From: a virus
Taxonomy: Duplodnaviria > Caudoviricetes
DNA: 64,000 nucleotides
IMG/VR virus record: IMGVR_UViG_3300037851_000284
Location: 128,001 to 192,000 of that record
Direction: 5' to 3' (one strand)
Below, piece after piece: positions 1 to 64,000 of this stretch. The notes beneath the pieces are model-generated. The model was not told the DNA's origin. It saw nothing but the letters and a program-made list of their open reading frames with translations, and did no database searches. The position numbers were made by a program, and so were the translations under genes. Within the stretch, counting starts at the first letter, position 1. Every line of letters starts with the position of its first letter.

Positions 1-2033
1 TTAACACCAAACCAATCTTTTGCTTCCTCTATGGACGCTAAAGCATTAACAACAACAAAATCTTCATCTAAATATTTGTCGTTAGCATTAGGGTTGGTTT
101 TTGTATATTTATTACTTGATATAAACGCTTCGAGTATTTCTCTTTTCACAGAAACTATTCCTAAAGAAAGACTTCTATTCTCTTGAGTTAATACGGATTT
201 TGGAGATAGTACATATAAATTAACAGTTTTATATAAATCGGAAGGATACCGTATAACATAATCAGAATAATGAGGGTCTGTTATATTATGTAAATATAAA
301 AGCCTAGAATTTAAAAATGATATTCTGGAATATACGCTTGATTTAAACTGACCATTTGTATAAATTCCCATCTCGCTGGTTGAAAATACATCTACTGGAA
401 AATCTAATAGAACAAAACATCCTCCAGACCAGTTGCAATAGTTTGAATAAGTACTCATATCATATGGATATATAGGTTCCTTCCTATATACTAAAGTATT
501 TTCTACTAAAGGAATATTTTTATTAGATACGTCTATATACCAATTACAGGTTGTTCCTGAAGGAGTTTCCTGTTTTGTTTTAATTGAAGCTGAAATCAGA
601 GCTCTATCATTAAGTTTATAATCATTGGAATAAAAAACTGCTTTATCATGAGTATATAGTTCTAGTTTTGGTTCTATAGACCACAAACCAATTTCAAATT
701 TGAATACATCTGAAAAATCTACTTTCACGATATTCGTTTCTGGTAATAGTAATTTTTCTATTCCAGTCAAAATATTTTCTATACTTGATGTAGATTCAAT
801 TAAATCCATAATCTTATCATATAACGACTTATTAGAACTATTGATTGGTTCGGTTAAAAACTCACCTATTGTATTTCCGAATTTCACTAACTCATATCTT
901 CTTTCACCCAAGTCAGTATTTATTTTTTCCTCGACTGATAAGGTAACAGAAGATTTAGAATTTAATAAAGAGTAATTTTCTTGATTAACAACTATCCTTA
1001 ACTTTTTTACTTTGACTCTTTCAATATTATAAAAAGAAACTACATCGAATCCTTCCCCTCTAACAGCATATTTTTTTGATTCGTACTGTTCTTCTTTTGA
1101 TAATAGAGGGTCTTCTGGTAAGAAATTTAGCGTTTTCCAACTTTCATCAACCCGTCCTTTATACAAAATAGCATCAATATTTAATGGTTTATCTCCAAAA
1201 ATATCAAAATCTATTCTATTAAATTCAACGATACTAGCATATTCAATATCTATTATTGAAGCCATTCCTTTGTAATTTCTATAAATGGGGGACTCAGCGG
1301 ACCCTATATTTATAATCATGGAAGGGACTTCATTTGTTATTATTTCTTCCTTCCACAAACCATTTTGCATCATATCTCTAGGACCATCAGTATAATTATC
1401 TTCAAAAGTGTTTAATATACTTGTAGTTTTAAAAACGCCACCGTTATCATTAGCTTCAGGATATGTTGTGGACTTTATAGATTTAATTTGATATGGTTTA
1501 TTTTGTGTCTCTGTTTTTATAGTATTCAAATATAAGTATCCGCTCTTTTTATCTACAATCGCGTCCCGAATAAAAGAAGAATTTATATCGGTGAAGAAAG
1601 ATTCCTGATATGATTCGTCGGATGGATTATAGTCATAAATATAAGTACGAATTAGATTAAGTTTATTCCATAAATCTCTTATTCTTTTCTTAACTGCTAG
1701 AAAATAATTTTTGTTTCTTTGTAGATTTAAATCCAATACTTTAGAAACTAAATTTAAGTCGGAATATAACGCATATAAATCAATATAAATTCCTTCAAAT
1801 AAGTCATTAAAATCTTTAGTTTTAATAATATCTTTCGATTTTACTATATATTTGTTAATATCTACTAATAAACCGCCAAGGGCCTGAAACTTATCCGTAT
1901 AAGATTTTATAACATTTCTTATAGCTTCTTCAGAGTTTAATAATTCCATGTTTGAATTATTACGTATATTTTGAGATATTAAACTATTCTGTATCTCTTT
2001 AATTTTACTCTGAAACCCAAAATTTTTATCCAT
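1..2033 (-). CDS. Large virion/baseplate-region protein, 3' end runs off the window (>677 aa)
   Basis: ATG at 2033 directly after the upstream stop (MDKNFGFQSKIKEIQNSL...). The frame was open at every spot I checked (about 1020, 540, 480) and at the window edge (...ASIEEAKDWFGV). It is missing from the ORF track because no stop lies in the window. Confidence 0.75.
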   Translation of the reverse strand, partial: MDKNFGFQSKIKEIQNSLISQNIRNNSNMELLNSEEAIRNVIKSYTDKFQALGGLLVDINKYIVKSKDIIKTKDFNDLFEGIYIDLYALYSDLNLVSKVLDLNLQRNKNYFLAVKKRIRDLWNKLNLIRTYIYDYNPSDESYQESFFTDINSSFIRDAIVDKKSGYLYLNTIKTETQNKPYQIKSIKSTTYPEANDNGGVFKTTSILNTFEDNYTDGPRDMMQNGLWKEEIITNEVPSMIINIGSAESPIYRNYKGMASIIDIEYASIVEFNRIDFDIFGDKPLNIDAILYKGRVDESWKTLNFLPEDPLLSKEEQYESKKYAVRGEGFDVVSFYNIERVKVKKLRIVVNQENYSLLNSKSSVTLSVEEKINTDLGERRYELVKFGNTIGEFLTEPINSSNKSLYDKIMDLIESTSSIENILTGIEKLLLPETNIVKVDFSDVFKFEIGLWSIEPKLELYTHDKAVFYSNDYKLNDRALISASIKTKQETPSGTTCNWYIDVSNKNIPLVENTLVYRKEPIYPYDMSTYSNYCNWSGGCFVLLDFPVDVFSTSEMGIYTNGQFKSSVYSRISFLNSRLLYLHNITDPHYSDYVIRYPSDLYKTVNLYVLSPKSVLTQENRSLSLGIVSVKREILEAFISSNKYTKTNPNANDKYLDEDFVVVNALASIEEAKDWFGV

Positions 2034-2034
2034 T

Positions 2035-3930
2035 TTAATGTCCTAAATCTAATATTGACCCAGAAATAACTCCAGAAATAACTGGCATTATTATATAATC
2101 AGTACCAGCAGATATATATCTCTTAATTACTTGATCTATATAATGTTTAAATTCGCGTTCGGCTATAAGTTCGGCGTCTTCTACATTAGTATAAGTTTTA
2201 AAATGGTCAATCCACTTTTGTTTTATGGAGGTAATAGTAGTATCTGGAAGATGAATAATTATTAGACTGCTTCCCGAAAGAGCCTTTCCGTCATAATTAC
2301 CTAAATCGGAATACCAATCCTTTTCATGATAATAGTTTCCGCTAAGATTGGTTCTAAACCAGTCTTCTAATTTATTATCAATTTCTAAGCTACCTATTCT
2401 CCTAGCATCTGTTAATTTTACTAAGTCTGGAGTTAGCTTATTAAGGTCTATCTCGCATATTCTAAAATAACTATCATCCATTGTTACAGATGAGGAACTT
2501 AATGACCCTACATCATATATACCACTAGCTGTATAAGGAGTTGAAATATTGTATATATAGGGAACTCCTCCGCTAGAATACGGAGCTAATGCTATTCCTA
2601 ATCCATCAGTATAATTATTTATATGAAAAGCAAATCCTCCACTAGTAGATATTTTAGGATTAAGTTCTAGATTCTCAAGCATAACGAATCCGCTATTATT
2701 TAAATAATACGATAACTCTATCTCGTCTGTGACATTAAACGTTGTATTAAATTCTATAAATCCTTTTTGGCGGTCTAAAGATTTTATTTTAATATCTTGT
2801 CTAGTTTTCCCGTTTATATCCACAGCAAAAGTTCCAGACGGAGAATATAATCCACTACTAGTTTTATCATATAAGTTTATTCTATAATTTGGATAGACAT
2901 ATTGTGATTCATCCACATCAATAGGAGTCTCTTTTACTTGTAATATATTTTTATTAACATAAGTCGGTTTAATATTGGTTATAGCAATATTAGAACTATT
3001 ATATATATTTTCTACGTTATATAAATATCCGCTATTTCCAGTATATAGACCGGATTTAGTACAAAATGCTCCTATATTTAAGCGTAATTTCCATTGCGCG
3101 TCTTTATCAGACATATAAGTATTCTGACTTTTAATAGTAATAATATCCAACGGATTAACTCTTTTTGAAGGGTCTTTAATAATATTAATAGGAGCACCCT
3201 TTGTATTTAATTTTCCTCCAGATAATACATTTAATCCAGAGGACGTAATTGAATAATCCGTGTCTGCTTTATAAATCGCTTTTAATTCGATTAATTCTTT
3301 TTGATACACATTAACGTTATTAACTATTTTATTATAATCAATTGTATAAAAATCTTTTTTGGATGAGAATTCGAATGGTAATAAAACCCTTATCCTGTGG
3401 ACAGTAGCAGATTTTATATTTTCCCAAGTAGTAGAAGAATATCTTAAGTTACCATCTTTCAATAGATTATAACTATACTGGATTTTATAATCGTTTTTAT
3501 TTACAACCGTTTCGTTATTCTTATATATATTTTTTATTGCTATTCCTGATATATCTGAATAAGCATCGAATAACAATTCATATTGATAAAATAAGTTTCC
3601 ATAATCAGTAACTAGATATTCTAGTTTATGATTATTTGTAGAAGAATAAGGATAATGGGTTATTGGATAATTTGTTCCGCTATAAGATAAGGTTTCCATT
3701 TTATGAAAATCCTGCGTATTTTCATAAATATCGTTTTCCCTTGATATTAAATTTACTATTTTGTTTGGGCTGAATCCTTCATATTCTATAGCAGCAATTG
3801 GACAATCTCCACCTTGATATGGTTGTTCAGTACATATTAATTGAGGATTGAATGCTTGAGTCCTAGATATATTTAAATAATAGCTTGGCTGACCTACACC
3901 AGATATATTTCCACTAATTAATAAATCCAT
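2035..3930 (-). CDS. Putative virion structural protein (631 aa)
   Basis: Long ORF coupled to its neighbours in the tail gene operon; no recognisable catalytic motif. Confidence 0.6.
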   Translation of the reverse strand: MDLLISGNISGVGQPSYYLNISRTQAFNPQLICTEQPYQGGDCPIAAIEYEGFSPNKIVNLISRENDIYENTQDFHKMETLSYSGTNYPITHYPYSSTNNHKLEYLVTDYGNLFYQYELLFDAYSDISGIAIKNIYKNNETVVNKNDYKIQYSYNLLKDGNLRYSSTTWENIKSATVHRIRVLLPFEFSSKKDFYTIDYNKIVNNVNVYQKELIELKAIYKADTDYSITSSGLNVLSGGKLNTKGAPINIIKDPSKRVNPLDIITIKSQNTYMSDKDAQWKLRLNIGAFCTKSGLYTGNSGYLYNVENIYNSSNIAITNIKPTYVNKNILQVKETPIDVDESQYVYPNYRINLYDKTSSGLYSPSGTFAVDINGKTRQDIKIKSLDRQKGFIEFNTTFNVTDEIELSYYLNNSGFVMLENLELNPKISTSGGFAFHINNYTDGLGIALAPYSSGGVPYIYNISTPYTASGIYDVGSLSSSSVTMDDSYFRICEIDLNKLTPDLVKLTDARRIGSLEIDNKLEDWFRTNLSGNYYHEKDWYSDLGNYDGKALSGSSLIIIHLPDTTITSIKQKWIDHFKTYTNVEDAELIAEREFKHYIDQVIKRYISAGTDYIIMPVISGVISGSILDLGH

Positions 3931-5039
3931 TGAGGTCCTCGTTTTCTAACAGAAATTTTATTATATTTATCAATTTCTTTAACTGCTTTTTTTGAATAAT
4001 CTATATTAGAATGGTATATAATATTTTTAAGAACAGGCTTATAGAATTTATTTTGTTCTTGAATAGATTGTGAAGAAAGAATATTATTTTCTGTTGTATA
4101 TAACGGACTTGGACTAAAATACGGAGGAGTCGTATTATTAGCAACAGGACAATATCCGGCGCCTATATCGATTCTAGGATTACCAAAGAGGTCAATGCTG
4201 TAACCAACATAAGGACTATTTCCGACCCGAGGAGGGGCGGTTACATTGACTAGAATAGTAGATAAGTTTAAAACGCTTGAACTTTGTTCTCCTTGAGACC
4301 ATAGGGTATATGGAGAATTATAACTTCTATTTTCTATCCATTCTCCAGACCATCCCCATTGATTAGAAGTATCAACGACTGTAGTACAAATAGAAGCCGT
4401 GTTGTCGTTGAATCCGCTATCTTCAATAGCACAATGGTCTAAAGTAATTATAAAATTTCCAGATAATTCATATGCAGAATAAGAAGTAAGGTTTGTTGTT
4501 TGTAATAAACTATCTTTAAATATTACTTGACTAGAACTCGTTGGTTCATCTGGAAAATTTATACAAATACAATCGTTACTACCATTAGAAAATATAGTAC
4601 ACCCTAAAATCGAGGACGTTTCGTTATCATTAATATAAATATCAACAAGACTTGTTTCGATGTAAGTTGTTTTAAAAGTTACATTCGATTCTACTTCTAA
4701 TCCTTGAACAATAAAAAGTAATCCTCCATCAATAATTGACCCAGAAGCAATTGAAATTACTGGTTGACGCCAATGTTCTGACGGATTTCCTTGATTATAA
4801 GTCATAATCCAAGGTTCGTCAACGCCATTTTCTTGATTTGTATGCCAAGGATGAATTTCTCCGCAAATAGTCAAATGAGCATGTTCTGCAGTATATAAGT
4901 GACTTCCAGTACCCTTAACATATAAAATATCAGAATGTGTAGTAATTACTTTATGCAACCATTCCTCTAATCCATAAGGATTACTAGTAGTTCCAGTTCC
5001 ACCAGAAGCCAAAGATAGATTATAATATAAATTTGCCAT
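3918..5039 (-). CDS. Putative beta-helix (pectin-lyase-like) tail appendage protein
   Basis: N-terminal YYNLSLASGGTGTTSNPY start, beta-strand-rich body, and a C-terminal DLFGNPRIDIGA motif typical of the ends of parallel beta-helix proteins. Confidence 0.5.
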   Translation of the reverse strand: MANLYYNLSLASGGTGTTSNPYGLEEWLHKVITTHSDILYVKGTGSHLYTAEHAHLTICGEIHPWHTNQENGVDEPWIMTYNQGNPSEHWRQPVISIASGSIIDGGLLFIVQGLEVESNVTFKTTYIETSLVDIYINDNETSSILGCTIFSNGSNDCICINFPDEPTSSSQVIFKDSLLQTTNLTSYSAYELSGNFIITLDHCAIEDSGFNDNTASICTTVVDTSNQWGWSGEWIENRSYNSPYTLWSQGEQSSSVLNLSTILVNVTAPPRVGNSPYVGYSIDLFGNPRIDIGAGYCPVANNTTPPYFSPSPLYTTENNILSSQSIQEQNKFYKPVLKNIIYHSNIDYSKKAVKEIDKYNKISVRKRGPQWIY

Positions 5040-5041
5040 AT

Positions 5042-5455
5042 TTAGTACTGATAATATCTTGGTGATAGCCTGATAGGGTTACCACTTGCTATAACTCCGG
5101 CCTTATCAGGAGGAAGCAATTCTGACCATAATACTCCACTATTTGTATTATTATATGATACAAAATAACTATATACGTTTGCCCAAGATCCAGAAGCGAC
5201 AGTAAAAGTAACTTCAGATCCAAATAAGTGAGGGTCTGTTCCAGAAACAACTACCCAGTTAGAACATAGTTTTCTAGAATATCCACTACACGTCGTACTA
5301 GATAACTCAGTTAATCCTGAAGGAGTCTGATAACTTCTGGTAGGAACGACGGTGTTAGTGGCAAGACCTACATATACTCCACCATTACCCTCTATCTTAG
5401 TTTGTATGGCGCTTAATAACCAATATTGACCGCTTGTTGAAATTATTCCATTCAT
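5042..5455 (-). CDS. Small tail-fibre base/adaptor-type protein (137 aa)
   Basis: ELS...GYSR...W...F.VASGSW pattern seen in small phage minor tail proteins; distant paralog of 56815..57246. Confidence 0.5.
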   Translation of the reverse strand: MNGIISTSGQYWLLSAIQTKIEGNGGVYVGLATNTVVPTRSYQTPSGLTELSSTTCSGYSRKLCSNWVVVSGTDPHLFGSEVTFTVASGSWANVYSYFVSYNNTNSGVLWSELLPPDKAGVIASGNPIRLSPRYYQY

Positions 5456-6067
5456 TTAAATAAGTCCATCTATTATCTTTAATTCATCTATTGCACAACT
5501 CATTGTAGAAAGTTGATCAATAATACTAAGATCTTTTCCGAGAGTTGTATCAAAGACTGCTTCTGGAGTAAATGTTTTTTCAACATCATCCATTAATATT
5601 ATAAATTTAGTTGCAGATTTATCATATTTAACAATAATATGATGCCAATCTGTGTCACTAATCACTGCATCACTATGATATTCAACCTCACCATTTGGAT
5701 CATATATCATAAAGTTTTGAGTAGATTTTACTAATTGTAATGACCAATAATAACCACCTGTTGTATCATAAAAATTAAGAATAGTTATATTATTCAATGC
5801 TTCGGAATCATAACTAATTTGTTTGTAATAAAAATCTGCCTCGAAATCTTGAGAAGTATTAAAAGATTCAATATTTTGATTTGTAATTCTCCAAGTATCT
5901 TGTATAGCTCATTCTTCAACAGTAACATAAAGACATCTACCGACATACCCATCGATATACGCCCACTCGTCCCCTTTATGAGTTACTATTAAGTTATTAG
6001 GTCCCGAATCTGTATCATTATCTTCAAACTTAAGAAATAATATAGTTCCACTACTTGTAGCAGATGT
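5456..6067 (-). pseudogene. Second LamG/concanavalin-A-like domain, in frame with 6068..7087 but behind a TAG and interrupted by a TGA
   Basis: After TAG (6070-6068) the frame reads TSATSSGTILFLKFEDNDTDSGPNNL...YIDGYVGRCLYVTVEE, then TGA (5911-5909), then AIQDTWRI... into ORF 5456..5797 (WHHIIVKYD...IDELKII). This is a complete LamG pattern with no ATG of its own. Confidence 0.7.
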
Positions 6068-7087
6068 CTAACCAGACCCAACTATATCGATTCTAGAAAT
6101 ATTAGACCAATAACCTGAATTGTCTACTGTTGCTAAAAGCTTGGCTTGACAACTATTTATAGCAGTTATTCTACTACAAGTATGATATAAATTTGCATAT
6201 CCAAACTTATTAGTATATCCTGTGTCGGCTACTTTCCAAGAACCACTATAATTCAAGTATAAAGATACTGGAATATTAGACAAATAAAGAGGTTGAGCAT
6301 TTATATTAGTATAAACCTCTGCTTTAAATTGCAGCTTATCATTAGTACCAGATTTATAAGGCGTAAGTCTTTGATTTTTAATGACTGGCACAACTTTATT
6401 AGTATTTTTAAGTATTATTCTTCTATCGGTAGAAGTTGTTGTTGGACCATCATCATTATCTACATTATCTACTGATATTACACTATCATAAATTCTTATT
6501 TCATCAATCAATCCAGCAAACTGAGAATACCACGCCGCGCCAAAACGCAATGTTACTAGATTATTAGCAATAAATCTTTGCGTAGTGGGGTCATTTAATA
6601 TTTCTACGCCGTCAAGATAAACGAAGGAATATCCATTATTATATGTCCATAATATTTCATGTAGGTCGCTGTCACCAATAGTCCTGGTGCAATTAACATT
6701 AACTCCTCCGACGTTTAAGGCAATAGCCGTTTCGTACGGACTGTCTATTTCACCAGCAAGACGAATACCCCAATCAGCAGCTATGCTAGATGTAACGCCG
6801 CCTTTTGCAACAGGAAAAAAGGCGTTTACGACATCCGTAGTCTCCACCTTAATCCAAAAACGAACGGAAAAGGATGCAGTAGGAGCAAAATTAAAAAGAG
6901 CATTATTTGCCACTACTAATGCGCCATAATCATTCTGTGCTAATTTGCTAAAATTAAGACGAAATGCTTGACCGACAGCCCCAGCAGCATAGGTAGGAGT
7001 CAGTGACCCCTCCCAGGTCGCATACAAGCCAGCCTTTGACTCATCTGGATTATTTTCGCCTTTCCACCACAGTATAGGAGCAGTCAT
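6068..7087 (-). CDS. LamG/ConA-like lectin domain plus C-terminal docking module (putative receptor-binding protein)
   Basis: LamG hallmarks FSVRFWIK, LHEILWTYNNG..VYLDG and GLIDEIRIYD. The C-terminal ~115 aa are homologous to the C-terminus of 8721..10181. Confidence 0.75.
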   Translation of the reverse strand: MTAPILWWKGENNPDESKAGLYATWEGSLTPTYAAGAVGQAFRLNFSKLAQNDYGALVVANNALFNFAPTASFSVRFWIKVETTDVVNAFFPVAKGGVTSSIAADWGIRLAGEIDSPYETAIALNVGGVNVNCTRTIGDSDLHEILWTYNNGYSFVYLDGVEILNDPTTQRFIANNLVTLRFGAAWYSQFAGLIDEIRIYDSVISVDNVDNDDGPTTTSTDRRIILKNTNKVVPVIKNQRLTPYKSGTNDKLQFKAEVYTNINAQPLYLSNIPVSLYLNYSGSWKVADTGYTNKFGYANLYHTCSRITAINSCQAKLLATVDNSGYWSNISRIDIVGSG

Positions 7088-7094
7088 TATGGCC

Positions 7095-7278
7095 TCATAT
7101 GTTTTCTACGGTAACGTATCCGATGTATTTATCTATATTAGTGATATTACTACAAGAGTAAGTTATACTGATAATTTCATCTCTATTAGTATAGATGTTT
7201 GCATATTTTACAAATTCGTTTGTATAGTTTAGGAGAAATATTTCTTTTTAGAGTATGTCTTCTATTGGCGGTAATGTT
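7095..7278 (-). pseudogene. Degenerate relic of the shared docking module
   Basis: In frame after the TAA of 7279..8721 it reads NITANRRHTLKRNISPKLY (cf. TVTDRRKTLKKNINPILS). After a deletion/frameshift it reads FVKYANIYTNRDEIISITYSCSNITNIDKYIGYVTVENI* (cf. FVKCADFWTDRRGVANISYSCADIKNINSCAGYVKVTV). Confidence 0.75.
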
Positions 7279-8721
7279 TTATTTACTTGTTTCGTTTTGA
7301 CTTCCATAAGTATCTTTTATATAATGAAAATCAAATTCTAGAAATGCTGCATCGCCGTCATAAGTATCATCGCTGTCAGTAGGCCGTCTATATAAACGAC
7401 ACATCAACATACTAGACATACCCGATCCTGCACCGCTTATATCTGGAAAGTCTGTATAAATATGTTTCCATTGGTTATCTTCTGTAGACCCAATTCCGCT
7501 AATAGTAGTCGGTCCGGTAAATATTCCATTTATATCAGTCCACGAATATTCTAGAAGCCATTTTACGTTTCCTGTTTCGTTTGTACTAGGAGACCAATGA
7601 ATGTGTGGATGTAATATAGAATTTAATTGATATGAGTGAGGGAGTTGGCACGAAAAGAATACTTGTTCCATAGTATTATTACCATCAAAGCCAAGACATT
7701 CAAGACCGCTTCCTACAAATGTTATTAGATCAGGAGCGTTACTACCTAATTTTACAGATAATCCTGGAATTCTGATATCGTCCCAAGACATTCCAGACCC
7801 ATAACTTGTATAGAATCCATTACTATCAAATTTCGAATAATTCGTAACTCCATCACCAAAAGTTCCAGAGACACTGGCTTTAAAACTTCCATTAATATCT
7901 ATCTGAGAACCACTCTGATATATTATAGAATTAATAAATCCAGACGCAGAATTATATACTGGAATATAACCAGACGTTCCAAGCCCATGATTATGATTAC
8001 CAGAGGCAATCTCTCCATGAGCATGAATAGTAAGATCGGAATGGGTTTGTATTACTCCACTTAATTGACCACTAGTATTAGTAATATAAGTGTTAAGCTG
8101 ACCAGACACATTAGCTGCATAAAGCCCAGTTGCATTGATTCGTGTATTCAGTTGCCCAGAAGAATCAGATATATAAGTATTTAGTGCTCCACTAGCCGCG
8201 TCTACATATAACTTGGTTGTTAAGTGAGTACTAACTGTAGGAGTTCCTCCGTGAACTACGCCAGTAAAAGAACCACTACCCGCAGCTACTAAATTACCGC
8301 TACCTGCAGTAACGTTAGTTCCTATAGATATTCCGCCAGTTTCAACGTATATTCTAGATAGGGGCGTGTAAACTCCCGTTCCGATTAAAATGTTGCCATT
8401 TCCGGATCCAAACCATTCAGGAAGAACACAACTTACTGCCCCAGACCCAAATATAACATTGAGTCCAATACCAAATATCTGATGTCTAGGCTGAGCCGAC
8501 ATCTTATTAATAGTTAGAGTCTTACCACTACCAGTAAATTTAGCATTATTAGCTATTGTAATTATATCTATGTTCTGCGGTATCGTTAAGTTACCAGTAA
8601 CAGTAACATCGGTTCCTATAAATAGTGATTTATAGGCAAATCCTTGAGTTGCAATCCAAGAATCAAACGAAGTCGAAGTACTCTCTACTTCTTTAGTCCA
8701 ATTATATGTTGTAATTGACAT
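7279..8721 (-). CDS. Tail fibre-like protein (480 aa)
   Basis: LPEWFG motif, HLTTKLYVD fibre motif, SGQLNT coiled-coil-like repeats, and a C-terminal globular domain (FDG...QVFF..QLPH...HIHW). Confidence 0.6.
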   Translation of the reverse strand: MSITTYNWTKEVESTSTSFDSWIATQGFAYKSLFIGTDVTVTGNLTIPQNIDIITIANNAKFTGSGKTLTINKMSAQPRHQIFGIGLNVIFGSGAVSCVLPEWFGSGNGNILIGTGVYTPLSRIYVETGGISIGTNVTAGSGNLVAAGSGSFTGVVHGGTPTVSTHLTTKLYVDAASGALNTYISDSSGQLNTRINATGLYAANVSGQLNTYITNTSGQLSGVIQTHSDLTIHAHGEIASGNHNHGLGTSGYIPVYNSASGFINSIIYQSGSQIDINGSFKASVSGTFGDGVTNYSKFDSNGFYTSYGSGMSWDDIRIPGLSVKLGSNAPDLITFVGSGLECLGFDGNNTMEQVFFSCQLPHSYQLNSILHPHIHWSPSTNETGNVKWLLEYSWTDINGIFTGPTTISGIGSTEDNQWKHIYTDFPDISGAGSGMSSMLMCRLYRRPTDSDDTYDGDAAFLEFDFHYIKDTYGSQNETSK

Positions 8722-10181
8722 TAACTTTCCTCACTATACATTAAAATATCTGAGTTATATAAAAATATCTGATCTTGATATACTACTATTTCTTGTACTG
8801 TTATATCAGTCATAGTAGTAAAATTAAATCTAACAAGATTTGATGTGTATGTTTGTGAATCTACGGTTACTTTAACATATCCTGCACAAGAATTTATATT
8901 TTTAATATCAGCACAAGAATAAGATATGTTTGCTACTCCGCGTCTGTCTGTCCAAAAATCAGCACATTTTACAAAAGAACCAGTATTATTCAAATAGAAT
9001 TCTCCAGATACATTAGATAGAGCACTTAAATTAGATTTGTTATTTAGAACTATTCTTGCTTGTATACTATCATGTGAATCTAATCTATACGAAGTAACCC
9101 TTTGGTTGCTTAAAATAGGATTAATATTCTTTTTTAGTGTTTTTCTTCTGTCTGTTACAGTATTAAGTGGTTCATGTGCTCCAATCGAAACTGTGCCAAG
9201 ACTGTTAGGTCGAGAATTTCCTTTATAATCAGTAGTATTCCATGCTGATATATCTGTTGTTCCAAGTTGATATAAAGAACTATTAGTTCCTATTTCACCA
9301 TAAGTTGATGATGTAGGATCTATTGATGTAAAATCAGAATTGGTTATTCCGTGAACATTATTATCACCTATAGTCAACGAATTATCAGAATCAGCACAAT
9401 TTTTAATTGTGTAATATTCTGGATAATTAACGCTAGGAAGATGCCAGTTTTCTTTATTATCAACTATTATGTTATCGTCACCACATATGACTACGTTTTT
9501 AAATGTACTCCAGAATGCCTGATAACTAAATGCTCCATATATACCAAACTCTACACCAAATCCGACAGGACTAAAAATGGTACAATTTTCCATAATTGTA
9601 ATTCTAACATCAGATGCTGGATAATATGGTCCTGTACCATCACCAAAAAATTCTATACCTTTAGCTCCATATTTATTGCCAGTGTGTGCCCGTAAATTAG
9701 TTATCTTCCACATTGATGAATTTAATCTATATAAACGAAGACAGGCATTTAATTTACCATTAGCATTAAGTAATAAATTATCAAGTTTCCATATTTGTGC
9801 TGTGGTTGCATTACTAACCCACCCACCGCTATATAATATAAGTAAACCATCGAAATTGCTTGCATTATCAGCAGCCTTAATTTTCAAGTTGCTCATCTCA
9901 ACATAACCTTTAGTCTTATTAACTGGATTATAATATAACGTGGCATTATTTAGAATTATTGCTACTGTGCTGGTAGTATTATATTTTGAAGGATTTAATA
10001 ATCTTAAAGTATGTTGATTTAAATATAATGACCTTGATATACATGCCGTATCATTATTAATATCAGATATTTGAACTAGATCATAATCGTCTTCAACCAC
10101 AGTCAAAGAGGTTAAATAATTAATAACTGATCCCCAATCAGTATAATCACCACCGGTTCCAATTTGTAATGTAGTACTCAT
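8721..10181 (-). CDS. Beta-helix tailspike-like protein with C-terminal docking module
   Basis: IGTGGDYTDW start, beta-helix-like body, D.KGNSRP....SIGA end motif, followed by the shared module. Confidence 0.6.
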   Translation of the reverse strand: MSTTLQIGTGGDYTDWGSVINYLTSLTVVEDDYDLVQISDINNDTACISRSLYLNQHTLRLLNPSKYNTTSTVAIILNNATLYYNPVNKTKGYVEMSNLKIKAADNASNFDGLLILYSGGWVSNATTAQIWKLDNLLLNANGKLNACLRLYRLNSSMWKITNLRAHTGNKYGAKGIEFFGDGTGPYYPASDVRITIMENCTIFSPVGFGVEFGIYGAFSYQAFWSTFKNVVICGDDNIIVDNKENWHLPSVNYPEYYTIKNCADSDNSLTIGDNNVHGITNSDFTSIDPTSSTYGEIGTNSSLYQLGTTDISAWNTTDYKGNSRPNSLGTVSIGAHEPLNTVTDRRKTLKKNINPILSNQRVTSYRLDSHDSIQARIVLNNKSNLSALSNVSGEFYLNNTGSFVKCADFWTDRRGVANISYSCADIKNINSCAGYVKVTVDSQTYTSNLVRFNFTTMTDITVQEIVVYQDQIFLYNSDILMYSEES

Positions 10182-11746
10182 TAATTTCTCAAACTATTAT
10201 AATATATACCATTCGGTGCTAAACTTAGATATATAAAGAATTTTTCTAAGTTTAAGTTTTGGTCATTTAAAGGATTTAAATCATAACATAAATATGTACC
10301 ACTAGGAGTTAAAGCAGTATCATATATTAATTGTGTATTTTGATAACCAGAACCATCTGGTAATCGAGCATATATATAATTAGTATCAAAGTCAATCATA
10401 TATCTACCCATAGGTAGTTCGGTTTTAAATCCAGTGTTTTCAGTTAAGAACGCTTTTCTTTGGTATATATCAGACCAGATTTTATCTCCATCTATACCGA
10501 CATTATAAGAACAATCTTCGTATACTCCACTAAGATAAGAGTCTCTAGAATAATTACAATAGTATGTATTATAAAAGCCGCTCTTGGCAAGTATGGTATA
10601 CATTCCTCTTGTTAGTGTGCTAGGAATAGCACTATAATATAAACCACTATAGTCTCCTGTTGTAAGTTTAGATAATGTTAGATAGCTAATATTAGGAGAT
10701 TCAAAGTAATAAAAAGGAATTCCTTCAACATAAAAGGTTCCAGGATAAATTTTAGTGTACCAGTAATTAGCCACTCCAGATATTTCTTCTATAGAAGTCT
10801 GGTATAAACTATAGCTTAAAGAATCTATTCCTCCTATATATCCTGTATAATATATAGATGATCTATAAGTGTTTTCTGGAACACACGCGTCGTAAAAGGA
10901 AGGGATCTGACCGCTACCATAGTTTTTATATACGTCCCATATACAAGAATTATTTGTAACTTTGTCCCAAGTATGATTATATTTATTATCTATATAGTTT
11001 TTAAGGTCATATAATAGTTGAGTGGGATGCCCATTAGAATCATAATACATATTCTTAAGACCAGAAGGGATGTTATTTAAATTATAAACTATAGCATTAG
11101 TAGATATATCTAGATTCTGTTTTTCTATTCTATAGGTAAATCTTGTGTCGTTTTCGTCTTTTTGATTATTCATATCTGTATATCTTAATAAAGTTTTATT
11201 ATTATAAGAATCTACAGTTTCTACATAATACTCAAATTTTAATTGAGTATAATCTTCAAATTCTCTGAATACTTCTACTATATTTGAATAATCAAAATTC
11301 TTATAACCGGATATATTAGCAAATCGTTCTCTTTGCCATACTATAAATCCTACTTTATTTTCTTTAGCAGTATAATAATCCTTTCCCCATATTTGAGGAC
11401 CAATGTTATCCCAAGTACCACTAGACGTTTTATAGTATCCAGAAATATCTTGAATATAAGGGGAACCTGATGGAATAGGATTATAACTAAGTTCAAATAT
11501 ACTTTTTTTAGTTACATTATATGGAGTTAAATCAAATTGGGTATTAATAGCATTAACTAAACCTTGTTTTGTAATATCTGAAGGATAATCGTGTTCCTTT
11601 AATATTCTATTTTTTGCTTCAAGACTAGTCTCAAATGGTTGTCTAATATATAATAGGTTTTTATATTGGTCGTCCCATACAGCAAGCCCATTTAATAAAC
11701 CAAATACATCTAAACTACCCCAAGTTTGTTTTTTAATAGGTTTCAT
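10181..11746 (-). CDS. Putative tail/baseplate structural protein (521 aa)
   Basis: Long coupled ORF in the tail operon; Tyr/Gly/Ser-rich; no catalytic motif recognised. Confidence 0.5.
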   Translation of the reverse strand: MKPIKKQTWGSLDVFGLLNGLAVWDDQYKNLLYIRQPFETSLEAKNRILKEHDYPSDITKQGLVNAINTQFDLTPYNVTKKSIFELSYNPIPSGSPYIQDISGYYKTSSGTWDNIGPQIWGKDYYTAKENKVGFIVWQRERFANISGYKNFDYSNIVEVFREFEDYTQLKFEYYVETVDSYNNKTLLRYTDMNNQKDENDTRFTYRIEKQNLDISTNAIVYNLNNIPSGLKNMYYDSNGHPTQLLYDLKNYIDNKYNHTWDKVTNNSCIWDVYKNYGSGQIPSFYDACVPENTYRSSIYYTGYIGGIDSLSYSLYQTSIEEISGVANYWYTKIYPGTFYVEGIPFYYFESPNISYLTLSKLTTGDYSGLYYSAIPSTLTRGMYTILAKSGFYNTYYCNYSRDSYLSGVYEDCSYNVGIDGDKIWSDIYQRKAFLTENTGFKTELPMGRYMIDFDTNYIYARLPDGSGYQNTQLIYDTALTPSGTYLCYDLNPLNDQNLNLEKFFIYLSLAPNGIYYNSLRN

Positions 11747-11758
11747 TTAATATTCCAA

Positions 11759-12823
11759 TTAAGAAGCTAATCCTCGTTCTATTAATAATGCTCTTATAGC
11801 ATTAGCTAATGTCATTGTGGTGCTAGCGTCTGTTGCTGCTGCAGGAAGCGTTATATTTCCAGAACTAGGAATAGTAAAACTAGAACTCCCGCACGACAGA
11901 TTTAGAGATTCGGGAGCATAGGAATAAATATAATCAAACGCGTCTATTCCTCCATTTTGTCCACCAAAGATAGCAACTCCTCCACCAAGATGAGTTCTAA
12001 AGAAAGCGTTTCCGCTACCATGGTCGTTGCCTACAGTTAGACCAAAGTGTTTACCACCTATATTTTCAGCATTTCCACTATAAGGCAATCCGCTGCCTAT
12101 TACTAATTGTCCATTAGGAATATTAATATAATGACCGCTAGGATTGGCTATAAACTTAATTGACCTACTAATAGTGTCATTATTATAATATCTCCATTCT
12201 AATCCACTAGGTGTCAAATCAACATATTCGTAATCAGAAGGTCTAGAAGAGTGATTCGGAGGAAGGGTTTGTGTGATATTAAGACCAGAACTAGGAATGG
12301 CAGTTAGGCTAGAATCGATGTAATCGTTCCCTGCCCACTGAGACCTCATATATATTTCTTGGGGATGAACTTTTAGTTCATGTTCTTGTGTTGGAGAAAT
12401 ACACCCATTATAAATAAAAGCTTCTAATCCACTTAAAGTAAGAGAAGTAGGAACAGTAGTATTAGTGTAAATAGAAGTACTTGTGTCTCCATTATTTAAA
12501 TAAAGTCCACTATTAGTTAATTTAGATCTTACGGTACCCCCTCTAGAAGCTGACGTTTCTATATAATTAGAATAGAATCCGCTTTTAGAGGTAATATCAT
12601 CTATATATCCTGATTCAATTGTTAAATCTGACCTCCCAAGCATTTTACTATTTACATAGTTTTGTACTAAAGACACTTCATATCCTATACTGTTACGCAT
12701 AGAATTCTTATTAACCGGTGTATAATTATCTCTTATACATCGTACTACATCATCTGGCTTATAACTCCCGCTTTGCCAGCATGTCGCCATGCTTAAAGAA
12801 GGATTATCATTAGGATAACTCAT
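11759..12823 (-). CDS. Tail fibre-like protein (354 aa)
   Basis: Beta-rich Ser/Gly composition and a C-terminal AATDASTTMTLANAIRALLIERGL helix typical of fibre ends. Confidence 0.5.
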   Translation of the reverse strand: MSYPNDNPSLSMATCWQSGSYKPDDVVRCIRDNYTPVNKNSMRNSIGYEVSLVQNYVNSKMLGRSDLTIESGYIDDITSKSGFYSNYIETSASRGGTVRSKLTNSGLYLNNGDTSTSIYTNTTVPTSLTLSGLEAFIYNGCISPTQEHELKVHPQEIYMRSQWAGNDYIDSSLTAIPSSGLNITQTLPPNHSSRPSDYEYVDLTPSGLEWRYYNNDTISRSIKFIANPSGHYINIPNGQLVIGSGLPYSGNAENIGGKHFGLTVGNDHGSGNAFFRTHLGGGVAIFGGQNGGIDAFDYIYSYAPESLNLSCGSSSFTIPSSGNITLPAAATDASTTMTLANAIRALLIERGLAS

Positions 12824-12831
12824 TTTTACTC

Positions 12832-14943
12832 CTATAGATCTACATCATCGTATTGTTCTCTTAACAATACCTTGGTTTCATCATCATAGTTTGATTGAAT
12901 CAAGGCATAATCATATGCTAATTTATATTTATAAATTCCACTTGCGCTATAATAATCTGCTATCAAGAAGGTTCCGTCTTCATATACTGTTATATCAGTA
13001 GGATAGTAGTTTCCCGAGGCTAATGTGTGTATCACTGGCCCATTATCTTCGCCTGCTGGATATTTGATATAATTCATGAACAAATCATTAGTATTATACT
13101 GTAATAGTTTACCTATAGGTTCTCCTGTAGGAATTATATTTCTATTGGTTATATCTAGGGGATACTGACCTGCAGCAATGAATATGTTATCTTTAAATAC
13201 TTTTGCTCCTCTAAGATCAAATTTAGTGTTCATATTAGTAGGAATCCAATTAAAATCTCCTAACTCAGTTAATCCTATAATTTTCTTATTAGGGTCATCT
13301 GATAATATAAATGTATAATAATCTCCCTTTACCCCTGTATATATTAATCCGGATGGTCTTATTACTGATTTAGTTGGGGTTTGACATAGCAACGGATAAT
13401 ATTCTAATTCCTCTCCTGTATAAAGATTCTGTTTAATTAGAGATTGATTGGTGCCGTCAATAACCCACATAATATTTCTACCGGCATGCGATTGATTATA
13501 ATCATAAGAAATGCCTCTATAATCATATTTATTATAAACTTTTATATTATCTTTAACTATGTCTCTATAAAAAATCGCATTTGGTATAATTCCTAATTTT
13601 GTACCCATCACGTCTTCGATATTTATAACGGATCTTGGTATTATATAATTATTATAATCTTTTATTTCTGTAGTTTTTAAAGTTATTATATCCCAATCCC
13701 AAGGATAGAGGTCGGGATTATTAAAGTTAATATCAAATGACGGATATGTATTGACGTTATACTCATCAAAAACCATATTAACATATAATTCATATCTTAG
13801 ATTTTTATAATTAGATACTAAATCAGCAAAAGTTAATTCCCTATTATAATCACTAAATACGATAGTATCATCTTGAGTATAAATATATTGTAGAAAGTCT
13901 GACGTTTTAAGCAATCCTCTACTATCAAATATGCGTAATTTGGTAGCATCTAAATCATAGGTTATGGAACTATCCAGATTCAGGTTGGGTTTTATTTCAA
14001 CACAAGGAGACCCGTCGGTTTGTTTAAACTGTAATCTATAGTCTCTATTTGTACTATCATTGAATTTAGGGTCGAGATGTATATTATATCCTCCTGAAAT
14101 AGTAGTAGCTAAGGTTGATCCTGGATATAAGCACGAATTTTCTACTACAGACCCAGTAGATGCTCCTCCGGATATATTAATAACAGAAGTTTTTGATATA
14201 ATCTTATCTGCATATATAAACGCGTTATTTATATATATGGGACTGTTAAAAGTAGAATTAGTTAAATACAATGTCCCAGACCCAACATTAATATCAGCGT
14301 ATGTATTTCCATACATTAAGGTTCCAAATATATCAATGGTAAAAGAATTACCATAATAAACACCAACATAGTTATCGTGTATACATGAATTATGAATTAT
14401 AGGATTAGTACAGTATATTCCTGTTCCATAATTTGATATACTACAATTTGTTACAACATTAGTACCGCCACTAATATCATATAAAAAGTAATTTTTATTA
14501 TTGATACCATAGGAATCTAGATTCTCAAACTGTACAGTTCCTCCATAATTTAATACTCCACTTGAGTTATTAATAAGCTGAGTGTTTTTAACACTCAATC
14601 CAAATCCAGAAGGAACAGTAAACCAGTAATTAGGTAATCCGGAACAGTCTATGGTAAATCCTTCTATATATAAATTAGGAGCATATGAATACGAATAATT
14701 TCCACTAACAGTACCAATTCCACTAACTAGACACCAATATGTCCCACTACCAATTATATTAAAAGTTCCGCTATATGGTATAAACCCACTTATGGTACCG
14801 CTATAAGACCCTCCATCAACTATCATTGTATAGGTAGTTATATCTCCAGACGCAGCTAATCCACTAACAAGCATATCATTAAATGCTGTAGTGATAGTTG
14901 TATAATCACCGGTACCATCTCTTTTAACATATTTAAGTAACAT
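12832..14943 (-). CDS. Beta-helix domain virion protein (703 aa)
   Basis: YVKRDGTGDYTTI..A start, N/G-ladder repeats (NCSISNYGTGIY, NSCIHDNYVGVY) and a DPKF...DYRLQ...SPC end motif of right-handed beta-helices, followed by an unknown C-terminal half. Confidence 0.6.
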   Translation of the reverse strand: MLLKYVKRDGTGDYTTITTAFNDMLVSGLAASGDITTYTMIVDGGSYSGTISGFIPYSGTFNIIGSGTYWCLVSGIGTVSGNYSYSYAPNLYIEGFTIDCSGLPNYWFTVPSGFGLSVKNTQLINNSSGVLNYGGTVQFENLDSYGINNKNYFLYDISGGTNVVTNCSISNYGTGIYCTNPIIHNSCIHDNYVGVYYGNSFTIDIFGTLMYGNTYADINVGSGTLYLTNSTFNSPIYINNAFIYADKIISKTSVINISGGASTGSVVENSCLYPGSTLATTISGGYNIHLDPKFNDSTNRDYRLQFKQTDGSPCVEIKPNLNLDSSITYDLDATKLRIFDSRGLLKTSDFLQYIYTQDDTIVFSDYNRELTFADLVSNYKNLRYELYVNMVFDEYNVNTYPSFDINFNNPDLYPWDWDIITLKTTEIKDYNNYIIPRSVINIEDVMGTKLGIIPNAIFYRDIVKDNIKVYNKYDYRGISYDYNQSHAGRNIMWVIDGTNQSLIKQNLYTGEELEYYPLLCQTPTKSVIRPSGLIYTGVKGDYYTFILSDDPNKKIIGLTELGDFNWIPTNMNTKFDLRGAKVFKDNIFIAAGQYPLDITNRNIIPTGEPIGKLLQYNTNDLFMNYIKYPAGEDNGPVIHTLASGNYYPTDITVYEDGTFLIADYYSASGIYKYKLAYDYALIQSNYDDETKVLLREQYDDVDL

Positions 14944-17237
14944 TATTGTGCCTCATAAAATAACTTAAATCCGCCTATATCAACATTACAATTTTTAAAT
15001 ATTCTAATTGTTGTTGATCCAACAGAATCATCAGCGCATGTAGTTTGTGATAATTTAATTTCCCTATACCAAGGGTCTGTTTCTTCTTTATAATAAAGTT
15101 TAAATGTTGGAACATTACTAGATATGTCATCCGGAGCATATTTAACTATAAAACTTTTACGATTTTCATTAAAATTAATATATTCTTTTCCAGTAAATTG
15201 ATATCCGTCTGCCTGAATTCTCAATTTTCCATCAATATCAAAGTCAAAATAAATATACTTGTCAAAGTAATCATCAAATAATTCTAATAATCTTCCGCTA
15301 CTTACTAGTCTTAACTTGCAATCAAATTGAAAATATGTTCCTTGTGATGGATACTGGTCGCTTACTTTAATATATGAGATATTATCTTTATAATAATAGG
15401 CTTCCCCATTTGTTTTAATCATTTTCTTTCCATAAGAATCGTTATAATTTATTTTATAAATAGGATATTCACCACTATATCTTAAGTCATTTCCGTTCGA
15501 ACTAACATCTGTTTCGATAAGGTTCCCAGAAACAGCAGTATCGAATAAACAATTAATTGAAGTGTGTCTGAATGTAGTAATCTGGGGCACAAATTCGTTA
15601 GAATATCCGGCATATAATTTATTAGTATTTTGATATAAAGGACCAGTAACTTGACCTTCAGAAAACTTCATTGGTAAATCAAAAGACATCTTATAAATTT
15701 TACTATAAGGTCTAACCTTTAATCCATCAAACGTTATTACTTTTGATGGTTCATTCTGATTGGGATCTTTTGTAAATTCGTATTCTAGTTCATTTAAAGT
15801 TCCGCTTTGATTGACAGTTGTAATAGGACTGCTAGTATGTAAAGAAATATAATTACTAGCTAAAGGAGAAGTTATATATCTGATACCATCATATGTTTTA
15901 TATTTATATTCAACCATATATCGACTATAGTATCCAGATATTTTTATTCGATTTGTAATTGATCCGGAACCATCAACATAAGTCATAGTTCCTTCGTCTA
16001 TCTTTCCGCTTTCGTGTAAATAATCCCAACTAGTAGTCTGTAGAAGAGTACAACCAGACCCTTCCATATTAGCACTGAATCCTTTTCCTGAAGGAACAAT
16101 TGAATCGTACCCTACATATATAGGGTCAAAGGCTCCATCAGCATCTCCAGAAGCCGTACCTAAAAACATTTTGCGGGATTTATAATAATATAAAGGTTTT
16201 CCAGTATATGGAATTTCTGTAGCATTTCCACTAGAATCGAGAATATCTATATCATATAGATGCATCGTTCCGCTAATAGGAATGTGCTCTAAATCTAAAT
16301 ACGCAACAGTATAATTATTATATCCATAGGGGTTATTATATGCTGTTCTATAGTAAATTTTGTTTCCGCCATTATCGTAATAATAATCTCCTGAATAATC
16401 CACTATAGCAACACCGCTTCCAGTTTCATCTTTAATCCAACCGTGGTAAGGAGTATAGTGGTCGATTACATATACTGTCCCGCTTTCATCTAGAACCTCT
16501 CTTGTAAGAGGATATTTACCACTTAACGTTTGACTATTAATAGGATATAAGAACTCATATTTATAAGTTCCAGAATATTGTTGGTTTTTAATTCCTGTAA
16601 ACATTCCATATATATAATTATAATCTCCAGTATGTGCAAAATTTGTACCTACATCGACCGCAAATACAGGATATAGTCCTGATTTAAATGCGGTTTCTTG
16701 GTCTATATCGCTAGATATAACTAGATATCCTGACCCTCTTTCATCTGACCTAATGTATTCTAAACCCATAAATCCGGTTAATGTAGACCAACATTCTTTA
16801 TTAAATCCTATATCGAACCCATTATCAAATCCTGCTCCGGAAGCAACCAATATTCCGGTATAGGTTGAATAATACATAGGTATTCTTACAGAACCAGTAT
16901 TAATAATCCTAGTTGGACTTCCGTCATAGAATTCGTTTTCATTAGTAATCTTAATTGGTATTGATCCGGAAGCATTTATAAAATTAGTAATAGGAACACC
17001 AGATATTGTAGCAGAATAAAGAGTTAATTCGTTAGATAAATCAAACGAGTTAATAAAAGAATTATTATATAACTCTTTCATTTTTTTATTAAGATAATCA
17101 AGTTCTACTCCATATAATAAGTTTATATATTTATAACCGTTAGAATTTTTATCATCAGCCATCTTAAAACTTGGAGGTAGAATAGCTTTGATTATTCGTT
17201 CAGTGCATTCCGCTTGTTTTGGTTGTTTTGTAAACAT
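14943..17237 (-). CDS. Putative baseplate/tail-associated protein (764 aa)
   Basis: Directly downstream of baseplate J, in the position usually held by a wedge/fibre-attachment subunit; AAGGA RBS. Confidence 0.5.
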   Translation of the reverse strand: MFTKQPKQAECTERIIKAILPPSFKMADDKNSNGYKYINLLYGVELDYLNKKMKELYNNSFINSFDLSNELTLYSATISGVPITNFINASGSIPIKITNENEFYDGSPTRIINTGSVRIPMYYSTYTGILVASGAGFDNGFDIGFNKECWSTLTGFMGLEYIRSDERGSGYLVISSDIDQETAFKSGLYPVFAVDVGTNFAHTGDYNYIYGMFTGIKNQQYSGTYKYEFLYPINSQTLSGKYPLTREVLDESGTVYVIDHYTPYHGWIKDETGSGVAIVDYSGDYYYDNGGNKIYYRTAYNNPYGYNNYTVAYLDLEHIPISGTMHLYDIDILDSSGNATEIPYTGKPLYYYKSRKMFLGTASGDADGAFDPIYVGYDSIVPSGKGFSANMEGSGCTLLQTTSWDYLHESGKIDEGTMTYVDGSGSITNRIKISGYYSRYMVEYKYKTYDGIRYITSPLASNYISLHTSSPITTVNQSGTLNELEYEFTKDPNQNEPSKVITFDGLKVRPYSKIYKMSFDLPMKFSEGQVTGPLYQNTNKLYAGYSNEFVPQITTFRHTSINCLFDTAVSGNLIETDVSSNGNDLRYSGEYPIYKINYNDSYGKKMIKTNGEAYYYKDNISYIKVSDQYPSQGTYFQFDCKLRLVSSGRLLELFDDYFDKYIYFDFDIDGKLRIQADGYQFTGKEYINFNENRKSFIVKYAPDDISSNVPTFKLYYKEETDPWYREIKLSQTTCADDSVGSTTIRIFKNCNVDIGGFKLFYEAQ

Positions 17238-17245
17238 TTAAATCC

Positions 17246-18499
17246 TTAAGCTATACAAACACTAATAAGTCCTTGATCTGTATACCACTTAGATAAACTA
17301 TCAGCTCTTTGATTTTGAAATCTTAATACTATTTGATTTCTATTTATTTTATTAAAAATATCATATTCTCCATATTTAAATGACCTAGGAATAATATCAT
17401 CAACTCCTGCAACATCCATAGAAACATCTATTATCCTATTCCAAACTATCTCTCCTCCAATTGGGAGGTCGTTAATATATTGAATAATAGAACTTCTTAC
17501 CTGTTGTCTTATTATGTTTTCGTCTGTAACTCCAATAGAAGGCACTATTCCTAGGTCTAATTCTACTCCATAATAAGTTGGTCTATTTACATAAATAGTG
17601 TCACCATACGATAATTCTTGTTGTATTTTTTCTTGTACAGCATCTATCAATCCTTGAGATATAAGAGGAGAGACTCCATCTATTACTATATTTACTGTTC
17701 CATTACCAAATTTATTCTTTTCGAATAGTATATCTCGTATTCCAGGAACACTTAATGCTGCTCTTCTAATTGATAACTCGTTAGCTCTTATAGCACTTCT
17801 TGAGGTTGCTATTTTATATCTAAATTCTTCGTCGGTTAAAGAATATTTACCATTTTGAATAGGAAATCTGTTTGAACATTTAATATATTGGGAAATCTTT
17901 CTTAACTCAGGGATAGATGCTAACGTGTGAGCCACTAATACATTTGTTTGAACATTGGCTGCTGGACCAGAACTTGACGCTATTACTCCAACATAAGTAT
18001 CACTATTAGTTAAATGGGCAGCTTCTATAGTCGTATAAGATATTGTTCCATCAAAATTTTGTATTACAGTATCCTTAGGAATTATGATTTCTGTTGGTTC
18101 TCCGTTATTATCCAAACTCATAAATCCATTATTAACCAAAGTATTTCTTTCCACGTTTGTATAAGTTCTTTTAATCATAGGGGACAAACTCATATTTATT
18201 CTAGGATCTATATAAAAATAAAAGTTAGTCTTTGAGTAATCAGAAGGAGTTACGGCATCAGTACGTGTCTCGCCAACTAGATATCCTATTTTATCTAAAT
18301 CTGCTCCTGTTGCTCTGGTGGGATCAATAGCATTATAGATATACTCCATACTGTCATAATATCTTTCGAGTTCAAGACCAAGTATATCTAATAATGCTTT
18401 GCTAATGCCTTGAGCATTAAAATTATTTACAGGAGTATTCCTTTCAAGTCTAGTTTTTCCGTCTGTAACAACATCAATATAATTTCGTCTAACTGCCAT
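17246..18499 (-). CDS. Baseplate J-like wedge protein (417 aa)
   Basis: ATGADLDKIG, GPAANV, TDEEFRYKI, ALSVPGI and GGEIVWNRII motifs characteristic of Baseplate_J. Confidence 0.88.
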   Translation of the reverse strand: MAVRRNYIDVVTDGKTRLERNTPVNNFNAQGISKALLDILGLELERYYDSMEYIYNAIDPTRATGADLDKIGYLVGETRTDAVTPSDYSKTNFYFYIDPRINMSLSPMIKRTYTNVERNTLVNNGFMSLDNNGEPTEIIIPKDTVIQNFDGTISYTTIEAAHLTNSDTYVGVIASSSGPAANVQTNVLVAHTLASIPELRKISQYIKCSNRFPIQNGKYSLTDEEFRYKIATSRSAIRANELSIRRAALSVPGIRDILFEKNKFGNGTVNIVIDGVSPLISQGLIDAVQEKIQQELSYGDTIYVNRPTYYGVELDLGIVPSIGVTDENIIRQQVRSSIIQYINDLPIGGEIVWNRIIDVSMDVAGVDDIIPRSFKYGEYDIFNKINRNQIVLRFQNQRADSLSKWYTDQGLISVCIA

Positions 18500-18510
18500 T
18501 TTAAACTCCG

Positions 18511-19035
18511 TTAATTAAGGAAATTTTCTCTCATAGAAGTCAAATATTTATTTGGTCTTTTCATATTTGAAATATCATTAATTTTATAATTAGTAGTCGA
18601 GATAGGATCTAACACTCTACTATCATATTTATTAAATTTGCTTATACCGTTAATAAAATCAAAATCGAATATAAGGGAATCTACTTCATAATTCTGCATC
18701 ATAATATCAACAAAAATCATTATACTCTCGTAACCAGTAGGAACTACTCTTACCGAAACTTGTCCTGGAAATACAGTATCTTTTAATCCATCAGTTAGAA
18801 AAGATTCTATTCTTTTTCCTACTTCTCTGGTATTTTGAGACCCTGTAAATACATTTGGTGTACATCCAATTTTAGGAGAAGCTTTCCAGTCTCCAGGTTC
18901 GGTTATTAATAATTTATATATTTCTCTCTCTATATAATCTATACCGTTAGATAACATTAGGTCTCCGTTTTCGAAGTGGAGATCGGTATCGTATCCAAGT
19001 AAAACATCCCACATACCAGTATATATCTGATTCAT
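18511..19035 (-). CDS. Baseplate wedge subunit / sheath initiator (gp25/gpW-like)
   Basis: DL.FENGDL.L..G.DYI..EI..LL.TEPGDW...P.IG pattern; located immediately before baseplate J. Confidence 0.7.
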   Translation of the reverse strand: MNQIYTGMWDVLLGYDTDLHFENGDLMLSNGIDYIEREIYKLLITEPGDWKASPKIGCTPNVFTGSQNTREVGKRIESFLTDGLKDTVFPGQVSVRVVPTGYESIMIFVDIMMQNYEVDSLIFDFDFINGISKFNKYDSRVLDPISTTNYKINDISNMKRPNKYLTSMRENFLN

Positions 19036-19802
19036 TATGTTAGTACTCCAGCTGCTTTATCTATTACTTTCACAACTTGTCGTACTTTAGTTGCTCCGTT
19101 TGCTATTTGAGCCACTAATGATAAGTTAGGATATTCTGGAAAAGAGATAGGAAAAGTTACTATAGTTGAAGGTATAAATCGTTGAAGAGTGTTATCCATC
19201 ATTATTCCTCTTTGATGTTCTGAACTTTCCCAAGAAACGTTTCCGGCAATATAAACTCCTTCTTTCCCCATAGTAATTGAGGAACCAATTGATTTTATTA
19301 GAATTGTGCCGTCTTTATTAATAAAGATACCAACACTTTTATTCGAAAGATTTTCTTTTGATTCAGTATTAGTATAGTCTCCCTCTAAAGGAGGAGAAAT
19401 AGCCACAGATACTTTATCTAAATCAAACATATTTGTCTTACTTATAGCAAATCCTGCCCCTCCAGAATTTGGATTTGTAACAGAAACAGTCTGTTTTTTA
19501 GGTACACACCAAACTAGACCAAAAGGAAGGTCTGCCAAAGTTCCCTTATCATCCAATATTCCAGGAAGAAAATTCTGTCTTTCAGGAGTAACACATCTAG
19601 TTTCTAGTAAAGATTCATCATTTGTTACAACTATAGCAACATGATGTTCTGGACTAGGAACTATGTGCCCTCCAAAATATTTAAAATCATAATAGTTCTT
19701 ATTATGTTTAATTCTTATAACTTTATGGCGGTCATTATAATAATTAATCTCAGATATAGAAGCGCCATAAGCTTTAAGTTCGTATCTATTTTCATTAGCC
19801 AT
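19035..19802 (-). CDS. Putative baseplate central spike (gpV-like)
   Basis: Located between hub and wedge; beta-strand repeat region GIFINKDGTILIKSIGSSITMGKEGVYIAG. Confidence 0.5.
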   Translation of the reverse strand: MANENRYELKAYGASISEINYYNDRHKVIRIKHNKNYYDFKYFGGHIVPSPEHHVAIVVTNDESLLETRCVTPERQNFLPGILDDKGTLADLPFGLVWCVPKKQTVSVTNPNSGGAGFAISKTNMFDLDKVSVAISPPLEGDYTNTESKENLSNKSVGIFINKDGTILIKSIGSSITMGKEGVYIAGNVSWESSEHQRGIMMDNTLQRFIPSTIVTFPISFPEYPNLSLVAQIANGATKVRQVVKVIDKAAGVLT

Positions 19803-19811
19803 ATTAAATCC

Positions 19812-22800
19812 TTAATATGCCCAAGGAACGATTTGTTTATATAAGCCGTAATCTTTTGGATTCCAACCAGTAGTAGCATTTGCTTTAAATATGTCTCTAT
19901 AAGCCATATATTGTGTAATCGGTTGGTCTTTCATATCGGCTACGTTATGGTTCATTAATGTTTTTAAACTGGTATAATCAATACCATCAAATCCTGCCAT
20001 ATAGGGCATTCCATGATATAATAATGATGTGAAATTAATACAATCCCTACCCATAATATGCCCCATTTGGTCAAAGACTGCTTTATGATATTTTTTAATA
20101 GTTCCTATAGTACTATTATATACCTGCGTAACAAAACCTAAAGCAAGATAAGCTGGCTCTAAAGGAAAAGCACTACTAAATATTGACCTAAAATTAATAA
20201 AATCATATATTTGATTAATAGTTTGAACGTCTTGTACCTGAACAGGGTCTCTATCGTAAGTAATTAGATTGGGAGTTATTACTGTTCTAAACCCCCTATC
20301 AGGAGTGAAAGTATGAATTACTTCTTCTACCTCAACAACTCCATGCGTGTCGTTTGTATAATCCTGTATATGTAATATATCAAATGGTTTAATTGCTGGA
20401 TTACCTATAATTTCTATAGTTCCTTGGTACATTTTTTCAACTTCGTTCTTTAATAGGTTAACTCCTACTACAACGAAAGAAGGAAATCTATCCCATCTAG
20501 GGATATTTATATCACCAGCATTAGAACTATTATCTTTAGGATTAAATTTTTCCCTATGATAATCCTCAAAGAATTTAGTAGTTTTGGAATGTATATCAAA
20601 CCAGTTAGTATCTATATTTTTTTGATAACTATTTAAAGGTCTAGATGATTCGTCCTTTTGTTCTCCAAAGGCTTTGACCGTCCATAGACTTAGTTTTTTA
20701 CTAATATACTCGTCGTCCATATTATCTAGACTTGCGTTTTTAATCTTAGGTTCCCCAGTATAATATACGTTAACTAAGTTAGAAAAGTTACTATTTAAAG
20801 ATATATTATTAGCTATTATATTAGAAGTATCAGTAACTAAATGATGTGTTTGAATTTTTTTATACTGAGGATTACTTAATAATCTCTTATCAGTATTTGA
20901 GAATCTGTCCTGAACAGCATAAAACAACTCTGGTGTAAGAGGAGGAGATTTTGCGAAATTCTTAAGTCCTATTCTACTTTTTTGGGTTAATCCTTCTCCG
21001 TGTATTATGTTTAAGAATAACGCTAATCTAGGACCATAATTATTTCCTTCAGAAAAATTATAAGTAGATAATTCGTTTTCTGGAATAGGAGGAAGATTAC
21101 CAAACTTTATTAGATTTCCAACTAATTTATTAGTAGACGTATCAATAATCTTATTATTAGAAACCATATCCATTAGATTACTATATATATCAATTGAAGA
21201 ACCAACAGCCTGTGTTTGACTTAAAACATAGGCCGCCATCACAAGACAATTTATTCGATTCTGTAAGAAACTATATAATTTTCTTCCATTAGGGGTAAGA
21301 GTTATAGTAGGAGTTAGAACAGTTGTATATAAATAACTAAATACTATAATTTGACCTTTGTCGTCTTTGATTAGCGAATCAAAAGATGTATTTACGGCTT
21401 TTATTGATTCCCAAGTCTTTATAGCTTCTTCAACTTCTCTTATATTTAAACTAGATATACTGAACGCATCAGTATATTTATAATATCCTGCTTTATCTCC
21501 TATTACTAAAGTTTCTCTAATATGATTATTATTTGATAACGAGTCGTCATTAAAAGATTTAACAGTAACAATTTTATTTCTATGATATAAAGTAATTTCT
21601 TTTAAAGCATCCCACACGCTTTGATTAAATACTACCCAATCAAAGGTAGGATGATGATATATGTTAGTATTAGAACTATAATTTAAATATATATTTTCGT
21701 CTCTTGGATTATCCTGAGCAAAAGTTAGCGAAGAGGTAGCACCAATAAGATTACTTAGTAATAATCTATCTCCGAATTTTCCCCTAACATTACGAATATT
21801 TTTTCCTGTAAATGGTTGAATTCCATTAGCTAGACCAAACATCTCTGTTTTACCAAGTTTCTCTAATCCAGGAATTAAATCAAGTATAGCGGAAGCTACA
21901 TCACCGTGTTCTCTAGATGTTGATAATAGACCGAATTTCTCTGCTACTATTTGATGATTAAGCTGGGCGCCAAAACTTTGACACACCAATTCTACATTAG
22001 GCCCATTGTTCATTTCTATTATTCTTCCTTGGAATACAGAAGTTAATAGATTATCATAGGGAGCATAACCCATTTTTATTATTATACCTGTTCCAGGTTT
22101 AAGGTCTAGTGTTCCAAAGAACAGATTATCAGGCTCGCCTTTTTGACCTATAGAGTAACCAAACAACTTCTCAGATTCTCTTAATAGAGACATTCTATCT
22201 GTAAGATTACCAGTAATGTTACTTAATCTAATAATAGCAGTAGTGCTCGGAGAATTTTTATTTGATATTATCTCTATAGACTGAATAGCATTATGAGTAT
22301 AATAATCATCAAAGTTTCTAATTAATCCTTTATCTTCTTCGACAAAAAAGATCTTAAAGGTAGGAAACATTTTAATAGTAGTATTTTTATTTAGGTTATC
22401 ACTATTATTAAAATCTTTTAGAATTTTAACTTTTCTATCATTTTCTTCTTGGGTTCTGAAATTCCAAAAATCTAGATAACCTATTTCTGGTATGGTTGAA
22501 AAATCTATATTTTGTTTACCATTTGGCGCAGCAACAGCGTCTTTAAGAACAGTATTTAATCTAATAAAAAACCCTATTTTATTGTACAAATAGTTTTCTA
22601 ATCTATAAATTCCAGGAAGAGCTACAAACTTTTCGTTATAAGTTTCAGCTAATCCATTAACATTTTGACTTCTTAAATGTTTTGCAATCTCTTTTTGTTC
22701 TTGAGTTATATTTTTCTTACTAGTATAATTTGTCTGTTCCAATAACTCAGAAGTCATATTTTCAGCATTTATTAATATGGATTCTATAACCGAATGTAGT

Positions 22801-25800
22801 TTTTGTATACTGGCTTCTTCCGTTGTACCCTTAGATAAGAAAGATTGATTATCATACTTAGAATCGGTTCTATTTGCCTTATTATTTTTATATAAAACTT
22901 GTTTAATTAAGGTATTTTTGTTAATCTTTTTAAGCATATAATCATTAATGACATTATAAACTTCCATTAATTCTATAAGAGTCTTCATTCTAGCAGTATA
23001 GATAAGATTAAATTTTCTAACATCCATGTTATCAGCAACTAATCCTTTAGAAGATTTTTCTAATTTAGCTTGTAGACGTTTTCTTTCATTAACATAATCT
23101 TTATTATTTTTATTGTTTTTATCGAAATCGTTTAAAATTCTTTGATTTACATCACTTATTATTTTCTGCTCGTTTACATTATTTTTACACATAGAAATAA
23201 CATCTCGTGTATATTTTAATATGTCTATTAATTGATCAATACTATCAGTATTAAACATAGTATTTAGATCTGATGTAATAATTTTTGAAGCAGAAGTTTT
23301 AACCTCGTCTTTTAGATTAGAAGAGTTGTTAATTAATTGATTATATCTACCCAATAACTCAGATGCTTCTGTAAAAGTCATCATAGCACATAATTTACCA
23401 ACCTTAGCATATCTCTTTAAAGAAGCATCAATATATATTCTCTTCTCGACTCCATCCATAATTGGATTAAATAAATAAAAATCAGGACCAATAATAATAT
23501 CATTATTATAAATTGGAATATCAAAGTCGTTATAACAATTTAGTGGAGTTAATTTTCTATTAGCTTCTATAGATTTATATGTTGGTTCTCCAACTATATC
23601 AGGAGTTATAAACTTATTATATACTGTTGGATCCCTTAAAATTTTCTCTGAAAAATCCCTGAATATATTATTAGCAAATTCATCTTCTAGTGAACTAAAG
23701 AACGAATCAAACTTATTGATTAATTTTTCCTTAACTTCTCCCTGTAAGGATTGGACAAATGTTTTTAAAAAAACATTACCTAAATAGTTTGAAAATCCTA
23801 ATACCGTTCCAAATATAGACAATTGAACGGCGTTAGGAGCTTTTAAATCGTGAGTAGCATAGTAAACCATCTTTTGGAAGAAAGTTCTATTTGGTTCGAT
23901 GATAAGTTTAATAGCTTCACTTTTTTGATAAAGCAATACATCAAGTCTTGATAATATATAATCAATTATTTTTCTAAATTCAGGAGAGTTAGAAACTAAA
24001 TTATTAATAGCTTCTGTCGAAATTGTATCTATTTGTTCTTCTATGTCTAATTGCTCTTTTAGACCGTTCTTTATTTTTTGAGCTGTTTCTGCTCCAATAA
24101 TCGACGACCACTGACTTGTTCCCGCTTGTGGAACCGTTGATGTTGAAGTATAAAAAGGAATAAACCTACTAATTCCTTTGGTAGCACTGCTTTCTTTTTC
24201 TGCTTGTTTAATATATTTTTCAATACTATCTCCATACACTTTTAAAAATCTTATTCTAACAAGTTCATTAAGAGTTAGTTGTAATTCTTCAGATTTGATA
24301 TTTTCCGGAGTTTTGGATTTCTTTAAATATTTTACTACCTTGAAATTTTCTCCATTTCTTTCCAATCGTGCTATTATATTAGCTATTTGTTCTACGGCTT
24401 TATCATTAGTGGGAACCCTAGATATATTGTGATAATCAGATATAGTAAAGTTAGCTTGCGTAAAATTTACAGTAGTATTCCACGAATTAGGCTGACCGTC
24501 TATAGTAACAGTATTAGAAGAATCAAATACTACTTTTTTTATACCAAAACAATTAAATATAAATCCTTGTCTTTCTTCGTTATTATCAGTAGGAGCAAAT
24601 ATGGTTAGTCTACTATCTAAATAGGTTGCTAATTCTGGAGCCGTCATCATTATAATCTTTATCGAGTCTCTTAGTCTTGTGGATAATAACGATAATTGGG
24701 TTTTTAAATCATCTGTAACATCTGGTTTTTCTGATGTAGAAGTTATAGATAATGATAATACAGCATCATCAGAACCTATATGCTGATAATAAGGTTGATC
24801 ATAGGCCTGTAAATTTATTGGTACAAATTTATTAGAGAATATTAAAGACCAATCGGTTATAATATCTTTTCTATTATCTATTTCTACTGTATATTCTTTT
24901 AATGGAAGCCTATTTACTTTAAAAATATCATTATCTGAGGAAGGAGAAATTACTAATAGATTAGAATCTTCTCCTGTAAATTCAGATATAATTGATTGTG
25001 CTATAATTTTCATACATGCTGAGAAGTCTTTTCTTCTCTGGCCTGTGGAATCAGCACTAATCCACTCGAATATTTTATTTATTTCAGCATCAAGAGTTCT
25101 TACACCAAACCCATTATCGATTCCTTTATTAACTGAGTTGTACGTTAATAAAGTTTTAAGTCCTACGGCGTCGCTCCCAGCCACTGAAAACTTCCCCTGT
25201 ATTAAATTCCAAGTATCTTGTGTTGCTTCCAACATCGGACTTAATCCAATTTTAGCTAATCCTCCTTGAATAAAATAATCCAGCAAGTTTCTTATAGGGT
25301 GATCGTCTTGAGTATCTAGAGTGATATTATATCTTGCTAAAATTTCTGGAATCTGATTAGTGATTGCGCTTATCTTAGCTGTATTAAATTCAAAAAAATC
25401 TTTTGTAGTATAAAAAGTATTTACTAATTCTTTCCATAATTCGTCTCTATTAGTTGTGGCATTATATAAGGTTGTTAATTCAGATAACAATCTTTCTTGT
25501 TCGGTCAATCTTTGTTCTGATATAACTTTACTTATTGTTGAAAAATCATCACTAATAGCTCTGTATTTAATATATACAGGAACTTTATTATCTTCCTCGT
25601 TATATTCGTGTAGTCTGTTTTCAGGATTAGTTGGTCTAAATTTTGTAATATCGTATGAAGATGATACTCTACTTCCATCACTAGAAACTGGGTATATAAC
25701 TTGGCCTAAATTGTCTTTTATCTCGGTCCTTTCTGCAATTAAGGATTGATAAAATGCCCTGAATGGTAGACTGTTTCTAAAATCATAATCGCTTCTAATA

Positions 25801-26861
25801 CTTCCTATAATTAAATCCGAAAACCTTTCTGGAACAACCGATTGTTCATATAATTTTGCTTCAGATTTTCTTATGATATCATCTAATTCCTTATTCCTGT
25901 ATAATAATGCCTGTTGTCTTTCGACATCTCTCATAGATAATAACGCGGAAAATTTTTCGGTGATTCCGCGACAATCAAAAGGAAGAATAGTAATTGCTGC
26001 TTGTAGGGTATTAGGAAATCCTCGTACAGATTGTATTTGTATACTCTCTAGAGCTATTGAAAGCCACTCATCTTCATGTAATAATGTTTTAAAGAAATTA
26101 CATATATCTTTGTTTCGAAGATTAACGAAAGGAGCGCGTCTATACATCGCGTATAAATTTAATAACTGATAATTAATTGAGTCTTGATTTGGAAATATAA
26201 GAGTTATAGATATATTTTTTACCTGTCCGACCGTCGGAATTTTAGGGTTACCTTGAGTTCTAATTGTCGGAAAATACTGGTATCCATTTTGAGTATTAAA
26301 TGATATTTGAGTAGGATCAACTAAAAATATTAAGTCTCCTATTTGGAGGGCACCGTCTCCTAAAGAATCAAAAATGATATCATTATCAGCATCTTGAATA
26401 CGTACTTCTTTTTCATCTAGAATTCTATGCGTTTTATTATCAGTACTTTGAACTATTTCCATTGATATTTTTTTAATTCTAGATTCTAATTTATCATCTA
26501 CAAGTTTAATAGGACGAATAACATTAAATTGTCTCATTCCGTCTACTATAAAATTATTTATTATTGAATCTGGTATTCTAGGCCATGTTGTCGGAGGTTC
26601 ATAAGGAACTGATTGAGTTACAACATAAAATTTATTTGCAACTAATATGTCTCCTCCTTGAATAAAATTAACACAAACTTTATCATATAAATTTACATCT
26701 ATTCCAAGATATTGTTTATAAACTTCAGTTATATAGTGATTTATATTTGTAGATTGAGTATTAGTATCATTACTTGAATAAGCGGTTTTAAGTTCTTTAT
26801 AAGGACTTTTATTTGTTAAAATGTAATTTAGAGTGTCGCCTATAACTTGTGGATCTATCAT
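19812..26861 (-). CDS. Giant baseplate hub-like protein (2349 aa)
   Basis: The C-terminal third has hub (gp27/gpD-like) patterns: IQSIEIIS...TAIIRLSN, LKPGTGIIIKMGY...VFQGRI..M...VELVCQSFG and GTIEIIGNPAIKPFD...VEEVIHTF...GFRTVITP. Confidence 0.65.
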   Translation of the reverse strand: MIDPQVIGDTLNYILTNKSPYKELKTAYSSNDTNTQSTNINHYITEVYKQYLGIDVNLYDKVCVNFIQGGDILVANKFYVVTQSVPYEPPTTWPRIPDSIINNFIVDGMRQFNVIRPIKLVDDKLESRIKKISMEIVQSTDNKTHRILDEKEVRIQDADNDIIFDSLGDGALQIGDLIFLVDPTQISFNTQNGYQYFPTIRTQGNPKIPTVGQVKNISITLIFPNQDSINYQLLNLYAMYRRAPFVNLRNKDICNFFKTLLHEDEWLSIALESIQIQSVRGFPNTLQAAITILPFDCRGITEKFSALLSMRDVERQQALLYRNKELDDIIRKSEAKLYEQSVVPERFSDLIIGSIRSDYDFRNSLPFRAFYQSLIAERTEIKDNLGQVIYPVSSDGSRVSSSYDITKFRPTNPENRLHEYNEEDNKVPVYIKYRAISDDFSTISKVISEQRLTEQERLLSELTTLYNATTNRDELWKELVNTFYTTKDFFEFNTAKISAITNQIPEILARYNITLDTQDDHPIRNLLDYFIQGGLAKIGLSPMLEATQDTWNLIQGKFSVAGSDAVGLKTLLTYNSVNKGIDNGFGVRTLDAEINKIFEWISADSTGQRRKDFSACMKIIAQSIISEFTGEDSNLLVISPSSDNDIFKVNRLPLKEYTVEIDNRKDIITDWSLIFSNKFVPINLQAYDQPYYQHIGSDDAVLSLSITSTSEKPDVTDDLKTQLSLLSTRLRDSIKIIMMTAPELATYLDSRLTIFAPTDNNEERQGFIFNCFGIKKVVFDSSNTVTIDGQPNSWNTTVNFTQANFTISDYHNISRVPTNDKAVEQIANIIARLERNGENFKVVKYLKKSKTPENIKSEELQLTLNELVRIRFLKVYGDSIEKYIKQAEKESSATKGISRFIPFYTSTSTVPQAGTSQWSSIIGAETAQKIKNGLKEQLDIEEQIDTISTEAINNLVSNSPEFRKIIDYILSRLDVLLYQKSEAIKLIIEPNRTFFQKMVYYATHDLKAPNAVQLSIFGTVLGFSNYLGNVFLKTFVQSLQGEVKEKLINKFDSFFSSLEDEFANNIFRDFSEKILRDPTVYNKFITPDIVGEPTYKSIEANRKLTPLNCYNDFDIPIYNNDIIIGPDFYLFNPIMDGVEKRIYIDASLKRYAKVGKLCAMMTFTEASELLGRYNQLINNSSNLKDEVKTSASKIITSDLNTMFNTDSIDQLIDILKYTRDVISMCKNNVNEQKIISDVNQRILNDFDKNNKNNKDYVNERKRLQAKLEKSSKGLVADNMDVRKFNLIYTARMKTLIELMEVYNVINDYMLKKINKNTLIKQVLYKNNKANRTDSKYDNQSFLSKGTTEEASIQKLHSVIESILINAENMTSELLEQTNYTSKKNITQEQKEIAKHLRSQNVNGLAETYNEKFVALPGIYRLENYLYNKIGFFIRLNTVLKDAVAAPNGKQNIDFSTIPEIGYLDFWNFRTQEENDRKVKILKDFNNSDNLNKNTTIKMFPTFKIFFVEEDKGLIRNFDDYYTHNAIQSIEIISNKNSPSTTAIIRLSNITGNLTDRMSLLRESEKLFGYSIGQKGEPDNLFFGTLDLKPGTGIIIKMGYAPYDNLLTSVFQGRIIEMNNGPNVELVCQSFGAQLNHQIVAEKFGLLSTSREHGDVASAILDLIPGLEKLGKTEMFGLANGIQPFTGKNIRNVRGKFGDRLLLSNLIGATSSLTFAQDNPRDENIYLNYSSNTNIYHHPTFDWVVFNQSVWDALKEITLYHRNKIVTVKSFNDDSLSNNNHIRETLVIGDKAGYYKYTDAFSISSLNIREVEEAIKTWESIKAVNTSFDSLIKDDKGQIIVFSYLYTTVLTPTITLTPNGRKLYSFLQNRINCLVMAAYVLSQTQAVGSSIDIYSNLMDMVSNNKIIDTSTNKLVGNLIKFGNLPPIPENELSTYNFSEGNNYGPRLALFLNIIHGEGLTQKSRIGLKNFAKSPPLTPELFYAVQDRFSNTDKRLLSNPQYKKIQTHHLVTDTSNIIANNISLNSNFSNLVNVYYTGEPKIKNASLDNMDDEYISKKLSLWTVKAFGEQKDESSRPLNSYQKNIDTNWFDIHSKTTKFFEDYHREKFNPKDNSSNAGDINIPRWDRFPSFVVVGVNLLKNEVEKMYQGTIEIIGNPAIKPFDILHIQDYTNDTHGVVEVEEVIHTFTPDRGFRTVITPNLITYDRDPVQVQDVQTINQIYDFINFRSIFSSAFPLEPAYLALGFVTQVYNSTIGTIKKYHKAVFDQMGHIMGRDCINFTSLLYHGMPYMAGFDGIDYTSLKTLMNHNVADMKDQPITQYMAYRDIFKANATTGWNPKDYGLYKQIVPWAY

Positions 26862-26864
26862 TAA

Positions 26865-27047
26865 TTATTCCTTAATCTTGTCTATATTAACAGGATTTAT
26901 AGAAATAGGGTCATCGACTTCCCTAATCGAAATTACTGTTTCTAATCCAGTAATATTAGATACTTGATCTTTAATAGTTTTAATATAGGTATTATAATCT
27001 ATTCCGTCAGGTAAGTCTATGATAATAGAGGCTCTTATAGAACTCAT
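26865..27047 (-). CDS. Small hypothetical protein (60 aa)
   Basis: Fills the gap between two giant genes, coupled at both ends. Confidence 0.5.
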   Translation of the reverse strand: MSSIRASIIIDLPDGIDYNTYIKTIKDQVSNITGLETVISIREVDDPISINPVNIDKIKE

Positions 27048-30000
27048 TATCCATATTTCCTATCCAATTGTGATGAACCAAAGCTTGGTATACTTGTAGT
27101 ATAGTTAGAATATATAAGGTTCGGCTTTGTTTTCCACTCATTTAACAACGGGTTAGAATTACTATAAGAGTTCTTTAAGATATTATTTATTATATTACTA
27201 CGTTGTTTTTTATCATTCATTTTGTTTAATCGTATAAATGCTTCTTTTGAGAAGGAAGCATTAACGGTGTCCAAAGGAACCCGTCTATCAAGTTCTAAAT
27301 CAGATAGTATTCCGTTATGATTTCCATTAATATCAGAACCTAAATCAACAAACCCGTCTAGAGGATTTAATGAATTAGACATTTGGTTTGGTCTAAAAAA
27401 ATTAGCAGCTAGAAATACTGCCGCTCCTATAGCTCCAAATTTTCCAGTAGTTTTAGTAAAATTAATTGCTCTAGGATATTCTCTTAGAATCCTTGATCCA
27501 AAGCTTTCTGCTGCCTCATTAAAATTAATGTTTTCATAAGGCTCGCCTATTTTAAGTTTATCTAATATACTAATAGCTTTATTCAGTTCTGTTTGTTCAC
27601 TAATCCAAGCCTTTGATTCTCCCTTTGTTCCAAACTTTTGATGATATTTTATTATTCCTTCAGTTAATAGTTGATGAGCCTTATCTCTTTCTTCGTTTGT
27701 TTCAAAATAATCAGATAAGATATCCTTTAACGCTAAACGTGTCTCTGGATTTTTATTATATGGATTTGTTAATGCTGCTACTGCTAAAGAAATTCTCTTA
27801 ATTTTATCGACTCCGTGCTTAATCATGCTAATTGGTAGTTGTTCCATTCCAGCCAATCCAGTAGTTAATGATGTTCCTATAAACTTATTTAAAGTAAGAG
27901 TGTTATTTTTAGATAAGCTATCCATCTGCATTATTTGTCTACCTCTGGTTTCTAATATATTTGTGAATATACCAACTGCTCTTTTAGAAACAGACATCAA
28001 GGCTGATTCGTCCACCATCTTTTTAACTATATCATTAGTAACTACACTTGGATCCCTAGTTGAAATTTTTTCAACCATATCTATTAGATTTCTAAAGTTT
28101 CCTTTAATAGCATCTTCTGCGTCTTGACTTCCTAGTTCTACGGTTTTCTCGCTAATTCTTCCCGTTTCTCTATCAAAATATCCAACTCTAGCTTTTGAAT
28201 TTTCAAAACCAATAATTTTTCTTTGTTCACTTATAGCATCTCGAACCGTTTTAAATTTACCGTTCTCTTTTATCTTAGTATTTAATATATCAATAAATGA
28301 CCTGTTAACAGATTCGTGTAAGTTTAACAATTCTTTTTCTGTATTAAAAGCATGTACCACTCCAAACATTTGGTCTCCGTCAACGTCTCCTCCAACCAAC
28401 TTCCAATATTCTGCAGCAACTGCTATTCTATTAATATCCATTCCAAAATAACTTGCTATTTCTTTAGGAACAACATTGAATCTAGCTGTTAAAAAAGGAT
28501 TGGTTCCAGAAGGAGTATAAGGAGGACGAGTAATAAAACCAGTAAATTTTCTATGCATCCATGCTCTATTTTTAATTTCAGAACCGAACACATTACTTAT
28601 TCTATCATAAAAATTTTTGGTTTGGAGAAATTCAGATTCTTTAACATCAAATTCGAACTTTTTAAAAGTTTCTTCATGAACCATAACATCATGTAGTGAA
28701 AAGTCATTAACTACGTTTCTAGTCCACTTATCTAGAAACTCTGCGTGCTTTCCTTTAAATCCTCTTGCTCCCCAACCTTCAGAATCCATAATATCTTTAA
28801 GTCTTAAATATAAAGAATTAGCATCTTGAGCAGAAGCAGCAAACCCTTGAGGAAGATGGAGGTCTGTTTCAGAATTATATACATGCCTTAGTAAATATGT
28901 AAGATATTGTTTTTTAAGGAAATCTACAGATTCGCCAACAACCTTAGAATCTTCTTTTTTCATATTTTTTTCTGCCATCATATATGCAAGAAGAACATCA
29001 TCCATTAATTTAGTACTTCTGGTAGAAAATCCAAAAGCTGTTCCCTTTTTATTCTCCTTAGATACTAAGTTAATAACATTTTCGTGATGAGCAGGAGCTT
29101 CCATTAAAAGATATTTTAATTTAACAGTCTTATTAGTTTTATCAACTTCTGCTACAAAACTATCTTTCTTTTTCTTTAGTTTATCAAAGATATTTAATAC
29201 TTCATCCGTAGATGGCAATTCGTCTTTTGTGGCAATTTGATGTAACAAGCTCTCTATATCTAGAGTTATTGTATTACCTAATTTAGGATTAACTGATAAT
29301 GCAAACACTCCTTTCTTTTGAGCTAACATAGCTCTTTGTTGCGCCGATTCTAAAGACATAATAGTTCTGTTCTTGGGATCTATTACGGCTTTAGCAAAAT
29401 TATCATTCTCCATATCATCAATTATTTCTCCAGCAACCTTTAACTTTTCTTCTTCAGAATTCTCATTAATAATATCAGATACTTTTTCAATTAATTCATT
29501 TTTTTCATCGTCTCCAAAATTATATCTTTTAAGTGCTTCTAACGATAATCCTTTTTTAATATCTAATATATCATCTATCTCCTCCAGACTTAACGTTTTC
29601 ATTGTGCCAATATTAATCATTTTTAACTGGAGTCGCCTAAAGGATCTAATAGCATCTCCAAGTTTACCAGATATTCTATGTGCTCTAGCCATTTCTATTA
29701 TCTTTAAAGAAGTAGTATCTAATGCTCCCAGATGGGCTTTTTGTAATATATTTCTTCTTACTTTTATACGCGCGGGTCTAGCTTCAGTCCCATTCATTAT
29801 AGCATAAAAACTAAATCTATCAGGATGTTCTATTCCTATATCCCATTTTCCTCTACCTTTATATTTCTGTCTTGCCTCAAATAACATAGGAACTAATTTA
29901 CCTGTTCTAATAGCTTCTAAATCCGGTAAGATTAATTCATTATAGAAAGTATTATCGAAAGCTTTGTCCTTAAAAACGGCGCTAGCCAATCTAGCTGATT

Positions 30001-33000
30001 TGTTTTCGTCTTTAGATATTTCTTCAAGATAATTATTATATATGTTGCGTATGTTCTTTTTAGCGTTTTCTACTCCACCTAAAGCATTATAATAATTTTC
30101 TGCCCTTTCTGTCGTCCAAACTTGTCCAGTATCGATCATGAAAGATCTTAATTCTTCAGTAGTTAGAGAAACGTTTCCAAAGAATTTATGAGCAGCATTA
30201 ATCAAATTAACATCAGTAACGTTAGGAAACGAGCCAAGATGCGACGACCGATGTATAGGTATTTTGGTTATATCATGTATATCGGAATTCATCTTTGCCG
30301 CCCAATATTTAAGCTTTTGTTCGGCTACTACTTGTTCTTGAATAGTACCGTTTTCCATTACATTCAGCAAGTGGTCAAATCCCTTCATAACAGTAATGGT
30401 TTTCATTGGTCCAACATAACCCTTCTCTAGAAACTGGGCTGGACCAAATCCCTGCACTCCACCATACATTTTTTCTCGGGTAATCATATCCATGAATACA
30501 GATACTGCTTTACCACTAAGTCCTTTACCAACCATTGATACCCTATCTTTATCCGTGATAACATATTTGATATCAGCCATCATTTTAATAGAACCAGCAC
30601 TATCATTCCAGATATTTAATTTAGTAATTCTTCCATTAACAGGAGCATTAAAACTAATTTTTCCCAAATCTCCTCTCGAAGCCATATACTTTGTTCCCTT
30701 TGGAATTTTTGTAAGTCCTTCGTTTTCCTGTATAACTTCATAAGCCGCATAGTCATAATCGTCCTTGGTTAGAGCACTACCTTTTTTACTTTTAATTACT
30801 CTTAACTTTTCTTTAATCTTTCCCTCAAGTTTAAGAACTTGATAATTAAAACTAGGATCCTCGGCCCTAGAAGAAACATCAGAAAGATTAACTCCTATAT
30901 CAGTATGCTCAAGATTAACATCTTTAAATATTTCAGAAGTAAGATGATGTCCTCCTTCTTGGCTTCCAAAGTTAGAAATAGTTGAAAAATATTTTACCAT
31001 AACTGTATTACTAAATAAATGAGTCATAGCATCTGCGTCTCTGCCAAAACTCATAAAGTCTAATTCTCCTCTAGATATCCATGGAGGGATAATCTTACGG
31101 GCATATTTTCTTAACACGAGAGGATCTAATCTTTCATTCATGGATTTGCTATGTAGACCAGCGACTACAGCAGAAGTTCCCATCATAAATTGGTTAGCTT
31201 GTTTTGCTGGAGGATAATCTGGAATGGGTAAAAAATGTCTAGTAGTAAATATAGAGAAAGCATATTTAGCCGCTTGACCAGAAGATAATGCTGTAGAAGA
31301 AGGAATAAATCCAAATAAGTTTGTCATTTCTATATCTCTAGCATCTTTTATTTGGTCGTCAAACGACTTAAATGCGTGATAAGAATTATATTTATATTCT
31401 AACTCTTCATATGCCGAATCAAATTGTTTTTTTCCTTTATGATATTTTTCCAATTCGTGACCTAATAATAAATGTAATAACATACTGTCGGTTCCAGCAT
31501 CGTGAGCAAATAGAGTTTTGTCATTATTTAATTTTTTTAATAAGGCAGTACTAACCACTAAATTACTTTGTGGTCTACCTCTCAAAGTATTTATTGCTTC
31601 TATAATATTATTACTTGTTTCAAAATTATGAGCAGATAAACCTTTTTCTTTCATCATTAGCTTTAATAAATTAGTTTGAGACAATGACTCTACTCCACCA
31701 ACCACTACTCTATTAATTTCTACAATTCCATGAACGTCTATATGACTAATATTAGCATATTTTTTAAGTTTGCTAAAACCGATGGGGTCCTTAGATTCTA
31801 AAATTTCAAGCATTTTGAAATCGTAATAGGTTCCGAATTTAGAAGTAAGATATATAGGTTTGTCAGGATTTTCTTCAACAACCCTGATTATTTTTTCTAC
31901 CAAATGTCTTGCGATATCGTTGTTATCTTTAAAATCTCTTCCCTGAGTTTTTGTTAACGATTTTATTTTTTCTCCCCATTTGTTAATAATATCTTCTGGG
32001 GATCTACCTCTTAATTCATTTTTTTCTTGAGCACTAAGATATGTATCTCTTATCCATTCTGCCTGCTCCATATCAAATGGAAGCTCTTTCATTTTATCAA
32101 CACCGTGACTGCTAAAAAACTTTTGCATATCATGTAAAGTTACTTTTCCAGTAGAACTAATATCTGCCACTGAAAATCCAGCTTGAGTTATTTGTGTATG
32201 AGCGTCAGTTATTTGAACATTGGGACCAGCTTTCTTATTAGAAATAGTTTCTAAGTCCACACTTATTACCAGAGCCCCATCAGTTAATCGAGCTAGTCTT
32301 TTGAATCCTTGTAAGTCTTTTAGGTTATTACCCCATTTTAATTTATTAGATACTCGCTCATCCCTATAATAAAACATTCCTTGTTTTATTGGGTCTCTAT
32401 TAGTTGTTTCGATTCTACTAGCAACCTCAAGAGTATCTCTCATTATAAAATTAAACCTACTAAAAGCATGTTCTGGGTTATATTTAAAATCACTAGATAG
32501 ATTGCTTTTTATATACCTAATCAAATTTCTTATAGTAGCCTGTGTCATATTCATATAAGGCATTTTTTTATTTATAGGCGCAGGGTCAGGAATCTTAACA
32601 TCATATTTTTGAACTCCATATGGAGATGTTGCTGGTAATATTCCATATTGAGCCAAAGGAATATTTAAAACTTTTTCTTTCCCTCGAGCAACGTGTTTTG
32701 CTGAAAATCTCAAATAATATCTGGGACTCTCCTTAGGACCATCTTGAATTATAGCTAAACTATGAGATTCAAATCCATTATCTTCGGTAGCTATTTCTTC
32801 CAATGCTGCCATTAAACTTTTAATATCATTGGTATAATCAAATTCTCCTAATAACTTAAATTCTGGCGTAATTGGAATAAATTTCCTACTATATAGAGAT
32901 GAAGATGTTACTGGTTTTCTTTTTAGTTCTTCGTTTGATAATACGGTTTTAACTTTATATTTATTTATTTTCCCAATATAGCGAAGATTAGCTCCTATAT

Positions 33001-33799
33001 TTCTATTGGTTTCTCTAATATTTGTATAAAGCATTAACTGTTTTGTTATTTCAGGAGTAATAGAAAATAGCTTACTGGTAGTATTATAAGCCACTATATT
33101 ATGATTATAATTTGCTTTAAAAGAGGTTAATCTTCTAATATACATATCTGCTAAATCAGGATCTTCTCGAGTATATAAATCAATTAGTTTATTTAATTTG
33201 ATACCGTCTTTATCGGGGTCATTTAATAGTTGTAATTCTTTTCCGTGTCCTTCGCTTATATACGGATTATGTAAAAAATAATTCTCCAGAATATCTTTTC
33301 TTATTTCAAATAACATACTATCTTTATTCATTTTAATAATAGATAAGTATGCTTTAGGGTCATTAACTTCTCCAATGTTTGAAAAAGTTATATCGTCTTT
33401 CATTTTAGATAATATATCGTCTTCTATAGTAGATATTTGATTTAATTTATTAGTTCTTAAAGTATTGCCAATCCCTCCTTCTGGATAGGCATTTCGAGCC
33501 GGAGAAATTTTTTCGATCACTCTATCTATCTCGGTTTCAGGTTGGAATGACCTAAAAGGTAAATCTAATGTAGCATTAGGTCCAAGAATTCTTTTTTGAG
33601 AATCAATACGTTTATAATCTTCTCTTTCGATTATTCTTTTTGCGTTACTATCATGAATCCGGTTTATAATATCTTTAGCTGGCCCCTTCATTTTATGAGC
33701 AGCAAACACGAGACCAGACAATACTCCAACTTTTAATAATGTTCGAGTAAACCACCCTTCGTTCTTATCATTTTTATTATCTGGATAATATTGGTTCAT
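27047..33799 (-). CDS. Putative single-chain two-barrel (DPBB) virion RNA polymerase with N-terminal DEDDh exonuclease (2250 aa)
   Basis: FITRPP...IAVAAEYWKLVGGDVDGDQMFGVVH (D1805/D1807/D1809) matches beta-prime NRAP...[12 protein letters not shown]. Beta-like segments lie near 30420-31010. DEDDh motifs: VDLET (D515/E517), YYD (D660), AHDAGTD (H766/D771). Confidence 0.65.
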   Translation of the reverse strand: MNQYYPDNKNDKNEGWFTRTLLKVGVLSGLVFAAHKMKGPAKDIINRIHDSNAKRIIEREDYKRIDSQKRILGPNATLDLPFRSFQPETEIDRVIEKISPARNAYPEGGIGNTLRTNKLNQISTIEDDILSKMKDDITFSNIGEVNDPKAYLSIIKMNKDSMLFEIRKDILENYFLHNPYISEGHGKELQLLNDPDKDGIKLNKLIDLYTREDPDLADMYIRRLTSFKANYNHNIVAYNTTSKLFSITPEITKQLMLYTNIRETNRNIGANLRYIGKINKYKVKTVLSNEELKRKPVTSSSLYSRKFIPITPEFKLLGEFDYTNDIKSLMAALEEIATEDNGFESHSLAIIQDGPKESPRYYLRFSAKHVARGKEKVLNIPLAQYGILPATSPYGVQKYDVKIPDPAPINKKMPYMNMTQATIRNLIRYIKSNLSSDFKYNPEHAFSRFNFIMRDTLEVASRIETTNRDPIKQGMFYYRDERVSNKLKWGNNLKDLQGFKRLARLTDGALVISVDLETISNKKAGPNVQITDAHTQITQAGFSVADISSTGKVTLHDMQKFFSSHGVDKMKELPFDMEQAEWIRDTYLSAQEKNELRGRSPEDIINKWGEKIKSLTKTQGRDFKDNNDIARHLVEKIIRVVEENPDKPIYLTSKFGTYYDFKMLEILESKDPIGFSKLKKYANISHIDVHGIVEINRVVVGGVESLSQTNLLKLMMKEKGLSAHNFETSNNIIEAINTLRGRPQSNLVVSTALLKKLNNDKTLFAHDAGTDSMLLHLLLGHELEKYHKGKKQFDSAYEELEYKYNSYHAFKSFDDQIKDARDIEMTNLFGFIPSSTALSSGQAAKYAFSIFTTRHFLPIPDYPPAKQANQFMMGTSAVVAGLHSKSMNERLDPLVLRKYARKIIPPWISRGELDFMSFGRDADAMTHLFSNTVMVKYFSTISNFGSQEGGHHLTSEIFKDVNLEHTDIGVNLSDVSSRAEDPSFNYQVLKLEGKIKEKLRVIKSKKGSALTKDDYDYAAYEVIQENEGLTKIPKGTKYMASRGDLGKISFNAPVNGRITKLNIWNDSAGSIKMMADIKYVITDKDRVSMVGKGLSGKAVSVFMDMITREKMYGGVQGFGPAQFLEKGYVGPMKTITVMKGFDHLLNVMENGTIQEQVVAEQKLKYWAAKMNSDIHDITKIPIHRSSHLGSFPNVTDVNLINAAHKFFGNVSLTTEELRSFMIDTGQVWTTERAENYYNALGGVENAKKNIRNIYNNYLEEISKDENKSARLASAVFKDKAFDNTFYNELILPDLEAIRTGKLVPMLFEARQKYKGRGKWDIGIEHPDRFSFYAIMNGTEARPARIKVRRNILQKAHLGALDTTSLKIIEMARAHRISGKLGDAIRSFRRLQLKMINIGTMKTLSLEEIDDILDIKKGLSLEALKRYNFGDDEKNELIEKVSDIINENSEEEKLKVAGEIIDDMENDNFAKAVIDPKNRTIMSLESAQQRAMLAQKKGVFALSVNPKLGNTITLDIESLLHQIATKDELPSTDEVLNIFDKLKKKKDSFVAEVDKTNKTVKLKYLLMEAPAHHENVINLVSKENKKGTAFGFSTRSTKLMDDVLLAYMMAEKNMKKEDSKVVGESVDFLKKQYLTYLLRHVYNSETDLHLPQGFAASAQDANSLYLRLKDIMDSEGWGARGFKGKHAEFLDKWTRNVVNDFSLHDVMVHEETFKKFEFDVKESEFLQTKNFYDRISNVFGSEIKNRAWMHRKFTGFITRPPYTPSGTNPFLTARFNVVPKEIASYFGMDINRIAVAAEYWKLVGGDVDGDQMFGVVHAFNTEKELLNLHESVNRSFIDILNTKIKENGKFKTVRDAISEQRKIIGFENSKARVGYFDRETGRISEKTVELGSQDAEDAIKGNFRNLIDMVEKISTRDPSVVTNDIVKKMVDESALMSVSKRAVGIFTNILETRGRQIMQMDSLSKNNTLTLNKFIGTSLTTGLAGMEQLPISMIKHGVDKIKRISLAVAALTNPYNKNPETRLALKDILSDYFETNEERDKAHQLLTEGIIKYHQKFGTKGESKAWISEQTELNKAISILDKLKIGEPYENINFNEAAESFGSRILREYPRAINFTKTTGKFGAIGAAVFLAANFFRPNQMSNSLNPLDGFVDLGSDINGNHNGILSDLELDRRVPLDTVNASFSKEAFIRLNKMNDKKQRSNIINNILKNSYSNSNPLLNEWKTKPNLIYSNYTTSIPSFGSSQLDRKYG

Positions 33800-33801
33800 A
33801 T

Positions 33802-36800
33802 TTATAACCCGTATTTTTCTCTTCTATTAAGAGCGTTAAAAATAGTTCTAGACCTATCTCTCCTTATTAGTATATCGATCTGGTTGTGTTCGTCTGAGTT
33901 ATTATTTATATATACTTGGACAGACGATTTAATTCCGTCCTTACTAAACAGATTATTAATCGCTCCTCTGATTCCGGCCTGATTAATATTTGGGCTAGGA
34001 GGAGAATAATTATTTAATTTTTCTATATTAGCTGCTTTTATATCCATGTTACTTTCTTGTAAACGCAACATCTGTTCGTTCCAACCCAAACCAAATTCAA
34101 ATTGATCGAATCCTTGTTCTTGAACAGTCTTTAATTTTATATCATCTAATGGAACACTAGGATCCAGCACGCTTCTATCAAATGCGTATTTTGGTCTTCC
34201 CGCTGCTATTTCTTCGCTACTTCTTTGTATATAGTTTTTAGTGGCATCCTTACTATCATTTTTTGACCATTGATGTTTTAATGCATTAGCTAAATCGTCA
34301 GGAATATATTTTAAAATTTCCTCTCGTTTTTTAGGGTCTCTTGTATTTAAGAATGATTCTATATATGGTTTCTCGAATGGAGTGGTAGCCCTAAATAAAT
34401 TAGCGACAGTAGCTCCTTTTCCTCCTTGATTAAACGCTGTTAATGTAGCTTCTTTTTGTTGTAAGTATTCTTGTTGAGTTAATCCGGTAGACAATTGAGC
34501 TAACATGTCATTTCTTTCAAATTTGGCTGCATCAAAGTAAGACATAATCTCTCTTTTTTCCTTTATTGATGCAGGAATATAAGTAGAATTAGTCATAAAT
34601 CTGTATAATCCATGACCCGTACCATAAATAGCTCCCGCTCCAACTCCAACAATAGCGCCTAAAGGTCCGCCTAAAATTAAACCTCCCATACCATAAGATA
34701 ATGCTCCAGCAAACGGGTCAGTTTTAGCAGCAAGACCCCTAGAATATGGTTCCAACCATCCTCTTATTGGTTCATCCCAAGGTTTATATTCCTTTCCATA
34801 TAATCTGGTCATTTTATAATGTTCTAACGGGTCTTTAGCAGCAAATAATTTATTTACTATAAAAGTATTAGTATTAGTAAACCGTTCCCACAAGGCACCT
34901 ATCATTCTTTCTGGCAAACTATATTCTGCTGCTGCTTTTATATCTTCATTAATAGACTGTATGTTGGCGGTGTTTTCAGGATGTAATACTTTTCCTTTAA
35001 ATCGATTCGGGTATAGTTCGTAAGATCTAATCCTAGCTTGTTTTATTTTAAGAGCACTATGATATTTTTCTAAATCGTCTTTATTCAACACTCCATATTT
35101 AATTTGAGTATCAACTATCTTTTTTGCTTCTTTATATTCAAGACTATTTGGAGCTACATCAGCCAATATTTTCAATCTATCAACCCAAGAATAACTGAAT
35201 CCTAAAGTATCAGCTACTCCTTCTTCCATCATAGTAGCAGCAATTTTTCTTGCTTCATATAATTTTTTGACATCTTCTTCCCATCTACTTTTACTATAAG
35301 GTATATCAAAAGTCTTAACTTGAGAAGGATTTTCTCTATTAACATATAATAACGTTCCTCGTTTCATATTAAGCATACGTAAATAAAAATTAAGCTGCGA
35401 ATAATGTTCTGATTTAGGAGCATCTAATACTGCGAATGCTTCGTCGTTAATAGTTTTAATTTCTAATGCTCTTCTTCCTCTACCTCCATAACCATCTCTA
35501 ATAATAGCATCAACGTGACCAGTAATGTCGTTCTTTACATCTTGAACAAAAGCTTCGGCTTGTATTAACATTCCTTCAGACGCTAAGGTTCGTTGTACAG
35601 ATTCGTGAAATGCTGTTCCTTTTTCCAATATATTGTATGATTCTAATTGAGTCGGAGGAATTAATCCAGTAAAATATTGGACTATATTTTGCGTTGTTCC
35701 TCCAATCATGGAATTATGTACTAATGCAAAAGGAACACAATAATTATGATTATTTTCAATCGTTAAATCGTACACTTTACCAATATATTTCTTTTTAGAA
35801 ATAGATTTAATTTTATAAGGTATAAATCCTTTATAAATTAAAACATTAAGTTGTTCATTATTTTTATCAAATCCAAAAATATTAGATAATACATTTGCTT
35901 GATTATCATATAATCTAATATCGTATCTTTGAGTGGATGAAATTATTCTATCTTCTTTAATAAATTGAACATCTTTTCCTTTTCTATAACATAGTCCTGG
36001 TCGAAATCCTAAAGAACATAATAATTTAAATATACTAAATGATAGATTTTCTATACAAGTAGCTACACCTATTTCTGAACCAGATTTTTTATTACTTTTT
36101 TTAATATACCAACCATCTCCAGCGAAATAACCAGATAATAAAGCATTAATATTTTTATTACCAATGTTATAAATTTCTTTAGGAAGATGTTTATTTTTTG
36201 CTTTTCCGCATAAAGATTCTAAAATATCTCTCAATATAGTTGAATTTGAAGTAACTCTTGCACTATTATTAGTAATTAAAATAGTAGTAGAAGAATGAAA
36301 TAATTTTTCTGTTATATTTTTAATAAAAGTATGATATTCTATTTCATTAGAATGAAATGAAAATGTAGTTTGACTAGAAGATAGAGATCCTTCTGCTAAA
36401 TAAAATCCAATTAATTTCATTAATTCTGAAGTAATATTTAAGTATCTATCATATCTTTTTATTCCGTTACTATATACTCCATTTTTTTTAAATGTATATT
36501 TATTATATATTTTTAATAATTCAAATAAATCTATACTTTTAATATTGTTTGTAATTTTAATAATTGGAGTAACTAAATAATCTCCAGATTCTAAATCTTT
36601 AGCTTTATTTTCAGTTATACTATAGTCTGATTCTTTACAATATTTTAATGCGTTTTTATTTTTACATTCAAAACAACATCTTTTAGATTTTGGTTCATTT
36701 GGATAATATTTACATTTATTAGTTTTTATTGAAAAAATATCATGATTATCTGTGACATTAATATTATATTTTTTATTAATTCCAACCAATTCTATATCTA

Positions 36801-39800
36801 ATATTTCTCCATCAAAATCTTTTTCGTGTAATGCTAAAATTTTCTGATAAGTTCCATCGTTAGTTAATGAGTCTTTAGCGGTAATAATAGGAACTAATCC
36901 TTTAGATGTATCAATCAAAGTGTCTGGAGTAAAACAAGCTCTAGCAGGTAACGTTCTCTTTACGTTTGTATGAGTGCTAAGATATGCATCTCCAGGAAGT
37001 CTCAGTTCTCCCCTAAGAATCTTTTCGTATGGGTCTCCTTTTAAAAAGTGAGCTGGTAACCAGTTAGGCATCCTGTTTGGTATCGGATTTAAACCATACT
37101 GTCTATAATTTGGTTTTTCTATTAATCTTCTTAGTGGCTCGGTTAATATACCCATACCGCCGAGGTTTAAATCTGTGTAGCTTCTACTAAAAGATGCTAT
37201 TCTACCGGCTGTTTGTAATGTTGGTACTACAGTATTTTCTCCAAATATTCTATTAGTTATTGTTCCGGCCAAGAATCCTTTTAATCCGGCAAAGTTTTGT
37301 ATATCATATAAGAAGTCTTCTGCTGCGGATTCAGACCAGTTCCTATTATTCATTAGGCTAATTTTTCCAAAATTATTAGCCATTCCTGCTGTAGTATTTC
37401 CAGGTCCTCCGTTGGGATTCATTAATGCCATTCCTTCTGGAATAGTAGGAGGTCTTATAGCAAAAGGATATGGGTCTCCTGGAGTTCCCCCTCTAACAGA
37501 AGAACCACCCTCTAGAAACTCTTGATGCATAGTCTTTGGAGGTTTTAATATTCTACCAACCGTAGAAGATAAGATTTTGCCAACTCCAGGAAACTCGTCA
37601 AAAATACCTCCAGTAATCGGGTAAGGTCTAGTAAAATAATGTGAGTTGTGATATGATGCTAAAATTCCAAGAAAAGAGTGAGACTTTTCTATTTTAACAT
37701 CTATAACATTACCAGAAAATTTAGTAAAATTTATCTCTTTAATTTTAACATAAATATAGTTATCATCAATAAAATACCATTTTGGAGACTTTATTTGTTT
37801 ATTAATTTTAAATCCGATATATGATCTTAAATCATTAATATTATTACCATAAACAAATAATAAATGTTGATCTGCTTCATTTTCTTTTTTAGATTTAATA
37901 TATGAGTATGTTGGTATAAATCCAAGCGAAAATAAAATACTTCTTATTTGAAAAATTAAATTTTGTGAAACAGAAATACAAGATATTGAACAATCATTAG
38001 ATTGATCAGATCCGTTTCCTCTAAAATATCCAATTATTAACTCTTTTAATAAAATAGAAGAAGAATAATATATTTCATCTGGGATGTGTTTATCATAACA
38101 AGAACTTCCAAAAGAACTTTTAAAAAATCTAGCTAATATCGAATTTGAACAAATAATTCTAAATTTATTTCCATCTTGATGCGTTGTGCACTCTATCTTA
38201 AACAAAGATTTTATAATCGAAATTACATCATTATGATATTCTGTTTCTTTAGAATGAAAATCAAAAACAACAGTTCTATCTCCACAGTATCCTTCCGCTA
38301 AATAATACCCAAATAATCTCCATAATAATCTATTTCTAATTATTTGTTTTGGAATATTTTTATTATTATGTTTTGTTTGATTGTGAATACTAACATAACC
38401 AGAATTTGATTTTTCTTTAATTTTAATTCTAGGATAAACCAAAAAATCATTTTTTTCTAATTCATCTGCTCTAACCCATTCTGGTATATAATTTTTCTTA
38501 TATTTACACCTTTTGCATTTTATCCAAGTTTTATTAAAACAAGGAGTTTTTCTATTTTTTCTATGAAAACAAATAGAGGATTTAATTGCTAAATATCGGT
38601 GTTCTCTAGTAGTTTTATTATCAATATTAGATAAGGCAGTTTTAATAGAAATTATATTTTCATCAATATGTTTAATCCATTTTTCTAAAACTTTTTGTTT
38701 TGTTCCATTGTGTGTTAAAATAGTATCACCAACATTTAAATCTTTAATTTGTATAACTTCACTATTTTCTTTTAATATAAGAGTATCTTCTACTACACAA
38801 CGCTCCATATAATACGGATCTAATATATCGCCAACGTTAAATCCAAGAAGCGGAAGAGGCTCGTGTATTAATCGTCTGAAAGCAGACCCATATAAAGTGT
38901 CAGTTTCTTTCCATCTTGATTTAGCTCTTACATACCAGTTTGGAGAATATCCTACTACATTACTGCCTTCCCATGGAGTTCCTCCAAGCAACCAAGTGGG
39001 AGATTTCATTATAGGAACTTCTTTTCTCCCAGAGTATTCTTCTTTTAATTCCTCATAAGATTTTGTAAGATTGGGAAGATATGGACTAGCCAGCCTATTA
39101 ACTAATGCTCCACCAATAGCATATCTAGCAACTCTTAAAGGAGGAGATTTTGACATTAATCCGAGTACACTACCAAACATCATTCCAGGAATAGACGATT
39201 CAGAGAAAGGAGCTAACCCATGAAGATATTTCATGGTACCAGTAACACCAGTAATATCTGCTACTCGTGCTCCAAATAAACGCGCTTTGGCTATATTATC
39301 AGCAGCTAGACCTGTTATTCCTTCTTCTAATGAGGTTTCATCAAATAGTGGGTTAGATGCAGTTATAGTATCAAGTATTCTATATGCTCCGAATACCGCA
39401 GCTGTTGTACCAACCACTCTTCCTATATATTTCAGATTTCCAGTCCACCCATGATTTTCCATATAATATTTTTTAAATGGTAACCATTCCGCCATCATGT
39501 CCGTGGTTCGTTCGGTGGCTTTTAAGGCAAAGTCTCCAAGTATTTCTAGTCCTTTATCTGGAAGAGACACAAACGGATGAGGGTCAGTAGCAAACTTTAT
39601 TCTACTAAAGGTTTTTTCTTGTGATAATTCTATGCTCGATTTAATTATATCATTATTAGAAATAAAATTAATTAACTCGTTAGTAATATCCCATTTATTC
39701 TGCTTAGCTCTGTCTCTAACGTTATCTAGTATTAATTTTGTTCCATCAGAAGAAAAATCCAAACCTTTTATTAATTTATCTTCTCTTATAATAGGAGATA

Positions 39801-42261
39801 GCTTTGCGTGTAATAATAGAGCATCTTTTTCAGATCGGGTAATTAAATTTTTTCTATACCATTCTTCAGCTAGATTTAATAAAGGATGCGGTTTGTTTTT
39901 ATCTGATTTTTTTAGAAAATCTTTATTAAAAACGTCCTCTATAACATTAGTTCTAGCTACATCATATGATGTCATTTCGGAGAAATGACCAAGCCGTTGT
40001 ATTACATTATGATGTTTTGCTTTTTCAGGATATGCTTTAATATCTTCTATTGATCTTATAACGTCTTTATTAGCAATTTCTCCTTTAGCGTGTAGAGCAG
40101 AAATTTTATCAATGAATGTTTGATCGTCCCATATATAAGATAACGGATTATCATCTATATCAACTGCTTTAGCGGCTATCGACATAGCATCTCTAGACCT
40201 ACCTACACGCGAAAGTATTTGGGAAGTGCGACCATAAATAGTATCAATAATAGATAACGCTTTACCCATCATGCGAGTATCGTGTTTTCCAAGCGGGTCA
40301 TCGAATATACTATTAAACTCTAATCTATAATCTTTAGAAGTAGAAAATCTAGATTCTATTTTTCTAAATAATTTTTCAGCTGCTGCAGGCAAACCAAGTT
40401 TGGCTCTATCTAAAAAGTGTAGCCATTTATTATTTATTATTTTACCATGGTCTAGTTCTTCAATTAATTTATTATATTCTGCAGTACCAAGTTCGTCTTT
40501 TAAATGTTTTAAGCGATTAATAGTAATACTTTTTAATTCATGAGATTTATCATATCCCGTTTTGTGTGAGAAATATAAGCTTCTATGAGTATCTACTTGG
40601 TGAACTGTAGCTCCGTCAAATATAGACCATTTTCCGCCTTTGGTATAAATATATAATCTATTTCCATCTTGGTCTCCTACATCAGCAACGGAACTATAGT
40701 TTTTATCATTAAATCTAAATTCGGGTCTATTTCTGGTACCAAAGTAATCAGGAGAATCAGCAACCCAACGATGAGTATTAGTAAGGTCTGCTAAACTAAA
40801 AGTTGATTTAATAAAAGGAGCGCGAACTTGATATGTTAAGATAGGAGATAGTGCTTTTTTAACTAAGTGGATGGGGTCTAAGAAATTTAAATCAACTCTA
40901 CCACCTATTATTCTAGGATTTTTCCAATCTTTATATATATTATGTCCTACTGTCATATTAAGGATATTATCCATTAATTGATCAGCATCACTTTTTACAT
41001 ATTTTTGCTTAAGATTTCCTAAAACATCATTAATAACATCCTTTTTTAATACGTCTTTTAATAAAACAGGCTGAAGTACTTTACCGAATATTTTCTGTAA
41101 AATAGAGGTTCTGTCTTTATGTTTATGTATTTCTGAATAAAAAGTATCCTTTAATTGAGCACCATCTAATGGTATCTTCTTAAGTCCTTTATATTCAGCC
41201 TCTTTTCTTGTCCATTCCTGAAATTCATAAAAAGTGTTTAATCCAGCATATTTAACAGTAGAAGTAGGACTGGTCTTTGGTTTATTAAGGGCGGCTTTAG
41301 CTTCATCTACAGCCGTTTTAAGGAAGCCAAATACCTTTTGGGTACGCTGTCCAAATGATATATTAGGTGCCTTCCTTGCCTCTCTAACGGCTTCTGGTAG
41401 GGTATATAGAGAATCTTGTAAACTTCTAAAGGCTTCACTTACGTTTTTACCAAAATGTAGGCCTTTTTTAATAGAAGAATCGACAAACTCACTTTCGTGT
41501 TTAGTTAATAAACCTTGAAATCTATTATCTAATCTATTATCAGAGAATCTAGATGCCCAATTTAATACCTTTTTACCGAATTCTCCTTGGAAAGTCTTTT
41601 GAACTGTTCTGAATCCTGCAGAACCAATAGCTCCAACTATAGGACCAGCCGCACCAAAAGTCATACCGGCTATAGTACTATATCCCAACCACTTACCAAA
41701 ATTAGATATCTTTCCAGGAACGTCATACCATTCCTTCTTCTCAAGTCCCATATCTCTAGTAAAACCAAGCATTTGGTCTACACCATAAGCTACAGCCATA
41801 CCAGAAAGAACATTACGTTTCCATACTCCAGCAACAGATGCTATAAAAGTAGCAGGGTTTTTAAAAGCAGTTTGTAATCTTTTTATACCATATCCAGACT
41901 CACCTTTCATTCCCTCTAGAAGTTTTCTTCTTTCTTGACCGGCCTTGTAAACTGATGATTCAGTAATTGTTCTTTTTATGGGAGAGGTATAAGCCTTTAT
42001 ATTTCTATAAGTTGTTATGGTTTTATCTGCTAAATTCTTTCTTATGCCTGTAGTGGAACCAGCAGACCAAGATTTTAAAGTAGATTTAGAGAAGCCTATT
42101 AAACGGCGAGTTACTATAGACCCAGCTATATTTAGAGCAAAAGCTGTCCCCATTAACTTTAGAGTGGAACCAATTTCCATTCTAGGAGCAACATTACTCT
42201 CGGGTTGATAATAATTTTCATTATCATTATCAAGAGGATTATAGTAAGTATTTTGAGCCAT
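33802..42261 (-). CDS. Giant tape-measure-like/ejection protein with two inteins and a PD-(D/E)XK nuclease domain (2819 aa precursor, about 2026 aa spliced)
   Basis: Follows the tail chaperone genes; has Gly/Ala-rich amphipathic segments (GMTFGAAGPIVGAIG; GMGGLILGGPLGAIVGVGAG); intein and nuclease motifs listed separately. Confidence 0.7.
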   Translation of the reverse strand: MAQNTYYNPLDNDNENYYQPESNVAPRMEIGSTLKLMGTAFALNIAGSIVTRRLIGFSKSTLKSWSAGSTTGIRKNLADKTITTYRNIKAYTSPIKRTITESSVYKAGQERRKLLEGMKGESGYGIKRLQTAFKNPATFIASVAGVWKRNVLSGMAVAYGVDQMLGFTRDMGLEKKEWYDVPGKISNFGKWLGYSTIAGMTFGAAGPIVGAIGSAGFRTVQKTFQGEFGKKVLNWASRFSDNRLDNRFQGLLTKHESEFVDSSIKKGLHFGKNVSEAFRSLQDSLYTLPEAVREARKAPNISFGQRTQKVFGFLKTAVDEAKAALNKPKTSPTSTVKYAGLNTFYEFQEWTRKEAEYKGLKKIPLDGAQLKDTFYSEIHKHKDRTSILQKIFGKVLQPVLLKDVLKKDVINDVLGNLKQKYVKSDADQLMDNILNMTVGHNIYKDWKNPRIIGGRVDLNFLDPIHLVKKALSPILTYQVRAPFIKSTFSLADLTNTHRWVADSPDYFGTRNRPEFRFNDKNYSSVADVGDQDGNRLYIYTKGGKWSIFDGATVHQVDTHRSLYFSHKTGYDKSHELKSITINRLKHLKDELGTAEYNKLIEELDHGKIINNKWLHFLDRAKLGLPAAAEKLFRKIESRFSTSKDYRLEFNSIFDDPLGKHDTRMMGKALSIIDTIYGRTSQILSRVGRSRDAMSIAAKAVDIDDNPLSYIWDDQTFIDKISALHAKGEIANKDVIRSIEDIKAYPEKAKHHNVIQRLGHFSEMTSYDVARTNVIEDVFNKDFLKKSDKNKPHPLLNLAEEWYRKNLITRSEKDALLLHAKLSPIIREDKLIKGLDFSSDGTKLILDNVRDRAKQNKWDITNELINFISNNDIIKSSIELSQEKTFSRIKFATDPHPFVSLPDKGLEILGDFALKATERTTDMMAEWLPFKKYYMENHGWTGNLKYIGRVVGTTAAVFGAYRILDTITASNPLFDETSLEEGITGLAADNIAKARLFGARVADITGVTGTMKYLHGLAPFSESSIPGMMFGSVLGLMSKSPPLRVARYAIGGALVNRLASPYLPNLTKSYEELKEEYSGRKEVPIMKSPTWLLGGTPWEGSNVVGYSPNWYVRAKSRWKETDTLYGSAFRRLIHEPLPLLGFNVGDILDPYYMERCVVEDTLILKENSEVIQIKDLNVGDTILTHNGTKQKVLEKWIKHIDENIISIKTALSNIDNKTTREHRYLAIKSSICFHRKNRKTPCFNKTWIKCKRCKYKKNYIPEWVRADELEKNDFLVYPRIKIKEKSNSGYVSIHNQTKHNNKNIPKQIIRNRLLWRLFGYYLAEGYCGDRTVVFDFHSKETEYHNDVISIIKSLFKIECTTHQDGNKFRIICSNSILARFFKSSFGSSCYDKHIPDEIYYSSSILLKELIIGYFRGNGSDQSNDCSISCISVSQNLIFQIRSILFSLGFIPTYSYIKSKKENEADQHLLFVYGNNINDLRSYIGFKINKQIKSPKWYFIDDNYIYVKIKEINFTKFSGNVIDVKIEKSHSFLGILASYHNSHYFTRPYPITGGIFDEFPGVGKILSSTVGRILKPPKTMHQEFLEGGSSVRGGTPGDPYPFAIRPPTIPEGMALMNPNGGPGNTTAGMANNFGKISLMNNRNWSESAAEDFLYDIQNFAGLKGFLAGTITNRIFGENTVVPTLQTAGRIASFSRSYTDLNLGGMGILTEPLRRLIEKPNYRQYGLNPIPNRMPNWLPAHFLKGDPYEKILRGELRLPGDAYLSTHTNVKRTLPARACFTPDTLIDTSKGLVPIITAKDSLTNDGTYQKILALHEKDFDGEILDIELVGINKKYNINVTDNHDIFSIKTNKCKYYPNEPKSKRCCFECKNKNALKYCKESDYSITENKAKDLESGDYLVTPIIKITNNIKSIDLFELLKIYNKYTFKKNGVYSNGIKRYDRYLNITSELMKLIGFYLAEGSLSSSQTTFSFHSNEIEYHTFIKNITEKLFHSSTTILITNNSARVTSNSTILRDILESLCGKAKNKHLPKEIYNIGNKNINALLSGYFAGDGWYIKKSNKKSGSEIGVATCIENLSFSIFKLLCSLGFRPGLCYRKGKDVQFIKEDRIISSTQRYDIRLYDNQANVLSNIFGFDKNNEQLNVLIYKGFIPYKIKSISKKKYIGKVYDLTIENNHNYCVPFALVHNSMIGGTTQNIVQYFTGLIPPTQLESYNILEKGTAFHESVQRTLASEGMLIQAEAFVQDVKNDITGHVDAIIRDGYGGRGRRALEIKTINDEAFAVLDAPKSEHYSQLNFYLRMLNMKRGTLLYVNRENPSQVKTFDIPYSKSRWEEDVKKLYEARKIAATMMEEGVADTLGFSYSWVDRLKILADVAPNSLEYKEAKKIVDTQIKYGVLNKDDLEKYHSALKIKQARIRSYELYPNRFKGKVLHPENTANIQSINEDIKAAAEYSLPERMIGALWERFTNTNTFIVNKLFAAKDPLEHYKMTRLYGKEYKPWDEPIRGWLEPYSRGLAAKTDPFAGALSYGMGGLILGGPLGAIVGVGAGAIYGTGHGLYRFMTNSTYIPASIKEKREIMSYFDAAKFERNDMLAQLSTGLTQQEYLQQKEATLTAFNQGGKGATVANLFRATTPFEKPYIESFLNTRDPKKREEILKYIPDDLANALKHQWSKNDSKDATKNYIQRSSEEIAAGRPKYAFDRSVLDPSVPLDDIKLKTVQEQGFDQFEFGLGWNEQMLRLQESNMDIKAANIEKLNNYSPPSPNINQAGIRGAINNLFSKDGIKSSVQVYINNNSDEHNQIDILIRRDRSRTIFNALNRREKYGL
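35713..36936 (-). mobile_element. Intein 2 with LAGLIDADG endonuclease (408 aa, residues 1776-2183)
   Basis: Starts CFTPDTLIDTSKG; LAGLIDADG motifs LIGFYLAEGS and LLSGYFAGDG; ends NHNYCVPFALVHN followed by Ser. The exteins rejoin as LPARA-SMIGG. Confidence 0.93.
37645..38799 (-). mobile_element. Intein 1 with LAGLIDADG endonuclease (385 aa, residues 1155-1539)
   Basis: Starts CVVEDTLIL...IKDLNVGDTILTHNG; motifs LFGYYLAEGY and LIIGYFRGNG; ends SHSFLGILASYHN followed by Ser. The exteins rejoin as DPYYMER-SHYFTRPYP. Confidence 0.93.
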
Positions 42262-42809
42262 TATTTAGGGATACCTAGGTGAGCGCTTATTTTATTCATT
42301 TTTTCCTGTAGACTTTTACCTTCATCAGGAAGTTTGTTTGTATTTATAAGTCCGTGTTTTTTACCAATATCAAAAATCTGTTTACCAGTTATATATTCAC
42401 ATAAACAAACTAATTCTAGAAGGTCTTTAATATTTAACTTTAATAATTCAGTAAAAGATTGTCCAGGAAGATAAGTTAATATATTTTTAATAGCAATCAT
42501 CGCATCATCTTTCTTTAAACTCTCCCTAAATTCGTTTATAGTAATTTCGAAAAGTTGAGATGATTCTAATAATCCATTTATTCGTTTAAGTACATCTTCG
42601 CCTATTTTCATTCTTACAACGAAGGGAACCTTATCTGGATCTAATTGATATATAACTTGTCTACCAGCTATATCATATTTAACCCCCTCATTTTTAATAT
42701 TAGATAAAAAACTATATTCTAAAGTATTAAGGTCTCTATAATAAACTTCTGTTTTCTTTTTATCTATCACACACGAAATTTTATAAAGCTTTGTATTTCT
42801 TGTAAACAT
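42261..42809 (-). CDS. Putative tail assembly chaperone (182 aa)
   Basis: Located just before the tape-measure-like gene; YYRDLNTLEY pattern resembles that of the upstream chaperone; GGAGG RBS. Confidence 0.5.
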   Translation of the reverse strand: MFTRNTKLYKISCVIDKKKTEVYYRDLNTLEYSFLSNIKNEGVKYDIAGRQVIYQLDPDKVPFVVRMKIGEDVLKRINGLLESSQLFEITINEFRESLKKDDAMIAIKNILTYLPGQSFTELLKLNIKDLLELVCLCEYITGKQIFDIGKKHGLINTNKLPDEGKSLQEKMNKISAHLGIPK

Positions 42810-42823
42810 AAACCTCCAAAATT

Positions 42824-42860
42824 AAAAAAGACCAAGAGGCTCTAAGCCCTTGGCCTCTTT
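42824..42860 (-). terminator. Rho-independent terminator
   Basis: Minus strand GGCCAAGGGC-TTAGA-GCCTCTTGGTC followed by TTTTTT. Confidence 0.7.
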
Positions 42861-42880
42861 AAACATTATTTTATAAAGAC

Positions 42881-43180
42881 TTATACTTCTTCTATATCAC
42901 CTATTTCAAATCCAGAAGCTAACATTATCTTTTCAGCTAGAACCGTGGATATTCCGGCTTTATTCTTAAGCTCTGCAGGATCTAAAGGAGATAGTACACA
43001 TTTCCTTACTACTTCTATATCGTGGTCAAAAGCCCTAGGATCACTAGCTTGGATAGCCAGTATATCCATATAATCTTCTCTGGTAAGAGTTCTAAAATAA
43101 AAATCTTTACCCAAAAGATTCATACGATATACGTAAGTATACTTGTCTTTCCACTCTTTTACTTGTTCTTGAATTTCCAT
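42881..43180 (-). CDS. Tail assembly chaperone (99 aa)
   Basis: Small acidic protein (FYFRTLTREDY...KAGISTVLAEKIMLASGF) in the canonical position after the tube genes; GGGAG RBS. Confidence 0.6.
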   Translation of the reverse strand: MEIQEQVKEWKDKYTYVYRMNLLGKDFYFRTLTREDYMDILAIQASDPRAFDHDIEVVRKCVLSPLDPAELKNKAGISTVLAEKIMLASGFEIGDIEEV

Positions 43181-43223
43181 AAAAACTCCCTTTTTGTTAA
43201 AATTTAGCCGTTATTGGCTATTC

Positions 43224-43232
43224 TTAGTATAG
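43224..43232 (-). promoter_or_regulatory. Candidate late promoter motif CTATACTAA
   Basis: Intergenic, upstream of the chaperone gene, followed by a TAGCC/GGCTA hairpin; an identical 9-mer is at 54522-54530. Confidence 0.4.
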
Positions 43233-45542
43233 TTATTCGGACCAAATATTCTTAGGATATTGAGTCTCTTTAGCAGCTTGATAATCCTGATTTAGTTTAT
43301 AAATATTTGGAGTACTTTCAGGTGTAGTATAGTTTTTATTAGTTTGCATTTTTAACGTTTCTACCATCTCGTCCCTAGGTAAATTTTTTATTTTAGGAGG
43401 GACATAAGGAGGATTAGGTTTTACTTCGTTTCCATAGTTATACCCATATGGAGTAGGTGTTGTGTTTCTATATCCTATTCCTAGATTTCTTCTTATAGTT
43501 TTTTCAAACATTACAGGAGAATAAAACTTTTTCTCCGATTGTAAGTGATAGTGGTCGTTTATATAATCTACGCGTGTACCAATTTCAATCTTTTGTCCCA
43601 CTTTTAAATTTTTCGTATATGAACTAGGAATATGAGCGTATCTTACTACACCTTGATTAGTTCTAATGCTAAATGATTCTTTCCCTATTGAATAAACTTC
43701 TCCCCCAAAAGCAGCAGGAGCATAACCTGCTGTTTTTGTTATATTATTCTTTTTTATTATATTACTTATATCTGCGAAAACATAATTACTTTTTCCAGCA
43801 CTCAATGGATGTTCATCAGCCCTAGTAAAGTGAGTAATAGTTGTTCCAGTAATAGCAACTCCAGTTTCTGAACCATCGCTGGTCATATCTGATGCTTTTG
43901 GAACAATATTCTTTTTCTCTGTATTGGCTATTTGTTCTACTTGTTTTAAAGCTTCAGCTTCATTTCTAGCCTCTGCTGAGTTTTCTTCAAATATAGAAAG
44001 AGAATAATTTGGTGCGGGTTCTTGTTTAGTTTCTACTTCTTTAATCTTATTTTTTTCTCTTTCTTTAGGAGTTAAAGATTCCTGCTTAGGAGCGCTAGGT
44101 GGTTTTCCCCAGAATAAATCTTCTCTAGATAATAGGTTGGTTGCTTTAAATCCTGTTCTGGTAGGAGATATTACTTTAAATGTGTATGTATCTGGGATTC
44201 TTTGTTCTAATATCATGGTAATTTTTTCATCAGGAATAGTAGTATTACCATTTAAATTACCAAAAGTAGTAGCGACTATGAGTTGAGAATACCTTGATAG
44301 GTTTACAGGATCTGTATCAGTTACTTTAGCATTTATTACATTCTCAACAAAAGAACTTAATTGGTCTATAAATGGAGTGACTTTATTATAAGAAAAAGAT
44401 AATTTACTAATAACTTTATTCAAAGGTTTCCAGCCATTGTTACGTAAGAAAGATGCCTCAGTAGCAACAGTAACATAAGTTCCTTGTTTATCATCTAGGA
44501 AGTTCTCAAGTTTTTCTATATCTTCATATTTTGATAATTTACTATCTGTTCTGACAGAAAGTTTAACTGGATTTAATCTTATTACACTATTTGAGCTTGT
44601 AATACTATCATTTATATCCCTAGCTATAAAAGTGTACATTTCTCCAATGGGGTCTCCAGTTGGGGCAACTATTAAACTATTACTGGTAAAATGAACATCG
44701 TTTAATATTATTACTGTATGTTCCGCCCTATAATCATTAATATCTCCAAAGGTTAACATTATATTTAATACATTAGCATAACTTCTACCTTTAGCTGTTA
44801 TTATACCACCGTTAGTTTCATGATAATCAAACTCGTCGGCTCTTTTAATCTTATTCAAAAGAGTAAGCTGCTTACCATTCTGGTCTCCCCATATACTATC
44901 TTCTAATATTTCGGCAAAATCCTCAAAATCTCTATTCTCACGATCAAAACCCATATCTTGACTCAAACTGGTAGAAATCTTTTTACTAGATAATATTTGT
45001 TCTATAGTTTGACCTTGTCGTATAAAGTTTGGTGTTCCATCAAGATTATAAACCGCTTCAACTTTAGTACCATCTTCGTTTATAGTAGTTAATCCAGGAA
45101 CGAACTCTTGTTTATCTTGCAGCTCATCAGAATAAGATTTTAACTTTCTCTGAACTGCTTCAGCTTTATTTTTCCTTTGAGAATCTATAAGAGCTTGAAT
45201 TATATTTAAATAACCAGTTTCTTTAAAGGCAATAGCTAGATTACCTTCTACTATTACCTGTCCCTTAGCTATAGCATCAAAGTTCTGAGAAGCATACCCA
45301 TAAATAGGAACTTTAGATTGAGTAACATTATATTGGATAGTAATTATATCATCCACCCAGACATCACCAAAAAATATCTTACAGTCAGTTCCTGCAAAAT
45401 AATCATACGGATAAGTTTGATAGTTATCTCTAAATGCCGTTGCTGAAGTAAATGGGTCTTTAGATGAACCGGAAAAACTCTTAGCCTGTTTTTCCTGCAT
45501 TGCGGTCTTAGTCTGCCTTAATTGATTTTGTAAGTCTACCAT
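43233..45542 (-). CDS. Tube-like (tube initiator) domain fused to a C-terminal M23-peptidase-like domain (769 aa)
   Basis: The N-terminus aligns with the tube paralogs (FAGTDCKIFF...IQYNVTQSKVPIYGY; MYTFIARD). The C-terminus has AFGGEV, RYAHI...LKVGQKIEIG...DHYHLQ. Confidence 0.55.
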   Translation of the reverse strand: MVDLQNQLRQTKTAMQEKQAKSFSGSSKDPFTSATAFRDNYQTYPYDYFAGTDCKIFFGDVWVDDIITIQYNVTQSKVPIYGYASQNFDAIAKGQVIVEGNLAIAFKETGYLNIIQALIDSQRKNKAEAVQRKLKSYSDELQDKQEFVPGLTTINEDGTKVEAVYNLDGTPNFIRQGQTIEQILSSKKISTSLSQDMGFDRENRDFEDFAEILEDSIWGDQNGKQLTLLNKIKRADEFDYHETNGGIITAKGRSYANVLNIMLTFGDINDYRAEHTVIILNDVHFTSNSLIVAPTGDPIGEMYTFIARDINDSITSSNSVIRLNPVKLSVRTDSKLSKYEDIEKLENFLDDKQGTYVTVATEASFLRNNGWKPLNKVISKLSFSYNKVTPFIDQLSSFVENVINAKVTDTDPVNLSRYSQLIVATTFGNLNGNTTIPDEKITMILEQRIPDTYTFKVISPTRTGFKATNLLSREDLFWGKPPSAPKQESLTPKEREKNKIKEVETKQEPAPNYSLSIFEENSAEARNEAEALKQVEQIANTEKKNIVPKASDMTSDGSETGVAITGTTITHFTRADEHPLSAGKSNYVFADISNIIKKNNITKTAGYAPAAFGGEVYSIGKESFSIRTNQGVVRYAHIPSSYTKNLKVGQKIEIGTRVDYINDHYHLQSEKKFYSPVMFEKTIRRNLGIGYRNTTPTPYGYNYGNEVKPNPPYVPPKIKNLPRDEMVETLKMQTNKNYTTPESTPNIYKLNQDYQAAKETQYPKNIWSE

Positions 45543-46633
45543 TCTCTAGTAGTTGTTCCTATTGGTGTGTTTACAGCATGACTTATATAATCATTTACAC
45601 TGGTAGCAACCCCATTATCAAGACTTCCCTGAGCATTCCAACCAGTCAAAGTTCTTTGTTTAATCTCTATTTGGTTATTAATGGATTCTAATTCTTTATA
45701 TAATCCTGTTAGTATTTTTAATTGTTTATCTTTCTCTCTCTTTAAATCTTCTCTTGAAACATAATCTTTACCATTAGCTAATCTATTTAGCCATTCCGAT
45801 GCATAAAAAGTAAACGCTCCAGCCACTGCTCTTTTATTAGTTTCTTTATCTATCTCAGCTATAATAGTTTCACAATCAGTAATATCTTGTTGAACTTTCT
45901 TTTGATAATCCATAAGAGCAGAAAATTGATTATCAATAAATAATCCTTTAACTTGTCTTTCAAACATCATATCTTTAAATTCCGCAATATCTTTATAAGC
46001 TATCATCTGGTCCATATCTTTAGCCACATATTGCATAGTACATTCACTATATAAATCGTTAATACTATGGACTTGACCCTCATCTAGAAATTCTACACCA
46101 TATAGTCTGGTAATTGAACGATGACCATATTCATTTTGAAATAATAGTATTAAATCAATAGGAGGTAGTTGGTCGGGTAAAGGAGAAGTGGTCCTATCCG
46201 AAGGATTCTTAATATAATTTAATTCTTTTATAACATCATAAAGTGGGGCTCTATCAAACACGATAAATATCATACTTCCCGCAATTGTTCTTGGACCAGC
46301 AGTATATCCTTTTGCGTGGGAACGACCTAAAACCCTTACAGCTGATTTTTCCCTATGAATAGAGTGAGATATAGTTTCTAGATTACCTAGAACTATAAGT
46401 TTATTATTAAGCTGAGCTATTACTGTACAGTCGCTGCCACTATAAGAAGTATTAGATTTACTAAAATCTATTAAAGGGTCAGCATCAAAAGGATTAGCCT
46501 CGGTAGGACCAAGGGACCCTCCAAGATAAGGTTGGGTAGAACCTAACAAATTAGTTTTAACTTGTTGGACCACGTCTTTAACAAATGGGTCTTTTTTTAA
46601 TTTATTAACTTGTTTATCTAACCACGTTGACAT
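45536..46633 (-). CDS. Tail tube paralog (tube initiator-like, 365 aa)
   Basis: GNLETISHSIHREKSAVRVLG...AGSMIF..FDR...DQLPP...NEYG...GVE...EG...SINDLYSE..MQYVA aligns end to end with the spliced tube protein. Confidence 0.75.
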   Translation of the reverse strand: MSTWLDKQVNKLKKDPFVKDVVQQVKTNLLGSTQPYLGGSLGPTEANPFDADPLIDFSKSNTSYSGSDCTVIAQLNNKLIVLGNLETISHSIHREKSAVRVLGRSHAKGYTAGPRTIAGSMIFIVFDRAPLYDVIKELNYIKNPSDRTTSPLPDQLPPIDLILLFQNEYGHRSITRLYGVEFLDEGQVHSINDLYSECTMQYVAKDMDQMIAYKDIAEFKDMMFERQVKGLFIDNQFSALMDYQKKVQQDITDCETIIAEIDKETNKRAVAGAFTFYASEWLNRLANGKDYVSREDLKREKDKQLKILTGLYKELESINNQIEIKQRTLTGWNAQGSLDNGVATSVNDYISHAVNTPIGTTTREW

Positions 46634-46646
46634 AATTTTTAGGTAT

Positions 46647-46672
46647 AAAGCCCTTGTTTTATTAAGGGCTTT
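46647..46672 (-). terminator. Hairpin terminator after the tail tube gene
   Basis: Inverted repeat AAAGCCCTT/AAGGGCTTT directly after the exon 3 stop. Confidence 0.6.
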
Positions 46673-46679
46673 ATTTTAA

Positions 46680-49405
46680 TTAAGCATTAAAAGGCAAACT
46701 TTGTGCAAGTTGAGCCTGTTGTATGGCGGTTAAGTTATTCATCTGAGTAAGAACATCAGCCTTAACATTAATATTTCCGCCTAGTTGAGAAATAGGTCTC
46801 CATCCAAGTATTGCGCGAGCTACGAATGTCCAATTATGTTAGCTTAATATTACTATTAAGATCGGACTGTGTCTTCACCTTTTGTTTACAAGAATGGCAG
46901 ATTCTGCTTTTATCGTGCAATAGAGAATAAATATTATTACATATATCACACTTTCTTCTACCATAATTTTCTTGATTTCTATTTTTTAACCAATTTTCAA
47001 AAACTTCTTTTTTACGAGAAAGATAAAAAGCGTTATTATCATACATATACCAAAATATAGATAGGCTTTCTAAGTGACTATATTGTAATCTATAACATTC
47101 TTCGTGATTATAAATTTTAGGTATTATTCCAAGCTCTTCTTTTAGTATATTACCAAAAGATTGTAAATTTTCTTTTAATTTATTTACTATTTGAACCTGC
47201 AACCAAGACCCGCTTTTATCGTTTCTTAAACTTATACATCCGTCTCCATCAAAGTAACCCCTAGTAAAATACTTAAAATATTTCTTATCTATAGTAGGAA
47301 AAATATTCATGTATGTTTTATTAGGAATAATTCCTAAAGATAAAAAATTTTGTACTAAATTGTTTGATGTTTTTTGAATATAAAAATATTTATTTTCATA
47401 TTGTGAGACAGAAGTGTCTAATTTTAGAATTTTTTGAATCCATTCTATTAAATCCTTATCTTTTGATTGCCATCTTATTCTTAAAGTGGATTTATTATAA
47501 TCTACACAACCATCAGCATAAGTGTAACCAAGCAAATAATAGAAATCTTCTTTTGTGCAATTAAGGGTACTACATACAGTCTCTGAGGGGAGTTTACCGT
47601 CATTTTGACATTCTCTTCCCTGCGAATTATCCATTTGGATTTTCTCGCATATAGTAGTATTTTTCATTAAAAGTTTCCTTTTAAGCAGACAACGATTCTA
47701 TCTGAGTTTCACTGACAATGTCGTCGATCGATACTCCAGCTCCTTCATTAATTAACTCAACTCCTAGAAGATGCATAGCAGAAATATTACCATACTCATT
47801 CATAGAGGTTAGTGTAATTGTAAAGGGCGGAAGTTGATCGGAATAGTTTGCGATACTTTTTTGTGATCCAAGTGCTCCCAAACTATCTAGATGTTCTTTA
47901 TGTTCTTTTCCCAATAACAAACTTCTTCCACCAGCAGGAATATCTGTAGATTTAGCATAATACTTGTATCTATCAGACGGTCCAGAATTACTGGCGCTAT
48001 AGGTTCCTTGCATGATATCATACAAGGCATGTCTATCGAAGTTTGTAAAGATCAAGGATCCAGCATGGCCTCTTTTGCCTCTGCCAAACGAAACAGCGTC
48101 AACAGATCCTAATACATAAATTGGCATTTGTAAATTAACCTTTGTTAATTAACAATGGACTATACCATCACCCATTTCTGGGGTCCAGCGTTTAGTCTCT
48201 GCAAGCGAATCTGATTTCTCAGTCTTGCTCTCAGGCTCCTTGTTAGATGAACTAACAACTTGGCTGATTTGAGCTGGATTAATTTTTCCAGGAGTTTCCC
48301 CACTGGCAAGCGCCAACTTTCTCGTAAGATTAAAACAATTAGAATAATACATAAAATTAAAAATCTTTTTAATATCCTCTTTCGAAGAATATCTAATTCT
48401 ATAACAATTAACAGATCCTTTATTGTGAATAGATGGATTTTTTTTGCTACATCCGATCTTTTCCAATTTTTTTTCTAAATCACTTATAAAATTAATATTT
48501 CCAAGAAATTGATATGTCTTTTTTGAATTATCTTGATAAAAAGAACCGTCTCCATCAAAATAACCACGAATTAGATCACGTAAAAATTCTTCTGGAACTT
48601 CCGGTAATCTTGCTCTAGCACTTTTATTTGGAATGACTCCTTTTATAATTATATCATTTACCATTTTTTTATTATGGATATATAAAGCGCAAGAATTGCG
48701 TGTTTTTTTAATACAAATAGGATTTTCACAATCCATTAATTTCTTAATATTAAATAAATGATTATAATCTTTCATTGATAATTCACACGAAATTCTATTT
48801 AGATGTGGTTCCACGCATCCATCTGCAAGAAAAAAACCAATCACATAAGCTGATTCCTTTGTCCAATTTTCAAAAAAATTGAAATTAATATTATAATTTC
48901 CGCATTTTCTTTGATATCCCAATTTTCTTGCTTGAACTTTAATTGCTTCTCTTGTTCTATTTGGTAATAATTTCCAAATATTTGGGTTACAAGAATAATT
49001 ATCTTTAATAATTTTATTCTCTTTTGCAGTCCATAGTTCTCTAGAATCTAATTGTAATTTACTAGCCTTATGTCCTATTGCGTTATAAGACAAATTTAAT
49101 TTATTTGCTATTTCCTTATATGATAATTTATTATAATTATCTTTAAGAAAATCAATTTTATATTTATCCCATTTTCTTGGAGAACAATTTCGTGTTATTT
49201 TTTCCATATTATTCTAACTCTTTTAAAATTAATGAGTTATCGCTTTTTCTCTTGTAGTAGAGAAACTTATACCATTCAAATTTCCGATTAGAATACCGTC
49301 AATGGTAGCGACGATATCTGTACCAGCAGAGGAATTATAAGATTGTCTTATACCCTCGGTTGCAGCTTCAACTGTTTGATAGTTGGCTGGGTTATTACTA
49401 CCCAT
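46680..49405 (-). CDS. Tail tube protein, three exons (49405-49241, 48124-47700, 46830-46680; 741 nt, 246 aa)
   Basis: GGAGG RBS then ATG at 49405. The joined exons give ...TTREKA|PIYVLG... and ...IVSETQM|TFVARAILGW...LPFNA*, colinear with the paralog 45536..46633 and directly downstream of the sheath gene. Confidence 0.88.
46831..47699 (-). mobile_element. Group I intron 2 (869 nt) in the tail tube gene
   Basis: Canonical U|...G| boundaries. P1 CAGAU/GUCUG with U-G wobble; P2 UUAAAAG-GAAA-CUUUUAA; P3 UACUAC/GUAGUA; P4 UGCGAG/UUCGCA; P7 GAGACUG/CAGUC; P9 CUUAAUA-GUAA-UAUUAAG. Confidence 0.92.
46834..47667 (-). CDS. Intron-encoded LAGLIDADG homing endonuclease (277 aa) with a C-terminal Cys4 zinc-ribbon-like motif
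   Basis: YYLLGYTYADGCV and YFTRGYFDGDGCI; CDIC...CHSC at the C-terminus. Confidence 0.9.
   Translation of the reverse strand: MKNTTICEKIQMDNSQGRECQNDGKLPSETVCSTLNCTKEDFYYLLGYTYADGCVDYNKSTLRIRWQSKDKDLIEWIQKILKLDTSVSQYENKYFYIQKTSNNLVQNFLSLGIIPNKTYMNIFPTIDKKYFKYFTRGYFDGDGCISLRNDKSGSWLQVQIVNKLKENLQSFGNILKEELGIIPKIYNHEECYRLQYSHLESLSIFWYMYDNNAFYLSRKKEVFENWLKNRNQENYGRRKCDICNNIYSLLHDKSRICHSCKQKVKTQSDLNSNIKLT
48125..49240 (-). mobile_element. Group I intron 1 (1116 nt) in the tail tube gene
   Basis: IGS AAAGUUGGCGCUU (48320-48308) complementary to the ligated exons; P2 CCAGUGGG-GAAA-CUCCUGG; P3 UCCAGC/GCUGGA; P6 GCAAG/CUUGC; P7 GAGACUA/UAGUC; P9 UUGUU/AACAA; terminal G at 48125. Confidence 0.88.
48149..49207 (-). 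CDS. Intron-encoded LAGLIDADG homing endonuclease (352 aa) with N-terminal HTH-like repeats
   Basis: AYVIGFFLADGCV and LIRGYFDGDGSF; N-terminal W...E...I.DNY repeats. Confidence 0.9.
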   Translation of the reverse strand: MEKITRNCSPRKWDKYKIDFLKDNYNKLSYKEIANKLNLSYNAIGHKASKLQLDSRELWTAKENKIIKDNYSCNPNIWKLLPNRTREAIKVQARKLGYQRKCGNYNINFNFFENWTKESAYVIGFFLADGCVEPHLNRISCELSMKDYNHLFNIKKLMDCENPICIKKTRNSCALYIHNKKMVNDIIIKGVIPNKSARARLPEVPEEFLRDLIRGYFDGDGSFYQDNSKKTYQFLGNINFISDLEKKLEKIGCSKKNPSIHNKGSVNCYRIRYSSKEDIKKIFNFMYYSNCFNLTRKLALASGETPGKINPAQISQVVSSSNKEPESKTEKSDSLAETKRWTPEMGDGIVHC

Positions 49406-49428
49406 GGATTCCTCCAAGGTTAAAATAA

Positions 49429-49457
49429 TAGGCGAGGAGATATTTCTCCCCGCCTAG
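49429..49457 (-). terminator. Rho-independent terminator after the sheath gene
   Basis: Minus strand TAGGCGGGGAGA-AATA-TCTCCTCGCCTA followed by TTATTTT. Confidence 0.7.
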
Positions 49458-49472
49458 ATATCCAACTAGCGA

Positions 49473-52238
49473 TTATCTAGTTGGGAGATTCTTACGTAGT
49501 TTTACTGTGGTTCTAATCTTTTTAATCGTAAAGATAGGAACCAGTATTAAATCTACTTCTATGATTCCCAGTACTTGCTGGTTAGGAGTAGATGAGATGG
49601 AGAAATCAAAACCTCTAAGACCAGACATACTCATAAGAGTATTAGATATCAACTGTTCTAGAGATGCTCTGACTTCAACACTATTTGGCTGACCAATAAA
49701 GGTTTCTGCTATAGCATAAACTCTATCAGAAGCCGCAGCTGTAATACTATACGTACTCCAGTTTACGAAATCGCTTCCAATAGGCGCAGCAGTTACGTCC
49801 TCTATAATAACTGGGTCTTTACCAATCCTAGTTTTCATAGTTACGTATCTTGCCGCATTTAGCGCCTCGTACTGTGATGTACTCAACGAATATCTAAGAG
49901 CTTGAATACCGTTAATAGATTTATTCGTTGGAGATATATCATAAGGCATTGATGCTATCATACCAGCATAGGCAGCCTGACCATTAGCAACATAAGGACG
50001 ACCTCTACCGACATTCAAGAATACTGGTTCAAAAGCAGCAATAGATATAAATTTACTCTGGATTAGAGACATTATATTTGCGGTTCTGTTTGGATCTTTT
50101 AGGTCTTTAACAGTTGCTTTTGTTACCCATTTATCTTTATGGGCTTGAGTTACTTCGTCCATCGGTGTTACAGCTAGTATTGCGTGAGGCTGAATATTAT
50201 TTATAGATAGATCTTCCATAAAATCATTAAGATCTGAATAATAATCTGCTGGAATTGTTTCCTTTAGACCAGTAATAGGATTAAATCTTTCAGAGAGTTC
50301 ATCTATAAATGCGCTCATTGGTACCCATATATTAGCTCCATAGTTACGAAGTCTATCATAACATGTTACCAATTCTTCTTTACGTTGACGAGGAGTTAGA
50401 ACGTTTCCGTTAGTACCTCCACTCAGAGATTTGGCAGCAGTAGTAATATTTGGGAATGTTGGAAGATAAGTATACCTAAATCTTATATAGGTCTTTGCTG
50501 TGTTTGTAAGTACACCAGCATTAGGTCCAGGTAATAGTTTAGGGTCATCAAACATTATCTTTCCATTAGCGGCATCACTGACTGTTAAATTACTTCCAAG
50601 TTCATATTCTGTTCTTGTTCCATAATTTACTGTCATATTAAATGCTGGAGGAGTATTAAATATAATCTCCTGACCTCTTACAAAGTAATCACTTAATGTA
50701 GTAGATGATGTTAATGCGTTAAGATTTTCCTTCTCAGTTAAAAATCCTTTAACTGTATTAGCTGTGATTCTGACATAAACTCCTTCTCTAATAACGTTTC
50801 CTGAAGTTACTATGCTTTGCATAATAGGACTATTTGCAAAAGAATCCGGTCCAATTTTAAATATTGCCACACCAGATGTATATTCAGATAAATAAATACC
50901 TGATATACCATTATAAGGAAGACTCTGCCAGAAATCATTAGGATCATCTGTAAGACAGACTTGAACATCAATTTTACCAGAAGGTCTTACTGAAACTCCA
51001 TCGATAGTTCTAGTAGCGATACCAGAACAGGTAGCTCTAGCTCGTCCAGAGAAACTACTCGTTCCGTTTCCAGAATAGTTGGCATATGTAGTAGTAATTA
51101 AACCGCTTATATATTTATCAGCTATTCCACTATTAACTAATTCTTCGTTATCGCAAATACATAGAGGAACAGTTATTCTTAGCGAGTTTGTTGCTACACC
51201 AGCACTAAAATAACCACCAGATCTGGTAGGTCCGCCTTCACCAGTTCCACCATCCATAAAAGCAGCATTAAGATTATAAATATATTCAGATTTTACAGTT
51301 CCCGACGGGTCTTGTATATATTCTGAGTCGCTATTATAATCGTAAAGAGCTTGGATAGTGTTCCAGCAAGCGGGAGCCTTACCGTCTAGAGGCATGTGTT
51401 TTAGTTTATTTACAGCTTTACCAGCACATTGAATCTGTTCATATTCTGAAATACTTACCGATTCAACGGTGTCGATTTCTATAATATCATTAGCAGCAGA
51501 AGTAATTCCGCGAATAGGAGTAGGAATCATATAACCGGTAGTTGTTATATAACCATTAGCTATTAGTTCTCCTAGATCTACTTCAACGAATTCCGTGGTG
51601 TTTGTTACACCAGTACTATTACCACTTATACATACTTCATAGTCTGCTAGAAGTCCTGAATAGGTGGCCTTTAAAATAGTATTTAAATTTGAATCAGCAT
51701 TTATTGCGTCTACCAGTTCAGCAACATTATGTGCAACGACGTTAGGATTTGTTGGTTTTTCAGTATCAATACTAAATGTAGAAGTAGTTCCAGTTTTTGG
51801 ATTATAAATAGCAACATCTCTATTTTCATCATAACTGATACTAACACCATTATATATGGAACCAGGATTTAAAGCTTCTAGTTTCATAGAAGTAGTGTTT
51901 CCGCCATATTCGGTATCTTCACCGCTGCCAGTAGTTTCTTCTATTTCTAACTTAGCAGTTTCGCCATTACCAAGACGAACTCCTACCACTGTAGGGTGCC
52001 CACCTTGTACATCCCAACATTCGAAGATTCCACGAACTAGATCTCCAGCACCAAGCCTACCCCATACATATTCAGCATCTTCAGGTTTTTCAATCTGAAT
52101 AGGCTCGTACATAGGACCATCTTCAGCTGTTCCTAATATTACGACCCGCTTATTTCTTTGTATAGGATTGGGTGATACGTTGAGACCATAATCTTGGATA
52201 TATGTAGCTGGAGAAGGTAGATTAATTTCCTTAGCCAT
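49473..52238 (-). CDS. Contractile tail sheath protein with large insertion domains (921 aa)
   Basis: VVILGTAEDGPMYEPI...AEYVWG, LSGGTNG, SPTNKSI.G...L...QYEALNAARY, and FIGQPN...L...I...L..M...RGFDF...IEVDL.LVPIF.IKKI sheath motifs. Confidence 0.93.
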   Translation of the reverse strand: MAKEINLPSPATYIQDYGLNVSPNPIQRNKRVVILGTAEDGPMYEPIQIEKPEDAEYVWGRLGAGDLVRGIFECWDVQGGHPTVVGVRLGNGETAKLEIEETTGSGEDTEYGGNTTSMKLEALNPGSIYNGVSISYDENRDVAIYNPKTGTTSTFSIDTEKPTNPNVVAHNVAELVDAINADSNLNTILKATYSGLLADYEVCISGNSTGVTNTTEFVEVDLGELIANGYITTTGYMIPTPIRGITSAANDIIEIDTVESVSISEYEQIQCAGKAVNKLKHMPLDGKAPACWNTIQALYDYNSDSEYIQDPSGTVKSEYIYNLNAAFMDGGTGEGGPTRSGGYFSAGVATNSLRITVPLCICDNEELVNSGIADKYISGLITTTYANYSGNGTSSFSGRARATCSGIATRTIDGVSVRPSGKIDVQVCLTDDPNDFWQSLPYNGISGIYLSEYTSGVAIFKIGPDSFANSPIMQSIVTSGNVIREGVYVRITANTVKGFLTEKENLNALTSSTTLSDYFVRGQEIIFNTPPAFNMTVNYGTRTEYELGSNLTVSDAANGKIMFDDPKLLPGPNAGVLTNTAKTYIRFRYTYLPTFPNITTAAKSLSGGTNGNVLTPRQRKEELVTCYDRLRNYGANIWVPMSAFIDELSERFNPITGLKETIPADYYSDLNDFMEDLSINNIQPHAILAVTPMDEVTQAHKDKWVTKATVKDLKDPNRTANIMSLIQSKFISIAAFEPVFLNVGRGRPYVANGQAAYAGMIASMPYDISPTNKSINGIQALRYSLSTSQYEALNAARYVTMKTRIGKDPVIIEDVTAAPIGSDFVNWSTYSITAAASDRVYAIAETFIGQPNSVEVRASLEQLISNTLMSMSGLRGFDFSISSTPNQQVLGIIEVDLILVPIFTIKKIRTTVKLRKNLPTR

Positions 52239-52242
52239 TTAT

Positions 52243-53202
52243 TTATCCTCCGAGTTGGTTTCTTTGAATCCATTTTTTGATTAATTTATCATATTGGGAT
52301 TCTATATTAAAATCTGTAGAAACAATAGGTTCCTGCAGATTTTGAACATTAATATTTAATGTAATCTGTTTGATAGGTCCAATAAAAATTGGTCTAACTC
52401 TTTCGGTTCTTATATAGTATAGTACCGATCGGACATGATAATTATTCTTCATTTCCAATAGAGTATTATCCCTGACCCGTCTATCAAAGTACATATTAAC
52501 TATACCGGCCTCTCTAAACATACCAATATAGTTATCCATATACTCTTCTAGAAACCATTCGGTCAGTCTTTCGGCTTCATAGTTAGATTTACTCCATATA
52601 TTATATTGGACTAAATTATCAAATACTTGAGCTTTCATTTTCATATATCCGTATTTTTCGGATATATCTCTTATTAAGGTTTCGCTAACTCCTATAAGTC
52701 TTTTTCTTCCCTCGGAACCATAATAAGCAATAAACTCTCGGTGTCTACCTTTTAATTCTCTAGTTCCTCTAAAAGGATCATCTTGAGACACCGTTCCAGG
52801 TTCTTGTCTAACTACACCCCAAGTTATTGCGTTTTGGATAGTTAGAGGAGACGCCTTATATTCAGTTGGTCTATTTTTAGGTAATAAAAACTCAGGAAAA
52901 TCAGGGGAAAAGAATATACCTTTTTCTTGGATGCTTCTATCAATACTGAACCCTGATATTGAATAAACTGGAGTTATCGCATTTATTAAGTTGTTCTCGG
53001 TGCGACAAGGAGCCATTATTTCCAGTGATTTAGACATCATATCATGCATATCGCAGATAGTATTAATTTTACCAACTGAACGTAGTCTTGGTGGGTATTG
53101 GTTATATACCATCTCAAATTGAATAGGTTCAGTATTTGAGTTTTCCATTACAACAAATCTAAAATCTGGAGCAGCCTTAGATGGATTTGGAGAAACTATC
53201 AT
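52243..53202 (-). CDS. Putative tail terminator/neck protein (319 aa)
   Basis: Immediately upstream of the sheath; QVFDNLVQYNIWSKSNYEAERLTEWF pattern typical of tail-completion proteins. Confidence 0.55.
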   Translation of the reverse strand: MIVSPNPSKAAPDFRFVVMENSNTEPIQFEMVYNQYPPRLRSVGKINTICDMHDMMSKSLEIMAPCRTENNLINAITPVYSISGFSIDRSIQEKGIFFSPDFPEFLLPKNRPTEYKASPLTIQNAITWGVVRQEPGTVSQDDPFRGTRELKGRHREFIAYYGSEGRKRLIGVSETLIRDISEKYGYMKMKAQVFDNLVQYNIWSKSNYEAERLTEWFLEEYMDNYIGMFREAGIVNMYFDRRVRDNTLLEMKNNYHVRSVLYYIRTERVRPIFIGPIKQITLNINVQNLQEPIVSTDFNIESQYDKLIKKWIQRNQLGG

Positions 53203-53771
53203 TAATAACTCATTTCGTCATATTGGCAACTTGTTATGTAATACTGAACATTACCGTTCTCTAGACGGTAATCGTGTACTCTTTTAACTTGGTAGCGGTC
53301 TTTGTATAAAAGACTAGTATTTAAGGTTGGTGTTTTTGCGTGGTCGTCCCAGACTAACTCAAATATGTGGTCTCCAATAGCCGGAACCACAGTATATTCA
53401 AAATAATATATATATTTATCACTAATATCGAGACCAACTTTAGTAGGATCTAGAGGTAATCCAGACCTATCGGTCGGTAGCCTTCTTGTTCTTAATAGAG
53501 TATCAGTATATTTAAATGCTGGTCCTCCAACACCTTCTTGAGTTCTCTCGCTATATTGAAGGGATTTCTGAGACCTATCGTATCGTCTATATACAACCCA
53601 GTGGCCTTTAGGAACACGCATCGGAAAACTTTCTTTACCATATAATAACCAATGCATTTCTAAACGTAAATCAATTCCTTCGCCTTGGGTTGATACTTCT
53701 CTATATACAGAACCGGCAATATAATTATCGACTGTTTTTACATCAGTGCTAAGAGTAGGATACCAATTCAT
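53202..53771 (-). CDS. Putative head-closure/neck protein (189 aa)
   Basis: Neck position; YYFEYTVVPAIGDHIFEL...V..YRLENG..QYY pattern. Confidence 0.5.
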   Translation of the reverse strand: MNWYPTLSTDVKTVDNYIAGSVYREVSTQGEGIDLRLEMHWLLYGKESFPMRVPKGHWVVYRRYDRSQKSLQYSERTQEGVGGPAFKYTDTLLRTRRLPTDRSGLPLDPTKVGLDISDKYIYYFEYTVVPAIGDHIFELVWDDHAKTPTLNTSLLYKDRYQVKRVHDYRLENGNVQYYITSCQYDEMSY

Positions 53772-54502
53772 TAAATACCTCTATACCACCATGTTCCTGG
53801 AGTATAATTATTACCATAAGGTATCACGGGTCTAACAATTCTGTTATATGCGTCTTCCCTAACTGGATGAGCATAACCCTTTGATATATCATAATATGCC
53901 TTAACAGTAACAGACATATTTTTAAACATTCTCATTGATTCGTTCCAGCAAGTATATAAGTCGGATAATCTCTTAGGGTCTATATTATTAGACCCTCCGC
54001 CGCTACCTCCATACTTAATTGTCATATCACCAAGAGTTTTTAATTGATTAGCTGAGTCTCCAGACATCTGTTGTGTAACCCGCATAATAGATAATACATC
54101 ATAAGCAGTTTTACACTCAACATATCTTCTTATATTCTTAGGAACATCTTGCCAGTCACATCCCCAATAATCATAAGCTATATTTAATCCATTACTCATA
54201 TTATATAGATCAACTGCGTCTATTGAGTTTTTATGAATCATTCTCCAAATTGTATCATCTATTATACTTTCGGCTAATGGTCCGATTTGGAGTTTAATTC
54301 TATTCGCTGTGCTAAATTGTGGACAATATACGCTTGTGAACCAAAATTCATATGGTTCTTCCATAATATCTGTGGCTCCAGAAGGAGGTATAACTCCAGA
54401 TATTCCTTGGCTTAATAAAATAGTATATTGTCTATTATTTATAATATCTGTTGTAGGATAGATATATAAAACGTTCCCGCTAATAGCAGTTGTAAAATCC
54501 AT
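53771..54502 (-). CDS. Putative head-tail adaptor with an N-terminal half Ig-like (Big_5-type) segment (243 aa)
   Basis: N-terminal GNVLYIYPT..I.NNRQYTILLS.GI...YEFWFTS, then an adaptor-like helical region with KTLGDMTIKY. Confidence 0.55.
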   Translation of the reverse strand: MDFTTAISGNVLYIYPTTDIINNRQYTILLSQGISGVIPPSGATDIMEEPYEFWFTSVYCPQFSTANRIKLQIGPLAESIIDDTIWRMIHKNSIDAVDLYNMSNGLNIAYDYWGCDWQDVPKNIRRYVECKTAYDVLSIMRVTQQMSGDSANQLKTLGDMTIKYGGSGGGSNNIDPKRLSDLYTCWNESMRMFKNMSVTVKAYYDISKGYAHPVREDAYNRIVRPVIPYGNNYTPGTWWYRGI

Positions 54503-54521
54503 GTAAATTCTCCGTTTTTAA

Positions 54522-54530
54522 TTAGTATAG
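54522..54530 (-). promoter_or_regulatory. Candidate late promoter motif CTATACTAA
   Basis: Intergenic, upstream of a GGAG RBS and the ATG at 54502; identical to 43224-43232. Confidence 0.4.
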
Positions 54531-54537
54531 TGTTAAA

Positions 54538-55788
54538 TTACGATATAAATATTCGTCTTTTTGGTAGCAATCGACCAGGAGCAGTATAAATACCACTTAC
54601 TCTATTAGGAGCAGTATAAATACCACTTACTCTATTAGGAGCAGTATAACCCATACTCTCCCAATAAAAACCAGCAAATTTACCACCAGCAGTTAAATAA
54701 GTTATATATACTCCAGTATGGCTAACTTCGGCTCCAGTTGCAGATGCTTCTCCGTATGATACAAAATTTATATTACGTGCGCTATGCTCATAATTACATC
54801 CGGTATAAATATTATTAGACCCAGTTGTAAAATTGATAATTTTAGTAGAATGAGAGAATACTGTGTTGACTAAGACTTCGTGACTTCCTAAGGAAAACAA
54901 TAAATTTATTTTTGTATGACTATAATTAGCACCTATAGATACAGTACTAGTTTTTGGAACAAATTCAAAAAATTTAGTATTATGCGAATAACTTACTCCG
55001 ATATCCGCCGTGTGTGTTTTAGTAGAAAAATTAATTATTTTAGTATCGTGAGAATAATTAATTCCTGTACTAATAGTATGTGTTTTAGTAGAAAAATTAA
55101 TAAAATTAGTTTCAGGAGATACACTAGCGCCTATAGATACAGTACTATTATTGCTAACAAAATTATAAAAAGTTACTAATCCAGTGTAATTAACTCCTGC
55201 TGGAGCCACTCCAGACTCTATTCCTGAATTATTAGCTCCCTCCCAAATACATGTAGAATCAGCGTATACTGTTCCTCCTATAAAATTAATATCTCTAAAA
55301 TTACAATAAGATACATATACGTTGCCGATTAGAGAAATATTTATATTGACCTGTATTCCAGAAGTATCACTATAAAACATAGCGAGACCACTAGAAACCC
55401 CATTCCACTCTCCAGAATTATATGAATCTATATACCAATACTTAGTAGTAGAAAACTCGTTTTCTGCTCCAGAAAAGTTTATTATACCAGAAATATGTTC
55501 AGTTTCTAGAACATCAGCATAACTATTTTCTGGAGTAAAATTTATATATTGCGATTGATGAAGAACATTGGAGCCAGTACAAATTTGGTGGGTTCTACTT
55601 AAAAAATAAACATAAGTAGTAGTTTGTGTAAAATTACTTCCTGTGGAAGCAGAGTGTGCTTTTGAATTGAAATTTAGATAATGAACTATTCCAGTATAAT
55701 TAACGCCAGAACCAGTAGCAGCATTAGTATTTTGCCATGCTCCTTGTTCGAGAGGCTGCCATGCTCCTTGTGATAAGCAATTAGCCAT
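54538..55788 (-). CDS. Repeat-rich beta-structured virion protein (416 aa)
   Basis: About 22-aa repeats (NFSTKTHTISTGINYSHDTKII type) and C-terminal YTAPNRVSGI repeats. Confidence 0.55.
   Translation of the reverse strand: MANCLSQGAWQPLEQGAWQNTNAATGSGVNYTGIVHYLNFNSKAHSASTGSNFTQTTTYVYFLSRTHQICTGSNVLHQSQYINFTPENSYADVLETEHISGIINFSGAENEFSTTKYWYIDSYNSGEWNGVSSGLAMFYSDTSGIQVNINISLIGNVYVSYCNFRDINFIGGTVYADSTCIWEGANNSGIESGVAPAGVNYTGLVTFYNFVSNNSTVSIGASVSPETNFINFSTKTHTISTGINYSHDTKIINFSTKTHTADIGVSYSHNTKFFEFVPKTSTVSIGANYSHTKINLLFSLGSHEVLVNTVFSHSTKIINFTTGSNNIYTGCNYEHSARNINFVSYGEASATGAEVSHTGVYITYLTAGGKFAGFYWESMGYTAPNRVSGIYTAPNRVSGIYTAPGRLLPKRRIFIS
54577..54649. repeat. 30-bp perfect tandem repeat, about 2.4 copies
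   Basis: aggagcagtataaataccacttactctatt x2 plus aggagcagtataa; encodes YTAPNRVSGI. Confidence 0.9.
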
Positions 55789-56801
55789 TAACCTACTCCT
55801 AAGGCTATACTCATTCCATTATCTATACAAGGAGAACTTGTAGAAAGAGATAAATTACCTGACGAAGAAAATAGAGGGTCTCCAGAAGAATTTAGGTAAT
55901 CTTTAAATATAGTTGTTGTTTCAACTCCGCTCCACATAACAGTATTTCGAATATTATCTCCATGATTTTTCCAATAGAAATTGTTATCTGTTTTAGTTGT
56001 AAAATAAAAACCAGAATCACACGCATCAACGACGTTATTTATAAAAATCCAAGTATTATCTGTTGTTCCATTAACTGCATATCCGCAAGATAAGAATGTG
56101 TTATTCATGACAAGACCGAGGTTATCAGCGGTAGTATTAATAGCTTGATAACAATTATTAAAAGAAGAAAATAATATTTGGTCGCTTGCTGAACACTTTA
56201 TAGCGATTGATGTAGTATGTACACAGTCATGAAAATAACAAAAAATAATTCTACAAGTGGATCCGATAGACACACCACAATTGAAAAATGCAGAAAATTC
56301 ACAATTTATAGCTGAACAGTAGTTACCCAAATTTAAAACGTATCTGCCAGCATTAGTAGTATTATCTTGGTCGAATTTACAATTCTCAAATAAACAGTTG
56401 GTTCCTGCACCAACAACATTAGCAGCGGAACCTTGAAAATATATATTTCTAACTAAATAATAATCTCCTAAAGTAATTGAAAACGTAACACAATCAAAAA
56501 ATGGTCGATCTCCAGCACTTGTTGCCCAATCAGAATAAGTTATATTACCACTAACATTTGTTGTATTCCCTTTAACTCCGATAATAGAAATAGGCGCTAG
56601 CGCACCGGCATCTCTAGCTGAACAATCATAAGAACTATCCAAAGTATAAGTACCGCTGGCAACAAAATAGACATAACCAGCATTACCGCTACTTTCAATA
56701 TGGGATTCGAAATCAGCTTCGCTAAAAGCATTAGTCCAATCAAGACCAGTACGAGTTCCAGCCCCCGAAGGAGTAACATGAAAATATCCTGAAATAGCCA
56801 T
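55788..56801 (-). CDS. Right-handed beta-helix protein (337 aa)
   Basis: YFHVTPSGAGTRTGLDWTNAF start, NCKF/NCEF/NNTF ladders, and a GDPLF...L...SPCIDNG end. Confidence 0.7.
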   Translation of the reverse strand: MAISGYFHVTPSGAGTRTGLDWTNAFSEADFESHIESSGNAGYVYFVASGTYTLDSSYDCSARDAGALAPISIIGVKGNTTNVSGNITYSDWATSAGDRPFFDCVTFSITLGDYYLVRNIYFQGSAANVVGAGTNCLFENCKFDQDNTTNAGRYVLNLGNYCSAINCEFSAFFNCGVSIGSTCRIIFCYFHDCVHTTSIAIKCSASDQILFSSFNNCYQAINTTADNLGLVMNNTFLSCGYAVNGTTDNTWIFINNVVDACDSGFYFTTKTDNNFYWKNHGDNIRNTVMWSGVETTTIFKDYLNSSGDPLFSSSGNLSLSTSSPCIDNGMSIALGVG

Positions 56802-56814
56802 ATTAAGTCCTTAA

Positions 56815-57246
56815 TTAGGCTTGACGGCTTCTGAATAAACCACTACTATCTATAGTTATTTTAAAATCAGTTCCTGTATTAGCTGTTTTATCTGTAGTAA
56901 AATCAATTATATAAATATATTTATTAACTCCAGACAGAGTATCAACAAAAGCACAATATCTAGCAGGACCAATATTTCCTCCAGACGCAGTCCATGTGAT
57001 ATCTCCGCAATCATAGATTGTATGATTATTTACCGCATCTAAGGATACTGTTTTATCAGTAACAGACTTATTTAGTTGCGTATAACCATAAGCAGTTGAT
57101 AATTCGTTAGTTGAACTATAATTTTCAGAAGTAGCTGAAAAACTAGCACTAGAATTATATAAACAAGCCACTACGGTATTATTAGTCCAGTCCAAGAATC
57201 CAGACCCTAATCTTAATTGAGCGCTATTAGTTATAATATCTGCCAT
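56815..57246 (-). CDS. Small tail-fibre base/adaptor-type protein (143 aa)
   Basis: NELST..GYT...V...N..IYDC.DITWTASGG.I..A motif; paralog of 5042..5455. Confidence 0.55.
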   Translation of the reverse strand: MADIITNSAQLRLGSGFLDWTNNTVVACLYNSSASFSATSENYSSTNELSTAYGYTQLNKSVTDKTVSLDAVNNHTIYDCGDITWTASGGNIGPARYCAFVDTLSGVNKYIYIIDFTTDKTANTGTDFKITIDSSGLFRSRQA

Positions 57247-57258
57247 AAAATTTTTTCC

Positions 57259-58515
57259 TTATCTCCATTTTAATTTACCCCTATTTTTGATTCTAGGTGT
57301 ATTGTTATGTCCATTTAATTTAACTATACAGGTATAACCTTGAGTAGTTAGAATTATTGAATTGTTGTTTCCAACAATTTTAGAATTAGTATCGTATATT
57401 ACAGAATCTCTTACATATATAGTATCATTAAATCTAACTGTGTCGGTTGACGATACTCTTATCCAAGTACAATTTATAGAACCGGATTGAGTATAGCTAT
57501 TAGATATTGTTATATTCGTAATATTAGAATCTATTCCATTCCAGCCTTTTAATCTTGCCGCCATTACCCATAATGCTTTACCTAGTCTTAAACAACCTGC
57601 TTCTGATATATGACAGTCGCCATTTCCACCATCATAAGTTCCTTTATTATCAGAATGAATAGTAGGATAGGTATGCTTTGTTCCATTGTGGTCCGTCCAA
57701 CCGTCAGAATCTATATATTGTGACCCAGAATTATTATAGGATAATATATCACAATAATCAAAAAGGTGTCTATTATTTGAATCTGCAGCAACATAAGCTT
57801 TTATATACTGATGTTTTAAGTACCTTTGATATCCATTTTCATCATCAGTATGATTATCTGCTGGTCCCGTAGTAAATACTACCTTTGTTGTAGGATGAGA
57901 CGTCCTATAATTTTCTGTAGCGTCTAGATAACTTTGCATACATATAGAATTATTAGTTAATAAAGAATCTGCGCTGTTTAATCCCCAGATTAAATCTCCT
58001 TGAGGTCCGCCTTCTGAAGACCCAGCCCATCTAACCCAGTTCACAGAATCTATTATTCCGCCAGGGTTATTATGCCAAGTCATGTCCCAACACCAACCAA
58101 ACATAAATACGTCTATGTTATTAGTGCTATCCATTTTTGATAAATGATTATTCATTACTGCAATGGCGCTAGAATTTGTATACCAGTCCTCTTCTCCTCC
58201 TGTAGCAGTCCATCCTGTACCATTCCAAAAGGTTCTTACTCCACGAACATATTGATTAGTGTTAATTATCGGTTCTCCTGTCCAGACAATACTATCTTTA
58301 TATTTAGAATCTAAATCATACATTAACGATAATCCATACATATACCCTCGTCCATGAGATTCTCCTGGTATATTAATCATCATAGTTTTTACGCTATCAA
58401 TATATCTATCAGGAATTTTATTATAAGTACTAACTGAACTGTGGTCGATAGTAAAGCTAAAACTTAGAATTACTAAAGATAATATTAATATGAAGTTTTT
58501 AATACATTTTATCAT
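57259..58515 (-). CDS. SGNH-hydrolase-like protein with an N-terminal signal-peptide-like segment (418 aa)
   Basis: MIKCIKNFILILSLVILSFSF leader, GESHG (block I-like) and GDCHISEAG..LGKALW (block V-like). Confidence 0.5.
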   Translation of the reverse strand: MIKCIKNFILILSLVILSFSFTIDHSSVSTYNKIPDRYIDSVKTMMINIPGESHGRGYMYGLSLMYDLDSKYKDSIVWTGEPIINTNQYVRGVRTFWNGTGWTATGGEEDWYTNSSAIAVMNNHLSKMDSTNNIDVFMFGWCWDMTWHNNPGGIIDSVNWVRWAGSSEGGPQGDLIWGLNSADSLLTNNSICMQSYLDATENYRTSHPTTKVVFTTGPADNHTDDENGYQRYLKHQYIKAYVAADSNNRHLFDYCDILSYNNSGSQYIDSDGWTDHNGTKHTYPTIHSDNKGTYDGGNGDCHISEAGCLRLGKALWVMAARLKGWNGIDSNITNITISNSYTQSGSINCTWIRVSSTDTVRFNDTIYVRDSVIYDTNSKIVGNNNSIILTTQGYTCIVKLNGHNNTPRIKNRGKLKWR

Positions 58516-59120
58516 AATACTGTTTCTTCAGTTAAATTAATATATTGAGAAATATCTCCAGAACTGGTTGATATATTTCCAGTAAAGAACACTTGAATAG
58601 TAGAACCAGAAATGTTAGGAGTTTGATTTTTTGGTATAGTTTTATAAACTTTAAATTCTGTTATATCATCTTCTTCAAAATCTCGAATACCGGAAAGTAC
58701 TACAGAATATACTCCTGTAGCAATTCCGCTGGGAGCACCAGCCACTCCAGAAGCATCATAATATCCAGTACCAGTGATAAAATTATAACTATAAGTTTCT
58801 AGAACCTCTGATTTATCTTTGGCTATTACGCTGTTAGGCGTCGAATAGACATACACTGTATATTCAGTATTAGGTAGGAAATATATAGTTGGTACGAACA
58901 TCATTCCAGACGTAACACCACTTAAGTTTACGCCCGATGCCCAAATTGGAGCTAAAGACCCGACTACACTTGAGAAACTATAGCTATCATTAACACTCAT
59001 TACATCCCATTTTACGGATGTTGGTTCTATTGGCTGGTTAAAATAAACTTTAACTTTCTCATTACGAAATACGCCGCTCTGATAAATTGTTGGCGTGTGT
59101 GATATTACTCTTAAGCTCAT
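58512..59120 (-). CDS. Ig-like (Big_5-type) domain protein ending in half of a second Ig domain (202 aa)
   Basis: VISHTP...V.VYFNQPIEP...FVPT..FLPNTEYTV...YSYNFITG, then a second start FKVYKTIP...IQVFFTGNI that is truncated. Confidence 0.65.
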   Translation of the reverse strand: MSLRVISHTPTIYQSGVFRNEKVKVYFNQPIEPTSVKWDVMSVNDSYSFSSVVGSLAPIWASGVNLSGVTSGMMFVPTIYFLPNTEYTVYVYSTPNSVIAKDKSEVLETYSYNFITGTGYYDASGVAGAPSGIATGVYSVVLSGIRDFEEDDITEFKVYKTIPKNQTPNISGSTIQVFFTGNISTSSGDISQYINLTEETVL

Positions 59121-59127
59121 TATGGTC

Positions 59128-60909
59128 CTATCTATAAACTTTTAATATTATAAATAAATTATCGTCTTGTCTATCAGTGTGACGTCTTGGGTGAGCTATA
59201 GCTCCTCCAAAGTTTATACCGTAGTTATTACCTCTATCAACGCTTGTACCGTCAGAAGCATCTATTTCGACACCTAAATTATTAATATCTTTATAATCAG
59301 TATATCTAGTAATAGTATTAATTGGAGCATAGAATGTGGTCTGGAATCCATCTGAACTAGACCTAAATAATATCTGACTACTAAGTCCGCCACCCCACCA
59401 ATCTTGAGCAGTATAAGTATTAAACCTATACGTCTTACCTGCCTCAAAAGTTTGAGTAGTATTTCCGCCAATAGTTAGTCTAGATAATGTTCCGCTTCCA
59501 ACCCAGGTTCCATTGTTATATATTTTAGTATAAGGAAAGTCTCGGCCATTAGTCGTAATAGTATGAGTCTGTCCACTTAAATTTAAAGTCATTCCAGAAT
59601 TATTAAGAGTAACTCCAGAACCAAAGGTTAAGTCTTTACCAATAGTATAAATACCGGAAGAACTAAACCTACCTGAGGTAGTTATATAACACCCAGAAGT
59701 TATAGATATATCTAGCCCAGAACTATTAACCGAAGACCCATTATATATACCAAGATTTCCAGATATAACAGGAGTATCTACAAAGAATCCGGTGGCTAAG
59801 GGCGAATTACCAGAGAAATTAAGATCAGCAAACGCTTTATTAGAGCTGGTAATATTAACATTAGCAGTCGGATTAATATTAACCCTACTAGAACCTGCGT
59901 TTACCGTATGATTGCTCCCGAAAGCCCAGTTGCCAGTGCATGTCCATTGAGAGGTTTGGAGATTAATGGTCTGAGTAGCTGATGCGCTATTATGCGTCGC
60001 GTCAAGCAACGTAATAGACACAACAGAAGAACCATACGATGCGGTAAACGACGATGTATTAGTAGACGACCCGTGTCTGTATGTGCCTGCTGTGATGTTG
60101 TAATTATTCGTGTTCAAGACAGTCGCAGAACCAGTAACGTTCCCAGCGTAAAAATATAAACTCGATGTGCCATGATTAATGTTTCCCGAAAGGGAGTACG
60201 TGACTGGCATGTTATTGCTGGCAGTGTAGTAAGAAAAACTCCCAGTACCGGAATAGGTATACGCGGGAATTGTTATAGTAATCCCACCTCCAACATTCGG
60301 ATATATTGGCATGTTAGCGGAACCGTTCCACGTCACTCCCGTACCAACAGAAAAAATTGTCATCGACCCTGTCGGTATAAAAGAAACAGCCCTATTAACA
60401 GTAAATGTGCTGTTATTACCGAGCGTCAAGAGCGTTGCCGTGCCTGTTAATGCTGAACCGGCAGCCCCATTGCTTGTGACCGTGCCATTAATCGTCCAAC
60501 TTTTAAAAGTACCGCCCTTATCATCATCCATTGTTATAGTATCTGTACTCGCGTCTCCAAGGGTAATGGCACAGCTTGATGCAGTAACTGTTCCCAATGT
60601 ACTTCCAAGATGCAATGTTGTTCCGAAACCACGAATAATAATACCAGAGCCATAGTTCCTATTTCCAGTACCATCATCCATAAAATTACCATTAATATAA
60701 AAAGCGTAGCCAGTGGCTGTAATAGCGCCAGCGTAAGTTCCTGAAACTATTAGTCCAGAACAATCTACATTTTGATCGACTATACAATTATATGCGTTGC
60801 CGGAGAACATAGCAGTCTCGTCGCCTGTCGGAACGTGACTAAGGCTCCAGTTACTCGCTATACTAAACCAACTACCCGAAGTTGCTACCCAGTTATTGTT
60901 AGTGGCCAT
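59128..60909 (-). CDS. Beta-helix/adhesin-like virion protein (593 aa)
   Basis: NNWVA.SG.W....NWS...VP.G.....FSG start typical of beta-helix adhesin-like proteins; T/G/S/N-rich. Confidence 0.6.
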   Translation of the reverse strand: MATNNNWVATSGSWFSIASNWSLSHVPTGDETAMFSGNAYNCIVDQNVDCSGLIVSGTYAGAITATGYAFYINGNFMDDGTGNRNYGSGIIIRGFGTTLHLGSTLGTVTASSCAITLGDASTDTITMDDDKGGTFKSWTINGTVTSNGAAGSALTGTATLLTLGNNSTFTVNRAVSFIPTGSMTIFSVGTGVTWNGSANMPIYPNVGGGITITIPAYTYSGTGSFSYYTASNNMPVTYSLSGNINHGTSSLYFYAGNVTGSATVLNTNNYNITAGTYRHGSSTNTSSFTASYGSSVVSITLLDATHNSASATQTINLQTSQWTCTGNWAFGSNHTVNAGSSRVNINPTANVNITSSNKAFADLNFSGNSPLATGFFVDTPVISGNLGIYNGSSVNSSGLDISITSGCYITTSGRFSSSGIYTIGKDLTFGSGVTLNNSGMTLNLSGQTHTITTNGRDFPYTKIYNNGTWVGSGTLSRLTIGGNTTQTFEAGKTYRFNTYTAQDWWGGGLSSQILFRSSSDGFQTTFYAPINTITRYTDYKDINNLGVEIDASDGTSVDRGNNYGINFGGAIAHPRRHTDRQDDNLFIILKVYR

Positions 60910-60925
60910 TTATTACCTTTAAAAA

Positions 60926-61630
60926 TTAATCTTCGTTTCTTCTTATAGAACTAAGTCCAGGACCAAATTCCCTTAATTTTCTCTTAATAAGATCTAGAAC
61001 TTCCAACCTTGGTCTATTTAAAGGGTTATAACCCTTCTGTTCATAGTCATATAAATCTATAAGGTTCTTCTTAGATGCTTCGCTCATAGGAGAACCTAAT
61101 ATAAATTCTTTTAGCTTGGAAAAATTAAGGCCTTGTAGTTTCTTGAACATTTCCTTGTTCTTACCAACAAATATTCTATCTCCACTTACATCGTTCTTAA
61201 AATCGCTATCGTTAGTTGCTTTAGGAACGAATGTTGAAGGAGGCTTGTTTGGGTCTGCTGCTACTAGAATACCATATTTATAGGCGGTCAAAATTCCTGA
61301 TAATTTATTGGGGTCTATAGTACTTGTATCTACATACCAAGGCAGGTCGCTATTAACTTTACCGTAGTCTACAAAGTCATTATTCTTATGCTCGTCTAGA
61401 GGCACTTCTGTAGCAAGAGCTCTATATTTGGGCTCGCCCTCTCGATTAAGATATTCTTCTAATTTTATTTCTCTTCCAACAAACTTTTTGCTAATTGAAA
61501 ACAATCTTACACCGGAAGAATTCTCTCCTTGGTCATCAAACCACATTGCGCCTTTTTCCAATCTCAAATATCTTGGTAATTTAAAATCTTTATTAACTTT
61601 CTTCTCTTCTTTAATAATTTTCTTATTCAT
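60926..61630 (-). CDS. Hypothetical protein directly downstream of the capsid gene (234 aa)
   Basis: GGGAG RBS, intact ORF; no motif recognised. Confidence 0.55.
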   Translation of the reverse strand: MNKKIIKEEKKVNKDFKLPRYLRLEKGAMWFDDQGENSSGVRLFSISKKFVGREIKLEEYLNREGEPKYRALATEVPLDEHKNNDFVDYGKVNSDLPWYVDTSTIDPNKLSGILTAYKYGILVAADPNKPPSTFVPKATNDSDFKNDVSGDRIFVGKNKEMFKKLQGLNFSKLKEFILGSPMSEASKKNLIDLYDYEQKGYNPLNRPRLEVLDLIKRKLREFGPGLSSIRRNED

Positions 61631-61670
61631 AAAACTCCCTTTTAGTTTTAAAAATTTCTTTTCTTAATTA

Positions 61671-61706
61671 AAAAGGGCAAGGGCTTTTGAGGCCAACTTG
61701 CCCTTT
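61671..61706 (-). terminator. Rho-independent terminator after the major capsid gene
   Basis: Minus strand AAAGGGCAAG...CTTGCCCTTTTT. Confidence 0.75.
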
Positions 61707-61728
61707 ATTTATGTTCTCAATCCTTAGA

Positions 61729-63057
61729 TTATAGCGAAGGACTTGGAGCTGTATAGCCACTAGGTACTGTATCAGTAGGATAAGTAGATAGCGTCTGACT
61801 GTTAACATTATCGAAGTTGTAATTCTTAGCAATCGATATGTTAATAGCTTTTGCTATAGCTTTACCTTGTTCTAGGCATGCCATTCCATAAGCTTCTCTA
61901 AGTTTTATGTTGAGTATGTCTCTCTCTGGGTCTGTCCATCTGTCTGTTCTTACCTGTTCACTCTGTCCGATTACAGCACAATTGCTGCTATCGCACATGA
62001 TAACGTTAGTAGCACAGCCAGTATCCATTCTCTCGACGCCTCTGGACCCGTATACAAATGGAACCATTGGAGTTACGATTACTTGGATAGGTGATGGTAA
62101 ATAAGAAGGTCTTACATTCCACATTGCCCCAAGAGGATTCAATGTTTGTGTCCAAGCATTTGGTCCTTTAGGTACATTTCCTGCAGTCTCTTCTTTTCCA
62201 GTTCCGCCTGTTCTTAGACCATATCCACCAAAACCTGTGCCCCAATTAGGAGCCATTTTTCCACCCTGAACTTGGGCTATAGTAGATGCTGATAGAACTA
62301 CTTCTCTCATCTCTGTGTCTGTGGCAAAAATTTTCCAAGCAAGAGGATGTAGAAGCATAGTGTCTGGAGAGAAACCTCTATTTAATAGATACGCATAGAG
62401 TTCAAATACGTCGTCTACAGTCATAGAACCATTGCTGGACCCAGCTATATTTCGACCGGTAGTTGCTCCTGCATATGCCGAAGTCGGAGAAGCGTTATCA
62501 AATACTTTGTATCCCATTTCGTTGATAAGTTTCATTCCTATTCGTTCTTTGCAACGTGCCATAGCTTTACCTGCAGCACGTAGCCAAACATTAACTACAT
62601 CAAACTGATTCTGTTGAACCACTTCTTCAGTAAGAGATATTTTAATACCATACTTATCAGTTGTAAGAGCTATCATATCTCCGCTATCTAGGTCCAACAT
62701 TCTTTCCGGATATTCTCCGGCTTGTCCTACTCTTCCAGCTTCCATAGCACCAAGAGCGCCTATTTGAATACGCGATCCTTGTTCAATAGCAATCTGTTGG
62801 AATAGTCTGTCTATGATAAAAAGATTAGGTTCGATTGCTTCTCTTACAACTGTTTCCACAGTCTGAGGAACGAATCTCATTAAATCTTCTTTAGTTACGA
62901 GGTCTTTCAACTCGAACTTTACTATGTCGCCAGTCTTATCATCTAGAAGTCTTCCGCGATTCATGAATGCTTCGTATACATTCGTGTATTTTATGCGGTC
63001 TTCTTTCTTAGGATAATATTCGGCAGCGACTTGGTCTTTAATTGTCATGTAAGGCAT
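61729..63057 (-). CDS. Major capsid protein (HK97 fold, 442 aa)
   Basis: VETVVREAIEP, VGQAGEYPE, KYGIKISLTEEVV..NQFDVV, PDTMLLHP and DILNIKLREAYG motifs; strong RBS (AGGAG); followed by a terminator. Confidence 0.9.
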   Translation of the reverse strand: MPYMTIKDQVAAEYYPKKEDRIKYTNVYEAFMNRGRLLDDKTGDIVKFELKDLVTKEDLMRFVPQTVETVVREAIEPNLFIIDRLFQQIAIEQGSRIQIGALGAMEAGRVGQAGEYPERMLDLDSGDMIALTTDKYGIKISLTEEVVQQNQFDVVNVWLRAAGKAMARCKERIGMKLINEMGYKVFDNASPTSAYAGATTGRNIAGSSNGSMTVDDVFELYAYLLNRGFSPDTMLLHPLAWKIFATDTEMREVVLSASTIAQVQGGKMAPNWGTGFGGYGLRTGGTGKEETAGNVPKGPNAWTQTLNPLGAMWNVRPSYLPSPIQVIVTPMVPFVYGSRGVERMDTGCATNVIMCDSSNCAVIGQSEQVRTDRWTDPERDILNIKLREAYGMACLEQGKAIAKAINISIAKNYNFDNVNSQTLSTYPTDTVPSGYTAPSPSL

Positions 63058-63072
63058 AATTAGTTTTCTCCT

Positions 63073-64000
63073 TTATGATACATGCAACTGGATTCTTGCC
63101 AGTCCGAATACCCCAGAACGAATTCCGTTGTATATTGCTTCAATCGTGGGAGCTGTTCCAGTACCAAGATACAAGGTATAATAAACGAAGTCGAAAAGGT
63201 TCTTTAGCATACCACCAGTTTGGGTACCAGGCATGCCCGATCTTGGGTATGTTAGAACATCATCTAGGTCGTCTTTAGGAAATCTTGAATCTAGAGCAAT
63301 GAGTTTTCCTACTGTTTGAGCAGTTTGAATAGGATTTAGTGTTGAAGTCAAGGAACCAGATACTAGAGCGTTGGATCCTGTATATAATGAAGTCCATACT
63401 CCGGACTGCATAACATAGTTACCTTGAATATCAGATGTTACAAAAGCTCCAGGTCTTACTGTGTAAGCCGAAGAAGAACTGTCAAAAGATAAATAAGTGA
63501 ACTGCTTATTTAGAGTTCTCCACTGTCCCCAAGTATTTACACTTGCGTTAGTCGGAATTCTAAAAGTAGCAGCATCGCCTGTTGATTTATTATCAACAAA
63601 AGGAACTTCTACATACCAGTCAGTAAGGAAATGATATCCTTGTTCGTGCATCTGATAGTTTAAATATCTTCCACGAATATCCTGATAAATGTCTGTGAAA
63701 GCAACACCTATCGGTATATTTCCTGGAAAAGTTACTGATCCACTAGCCGTAGCTGTGGCTCCGCCAACTGCTACAGTCTTAGTTCCAGCTGTAACGTCGT
63801 CTGCGGAATAATACGTTGTAATGTCACCAGATCCACCATTTGCTGGTACTAATAGTCCACAAATATGATCATCATACCCGAAGTATGAAGTATCTAATTT
63901 AGCTTCGATATTTGCACCAGTTCCTGTTCCCATATAGTCTCCAGAATTTCCAATATTTAGGAATCCTGAGTTCTGAGGTATTAATCCAGAAGCCTGCGTC
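63073..64000 (-). CDS. Head decoration/cement-like protein; 5' end probably outside the window
   Basis: The frame of 63073..63933 stays open to 63999 (TQASGLIPQNSGFLNIGNSGDYMG...). GLLVPANGG, PIGVAF.DIYQ and VGKLIALDSRFPK motifs, upstream of the capsid gene. Confidence 0.65.
   Translation of the reverse strand, partial: TQASGLIPQNSGFLNIGNSGDYMGTGTGANIEAKLDTSYFGYDDHICGLLVPANGGSGDITTYYSADDVTAGTKTVAVGGATATASGSVTFPGNIPIGVAFTDIYQDIRGRYLNYQMHEQGYHFLTDWYVEVPFVDNKSTGDAATFRIPTNASVNTWGQWRTLNKQFTYLSFDSSSSAYTVRPGAFVTSDIQGNYVMQSGVWTSLYTGSNALVSGSLTSTLNPIQTAQTVGKLIALDSRFPKDDLDDVLTYPRSGMPGTQTGGMLKNLFDFVYYTLYLGTGTAPTIEAIYNGIRSGVFGLARIQLHVS

Follow-up and report, generated by a model that had tools for sequence, protein, structure and literature searches.

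The giant protein P0001, encoded amid the tail genes of an uncultured phage with a contractile tail and a 219-kb genome, is, as judged from its predicted structure, a single-chain two-barrel RNA polymerase, which confirms the observation made earlier from the letters of the window (the whole stretch of 64,000 nucleotides that was analyzed) and supports the reading given to it. Overall, we put at roughly two in three the probability that P0001 is an intact single-chain RNA polymerase joined to a DEDDh exonuclease, which is built into the virion, expelled through the tail and used to transcribe the first phage genes. Self-delivered transcription is known from phage N4, the crAss-like phages, the phiKZ-like phages and P23-45. 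No publication describing the P0001 protein family was found in the literature; the family is undescribed, and its probable strategy, injection of a polymerase by the phage to begin its own transcription, is known from a few other phages.

The protein and its relatives

The original prediction had described a 2250-aa reading frame carrying the motifs FSLHDVMVHEETFKK, FITRPP and IAVAAEYWKLVGGDVDGDQMFGVVH, all of which are present in the translation of P0001, and residues D1805-D1809 map to 28387-28373, exactly where the DxDxD motif had been placed. The further segments NTVMVKYF...GSQEGGHHLTSEIF and SFNAPVNGRITKLNIW...DRVSMVGKGLSGKAV correspond to residues ~931-958 and ~1050-1099, respectively, and together span ~31010-30500. 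Judged from the sequence, the DVDGD motif is not a product of chance: D.DGDQM turned up in 1 of 20,000 composition-preserving shuffles of P0001, and in the whole 219-kb genome P0001 is the sole long-ORF protein with D.DGD in an RNAP-like context, whereas the three other matches to D.D[GAS]D fall in proteins without relation to it, of which one is a frame of just 112 aa. The coordinates of P0001, its parts and its neighbors are collected in Table 1.

Table 1. P0001, its predicted parts and adjoining genes in the window (aa, residues of the respective protein)
Feature	Position	Strand	Basis
Predicted exonuclease-RNA polymerase giant protein P0001, whole gene	27047..33799	-	ORF list, translation, 21 HMMER homologs
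N-terminal hydrophobic helix (predicted), aa 16-35, then conserved K36-x-x-G39-P40	33695..33754	-	conservation and predicted helix
N-terminal helical and alpha/beta region, aa ~100-480	32360..33502	-	model mca202fe500a5
Putative DEDDh 3'-5' exonuclease domain, aa ~501-805	31385..32299	-	invariant residues, Foldseek, VIA
Beta/Rpb2-like module, aa ~899-1341, with double-psi barrel B and sandwich-barrel insert (predicted)	29777..31105	-	VIA (Z 10-11.4), conservation
Connector and clamp-like helical region, aa ~1378-1641	28877..29668	-	beta'/Rpb1 alignments, clamp match
Beta'-type double-psi beta-barrel A (predicted), aa 1651-1816, with R1758-P-P1760 and N1790	28352..28849	-	VIA, Foldseek
Predicted metal-binding triad D1805-V-D1807-G-D1809	28373..28387	-	invariant; loop in model
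Two long helices, aa ~1892-1960, candidate bridge-helix region	27920..28126	-	DSSP of model, conservation
C-terminal module, aa ~2100-2250, with hydrophobic segment at ~aa 2120-2136	27050..27502	-	best conserved part of family
Upstream giant gene (giant 1), 2819 aa	33802..42261	-	same position in loci L002, L004
Conserved 60-aa ORF, its ATG overlapping the P0001 stop codon	26865..27047	-	59-60-aa gene likewise placed in L002, L003, L004
Downstream giant gene, 2349 aa, enlarged baseplate-hub or lysin-like	19812..26861	-	collinear with phrog_20474, three segments

An exhaustive HMMER search returned 21 homologs of P0001 with 22-36% identity, nearly all of 2230-2380 aa, to which seven more IMG/VR loci were added, extending the set down to 16-20% identity. 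Conservation of the DxDxD triad, on which the earlier reading depended, holds in every homolog aligned: the three aspartates are invariant in 19 full-length homologs and in the seven further loci, i.e., in 26 relatives, while P1760 is conserved and R1758 is near-invariant among the homologs. Relatives of P0001 in BFVD carry the annotation 'minor tail protein', and giant proteins of Acinetobacter phage ME3 and Microcystis phage MaMV-DC are leads from BFVD. Other sequence searches were unproductive. PHROGs, Pfam and PDB sequence searches with P0001 and six of its sub-segments yielded nothing significant, and a PDB profile search barely touched beta' at the DFDGD site (E ~3). Moreover, tblastn of P0001, P0007 and P0020 against 50,697 GenBank phage records gave zero matches, word-indexed homolog searches returned the query itself alone, a single-sequence scan of viral contigs found nothing, and the families PF00623 and PF00562 are absent throughout the genome at E ≤ 10. 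The assignment of P0001 as an RNA polymerase comes from a model built on a shallow 21-sequence alignment, the sequence matches being non-significant.

Both termini of P0001 are hydrophobic and rank as its best conserved parts. At the N-terminus, W16, K36, G39 and P40 are invariant or nearly so in the homologs, and a helix is predicted at residues 16-35. At the other end, mean column conservation in the C-terminal module reaches 0.59-0.61, compared with 0.28-0.49 across the remaining protein, with A2126, F2135, S2141, S2143, D2152 and S2182-F-S2184 being invariant. The model mca202fe500a5 has a pLDDT of 70-90 across most of residues ~100-480, and fold searches with this N-terminal model were dominated by matches of the exonuclease domain.

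Predicted polymerase and exonuclease folds

A template-free AlphaFold2 model of residues 880-2010 (pLDDT 76.8, pTM 0.65) gave at least 474 Foldseek matches in the PDB at E ≤ 1e-3, and the best 50 were all largest RNA polymerase subunits (beta'/Rpb1/A190), with residues ~1391-2010 resembling beta'/Rpb1 (E 2e-6). When the model was compared with 48,161 chains by VIA, places 1-19 were all taken by two-barrel polymerase chains, the Z scores being 10.9 for beta-type and 9.0 for beta'-type chains, 9.6 for QDE-1, 10.0 for P74-26 gp62 and 8.4 for P23-45 gp96. In addition, the best match of the model in the Atlas was a phage protein set bearing PF00623 and PF00562. Both barrels are covered by single rigid alignments to QDE-1 (299-301 residues), gp62/gp64 (259-273 residues) and gp96 (277-282 residues), and the mutual arrangement of the barrels is canonical in the model, the pTM of which is only 0.65.

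Both of the barrels proposed by eye were recovered in this model. On the beta' side, the predicted barrel is a double-psi barrel onto which the designed DPBB 7dww_A aligns with 86 of its 86 residues (model 772-937, rmsd 2.4, Z 7.4), and DVDGD is found in a loop at the barrel end, between the model helix 917-923 and the strand 931-936, in a block with a pLDDT of 77-87. On the beta side, the stretch previously singled out (VSMV-GKGLS-GKAVSVF) lies inside the region that aligns with beta and carries a conserved R/K...K pair. In beta/Rpb2 chains, it is the C-terminal half, the one that contains the barrel, to which barrel B (model 20-462) aligns; this holds for chains of bacteria, archaea and eukaryotes as well as of ASFV, vaccinia, phiKZ and AR9 (Z 9.3-11.4). 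Weak matches suggest a sandwich-barrel insert within barrel B. Conserved positions in this module include QEG (947-948), R/K1092...K1097 and KGYVGxxK (1126-1133); R/K1092 and K1097, on the strand-loop-strand 1089-1102, are conserved in most but not all members, and K1126 is nearly invariant. The beta'/Rpb1 alignments begin at the N-terminal clamp of those chains (model 512 matching chain residues 14-21), and an archaeal RNA polymerase clamp (3qqc_A) aligns with the model over 135 residues (Z 6.2). After barrel A, DSSP assigns two helices (H1013-1035 and H1043-1081, model numbering), which may represent the bridge helix, and these are followed by the conserved motif G1975/G1981/Q1987/K1994.

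Upstream of the polymerase, P0001 carries a predicted DEDDh exonuclease domain, which is absent from the earlier reading. Across 19-20 homologs, its putative catalytic residues D515, E517, D660, H766 and D771 show no variation, and they are kept in each added locus that spans the domain (L007-L011 and L013, L012 being truncated there). Foldseek matched this domain to RNase T and TREX2, and VIA aligned it with Exo I, 3'hExo, Pol III epsilon and TREX1-like chains at Z 12-13.7; Pfam gave no match for it. As eight catalytic residues (the three aspartates of the polymerase and the DEDDh pentad) are invariant at only 16-36% identity, selection appears to act on catalysis. This argues against P0001 being a structural tail or tape-measure protein in which both folds are inactive relics, a reading that would suit its place in the tape-measure slot and the annotation of its BFVD relatives, and which we hold to be extremely improbable.

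It is also conceivable, albeit very unlikely, that P0001 is a two-barrel enzyme that makes or extends DNA in the manner of PolD, or a primase, in which case injection would serve the repair or completion of the genome end, with the DEDDh domain as a proofreader. DEDDh domains are the usual partners of DNA polymerases, and editing domains of such polymerases are among the best matches of the exonuclease. Moreover, PolD shows that a two-barrel enzyme may polymerize DNA (PMC10770324). Nevertheless, the best 50 matches listed per structural search with the polymerase part were all RNA polymerases and included no PolD, and the phage has a family B DNA polymerase of its own.

Genomic setting and proposed delivery

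The gene of P0001 lies in a tail module in which a 182-aa gene, giant 1, P0001, the 60-aa gene, the hub-like giant, a gp25-like gene and baseplate J follow one another in an order kept across contigs. The contractile tail that had been read from this DNA is borne out by a sheath gene (49473-52238) and baseplate J (17246-18499), and so is a hub gene beside P0001, as the downstream giant is hub-like, with a weak hub match to phrog_4930. Gene junctions around P0001 are 2 nt apart or overlapping, which indicates translational coupling, the stop codon of giant 1 lying 2 nt ahead of the P0001 start. Giant 1 is interrupted by two inteins of the LAGLIDADG type (aa 1155-1539 and 1776-2183) and includes a PD-(D/E)xK nuclease resembling Cas4 (aa 2209-2340), and a search of the Atlas with its N-terminal part gave no usable match. 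P0001 has 0 cysteines in 2250 residues, as compared to ~29 expected at the genome average of 1.28%, its homologs have 0-4, and the exteins of giant 1 (2026 aa in total) have zero; this avoidance is common to P0001 and giant 1 and does not extend to the remaining proteome. A heterotrimeric ruler of related chains was considered and dropped, as the three giant proteins are not paralogs. The genome also encodes PolB (a family B DNA polymerase) and a sigma-70 factor. Exact k-mers and intergenic k-mer enrichment revealed no shared early-promoter motif, only Shine-Dalgarno sequences and tRNA T-arms.

Conserved synteny, gene coupling, cysteine avoidance, hydrophobic conserved termini and the precedent of the tape-measure-fused virion RNA polymerase of P23-45 (PMC10770324) all argue indirectly for virion delivery, and the phage probably injects P0001 to begin its own transcription. 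For the packaging, ejection, template, timing and exonuclease role of the protein we infer the following course. P0001, with a DEDDh exonuclease on the N-terminal side followed by the beta-like half, a clamp-like connector and the beta'-like half, would be expressed alongside the tail genes of the jumbo myovirus and placed in the virion. Its most likely location there would be the tape-measure slot, in the lumen of the tail or at it, a place that it would share with the cysteine-free giant 1. Upon sheath contraction, the cysteine-free chain would leave through the tail tube largely unfolded; unfolding and refolding must be assumed, since a folded polymerase of ~1100 residues cannot fit the tube. 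Refolding would take place at or in the cytoplasmic membrane, or in the cytoplasm, with the hydrophobic N- and C-terminal segments as anchors, and P0001 would then transcribe the first phage genes from the incoming DNA, later genes being left to the host RNA polymerase, which the phage sigma factor would redirect. The exonuclease would most plausibly trim RNA 3' ends, in proofreading or in the rescue of backtracked complexes, or ready the DNA end that is the first template. We regard as doubtful a bolder version, in which P0001 would be the first RNA polymerase to carry its own 3'-5' exonuclease and would travel unfolded down the contractile tail, its cysteine-free chain threading the tube and refolding at the membrane. 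In this version, the exonuclease would proofread nascent RNA or resect the entering genome end, allowing a promoter-free start and aiding DNA pull-in.

P0001 could also have the same activities but be housed in the capsid, as an internal or ejection protein like those of N4, the crAss-like phages and phiKZ, with the place in the tail module being a mere matter of gene order. The well-studied virion RNA polymerases are all head-packaged save P23-45 gp96 (PMC13282480; PMC10770324), and a capsid would suit a folded multi-domain enzyme better than a tube, the model of P0001 being globular rather than an extended helix. We nevertheless find packaging in the capsid unlikely, as the position of P0001 between tube/chaperone-like genes and the hub is strictly kept in all contigs examined, and the hydrophobic conserved termini, like the length kept within 2234-2378 aa in the family, are features usual in proteins that occupy the tail lumen or are ejected. 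Slightly less probable still is a polymerase made late and acting inside the cell, e.g., in late transcription, without ever being packaged. Such an enzyme would fit a phage in whose 219-kb genome no second RNA polymerase was found, but the phage sigma factor implies use of the host enzyme, the P0001 gene is translationally coupled within the tail operon, the extreme cysteine avoidance is common to P0001 and the adjoining giant and not to the rest of the proteome, and in a soluble enzyme of the cytoplasm, hydrophobic segments at the termini would be unusual.

Were the preferred reading, tail delivery of an active polymerase, true, the known cases of self-delivered transcription would grow by contractile-tailed jumbo phages whose tail module encodes a single-chain polymerase of cellular type, and this would be the first such case coupled to an exonuclease. 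As a minimal, cysteine-free beta-beta' fusion, P0001 would be useful for asking what a two-barrel RNA polymerase core needs, and also for asking by what means an enzyme of 250 kDa travels through a tail tube and regains its fold. Moreover, it would explain giant 'hypothetical' and 'minor tail' genes left blank by current annotation tools.

Comparison with known systems

P0001 is predicted to share with gp96, the tape-measure-fused virion RNA polymerase of Thermus phage P23-45 (PDB 8H2M/8H2N; Chaban et al. 2024, PMC10770324), a two-barrel fold in a single chain and a DxDGD loop. Both proteins come from the tail modules of long-tailed phages and have membrane-type hydrophobic segments in the same polypeptide. 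Gp96 matches the whole model with Z 8.4 over 277-282 residues, and hhalign puts its RxP...N...DFDGD on the same columns as in P0001 (P 4.7e-4), at an overall probability of 32%, which is not significant. However, P23-45 is a siphovirus, whereas the phage of P0001 is a myovirus, and gp96 is 5002 aa long as compared to 2250 aa. The polymerase occupies the N-terminus of gp96 but the middle and C-terminal part of P0001; no metallopeptidase domain was found in P0001 by Pfam, unlike in gp96, and P0001 has a clamp-like region, while gp96 is clampless and flat. Unlike in P23-45, the predicted polymerase is fused to a DEDDh exonuclease, and the genome lacks a second, non-virion RNA polymerase.

As to the multisubunit enzymes, the best scores for the beta-like half came from jumbo-phage and cellular beta chains (phiKZ 7ogp_C/8que_C, Z 10.9-11.4; AR9 7s00_C, 9.6; bacterial beta, 10.9-11.4), and the alignment of the beta'-like half with cellular and phage beta' begins at their N-terminal clamp and runs on through the active site. 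Unlike the phiKZ, AR9 and cellular polymerases, which have 4-5 subunits, P0001 is one chain and shows no PF00623/PF00562 signal. It also differs from multisubunit polymerases in having no Zn-binding cysteines, nor any cysteine, in having no N-terminal beta half and no C-terminal beta' half, and in being fused to a predicted exonuclease and encoded in a tail module. That exonuclease shares with RNase T, TREX1/2, Exo I, Pol III epsilon and 3'hExo the RNase H-like fold and the D-x-E, D and H-x4-D residues, but, unlike in those enzymes, it is one domain of a 2250-aa protein that also contains a polymerase, and it bears an insertion of ~100 residues.

[quoted passage not shown] QDE-1 aligns across both barrels of P0001 (Z 9.6-10.1, ~300 residues). 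Polymerases of the YonO/QDE-1/crAss gp66 type correspond to the Pfam RdRP family PF05183, for which Pfam gave no match in P0001, the single trace being a feature-similarity lead of 0.80. Finally, gp66, QDE-1 and YonO have no exonuclease and, unlike them, P0001 appears from its model to have beta-type flap and clamp features.

Conservation and predicted fold of P0001

P0001, the 2250-aa protein put forward in the original prediction as a single-chain two-barrel virion RNA polymerase (RNAP), gave nothing significant against PHROGs, Pfam, PDB sequences and GenBank phages, or in a word-indexed protein search. An exhaustive HMMER search covering 1.84 billion representatives returned 21 homologs (22-36% identity, almost all 2230-2380 aa), and seven further loci of the family lie on IMG/VR contigs 44-230 kb long. 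The strings quoted in support of the proposal are all present in the P0001 translation, and D1805-V-D-G-D1809 maps exactly to 28387-28373, as had been claimed. The pattern D.DGDQM arose in 1 of 20,000 shuffles of P0001. Among the long-ORF proteins of the genome, P0001 alone has D.DGD in an RNAP-like context; the other three D.D[GAS]D matches lie in unrelated proteins, including a 112-aa frame. In the full-length alignment, D1805, D1807 and D1809 are among the invariant or nearly invariant residues, most members having DFDGD, and every added IMG/VR locus retains the triad, down to 16-20% identity; the motif is thus conserved in homologs. N1790, K1126 and P1760 are also invariant or nearly so; P1760 and the near-invariant R1758 ('TRPP') are the counterpart of the beta' R-x-P motif.

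A template-free AF2 model of residues 880-2010 was then obtained from 21 sequences (pLDDT 76.8, pTM 0.65; model residue 20 is approximately P0001 899). Foldseek against the PDB gave at least 474 matches at E ≤ 1e-3; in the best 50, where the lowest E is 2.4e-6, every chain is the largest subunit of a multisubunit RNAP. When these matches were aligned with VIA-align, model 20-460 (P0001 ~899-1339) fitted the C-terminal half of beta/Rpb2, which contains the barrel: E. coli beta 694-1243 aligned with Z 11.4 (269 residues, rmsd 4.4) and the phiKZ non-virion RNAP also with Z 11.4. In an independent structural alignment with 48,161 representative chains, ranks 1-19 are two-barrel polymerase chains: beta-type chains reach Z 10.9, and beta'-type chains reach Z 9.0, in alignments that begin at their N-terminal clamp (model 512) and run on through the active site. 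Single-chain enzymes align across both barrels, namely P74-26 gp62 (Z 10.0), QDE-1 (Z 9.6) and P23-45 gp96 (Z 8.4, 277-282 residues), and model 499-762 is matched by the clamp of an archaeal RNAP (Z 6.2). Isolated double-psi barrels (Cdc48-N, designed DPBB proteins) match model 772-937 (rmsd 2.4, Z 7.4), which places barrel A at P0001 1651-1816; DVDGD lies at the C-terminal end of this barrel, in a loop that links a helix to the QMFGVV strand. The double-psi barrels that had been anticipated are present in the predicted structure. In the ESM Atlas, the best match is a phage cluster in which Rpb1 and Rpb2 Pfam domains are found in the same proteins. We put at about 0.93 the probability that P0001 is homologous to two-barrel RNAPs and has its catalytic residues intact.

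On the beta side, the second motif of the original prediction, DRVSMVGKGLSGKAV, is modelled as a strand-loop-strand (E210-213, E218-223) carrying R/K1092 and K1097, a pair kept in most but not all members. From what is established for the beta subunit, the basic loop of barrel B should look like this, which makes the motif a candidate for that loop. Weak sequence matches to barrel-sandwich-hybrid domains at residues ~1000-1100 suggest, as a lead, a flap-like insert of the cellular and phiKZ type.

The fused exonuclease

Unexpectedly, D515, E517, D660, H766 and D771 were also invariant or nearly so in the full-length alignment. A model of residues 1-900 (pLDDT 71) matched RNase T, TREX2 and PARN in Foldseek, and residues 501-805 matched Exo I, the DinG exonuclease, 3'hExo, Pol III epsilon and TREX1-like chains (VIA, Z 12-13.7). 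These fold matches and the invariant D-x-E / D / H-x4-D pentad identify 501-805 as a DEDDh 3'-5' exonuclease, missed by the original prediction and almost certainly fused to the RNAP homolog.

The structural module around P0001

The IMG/VR record of the phage has 219,054 bp and is judged 95% complete; the window covers its bases 128001-192000, and GC content is ~31%. Nearly all window genes lie on the minus strand and together make up the structural module.

Features of the tail module and related genes (window positions unless stated)
Feature	Position	Strand	Remark
Tail sheath gene	49473-52238		
Giant 1, 2819 aa	33802-42261	-	between sheath and baseplate genes
Intein 1 of giant 1	38799-37645	-	aa 1155-1539
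Intein 2 of giant 1	36936-35713	-	aa 1776-2183
Cas4-like PD-(D/E)xK nuclease of giant 1			aa 2209-2340, directly after second intein
P0001, 2250 aa	27047-33799	-	between sheath and baseplate genes
60-aa ORF	26865-27047	-	overlaps P0001 stop codon
Downstream giant, 2349 aa	19812-26861	-	between sheath and baseplate genes
Baseplate J/wedge gene	17246-18499		
Family B DNA polymerase and sigma-70 region-2 protein	G000:C1:68479-70917 and 76419-76625		whole-genome record, outside window

The order around the P0001 family (~182-aa gene, intein-bearing giant, P0001 family, ~60-aa gene, hub-like giant, ~255-aa gene, gp25-like gene, baseplate J) is identical in three unrelated contigs. The stop codon of giant 1 lies 2 nt ahead of the start of P0001, whose own stop codon overlaps the ATG of the next gene. 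That gene gave no match in a family search; a 59-60-aa gene occupies the matching position in three contigs with P0001 homologs (L002, L003, L004). The three giants are not paralogs of one another; either giant 1 or P0001 may be the length ruler, and the downstream giant follows, collinearly, a PHROG profile of 1954 positions built from hub/lysin-type giants. Both inteins of giant 1 contain LAGLIDADG endonuclease domains, start with Cys and end with HN followed by Ser; its homologs in L002 and L004 also have an intein.

A short way downstream of the sheath gene, homing-endonuclease-like genes at 48149-49207 and 46834-47667 (phrog_4645; region 45536-49207, minus strand) are interleaved with ORFs 47681-48127, 45536-46633 and 43233-45542, which all match the N-terminal part of phrog_9206 and could be a tube-like paralog set invaded by mobile endonucleases. 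Separately, tRNA T-arm repeats (GGTTCAAATCC) occur 11 times in plus-strand intergenic regions of the genome, mapped copies lying between ~14 and 36 kb of the whole-genome record, outside the window.

Probable virion delivery and comparison with known proteins

P0001 has no Cys in 2250 residues (homologs 0-4), where the genome average of 1.28% predicts ~29; likewise, the giant 1 exteins (2026 aa) have none, against 22 in its inteins. We infer selection acting on proteins that pass through the envelope in an unfolded state. The first 50 and last 150 residues are the best conserved parts of P0001 and each contain a hydrophobic segment, resembling the membrane segments of P23-45 gp96. Delivery with the virion, by whichever virion route, is considered likely. 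No RNAP besides P0001 was found in the phage genome. An injected P0001 polymerase would read the first phage genes and host RNAP the rest, a scheme that fits a genome with a family B DNA polymerase and a sigma-70-type factor and no other RNAP.

Among viral structures, the polymerase model is best matched by segments of four BFVD entries, namely the uncharacterised giant or 'minor tail' proteins A0A8S5SD80 and A0A7R7G2L5 and the giant proteins A0A172Q021 (Acinetobacter phage ME3) and A0A075BUT7 (Microcystis phage MaMV-DC), two of these phages being cultured; these proteins may belong, as distant members, to the same superfamily. Neither a 2021 comparative survey (PMC7824862) nor a 2026 jumbo-phage review (PMC13282480) speaks of a tail-module single-chain RNAP or of an exonuclease fusion, and a full-text literature search for the two combined returned nothing relevant. 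The crAss gp66 counterpart of the family's RxP...N...DxDGD site aligns with it without significance (hhalign, P 0.14). The closest published precedent is P23-45 gp96 (PMC10770324), whose FRNP...N..EY...DFDGD falls on those RxP...N...DxDGD columns of the family (hhalign, P 4.7e-4, probability 32%), and for P23-45 an injected polymerase for the first genes, with host RNAP for the rest, has likewise been proposed (PMC10770324).

Follow-up and report, generated by a model that had tools for sequence, protein, structure and literature searches.

The window analysed here is a stretch of 64,000 nucleotides from the 219-kb genome of an uncultured contractile-tailed phage. On its minus strand lies a block of three giant genes, which ends with the gene for the baseplate hub. 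P0001, one of the three, codes for a giant tail-module protein, and the features in and around it are the following (amino acid numbers within P0001 are those of its translation):

42261..43180, minus strand: two small open reading frames, of 182 aa and 99 aa, in the place of the tail chaperones, immediately upstream of P0001
33802..42261, minus strand: P0001, giant tail-module protein, an open frame of 2819 aa without stops
41617-41673, minus strand: second hydrophobic segment, aa 197-215 (Kyte-Doolittle)
37645..38799, minus strand: intein 1, aa 1155-1539 (385 aa), with a LAGLIDADG endonuclease (Pfam), within a conserved region
36937..37074, minus strand: conserved element on the N-terminal side of intein 2, aa 1730-1775, GDPY..GELRLPG..AY..TH..P.RA, ordered in the model of an inteinless homologue (pLDDT 71-88)
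35713..36936, minus strand: intein 2, aa 1776-2183 (408 aa; Pfam Intein_splicing and LAGLIDADG_3)
35212..35712, minus strand: nuclease core, aa 2184-2350, Cas4/lambda-exonuclease-like PD-(D/E)XK (PHROG, PDB and NCBIfam matches, AF2 model, conservation)
34627..34683, minus strand: hydrophobic, glycine-zipper-like segment after the nuclease, aa 2527-2545
27047..33799, minus strand: next giant gene, 2250 aa, cysteine-free, in the slot of 0305phi8-36 gp146 (position, 0 Cys)
19812..26861, minus strand: baseplate hub protein, 2349 aa, with a cell-wall-degrading domain (phrog_20474 endolysin, E 4e-36; tblastn to the 0305phi8-36 ORF147 hub)

The two small open reading frames occupy 42881-43180 and 42261-42809, and the 99-aa product matches ORF143 of Bacillus phage 0305phi8-36, a 'hypothetical tail chaperonin' (E 8e-12). 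P0001 lies directly downstream of these chaperones and upstream of the hub, with the second giant gene between P0001 and the hub. The order of genes (sheath, tube, chaperones, gp145-like protein, second giant protein, hub) is common to this phage and 0305phi8-36, and the tail module of a third phage contig, L003, has the identical order. The open reading frames at 43233-48127, which carry the PHROG label 'major head protein', were considered as a split capsid gene and rejected: synteny shows them to be paralogues of the tail tube and places the true capsid gene at 61729-63057. Megablast of phage records gave no match, and a single-protein search for the host matched only phage contigs mis-binned into MAGs.

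P0001 is the positional and sequence orthologue of gp145 of 0305phi8-36, a phage of Bacillus thuringiensis. The two proteins are collinear over the conserved two thirds (tblastn to ORF145) at an identity of only about 27-35%, gp145 matches the family profile A2 with an E value of 3e-70, and its gene has the same place, with two tail chaperones encoded before it and a second giant protein and the hub after it. In GenBank, gp145 is a 'virion structural protein', with the note 'identified as virion protein by mass spectrometry'. A location of P0001 in the virion is supported by this orthology to the protein of one cultured phage, at about 30% identity; orthology and synteny together bear out the proposal, made from the sequence alone, that the nuclease is carried in a virion tail protein. 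The same sequence-only reading had called P0001 'tape-measure-like'. This holds for its position but not beyond it, because the authors of the 0305phi8-36 study gave the ruler or tape-measure role to gp146, the product of the gene after gp145 (PMC2147016). The tape-measure families of Pfam and PHROG have no match to P0001. A nuclease domain in gp145 is mentioned neither in the GenBank annotation nor in the comparative-genomics paper (PMC2147016).

Removal of the two inteins from P0001 leaves 2026 extein residues, and its 102 homologues are mostly of about 2040 amino acids and without inteins. The profiles of the flanking conserved regions, A3 (aa 940-1770) and A4 (aa 2350-2819), found no relatives among solved structures, and a feature search of the ESM-Atlas with the middle region gave no usable match. 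The two hydrophobic segments scored 1.81 and 1.38 in Kyte-Doolittle windows of 19 residues, and the one at aa 2527-2545 can also be aligned with gp145.

By its sequence blocks, intein 2 is a class 1 intein with a LAGLIDADG homing endonuclease: it begins with C1776 (Cys1), has a TxxH block (VTDNH) and two LAGLIDADG motifs (LIGFYLAEG and LSGYFAGDG), and ends with LVHN2183, followed by S2184 as the +1 residue. It is absent, as a clean gap of 408 residues, from 85 of the 88 aligned family members, and homologous inteins occupy the same site in P0012 and P0028. The site of intein 1 is occupied in six of the 88 (P0001, P0016, P0039, P0043, P0069 and one more). There are at least 10 intein sites in the family, four of which (1745, 1757, 1776 and 2287) are in or at the nuclease region, which is counted as a sign of selective pressure there. 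The largest family members are so long because they contain several inteins; BLAST of 220 family proteins revealed no fused RNA-polymerase regions. The family is a striking hot spot for inteins, which is useful for the discovery of new ones and marks functionally constrained sites of the protein.

As intein 2 ends at N2183, the nuclease motifs noted in the original reading do lie after it, and translation of 33802..42261 placed all four motifs, and the residues D2251, E2267 and K2269, where they had been reported:

35593-35622, minus strand: KGTAFHESVQ, aa 2214-2223 (translation)
35605-35607, minus strand: H2219, key residue
35554-35556, minus strand: E2236, key residue
35500-35526, minus strand: ITGHVDAII, aa 2246-2254, including D2251 (translation)
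35509-35511, minus strand: D2251, key residue
35452-35469, minus strand: ALEIKT, aa 2265-2270, including E2267 and K2269 (translation)
35461-35463, minus strand: E2267, key residue
35455-35457, minus strand: K2269, key residue
35383-35406, minus strand: HYSQLNFY, aa 2286-2293, including Q2289 and Y2293 (translation)
35395-35397, minus strand: Q2289, key residue
35383-35385, minus strand: Y2293, key residue

The metal-binding and catalytic set is complete: E2236, D2251, E2267-x-K2269 and Q2289-xxx-Y2293. These residues belong to an autonomous module of about 180-215 residues, situated about two thirds along the P0001 chain; the plus strand across 35250-35640 has no open reading frame of at least 80 aa.

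Profile searches with the domain matched phrog_1706, a phage Cas4-like family (E 6e-21), phrog_2506 (E 2e-12), phrog_1990, 'Cas4-domain exonuclease' (E 1.5e-8), and TIGR00372 cas4 (E 4e-6). The family profile matched the structures of Cas4 SSO0001 from Sulfolobus (PDB 4ic1, E 6.8e-8) and of Cas4 Pcal_0546 from Pyrobaculum (4r5q, E 2e-3), with D, ExK and QxxxY aligned; the QxxxY of the domain pairs with QLQIY of 4ic1. A search of PDDEXK and Cas4 families thus succeeded with PHROG, PDB profiles and TIGR00372 but not with Pfam, where the domain gave at best PDDEXK_3 (E 0.21) and no significant match to PDDEXK_1, Cas_Cas4 or YqaJ. Pfam detected only the inteins in the whole of P0001, and nothing in the inteinless homologues or in gp145.

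The restriction-endonuclease-like fold is present in the predicted structures. An AF2 model of aa 2184-2365 (pLDDT 83.3) has the order helix-strand-strand-strand-helix-strand-strand-helix, which contains the alpha-beta-beta-beta-alpha-beta core of PD-(D/E)XK enzymes. D2251 (model position 68) is on strand 2 (63-72) and E2267 and K2269 (84 and 86) are on strand 3 (80-88), whereas Q2289 and Y2293 are on the following helix (101-113), an arrangement that places the model in the RecB/Cas4/lambda-exonuclease clade. Foldseek gave a probability of 1.00, and VIA gave Z scores of 10-14 to many PD-(D/E)XK members, the best being Cas4 SSO0001 (Z 14.1, 150 aligned residues, rmsd 3.2) and LHK-Exo (Z 14.0), with lambda exonuclease, MGME1, Dna2, AdnAB and AddAB also among the top matches. 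The best viral match was A7KUR9_2, a 965-residue entry (TMq 0.80), followed by phage Cas4-like exonucleases. Taken together, the matches of motifs, profiles and fold are far beyond chance. A three-copy prediction for a ring like that of lambda exonuclease scored 0.00 and gives no verdict either way.

The first reading had placed the domain at 35250-35640. The place was right and the size was not, as the domain is larger, comprising about aa 1760-1775 together with aa 2184-2350. In the model of an inteinless homologue (pLDDT 73.3), in which the intein site falls between residues 126 and 127, the VIA alignments begin at model residue 81-85 or 119-123. For the remainder of aa 1730-1775, some structural alignments show a counterpart in the N-terminal extensions of SSO0001, LHK-Exo and lambda exonuclease. 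The permuted homologue P0091, however, does not have the aa 1730-1775 element next to the nuclease core, which works without it alongside, and the element as a whole was therefore rejected as an integral part of the nuclease fold; the claim is limited to the last 6-15 residues before intein 2. Intein 2 thus interrupts the nuclease fold a short way in from its N-terminal edge, which supports and sharpens the earlier proposal that it must splice to give the domain its N-terminal flank.

By its sequence, the domain is Cas4-like but is not a Cas4. In Cas4, the Fe-S cluster is bound by four cysteines, one towards the N-terminus and three towards the C-terminus; there is no cysteine in aa 2184-2365 or in any extein, and the domain is therefore without the cluster. 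Its TIGR00372 score of 26.8 bits is below the curated cut-off of 65, and there is no CRISPR context, the neighbours being sheath, tube, chaperone, giant tail and hub genes. Of the earlier assignment as a RecB/Cas4-like nuclease, the likeness stands and Cas4 proper does not. Cas4 and the clade of lambda exonuclease, LHK-Exo, MGME1, Dna2 and AddB-AdnA share the fold and the D...(D/E)xK...QxxxY layout with the P0001 domain; they are stand-alone or joined to helicases, whereas this domain is inside a tail-module protein of 2000 residues. A second Cas4-like nuclease in the same genome does stand alone, distant from the tail genes, and is counted in favour of a separate role for the P0001 domain.

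The catalytic residues, whose variability among homologues would have spoken against an enzyme, have been highly conserved. Among 88 close homologues, D is present in all 88, K and Y in 86 each, E in 83 and Q in 82. Among 120 diverse representatives (more than 50% different in sequence), the E-D-(E/D)xK-QxxxY signature is intact in 108, with Q kept in 114 and Y in 113. The nuclease domain is among the best-conserved parts of P0001 and matches 2139 clusters (50% identity), the best 150 of which are mostly proteins of 1300-4900 aa. The domain of gp145 has like motifs (D, DxK, QQLNFY); unlike that of P0001, it has 68 additional residues inserted after the D strand and before the DxK strand, and gp145 has no inteins. 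In a small divergent clade (P0082-P0086 and P0088), a proline replaces E2267 and the Q is missing. Retention of the domain without its canonical active site in this clade indicates an additional, structural role.

A second property of the protein is the absence of cysteine. The exteins of P0001 have no cysteine in 2026 residues, compared with 1.02% in neighbouring open reading frames (P about 1e-9), and all 22 cysteines of P0001 are within the inteins. Likewise, gp145 has none in 1930 residues, and cysteine is lacking in 45 of 60 close and 44 of 50 diverse homologues. The second giant protein is cysteine-free in all three phages examined; the hubs have 10-11 cysteines. We infer a constraint of the type imposed by translocation, and the absence of cysteine is counted in favour of delivery. 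Together with the loss of the Cas4 Fe-S cluster, it may serve as a sequence signature of proteins that travel through tails. The second giant protein has the motif GGDVDGDQM at aa 1805, which is of the RNA-polymerase DxDGD type, and no hydrophobic segments.

As gp145 of the cultured relative is part of the virion, it is probable that a nuclease ready for use enters the cell together with the phage DNA. That P0001 is a giant tail protein of the gp145 type with an intact nuclease, delivered with the DNA and acting preferably on the entering end, is the reading that we favour and consider rather likely. After splicing of both inteins, each virion would receive a few copies of P0001 in the tail interior, next to the tape-measure-type protein. 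Upon infection, P0001 would leave the tail before the DNA, in an extended form, which the lack of cysteines and cofactors would allow. Next, its hydrophobic, glycine-rich segments would fix it at the entry pore, and refolding of the nuclease would follow on the cytoplasmic side. With few copies tethered beside a single entering DNA end, that end would be the most likely substrate, in preference to host or defence nucleic acids. The closest solved relatives process DNA ends in the 5'-3' direction. If the 5' strand were resected, a 3' tail would remain on which RecBCD/AddAB act poorly and which is ready for annealing or recombination. What counts against delivery is that a folded domain of 20-25 kDa cannot pass the tail tube, so that unfolding and refolding have to be assumed. 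For the suggestion of the sequence-only reading that the nuclease might be released by proteolysis, nothing was found in support. The fullest version of the scheme is put forward tentatively, as possible but doubtful: a virion-delivered genome-end processor, free of cysteine, that is threaded unfolded, anchored at the inner-membrane pore and refolded, and that resects the 5' strand of the first end beside a co-delivered RNA polymerase, permitting escape from RecBCD/AddAB and priming recombination before any phage expression.

In the main alternative, a delivered nuclease would attack the host chromosome, plasmids or defence nucleic acids, giving immediate shut-off or counter-defence, while the co-delivered RNA polymerase gave independence in transcription. 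The active site is intact and conserved, phages are well known to inject proteins that act against the host (T4 Alt and IPI*, P1 Dar), and the neighbouring giant protein with the polymerase-type motif is likewise free of cysteine. However, a protein with few copies per virion and anchor-like hydrophobic segments is ill-suited for bulk degradation of a chromosome, and the nearest solved relatives process ends rather than intact duplex DNA; we regard such an attack as unlikely. Less likely still is action inside the particle, where the domain would grip the leading DNA end, or trim it once, as a completion nuclease or else as an end holder or pilot by which the genome is drawn out when the tail-interior proteins leave. 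Folds of the lambda-exonuclease type do hold a DNA end in the active-site pocket, and the clade that lacks E2267 keeps the domain, as fits a binding or structural role. There is also a precedent in T4-like phages, in which the head completion protein gp4 is a virion-associated nuclease of restriction-endonuclease fold needed for packaging (PMC7824862), albeit a small TnsA-like protein of the head as compared with the tail-module giant P0001. Against this, the complete catalytic set, with the general-base Lys and QxxxY, is kept in 90% of the representatives, more than simple binding would require. Moreover, P0001 is encoded in the tail module, and myovirus tails are assembled without DNA.

It has also to be considered that the domain is an inactive relic or a purely structural module, derived from a recombination exonuclease that a structural gene had taken up, with its motifs kept for folding. 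Enzyme folds are often reused in phage structural proteins, the permutation in P0091 shows that the core is a movable module, and some lineages have lost catalytic residues. Yet the signature is intact in gp145 and in nine tenths of representatives that differ in more than half of their sequence, and homing inteins have repeatedly entered the nuclease region, as is typical for functionally constrained enzyme sites. This makes a relic very improbable.

Tail-interior proteins of long-tailed phages are usually seen as rulers or channel formers, at most with cell-wall hydrolases. Tape measure and tail-tip proteins such as T5 Pb2 and mycobacteriophage TM4 Tmp are virion proteins with working enzymes, but the target of these enzymes is the envelope and not nucleic acid. 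A precedent for enzymes fused to tail-interior proteins, counted in favour of the main reading, is gp96 of Thermus phage P23-45, in which a tape measure and a virion RNA polymerase form one protein, described in 2024 (PMC10770324). Like P0001, it has a nucleic-acid enzyme within a giant tail-interior protein thought to be injected before the DNA; there is no sequence relationship, gp96 having a polymerase in a siphovirus tail and P0001 a nuclease, known from sequence, in a contractile tail. In the P0001 genome, the polymerase-like giant protein is encoded by the adjacent gene rather than being fused. Searches of the openly accessible literature turned up no account of a nuclease in tape-measure or tail-interior proteins.

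With a conserved, catalytically intact nuclease in a very widespread tail family, the nucleic-acid enzymes that phages deliver along with their genomes would come to include a second class. This family of 2139 clusters has no function named in Pfam or GenBank; if the proposal is true, an unannotated superfamily of tail-interior proteins, with more than 2000 sequence clusters, consists of enzyme injectors. This bears on the old question of how, until phage genes are expressed, the DNA end that enters first withstands the exonucleases and restriction of the host, and 0305phi8-36 on Bacillus thuringiensis is a cultured model that makes these ideas directly testable.

The virus record is a single sequence of 219,054 bp, of which the window comprises bases 128001-192000; its G+C content is about 31%, and its ends overlap by 126 bp. 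The giant tail-module protein of interest (P0001) contains, where a sequence-only reading had placed them, all four motifs which that reading attributed to a RecB/Cas4-like nuclease. On the opposite strand, no open reading frame of 80 or more amino acids overlaps the motif stretch.

33802-42261, minus strand: P0001, stop-free open reading frame of 2819 residues
P0001 residues 2214-2223: KGTAFHESVQ
P0001 residues 2246-2254: ITGHVDAII (D2251)
P0001 residues 2265-2270: ALEIKT (E2267, K2269)
P0001 residues 2286-2293: HYSQLNFY
37645-38799: intein 1, P0001 residues 1155-1539, complete
35713-36936: intein 2, P0001 residues 1776-2183, complete

Pfam offers only PDDEXK_3 (E 0.21) as its best match to the nuclease domain and so misses it, but the other comparisons all point to a PD-(D/E)XK nuclease. 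The domain matches three PHROG families of Cas4-like phage exonucleases (E 6e-21, 2e-12 and 1.5e-8) and also the NCBIfam cas4 model (E 4e-6, 26.8 bits, with a cut-off of 65 bits). A profile built from 58 family members (A1) matches the solved structures of Cas4 SSO0001 (4ic1, E 6.8e-8) and Pcal_0546 (4r5q, E 2e-3), its Asp, ExK and QxxxY aligning with their equivalents. AlphaFold2, given residues 2184-2365 and the family alignment, returns a confident model (pLDDT 83.3, pTM 0.79), in which strand 2 holds D2251, strand 3 holds E2267 and K2269, and the next helix holds Q2289 and Y2293, i.e., the canonical layout as modelled. Neighbours of the model found with Foldseek and VIA-align include Cas4 SSO0001 (Z 14.1, 150 residues, rmsd 3.2), LHK-Exo (Z 14.0), lambda exonuclease, MGME1, Dna2, RecE, and the nuclease domains of AdnAB and AddAB. 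The predicted viral structure that matches best is A7KUR9_2 (965 residues, unnamed in the tables; TMq 0.80); stand-alone phage Cas4-like exonucleases come next. Thus, a restriction-endonuclease-like fold is predicted by modelling and structural comparison.

A database search found 102 homologues; most have no intein, measure about 2040 residues, and are encoded on contigs 200-230 kb long. When 88 of the 102 are aligned, the domain has a constant length (162 residues across the span tested), D2251 never varies, and the other residues are retained in most members (K2269 and Y2293 each in 86/88, E2267 and E2236 each in 83/88, Q2289 in 82/88, H2219 in 81/88). Few parts of P0001 are as well conserved as the nuclease domain; conservation is poor over the N-terminal 950 residues. 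An exhaustive profile search, clustered at 50% identity, gave 2139 clusters at E <=1e-3 and 618 at E <=1e-10. Most of the best 150 of the 2139 are large (1300-4900 residues) and have the domain roughly two-thirds along the chain, and the six-residue signature E-D-(E/D)-K-Q-Y is complete in 108 of 120 of these diverse representatives. Thus, the catalytic D, E and K are kept among homologues rather than variable. Neither outcome named beforehand as refuting the sequence-only reading, lack of this fold or variable catalytic residues, was obtained. Close relatives of P0001 also occur on a 196.6-kb and a 92.9-kb contig deposited as MAGs, under the names 'Candidatus Bathyarchaeia archaeon' and 'Candidatus Omnitrophota bacterium'; in both cases, misbinning of a phage contig is the most likely explanation.

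Both inteins have Cys1, a TxxH block, a terminal HN, Ser at +1, and a two-motif LAGLIDADG endonuclease. In the second of these motifs, intein 1 has GYFRGNGS and intein 2 has GYFAGDGW; because of the Asn in place of Asp, the homing endonuclease of intein 1 may be partly degenerate. The position of intein 2 can be judged from a structure model of an inteinless homologue (P0004 residues 1280-1662, pLDDT 73.3), in which residues 126 and 127 flank the insertion site. When this model is aligned by structure to Cas4, MGME1, Dna2 and others, the alignments start at model residues 119-123; for SSO0001, LHK-Exo and lambda exonuclease, they start at 81-85. By extrapolation from an alignment with a stand-alone Cas4-like gene of the same virus and from the cas4 profile coordinates of both proteins, S2184 would fall within the first ~10 of the 180 positions of the cas4 model. 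Together, these placements put intein 2 just inside the N-terminal edge of the nuclease fold, not merely before it. The proposal that intein 2 must splice to give the domain its native N-terminal flank gains from this: as modelled, the unspliced precursor could not have a native nuclease, and the native domain would depend on splicing.

A naturally permuted homologue on a third phage contig (P0091, L003:10001-15676) carries the nuclease core at its N-terminus, its residues 23-191 corresponding to P0001 residues 2184-2349; the rest corresponds to P0001 residues 981-1773 joined directly to 2357-2780. The gene has the same tail-module synteny as P0001. The permutation shows that the core behaves as a module of its own, with boundaries matching those in P0001.

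The protein family stands out as an exceptional hot spot for inteins, which occupy 10 or more distinct sites (P0001 numbering: ~1093/1099, 1155, 1549, 1706, 1745, 1757, 1776, 2287, 2369, 2452/2461, 2491). Four of these (1745, 1757, 1776 and 2287) are in or at the nuclease region, and site 2287 immediately precedes the QxxxY helix. The largest members, P0118 (4920 aa) and P0128 (4392 aa), have several inteins each, seen in Pfam as 3-4 splicing-domain stretches each plus additional Hint matches.

The window shows clear synteny with the Bacillus thuringiensis phage 0305phi8-36, as follows.

61729-63057: matches ORF125, capsid
49473-52238: matches ORF139, sheath
47681-48127 and 45536-46633: match ORF140/141, tube and tube paralogue
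43233-45542: matches ORF142, virion structural protein
42881-43180: matches ORF143, tail chaperonin
33802-42261 (P0001): matches ORF145 in five collinear segments, giant virion protein
19812-26861: matches ORF147, hub
17246-18499: matches ORF151, gpJ-like baseplate protein

PHROG misleadingly assigns 47681-48127, 45536-46633 and 43233-45542 to 'major head protein' (phrog_9206); their matches in 0305phi8-36 are the tail tube and its paralogues. Two endonuclease reading frames (46834-47667 and 48149-49207, phrog_4645) lie between the tube-region frames of 43233-49207.

The family profile matches gp145, the product of ORF145, with E 3e-70. gp145 keeps the Asp, a DxK and QQLNFY, and has a 68-residue insertion in the nuclease domain. 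Its GenBank entry records a virion protein identified by mass spectrometry, which, together with the synteny, argues that P0001 is likewise carried in the virion tail, as had been proposed. The description of P0001 as tape-measure-like holds for its position, its two hydrophobic glycine-rich segments, and its long, variable N-terminal part. Either P0001 or the next giant protein may be the ruler; in 0305phi8-36, this role was given to the product of the next gene, gp146, one gene removed from the chaperones, in a comparison that does not mention a nuclease in gp145 (PMC2147016). The protein in the gp146 slot of the window (27047-33799, 2250 aa) has no hydrophobic segments and carries, at residue 1805, GGDVDGDQM, an RNA-polymerase-type metal motif. 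BLAST found no similarity of this protein to gp146 or to the 1411-residue protein in the same slot of the third phage contig; therefore, the slot is variable between related phages.

Both giant proteins between chaperone and hub are wholly free of cysteine in three distantly related phages.

27047-33799: 2250-residue protein, no Cys
33802-42261: P0001, no Cys in its exteins
L002:32624-40237: Cys-free giant-protein locus
L003:15673-19908: Cys-free giant-protein locus on the third phage contig

All 22 Cys of P0001 lie inside the two inteins, leaving none in 2026 extein residues, and the other 36 reading frames of the window average 1.02% Cys; the Poisson probability of zero Cys is ~1e-9 for the P0001 exteins and ~1e-10 for the 2250-residue protein. 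Among inteinless homologues of P0001, 45/60 close and 44/50 diverse ones are Cys-free, as are gp145 (1930 residues), gp146 (2537 aa), and the 1411-residue protein. Hub proteins, by contrast, have 10-11 Cys. This absence would reflect a constraint from extended storage in the tail, exit from the particle, and passage through an oxidising compartment before refolding.

The same constraint would explain why this relative of Cas4 has no Fe-S cluster, as follows from its zero cysteines. The embedded domain is not a true Cas4: its score falls short of the curated cas4 cut-off, and its gene context is a tail module rather than a CRISPR locus. The virus encodes a second nuclease elsewhere.

~77.6-78.6 kb of the record (L006:1480-2496), minus strand: stand-alone Cas4-like nuclease, 338 aa, Pfam PDDEXK_1

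In pairwise alignment, its N-terminal GECRRSMYY (one Cys), the region of the first Fe-S ligand in Cas4 proteins, faces GGTTQNIVQY of P0001. Given this far-off gene, with 21% identity and a Cys-bearing N-terminus, the embedded domain is a distant paralogue with a separate job. The stand-alone gene adjoins genes for a sigma-70 region-2 protein and a GP88-family protein.

The window thus encodes an intact, conserved nuclease fold of the end-processing type within a giant tail-module protein that has a virion-borne orthologue. A less probable reading is that the domain is an inactive structural relic; in one divergent clade (P0082-P0086 and P0088), where the domain is kept, Pro replaces E2267 and the Gln of QxxxY is gone, so that this version is probably catalytically dead. 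Homing inteins typically target conserved functional sites of nucleotide-handling enzymes; the insertion sites in the nuclease region therefore give indirect support for function.

If functional, the nuclease may act within the virion, either holding the DNA end or serving as a completion nuclease (compare T4 gp4; PMC7824862), or after delivery, attacking host or defence nucleic acids. The favoured substrate is the phage's own leading DNA end, because few tethered copies would lie beside a single entering end and because the nearest relatives resect 5' strands from ends. For such own-end processing, a P0001-type protein would sit in the tail interior in few copies and leave the particle before the DNA does, as proposed for tape measures (PMC10770324); its hydrophobic segments would anchor it at the pore and the nuclease would refold in the cytoplasm. 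End processing would then protect the DNA from RecBCD/AddAB and leave it ready to anneal or recombine.

A search of freely accessible literature found no description of a nuclease carried by a protein of the tape-measure or gp145 type. Tail-interior virion proteins with built-in enzymes are known; what is new here is best seen as the cargo, a nuclease. To this the window adds the intein-interrupted domain, the intein hot spot, the permuted homologue, the stand-alone paralogue, and the family-wide absence of cysteine. Complete absence of cysteine may mark tail-travelling proteins at the sequence level.

Follow-up and report, generated by a model that had tools for sequence, protein, structure and literature searches.

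The 64,000-nucleotide stretch of DNA analysed here (the window) comes from an uncultured freshwater phage with a 219 kb genome and was found to contain a tail-tube-type gene, adjoining the sheath gene, which is split by two group I introns. It is very probable that this tail-tube/Hcp gene is interrupted by two mobile introns of this class, each with a LAGLIDADG gene, and that it is spliced to an mRNA for a protein of 246 amino acids. The anatomy of both interruptions and their comparison with relatives support the class assignment, while the splicing of both introns and the endonuclease activity of both intron reading frames are predicted from sequence. Three minus-strand exons (49405..49241, 48124..47700 and 46830..46680) together give an open reading frame of 741 nt. 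The locus is laid out as follows.

49429..49456, minus strand: terminator-like hairpin, 12-bp stem followed by a T run, 3' of the sheath gene and upstream of the tube gene
49411..49415, minus strand: putative ribosome-binding site GGAGG, read from the sequence, 5 nt ahead of ATG 49405
49241..49405, minus strand: exon 1, 55 codons ending ...TTREKA, final base G, colinear with relative L004
48125..49240, minus strand: intron 1, group I, 1116 nt, ORF within the P1 loop and ribozyme core at the 3' end
47700..48124, minus strand: exon 2, first codon CCA (Pro), ending ...ETQ plus the AU of a Met codon, final base U
46831..47699, minus strand: intron 2, group I, 869 nt, ORF within the P8 loop
46680..46830, minus strand: exon 3, the G of the Met codon and then TFVAR..., stop TAA at 46682..46680, own start codon absent
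46645..46674, no strand assigned: hairpin right after the tube gene stop codon
45536..46633, minus strand: uninterrupted 365-aa paralog with a tube-like N-terminal domain (PHROG 9206, E 3.4e-31; alignment)
Predicted exon 1/exon 2 ligated junction: ...GAAAAAGCG-CCAATTT...
Predicted exon 2/exon 3 ligated junction: ...ACTCAGAT-GACATTC...

The ORF fragments named in the original prediction (49417/49405..49229, 48127..47681 and the start-less 46830..46680) are all present, and their joining into one protein is borne out by the IMG/VR relative L004, whose unbroken gene is colinear with the joined protein at 83% amino acid identity and free of gaps at both junctions. The L004 protein reads ...TREKAPIYVMG... 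and ...TETQMTFVAR... across the two sites, and on the basis of this continuity the junctions were placed at AAAGCG|CCAATT and CAGAT|GACATTC, exactly as had been predicted. Intron removal restores the conserved reading frame at both sites, where the motifs TREKAP and E..MT...R vary little or not at all among 20 homologs. The PHROG 9206 profile is continuous over the first two fragments, with residues 19-59 of fragment 1 matching profile positions 14-54 and residues 2-144 of fragment 2 matching positions 55-154. The dN/dS ratio against L004 was 0.12 for exon 1, 0.08 for exon 3 even though this exon has no start codon, and 0.06 for the whole gene. Colinearity with the downstream 365-aa paralog, which had also been claimed, holds for the N-terminal ~215 residues and fails for the remainder. 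The likely start of the gene is ATG 49405, behind GGAGG, rather than TTG 49417. Automated annotation was expected to miss the gene and does so, the callers giving a 62-aa ORF, a 148-aa ORF, an uncalled exon and wrong labels. The locus had no megablast match among GenBank phages. No RNA run was listed among the public runs that contain this DNA. Contigs from four public DNA metagenome runs all represented the same phage with its introns, differing solely by a 9-nt in-frame deletion, and no intron-less joint was found among them.

The assignment of the protein to the tail-tube/Hcp fold rests on gene position, on the fold matches of a low-confidence model and on the annotation of relatives. An AlphaFold2 model of the unbroken relative (mean pLDDT 54) served as the query, and its matches were taken as a consistent trend only. 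With this model the top Foldseek matches were all tail-tube/Hcp proteins (E 3e-4, probability 0.98-1.0), and so were all the top VIA-align matches (Z 6-7.4, rmsd 3.3-4.5 over 91-105 residues), although Z values below 8 can be non-specific. Against the assignment also stand the poor quality of the model and the label of the PHROG family, 'major head protein'. Three tube-like paralogs lie in a row, and we infer that the 246-aa one is the main tube subunit. It is rather unlikely that the introns are real and the protein is a different member of the tube-fold set, for example one that initiates or terminates the tube or forms a second tube layer. The presence of three paralogs would allow such a role, as would the middling fold match (Z about 7) and a search of PDB sequences with a profile of the tube family, in which nothing was found. 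However, the interrupted paralog immediately follows the sheath gene (PHROG tail sheath), which is where the tube gene is usually placed, it is better conserved than the other two, and its orthologs are annotated as tail tube in KLEB27-3 and as virion structural protein in WH1.

The two introns contain the following elements.

48308..48317, minus strand: intron 1 internal guide sequence GUUGG|CGCUU, from sequence and from covariation at exon positions -1 and -4 (11 loci)
48125..48317, minus strand: intron 1 ribozyme core, 193 nt, with P2, P3, P4, P5, P6/P6a, P7, P8 and P9
48199..48194 with 48161..48157, minus strand: intron 1 P7, GAGACU with AGUCC
48149..49207, minus strand: LAGLIDADG homing-endonuclease ORF of intron 1, 352 aa, with an N-terminal helix-turn-helix region
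47686..47690, minus strand: intron 2 internal guide sequence GUCUG, read from the sequence, pairing with exon 2 end CAGAU
47568..47699, minus strand: 5' half of the intron 2 core, with the P1 3' strand, P2 (GAAA loop), P3, P4, P5, P6/P6a, J6/7, P7 5' strand and P3'
47581..47577, minus strand: intron 2 P7 5' strand, GACUG
46831..46885, minus strand: 3' part of intron 2, with the P8 3' strand, P7 3' strand, P9 hairpin and terminal G at 46831
46869..46865, minus strand: intron 2 P7 3' strand, CAGUC
46860..46843, minus strand: intron 2 P9 hairpin, GUAA loop
46834..47667, minus strand: LAGLIDADG homing-endonuclease ORF of intron 2, 277 aa, beginning within P2 and reading through P3-P7

The 10-nt guide of intron 1 is complementary to the ligated exons, CGCUU pairing with exon 1 end AAGCG across the ORF loop (P1) and GUUGG with exon 2 start CCAAU (P10). 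Its core comprises 44 pairs that are 98.7% paired, compared with 31-46% in controls with slid partners, and compensatory changes were found at 23 pairs, values reached by none of 500 shuffles. Compensatory changes extend to P1, at exon positions -1 and -4. Across the 11 loci of the intron 1 family the insertion always sits at TREKA|P of the tube gene and ends in a G (48125 in the window). The P1 of intron 2 is canonical (CAGAU/GUCUG), U47700 and G47690 forming the U·G wobble at the splice site, and the helices P3-P6 of this intron (19 pairs, 91.6% paired) show compensatory changes at seven pairs. An ORF-less intron in the relative L005 (4339..4555) occupies the identical site, has the same P1 pairing and scores 72.4 bits with Rfam RF00028; 44 of 51 nt at the 3' end of intron 2 are identical to it.

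The group I helices originally proposed for both introns, P7 included, thus stand on the compensatory pairs, on this Rfam-positive intron and on a covariance model (R1) built from six relatives with the window left out. The suggested check with group I covariance models was divided in its outcome. Model R1 scored 173.5 bits on intron 1 (E 1.9e-52) and 24.6 bits on intron 2 (E 3.5e-6), while the Rfam family Intron_gpI (RF00028) gave no match in the window, either at its gathering threshold of 50 bits or at E<=10, and none over the whole 219-kb genome. Both cores escape Rfam because they are interrupted by the ORFs; the homologous intron 1 cores of relatives reach 25-29 bits with RF00028, under the threshold. 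Agreement with the Rfam consensus was seen in J6/7-P7 (CAGAGACU) and in P7' (UAGUCC). Neither ribozyme core had a blastn match among GenBank phages.

A LAGLIDADG endonuclease had been claimed for each interruption, and Pfam PF14528 (LAGLIDADG_3) was indeed detected in the ORFs of intron 1 (E 8.5e-10) and intron 2 (E 1.8e-16), together with PHROG 4645 (E 1e-49 and 2.5e-42, respectively). The two proteins share 29% identity (E 9e-20). Both LAGLIDADG motifs are intact in each and have an acidic end residue (...FFLADGCV... and ...YFDGDGSF... in the first, ...YTYADGCV... and ...YFDGDGCI... in the second). The last ~55 codons of the intron 1 ORF run through the ribozyme core, and the C-terminal CxxC...CxxC tail of the intron 2 ORF overlaps P8'-P9. 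Thirteen homologs of the intron 1 ORF (55-71% identity) were found, with the same gene context in all 11 whose context was examined; a peptide-pattern search of IMG/VR for close relatives of both endonucleases found none. An intein was ruled out, as the endonuclease ORFs lie in other frames than the exons and are cut off from them by stop codons, and translational bypass was ruled out because the insertions are ~1 kb long and have ribozyme structure.

Each transcribed intron would fold into a ribozyme whose guide sequence would base-pair on both sides, with the last bases of the upstream exon (P1) and the first bases of the downstream one (P10). Transesterification initiated by guanosine would then excise the intron, and ligation of the three exons would yield the mRNA for the 246-aa protein. 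In co-infecting relatives, intron-less copies of the highly conserved TREKA|P and ETQ|M sites are the most likely targets of the endonucleases, and such cutting would account for the patchy presence and absence of introns in the clade.

At least nine intron sites were found within the tube gene of this phage clade. The 246-codon gene of L005 alone has five introns, with five RF00028 matches above threshold inside it, and further matches occur in the tube genes of L006, L087, L088 and L089. Intron presence is polymorphic among relatives, a hallmark of mobile introns. Removal in silico at the inferred boundaries gave intact proteins in L005, L006 and L087. The RF00028 introns of these relatives lie in the same gene as those of the window and share with them CAGAGACU (J6/7-P7) and UAGUCC (P7'), but they are ORF-less, whereas the ORFs in L1 and L8 of the window's introns break the Rfam alignment. 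Some relatives' introns also have P7.1/P7.2-like insertions, which are absent from the window's introns. In Moorella phage MTATph1 the gene is unbroken, and what had looked like a lost first exon proved to be a misannotated GTG start.

It could be argued that the endonuclease genes merely divide the tube gene into pieces, with no splicing, and that each fragment is translated on its own, the products then associating non-covalently. A split gene of this kind is the nrdA of the T4-like phage Aeh1, divided by mobE. Separate translation is formally possible, since a stop three codons past the junction ends fragment 1 and an in-frame AUG exactly at the junction opens fragment 2, and AUG or UUG lies directly ahead of exon 2 in nine of the 11 intron 1 family members. 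However, introns in the tube gene usually end in (A/U)UG regardless of reading phase, and the other two members (L087 and L093) have AAG and UAG, which are not start codons, at this position. Exon 3 has no start and is nevertheless under purifying selection, and the maintenance of the ribozyme cores and P1 by compensatory changes is sensible only if the RNA acts. This explanation is therefore considered very improbable. Scarcely credible is a decaying pseudogene whose role in the tube has passed to the uninterrupted paralog, for although this paralog lies directly downstream and intron 1 has no canonical splice-site pair, the exons are free of frameshifts and stops with the low dN/dS given above, the intron-bearing orthologs of L087, L005 and L006 are intact once spliced in silico, and relatives retain all three paralogs.

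For the spliced gene, the 5' splice site of intron 1 deserves comment. A U·G wobble at this position is regarded as nearly universal among group I introns. In the window the pair is G-C, and among the 11 loci of the family G-C occurs three times, A-U five times, and C·A, U-A and U·G once each. The last exon base, a third codon position, varies between G, A, C and U, and the guide tracks it as C, U, A and A/G. The scarcity of the canonical pair (1 of 11 loci) is unexplained. A register one base leftward would leave the window's mRNA unchanged, but all 11 loci would then have U or A as the final intron base. A cut behind the following U (GCGAU|, ACU| or CAU|) would cause a frameshift or add two to six residues within an invariant motif. 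The 34 nt ahead of the ORF yielded no guide sequence. In engineered Anabaena introns, reversal of the splice-site pair abolished the reaction (PMC12355055). We tentatively entertain, as possible though somewhat doubtful, the combined view that the intron 1 lineage naturally splices without the wobble, seemingly tolerating any pair, and that this clade has in its tube gene an exceptional hot-spot for introns. Tolerance of any pair is perhaps aided by the LAGLIDADG protein that the intron itself encodes, in the role of a maturase. If intron 1 truly splices with a Watson-Crick pair, a near-universal rule of group I ribozymes would be relaxed, which would be useful for engineered ribozymes, for example in scarless circular-RNA designs.

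Group I introns in a tail-tube gene are of a kind already known, since orf142 of Staphylococcus phage Twort is said, from the work of Landthaler and Shub in 1999, to have three of them. The original prediction cited orf142 as a late gene, but it was later shown to encode the tail-tube protein itself (PMC11878797), weakening the argument for novelty. The two cases share a late, highly expressed myovirus tail-tube gene with several group I introns, and the tube protein of the Twort-like phage 812 was among the best fold matches to the query model. They differ in that Twort has no detectable sequence similarity to the window's protein or introns, that both window introns bear LAGLIDADG ORFs, that the host, a jumbo phage from freshwater, belongs to the 0305phi8-36-like group, and that its relatives use many more insertion sites. 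An independent lineage beside Twort indicates that tail-tube genes, besides those of DNA metabolism, attract group I introns. The clade, with a short structural gene invaded at many sites, offers a natural system for homing-endonuclease competition between co-infecting phages.

The group I introns of Bastillevirinae, Tevenvirinae and SPO1-like phages have homing-endonuclease ORFs in a peripheral loop and give partial, loop-split Rfam matches (PMC11878797), so that Rfam failure from an ORF-bearing loop is common to these and the window's introns. They lie mostly in genes for DNA polymerase, ribonucleotide reductase and terminase, and their enzymes are mostly HNH or GIY-YIG, with LAGLIDADG seen once (PMC11878797), unlike the two LAGLIDADG introns of the tube gene described here. 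As gene callers and Rfam both miss the latter, comparable hidden introns are probably common in metagenomic jumbo phages. The closest cultured-phage homolog of the intron 1 ORF is an intron-encoded endonuclease of Staphylococcus Kayvirus phages (e.g. St14.GH; 27% identity over 84% of the length), which also sits between the halves of a split gene, although that gene is a recombinase and the sequence is distant.

The gene that directly follows the tail-sheath gene was found to be divided into three exons by two interruptions, with the features listed below (a slash within a sequence marks a splice junction).

52238..49473 (-): tail-sheath gene, 921 aa (PHROG tail sheath)
49456..49429 (-): terminator-like hairpin after the sheath gene
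49405 (-): ATG following the hairpin and a GGAGG ribosome-binding site
49405..49241 (-): exon 1
49240..48125 (-): intron 1
49207..48149 (-): 352-aa ORF within intron 1
48317..48308 (-): intron 1 guide GUUGG/CGCUU, 10 nt, first element of the ribozyme, complementary to the ligated exons AAGCG/CCAAU
48124..47700 (-): exon 2
48127..47681 (-): 148-aa ORF starting MPIYVLG and ending ...SETQIESLSA
47699..46831 (-): intron 2
47699..47568 (-): intron 2 5' part, with P2 (GAAA loop), P3, P4, P5, P6/P6a and J6/7-P7 (CAGAGACUG)
47667..46834 (-): 277-aa ORF within intron 2
46885..46831 (-): intron 2 3' part, with P7' (CAGUC), P9 hairpin and terminal G
46830..46680 (-): exon 3, a 50-codon open stretch reading (M)TFVAR..., three bases past the 277-aa ORF

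The exon and intron bounds were fixed by L004, one of three close relatives found in an IMG/VR search, as its gene is continuous across both junctions (...TREKAPIYVMG... and ...TETQMTFVAR...). Read through, the frame of exon 1 (...TTREKA) continues as ITH and a stop three codons on, and 46830..46680 lacks a start codon (ATG, GTG or TTG); downstream of it lie a hairpin and a 365-aa paralog. Joined, the exons give 741 nt, or 246 codons, and a profile search found PHROG 9206 to run unbroken over the fragments (positions 14-54 in the first, 55-154 in the second). The original prediction of a three-piece 246-aa protein, including an uncalled exon at 46680..46830, is borne out by the unbroken L004 gene, with 83% identity to the joined protein. 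Compared with L004, the whole gene has a dN/dS of 0.06 and the start-less exon 3 a dN/dS of 0.08, so that selection maintains each of the three exons. The gene is also unbroken in the cultured Bacillus jumbo phages WH1 and KLEB27-3 and in Moorella phage MTATph1, where REKAPVYVMG and TEKACTFVAR are read. The GenBank CDS of the MTATph1 ortholog (OR602862.1) begins at an internal ATG, the true start being a GTG after GGGAGG ~160 nt upstream (region 3850-4013). The same phage with both introns is present in run X2, a second freshwater metagenome, with a 9-nt in-frame deletion at window position 47891, in a variable lysine-/histidine-rich loop of exon 2.

The gene heads a row of three paralogs that have their N-terminal domain in common, as in WH1 and KLEB27-3, whose orthologs are annotated as a virion structural protein (WH1) and a tail tube protein (KLEB27-3). 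An AlphaFold2 model of the unbroken relative was poor (pLDDT 54); its top fold matches were all tail-tube or Hcp proteins, among them the tube protein of Twort-like phage 812 (Foldseek E 3e-4; VIA-align Z 6-7.4 over ~95-105 residues). The product is likely a virion protein of tail-tube fold, and the 246-aa protein is the probable main tube subunit. PHROG 9206 is labelled "major head protein", probably an annotation error that was inherited. The tube-like domain (PHROG 9206) is also carried by the 365-aa and 769-aa genes at 43233..46633 (-). In one relative, represented by the ENA contigs with P0004, Hint/intein-splicing and LAGLIDADG domains occur in the third tube-like paralog (gene 4311-6158, 765 aa); the paralog block is thus open to inteins in addition to introns.

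Both inserted ORFs matched LAGLIDADG_3 (E 8.5e-10 and 1.8e-16) and PHROG 4645 "endonuclease", confirming that each interruption holds a LAGLIDADG endonuclease, as had been proposed; the two are 29% identical and have both LAGLIDADG motifs in common. Thirteen homologs of the intron 1 endonuclease (55-71% identity) were found, and in those examined the context was always sheath gene, short exon 1 ORF and endonuclease. The closest cultured-phage homolog, in Staphylococcus phage St14.GH (Kayvirus; PV641622.1, 128354-130970), is flanked by two "recombinase" CDS fragments and presumably lies inside an intron of that gene.

An Rfam search of the window returned no group I match. A covariance model built on six relatives only, with the window excluded, matched 48317..48142 in intron 1 (173.5 bits, E 2e-52) and the 5' half of intron 2 (24.6 bits, E 3.5e-6). 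It matched nothing else in the window, and across the whole genome just one further match turned up elsewhere (9.3 bits, E 0.7). In the same gene of relatives, RF00028 (the Rfam group I intron model) matched above threshold five times in L005 (60-85 bits), once in L006 and further in L087, L088 and L089. Excision in silico at U/...G/ boundaries gave intact colinear proteins for L005 (five introns), L006 (two) and L087 (three). An ORF-less L005 intron (4339..4555, 72.4 bits) occupies the identical site to intron 2, has the same P1 (CAGAU with GUCUG) and agrees with it at 44 of 51 bases of the 3' end.

When intron 2, whose P8 loop holds the endonuclease body, was aligned with four related introns, 19 tested pairs were 91.6% paired, against 30-51% when helix partners were slid, with compensatory changes in seven. 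Its 277-aa ORF begins within P2 and runs through P3-P7 of its own ribozyme, and translation and folding would compete over 47667..47568 (-); in the related introns of L089 and L090 the ORF begins only past P3', within the P8 loop. The intron 1 ribozyme sits at the 3' end and overlaps the last ~55 ORF codons. Its guide complements the ligated exons, and therefore the ORF lies in the P1 loop. Seven aligned cores support P2, P3, P4, P5, P6, P6a, P7 and P8 (44 pairs, 98.7% paired against 31-46% slid; compensatory changes in 23), and none of 500 shuffles came up to the observed values. The helices and P7 signatures originally described for both interruptions are supported by the aligned cores, compensatory pairs and covariance model.

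The splice-site pair of intron 2 is canonical, and in intron 1 the last base of exon 1 is a G paired with C. Across 11 loci of the intron 1 family, the pair that the final exon base forms with the guide is G-C (3), A-U (5), C·A (1), U-A (1) or U·G (1), and the -4 pair also covaries. The terminal intron G, the CC opening exon 2 and a guide GG able to pair with it are invariant. The only other register giving the right protein was rejected, as the last intron base would be U or A in every locus. The splice-site pair varies yet its guide partner covaries, which argues that in this family selection clearly acts on P1 pairing but not on the geometry of the wobble. Engineered Anabaena introns require a pyrimidine paired to G at the splice site, and they no longer react when the pair is reversed (PMC12355055). 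The introns of this family may splice efficiently as they are, need a protein helper or rely on some further feature.

The introns occupy the protein's best-conserved motifs, with TREKAP invariant in 20 homologs; such motifs are typical targets of homing endonucleases. At least nine intron sites were identified in the tube gene across the clade (TTR/E, EKA/P, G/SVD, GRG/K, GKR/G, GHAG-S in the Ser codon, SLI-F, DDIV/ and ETQ-M). Occupancy varies among close relatives (L006 and L087-L093 included), some introns having a LAGLIDADG ORF and others none, and no tube-gene introns were found in the more distant relatives L008-L017 (59-67% identity). Such a distribution is compatible with homing driven by the endonucleases when phages co-infect a cell, as is established for elements of this type. 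Phage structural genes that hold group I introns have been described before: Twort orf142, which has three, is itself the tail-tube gene (PMC11878797), and the introns in the window are therefore a further example of a known element. Two points merit specialist attention: how densely introns occur in this clade, and the splice site of intron 1, which lacks the wobble pair. The L005 tube gene (IMGVR_UViG_3300035208_001008, 2858-4720) has five ORF-less group I introns in the same 246 codons, all above the Rfam threshold and more than the three of orf142. Near its 3' end (4660-4690) lies a 14-nt imperfect tandem duplication, either genuine or introduced during assembly, that causes a frameshift and shortens the protein by ~12 residues.

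Follow-up and report, generated by a model that had tools for sequence, protein, structure and literature searches.

The window, that is, the whole 64,000-nt stretch of phage DNA analysed here, carries a probable tail-tube gene of a jumbo phage, whose coding sequence lies in three pieces separated by two putative introns (table 1). Homologous introns were found at the site of intron 1 in other uncultured phages. The motif TREKAP(I/V)Y is common to 63 distinct intronless alleles (about 60 orthologs), and therefore the spliced message must read GCN CCA. Across the junction these orthologs read ...STTREKAPIYVMGS..., which fixes the join as REKA/PIYV. At the protein level, the comparison of sequences shows that the intron is inserted within the invariant TREKAPIY motif, after its Ala codon and before its Pro codon. 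The junction GCG/CCA, which a first-pass annotation of the DNA had proposed, agrees with these orthologs, and the predicted ligated message reads ...AAAGCGCCAAUUU... When all in-frame, stop-free joins were enumerated, REKAPIYV was obtained only from GCG/..G/CCA or GC/..U/GCCA, and none of the joins giving it offered an in-frame U.G pair at the cut. The only U-G register, GCGAU/, had been called incompatible with a terminal G; the enumeration confirmed this, as its frame was kept only if the intron ended in a base other than G.

Table 1. Features of the split probable tail-tube gene in the window, with intron 1 given in the favoured register (a slash marks a splice junction).
Feature	Positions	Strand	Details
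Exon 1	49241..49405	-	55 codons, ending ...REKA (...AGA GAA AAA GCG, last base 49241); tblastn with intronless ortholog P0005, residues 1-55
P1 5' strand AAGCG	49241..49245	-	Last five exon bases; G49241 precedes the cut
Intron 1, group I	48125..49240	-	1116 nt; first base A49240, last base G48125
LAGLIDADG homing-endonuclease ORF	48149..49207	-	352 aa; inside P1 loop
Internal guide sequence AAAGUUGGCGCUU	48308..48320	-	13 nt; 48312-48308 in P1, 48320-48313 in P10 with CCAAUUU
P2 hairpin, GAAA loop	48288..48306	-	One base past the guide; RNAalifold pairs 17-35 of alignment A3, two compensatory positions
J6/7, P7 5' strand, J7/3, P3 3' strand	48185..48202	-	P7 5' strand GCAGAGACU; P3 3' strand CGCUGG
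P7 3' strand region	48157..48166	-	GGUAUAGUCC; invariant in 5/5 family members; fits Rfam consensus GAUAUAGUC
Intron 3' end AAUG	48125..48128	-	G48125 is the terminal (omega) G
Exon 2	47700..48124	-	tblastn residues 56-194; starts CCA AUU UAU at 48124, ends CAGAU at 47700
Intron 2	46831..47699	-	CAGAU/AGAAUC; end AAUUG/GACAUU; RF00028 3' half, 25.2 bits
LAGLIDADG ORF of intron 2	46834..47667	-	Inside intron 2
Exon 3	46680..46830	-	tblastn residues 195-243 at 46829-46683, plus first base G46830 and stop codon

The core of intron 1 was hardly visible to Rfam. Searching 48100-48340 alone gave 23.4 bits (E = 3.5e-4) for RF00028, whose gathering score is 50, and the alignment shows the core helices P2-P9 in order. 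A group I match for intron 1 was absent from the whole window at the gathering threshold and from positions 44000-54000 at E <= 10, and RF00028 gave no match in the whole 219-kb genome. The conserved helices P3-P8 are nevertheless present. P7 is a standard G-binding helix (G, bulged A, GACU with AGUCC; GCAGAGACU with AUAGUCC), in which A48198 is the bulged base and G48197 belongs to the G-binding pair, and its sequences are unchanged across the intron family except for one base in L012. The helix ahead of the terminal G begins immediately after P7, where AUU (48156-48154) can pair with the AAU of the intron 3' end in a P9.0-like manner (the analogous helix in L013 is AAUGA with UCAUU), and a terminal G precedes CC in 5/5 complete introns. 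Both the P9.0 pairing and the terminal G had been noted in the first-pass annotation. When RNAalifold was applied to the five cores, 43 pairs were obtained, of which 17, in P2, P3, P5, P6 and P8, showed compensatory double changes. Judged by these 17 of 43 pairs and by the standard P7, the ribozyme core is under selection, and intron 1 is by the same signs a real group I core, though weak for Rfam.

The reading frame inside the intron contains two LAGLIDADG-type domains. It matched PF14528 with 39.2 bits (cut-off 22.5) and phrog_4645 with E = 1e-49, and weaker WhiA-type and LAGLIDADG_1 matches fell at residues 119-286, while its phage homologs align to residues 7-301 only. Its last ~55 codons run through the guide, P2-P6 and the first strand of P7. 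The guide and the 5' splice site are 920 nt apart; as had been claimed before, the guide stands directly ahead of P2 and pairs with both exons: recomputed, P1 comprises five Watson-Crick pairs with AAGCG, and P10 comprises six Watson-Crick pairs and one G.U with CCAAUUU. The guide 7-mer GGCGCUU (DNA GGCGCTT) has a single occurrence in the intron, at 48314, against 0.006 expected from base composition. Guide bases are also able to pair with the intron bases UAACU (49239-49235). The favoured register pairs the last exon base as G49241-C48312, as the first-pass annotation had it, and not as U-G. Pairing of the guide with the last bases of the 5' exon is the ordinary group I arrangement, and so, if the favoured register holds, are the omega G and the P10 with the 3' exon. 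The U.G at the cut is the feature that is missing, with G-C in the window, A-U in relatives and C-G in the other possible register. Intron 2 of the same gene has a canonical guide, GUCUG (47690-47686), which gives U.G at its cut.

A homologous intron was found at the same A/P site in L004, L008, L009, L012 and L013. The first of these is an independent JGI contig from another strain and sample; it is one base apart from the window in the endonuclease gene and differs by a 9-nt indel in exon 2, and it has the same G at 49241 and the same C at 48312. A third, more distant ENA contig (L005) shares the G and the intron 5' end. The idea of a sequencing or assembly error at 49241 or 48312, which has the rarity of the feature on its side and nothing else, is refuted by these identical bases, would need both sides of the pair to be wrong at once and has a negligible probability; here the earlier preference for a functional variant over an error was justified. 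The accompanying claim of matching changes in exon and guide was borne out by four other lineages (L008, L009, L012 and L013), in which the last exon base is A and its guide partner U, so that position -1 of P1 is G-C in the window and A-U in these four. Position -4 is A-U except in L008, where the Lys codon changed from AAA to AAG and the guide from U to C in compensation, giving G-C. All five complete family members have 5/5 Watson-Crick pairs in P1, and these five sequences amount to about three P1 types and few independent events of covariation. P10 begins with CC paired to GG in all members; at its third pair the window has A-U and L012 has U-A. Of nine alleles, eight carry A and one carries G as intron base +1, and the opposing guide base is always G. 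With a GCC allele (L006, whose contig stops 23 nt inside the intron), G, A and C all occur immediately before the cut, and this base has a compensating partner in every member with a known guide. The comparison of these contigs shows pairing with covariation, selection on the fold and reproducibility of the bases.

Two further same-site alleles are P0133 and P0150. The region and the core had no match among 50,697 phage records (megablast, blastn). In IMG/VR, nothing was found by a locus search with the endonuclease, and exact core patterns gave none or two chance matches (L056 and L057). All 38 matches of a pattern scan of GTDB genomes were due to chance, the rest of the core being absent, and L011 and L015, from the metagenome scan, were chance matches too. 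Two other candidates for a same-site intron were rejected: the intron in L058 is another, canonical one that lies two codons further downstream (AUU/), and L059 proved to be just a truncated contig.

We infer RNA splicing with the cut after the third base (N) of the GCN codon, not one base earlier, and a choice of site made without a wobble. Intron 1 is, on this evidence, probably a functional and mobile group I intron that carries its LAGLIDADG gene in the P1 loop and is cut after G49241. It is very unlikely that there is no splicing and that two polypeptides make up the tube-like protein, one from exon 1 running on to REKAITH-stop and one from exon 2 starting at the ATG at 48127. An in-frame stop four codons past the junction does end exon 1, gene callers called both pieces as separate ORFs, and an in-frame ATG stands directly before CCA with AAAGG 11 nt upstream. 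This start had been suggested in the first-pass annotation as independent of splicing; the ATG (48127-48125) and AAAGG (48143-48139) are indeed present, but they are not conserved, as L008, L012 and L013 are without a Shine-Dalgarno-like run and L013 has UUG. That the introns of the relatives end in AUG or UUG follows from their terminal G and the preceding helix. Moreover, the two polypeptides would be broken inside the invariant TREKAPIY motif, the 17 compensated core pairs and the covariation of P1 guide and exon would be purposeless, and exon 3, beyond intron 2 of this gene, has no start codon of its own at the junction. A canonical splice nearby, with U before the cut and a terminal G, is barely credible. 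Such joins (REKAIT/PIYV or REKAITH/PIYV) are in frame and stop-free in the window, but they would insert two or three residues into a motif unchanged across the 63 intronless alleles; U49235 stands opposite A48318 and not a G, and for U49232 the guide offers no partner. In L008 and L009 different residues would be inserted. L012 reads GCA AAG UAA from its last exon codon to the stop, with no in-frame U on the way, and therefore it has no join of U(-1) with its terminal G and no equivalent of this splice.

A closer rival places both splice sites one base upstream, with the cut after C49242 (C-G with G48311), an intron ending in U48126 and an exon 2 starting GCC. The mRNA would be identical, since GC/G CCA likewise encodes Ala-Pro; the Ala codon GCN would dictate the C, and the intron would begin with N, paired in an extension of P1. 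The first-pass annotation had rejected this split for its non-G intron end; the need for such an end stands, but with the same mRNA the rejection is not secured. The C-G pair is invariant in the family, as is U48126 (5/5), RNAalifold pairs the guide GGY with GCC, and the arrangement agrees with the Y-G rule of the Anabaena intron. A C-G at the cut has a natural precedent in one class of tRNA introns (bioRxiv 10.1101/2020.01.27.920355), PMC4227781 speaks of 'exceptionally a C' at this place, and a non-G terminal base occurs naturally in the ND5-717 intron, which ends in A (PMC8146996). Two rare deviations would, however, be required together, P7 is a standard G-binding helix that should not accept U, and U48126 is already paired in the helix after P7. 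The base on the exon side would be synonymous and free to vary, but 5/5 have G there, and GCG, the codon that results if the base before CC is a third base, is found in just 1/63 intronless alleles; A would also suit the U-type guides better than an exon-side G. We consider this upstream cut rather unlikely and the cut after G49241 the likelier one, again from sequence comparison. It is odd for the cut after G49241 that U is absent from the last exon position in all nine intron-bearing alleles (0/9), although GCU with a guide G would restore the canonical pair and GCU makes up 41% of the Ala codons in intronless alleles. Shared ancestry and the easy transition path A-U / G.U / G-C could be the reason. 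The spacing from the partner of the splice-site base to P2 did not discriminate as a ruler of register, as canonical introns of the same gene family range from 3 to 5 pairs, and the AA of J4/5 is retained and invariant in the family, which allows no inference on a lost wobble receptor.

In the proposed mechanism, the last exon base would sit in an ordinary Watson-Crick pair with the guide (G-C here, A-U elsewhere), and the five-pair P1 helix would stop at the cut, facing a conserved purine-G mismatch. The 3' side would be standard, with the G-binding P7, a short helix before the last base, the terminal G and a P10 whose CC-GG pairs adjoin P1. We tentatively propose, with somewhat less than even confidence, that the family selects its 5' splice site without any G.U wobble, that the base before the cut may be any Watson-Crick-paired base (G-C, A-U, perhaps C-G), and that the site is set by the end of the five-pair P1 against the purine-G mismatch, one helical step from the usual wobble G.

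Cutting after a G has already been described in group B IStrons, and intron 1 extends a known kind and is not a new kind. In these elements, for example BcISt1 of Bacillus cereus, the 5' exon ends in G and not U, and splicing of BcISt1 after G was confirmed by RT-PCR and circle-junction sequencing (PMC4227781). Intron 1, in the favoured register, shares with them the nature of a group I ribozyme, a G before the cut and a P1 helix that opens directly into an internal loop. The IStrons differ in that they are fused to an IS element, are of IA2 type and keep the U.G shifted by one step (U is intron +1). In contrast, intron 1 has a LAGLIDADG gene in the P1 loop and A (once G) at +1 opposite G, and most members of its family are without any nearby U.G. 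Intron 1 is no group B IStron (IS605/IS607-type transposase, insertion after GG, U.G at +1), because its ORF is a LAGLIDADG, its +1 base is A and its site is AAGCN; the purine before the cut is the sole membership feature that they share. Canonical phage group I introns (T4 td/nrdB type, RF00028; intron 2; five introns of L002) share with intron 1 the P1/P10 logic, the P3-P9 core, the terminal G, the host gene family and mobility with endonuclease ORFs. However, every one of them keeps U.G at the cut and reaches 60-85 bits with RF00028, and several contain P7.1/P7.2 inserts, whereas intron 1 scores 23 bits, has no P7.1/7.2, holds its ORF in a 920-nt-wide P1 loop and is without U.G.

Hur and Waring reportedly described in 1995 two fungal cox1 introns whose 5' splice site has C-G, and proposed a coding constraint. 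A class of tRNA introns also has C-G at this position (Williams 2020, bioRxiv 10.1101/2020.01.27.920355). In these C-G introns, as in intron 1, a Watson-Crick pair replaces the U.G wobble, and they are the relevant comparison if the upstream cut holds. With the cut after G49241, intron 1 differs from them in having a purine at a freely synonymous codon position, with no coding excuse; with the upstream cut it would additionally have to end in U. The ND5-717 mitochondrial intron of sea anemones ends in A and not G (PMC8146996), therefore a non-G intron end is not impossible; like intron 1 it is a case in nature where a 'universal' splice-site base of group I introns is replaced, but at the 3' end. 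In the permuted Anabaena intron the site must be a Y paired to G, and no reaction remained once U-G had been reversed to G-U (PMC12355055). Such mutational work on other group I introns is contradicted by a purine in front of the cut. If true, a site choice free of the wobble would generalise the shifted site of the group B IStrons.

The U.G rule underlies annotation tools as well as the design of trans-splicing and circular-RNA ribozymes, which target any U. A wider range of targetable sequences for engineered ribozymes could follow. The Rfam gathering threshold misses such introns, and therefore phage structural genes split in this way are probably under-annotated. With a core of about 190 nt, the system is compact and would lend itself to studying the choice of cut site in the absence of the contact to the wobble receptor. 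On the favoured reading, a family of mobile introns residing in a phage structural gene that is apparently essential would do without U.G, and the guide would track the drift of the last exon base between G and A.

Exon 2 of the split gene returned more than 600 relatives in a protein search, most of them uninterrupted and 230-255 residues long. The uninterrupted proteins read ...NGISFSTTREKAPIYVMGSVDAVSFGRGKRGHAGS... across the junction of intron 1, and TREKAP(I/V)Y was invariant across the 63 distinct intronless alleles taken from IMG/VR. In the window, exon 1 ends in ACA AGA GAA AAA GCG and exon 2 begins with CCA AUU UAU GUA. When all in-frame, stop-free joins near both intron ends were enumerated, just two gave REKAPIYV, namely GCG|...G|CCA and GC|...U|GCCA. 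The U.G register GCGAU| was in frame only with a non-G intron end, and joins combining U before the cut with a terminal G inserted IT or ITH into the invariant motif. The enumeration therefore confirmed the three splice options described in the first-pass annotation (GCG|CCA, GCGAU|, GC|G...U|G). A sequencing error, which that annotation had also discounted, was ruled out: G49241 and C48312 are both identical in L004, a contig from another sample and strain that has a single base change in the endonuclease gene and, in exon 2, a 9-nt indel, and the contig L005, with 87% identity in the exon 1 peptide, also reads GCG|AUAACUCAUU. The indel (GKEHKEHLD in the window, GKEHLD in L004) falls in a protein loop that is variable, and is either a tandem duplication or a deletion.

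The record is a 219-kb IMG/VR phage, approximately 95% complete. The split gene comes next after the tail-sheath gene on the minus strand and encodes a structural protein of roughly 245 residues in three exons, with one LAGLIDADG ORF in each of its two inserts. No Pfam model matched the protein, and it is called a probable tail tube because of gene position only. Two further paralogs with the tube-like domain follow, one a 365-residue protein and the other formed by the N-terminal region of a 769-residue protein. Both match phrog_9206; its label, "major head protein", seems a misnomer for genes that stand directly after the sheath.

Searches with the exon 1 peptide found short ORFs ending in REKA and then unrelated residues, each of which we take to be the footprint of an insert at exactly the Ala|Pro site. 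Family alleles were gathered from these contigs and one metagenome pattern scan. All complete copies share the core, an ORF in the P1 loop and the end ...UG|CC.

Features of intron 1, its family and the surrounding gene (contig coordinates carry the contig handle)
Feature	Coordinates	Strand	Description
Tail-sheath gene	49473-52238	-	phrog_16991, E = 2e-37
Guide	48320-48308	-	AAAGUUGGCGCUU; one base before P2, 920 nt from 5' splice site; P1 exon/guide AAGCG/CGCUU
LAGLIDADG ORF extension	48149-48320		about 55 codons through guide, P2-P6 and first P7 strand
Exon 2 indel	47880-47900		GKEHKEHLD/GKEHLD
Tube-like paralogs	43233-46633		after split gene
L004 intron			complete; window's intron in another strain
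L008 intron			complete; diverged lineage; P1 AGGCA/UGCCU
L009 (= L014) intron			complete; diverged lineage; P1 AAGCA/UGCUU
L012 (= L016, L017) intron			complete; diverged lineage; P1 AAGCA/UGCUU
L013 intron			complete; diverged lineage; P1 AAGCA/UGCUU
L005, L006, L007, L010 introns			partial; only 5' end
Extra hairpin	L013:1050-1269		about 21 nt, GUUUUAUC..GAUAAAAC
Further LAGLIDADG ORFs	L009:4260-6195		at least two, same gene
Five-intron ortholog	L002:2988-4543		UViG_3300035208_001008

Rfam gave no match for intron 1 at the gathering threshold. Searched alone, 48100-48340 aligned with RF00028 end to end (23.4 bits, E = 3.5e-4), with P2, P3, P6, P7, P8 and P9 in order, and the consensus R and S elements are plainly visible (GCAGAGACUAAACG and GAUGGUAUAGUCC). 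The cores of the window, L008, L009, L012 and L013 (about 70% column identity) share one consensus fold of 43 pairs. Of the 43, 17 pairs, spread over P2, P3, P5, P6 and P8, are kept through two-sided changes, which marks the RNA fold as being under selection. P7 (G, bulged A, GACU against AGUCC) is a standard G-binding helix, and intron 1 is predicted to be a genuine group I ribozyme. L013 carries an extra hairpin in the P7.1 position of IA introns, separating the 5' strand of P7 from the 3' strand of P3; in the other four members this stretch is just AAA or ACA. The LAGLIDADG ORF extends into the core in the window, where it ends 24 nt short of the 3' splice site, and also in L008 and L009. 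Phage endonuclease homologs align with residues 7-301 only, which makes the tail a probable by-product of ribozyme sequence and not a functional domain.

With the endonuclease ORF occupying the P1 loop, the guide is placed far from the 5' splice site. It forms five Watson-Crick pairs with AAGCG of exon 1, and its pairing continues without a gap into CCAAUUU of exon 2. The 1116-nt intron contains a single copy of the 7-mer GGCGCUU, where 0.006 copies would be expected. In every complete copy the last five exon bases are fully complementary to the five bases before GCCAG/GCUAG (0 mismatches in 25 cells). The compared strands therefore reveal two covarying positions, the last exon base (G-C vs A-U) and the Lys wobble base (A-U vs G-C), which bears out the earlier observation of matching exon and guide changes. 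P10 starts with CC/GG in all, and its third pair changes from A-U in the window to U-A for L012. The last base of the Ala codon was A in six, G in two, C in one and U in none of the nine distinct alleles that bear the intron; the intronless codons were GCA (27), GCU (26), GCC (9) and GCG (1). This lack of U (P ~0.009 if alleles were independent, which they are not) is suggestive only, because of that non-independence and because A-U can reach G-C via G.U while A cannot so reach U.

In either possible register, the U.G wobble would be absent from the 5' splice site. GCN|...G|CC and GC|N...U|GCC give the same mRNA, so the annotated junction GCG|CCA holds at the protein level (TREKAP(I/V)Y and the joins), while the alternative rejected at first pass still has to be weighed. 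We consider a cut after N, with the intron ending in G, the probable arrangement. Placing both sites one base upstream, with a C-G pair at the cut, seems rather unlikely, although the Ala codon dictates the C. G precedes CC in all five complete introns, though synonymous positions nearby vary (Lys AAA/AAG, Pro CCA/CCU, Arg AGA/CGC/CGU); counted as part of a codon, this G would yield GCG, the rarest Ala choice (1/63 intronless), and with U-type guides A would pair better than G in the upstream register. P7 is a normal G-binding site, and the bases just before the terminal G pair with those right after P7 (AUU/AAU; AAUGA/UCAUU in L013), in agreement with the P9.0 pairing and terminal G of the first-pass annotation. 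This is how P9.0 usually delivers a terminal G. In L012 the stop is reached before any in-frame U, and therefore the family as a whole could not be rescued to a canonical site. On the other side, C-G at the cut has natural precedent (bioRxiv 10.1101/2020.01.27.920355; PMC4227781) and fits the Y-G requirement of the Anabaena intron, in which reversing U-G to G-U killed the reaction (PMC12355055), and a non-G terminal base is known in ND5-717 (PMC8146996).

An in-frame ATG forms the last three bases of intron 1, and had been proposed, with AAAGG upstream, as a splicing-independent start. Both elements are present in the window. Relatives have AUG (four) or UUG (one) there because the terminal G is fixed and the preceding U paired, and AAAGG is confined to the window, in a lineage-specific hairpin region; no AAAGG-like run precedes the intron end in L008, L012 or L013. 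Given this, the selected fold and the covarying guide, an unspliced gene making two polypeptides, with exon 2 translated from its own ATG, is very improbable.

The second intron in this gene, intron 2, has a canonical site (CAGAU|AGAAUC, guide GUCUG with U.G, end AAUUG|GACAUU). In L002, the orthologous tube-like gene is split by five separate group I introns, none with a long ORF, all above the RF00028 gathering score (60-85 bits) and all cut after U. The non-canonical site is therefore a property of the intron 1 family, not of the gene or the method. Relatives have insertions at no fewer than six different places between codon 1 and about codon 90 (R|E, A|P, PI|Y, G|S, KR|G, LI(F)|T), which makes the gene an intron hotspot. 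One of the further L009 LAGLIDADG ORFs comes after GRGKR|, where exon AAGCGU pairs canonically with guide GCGCUU, a hexamer also present in the intron 1 guide.

According to an IStron survey, the 5' exon almost invariably ends in U and exceptionally in C, while in group B IStrons it ends in G (PMC4227781). For BcISt1, splicing after G was established by RT-PCR and circle junctions, the U.G having shifted to intron base +1, with an internal loop after it (PMC4227781). Like these, the intron 1 family has a Watson-Crick pair before the cut, after which the guide presents a G that is unpaired or paired oddly. Unlike their +1 U, base +1 is A in 8/9 alleles and G in L013. The window lineage has U.G at +2 and then four Watson-Crick pairs (AACU/AGUU), with nothing comparable in the other family lineages. 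Since the geometry is shared but +1 is not U, we would class the site of this family as a variation on an oddity already published for group B IStrons, and we speculate that a conserved purine-G mismatch may substitute for the wobble pair.
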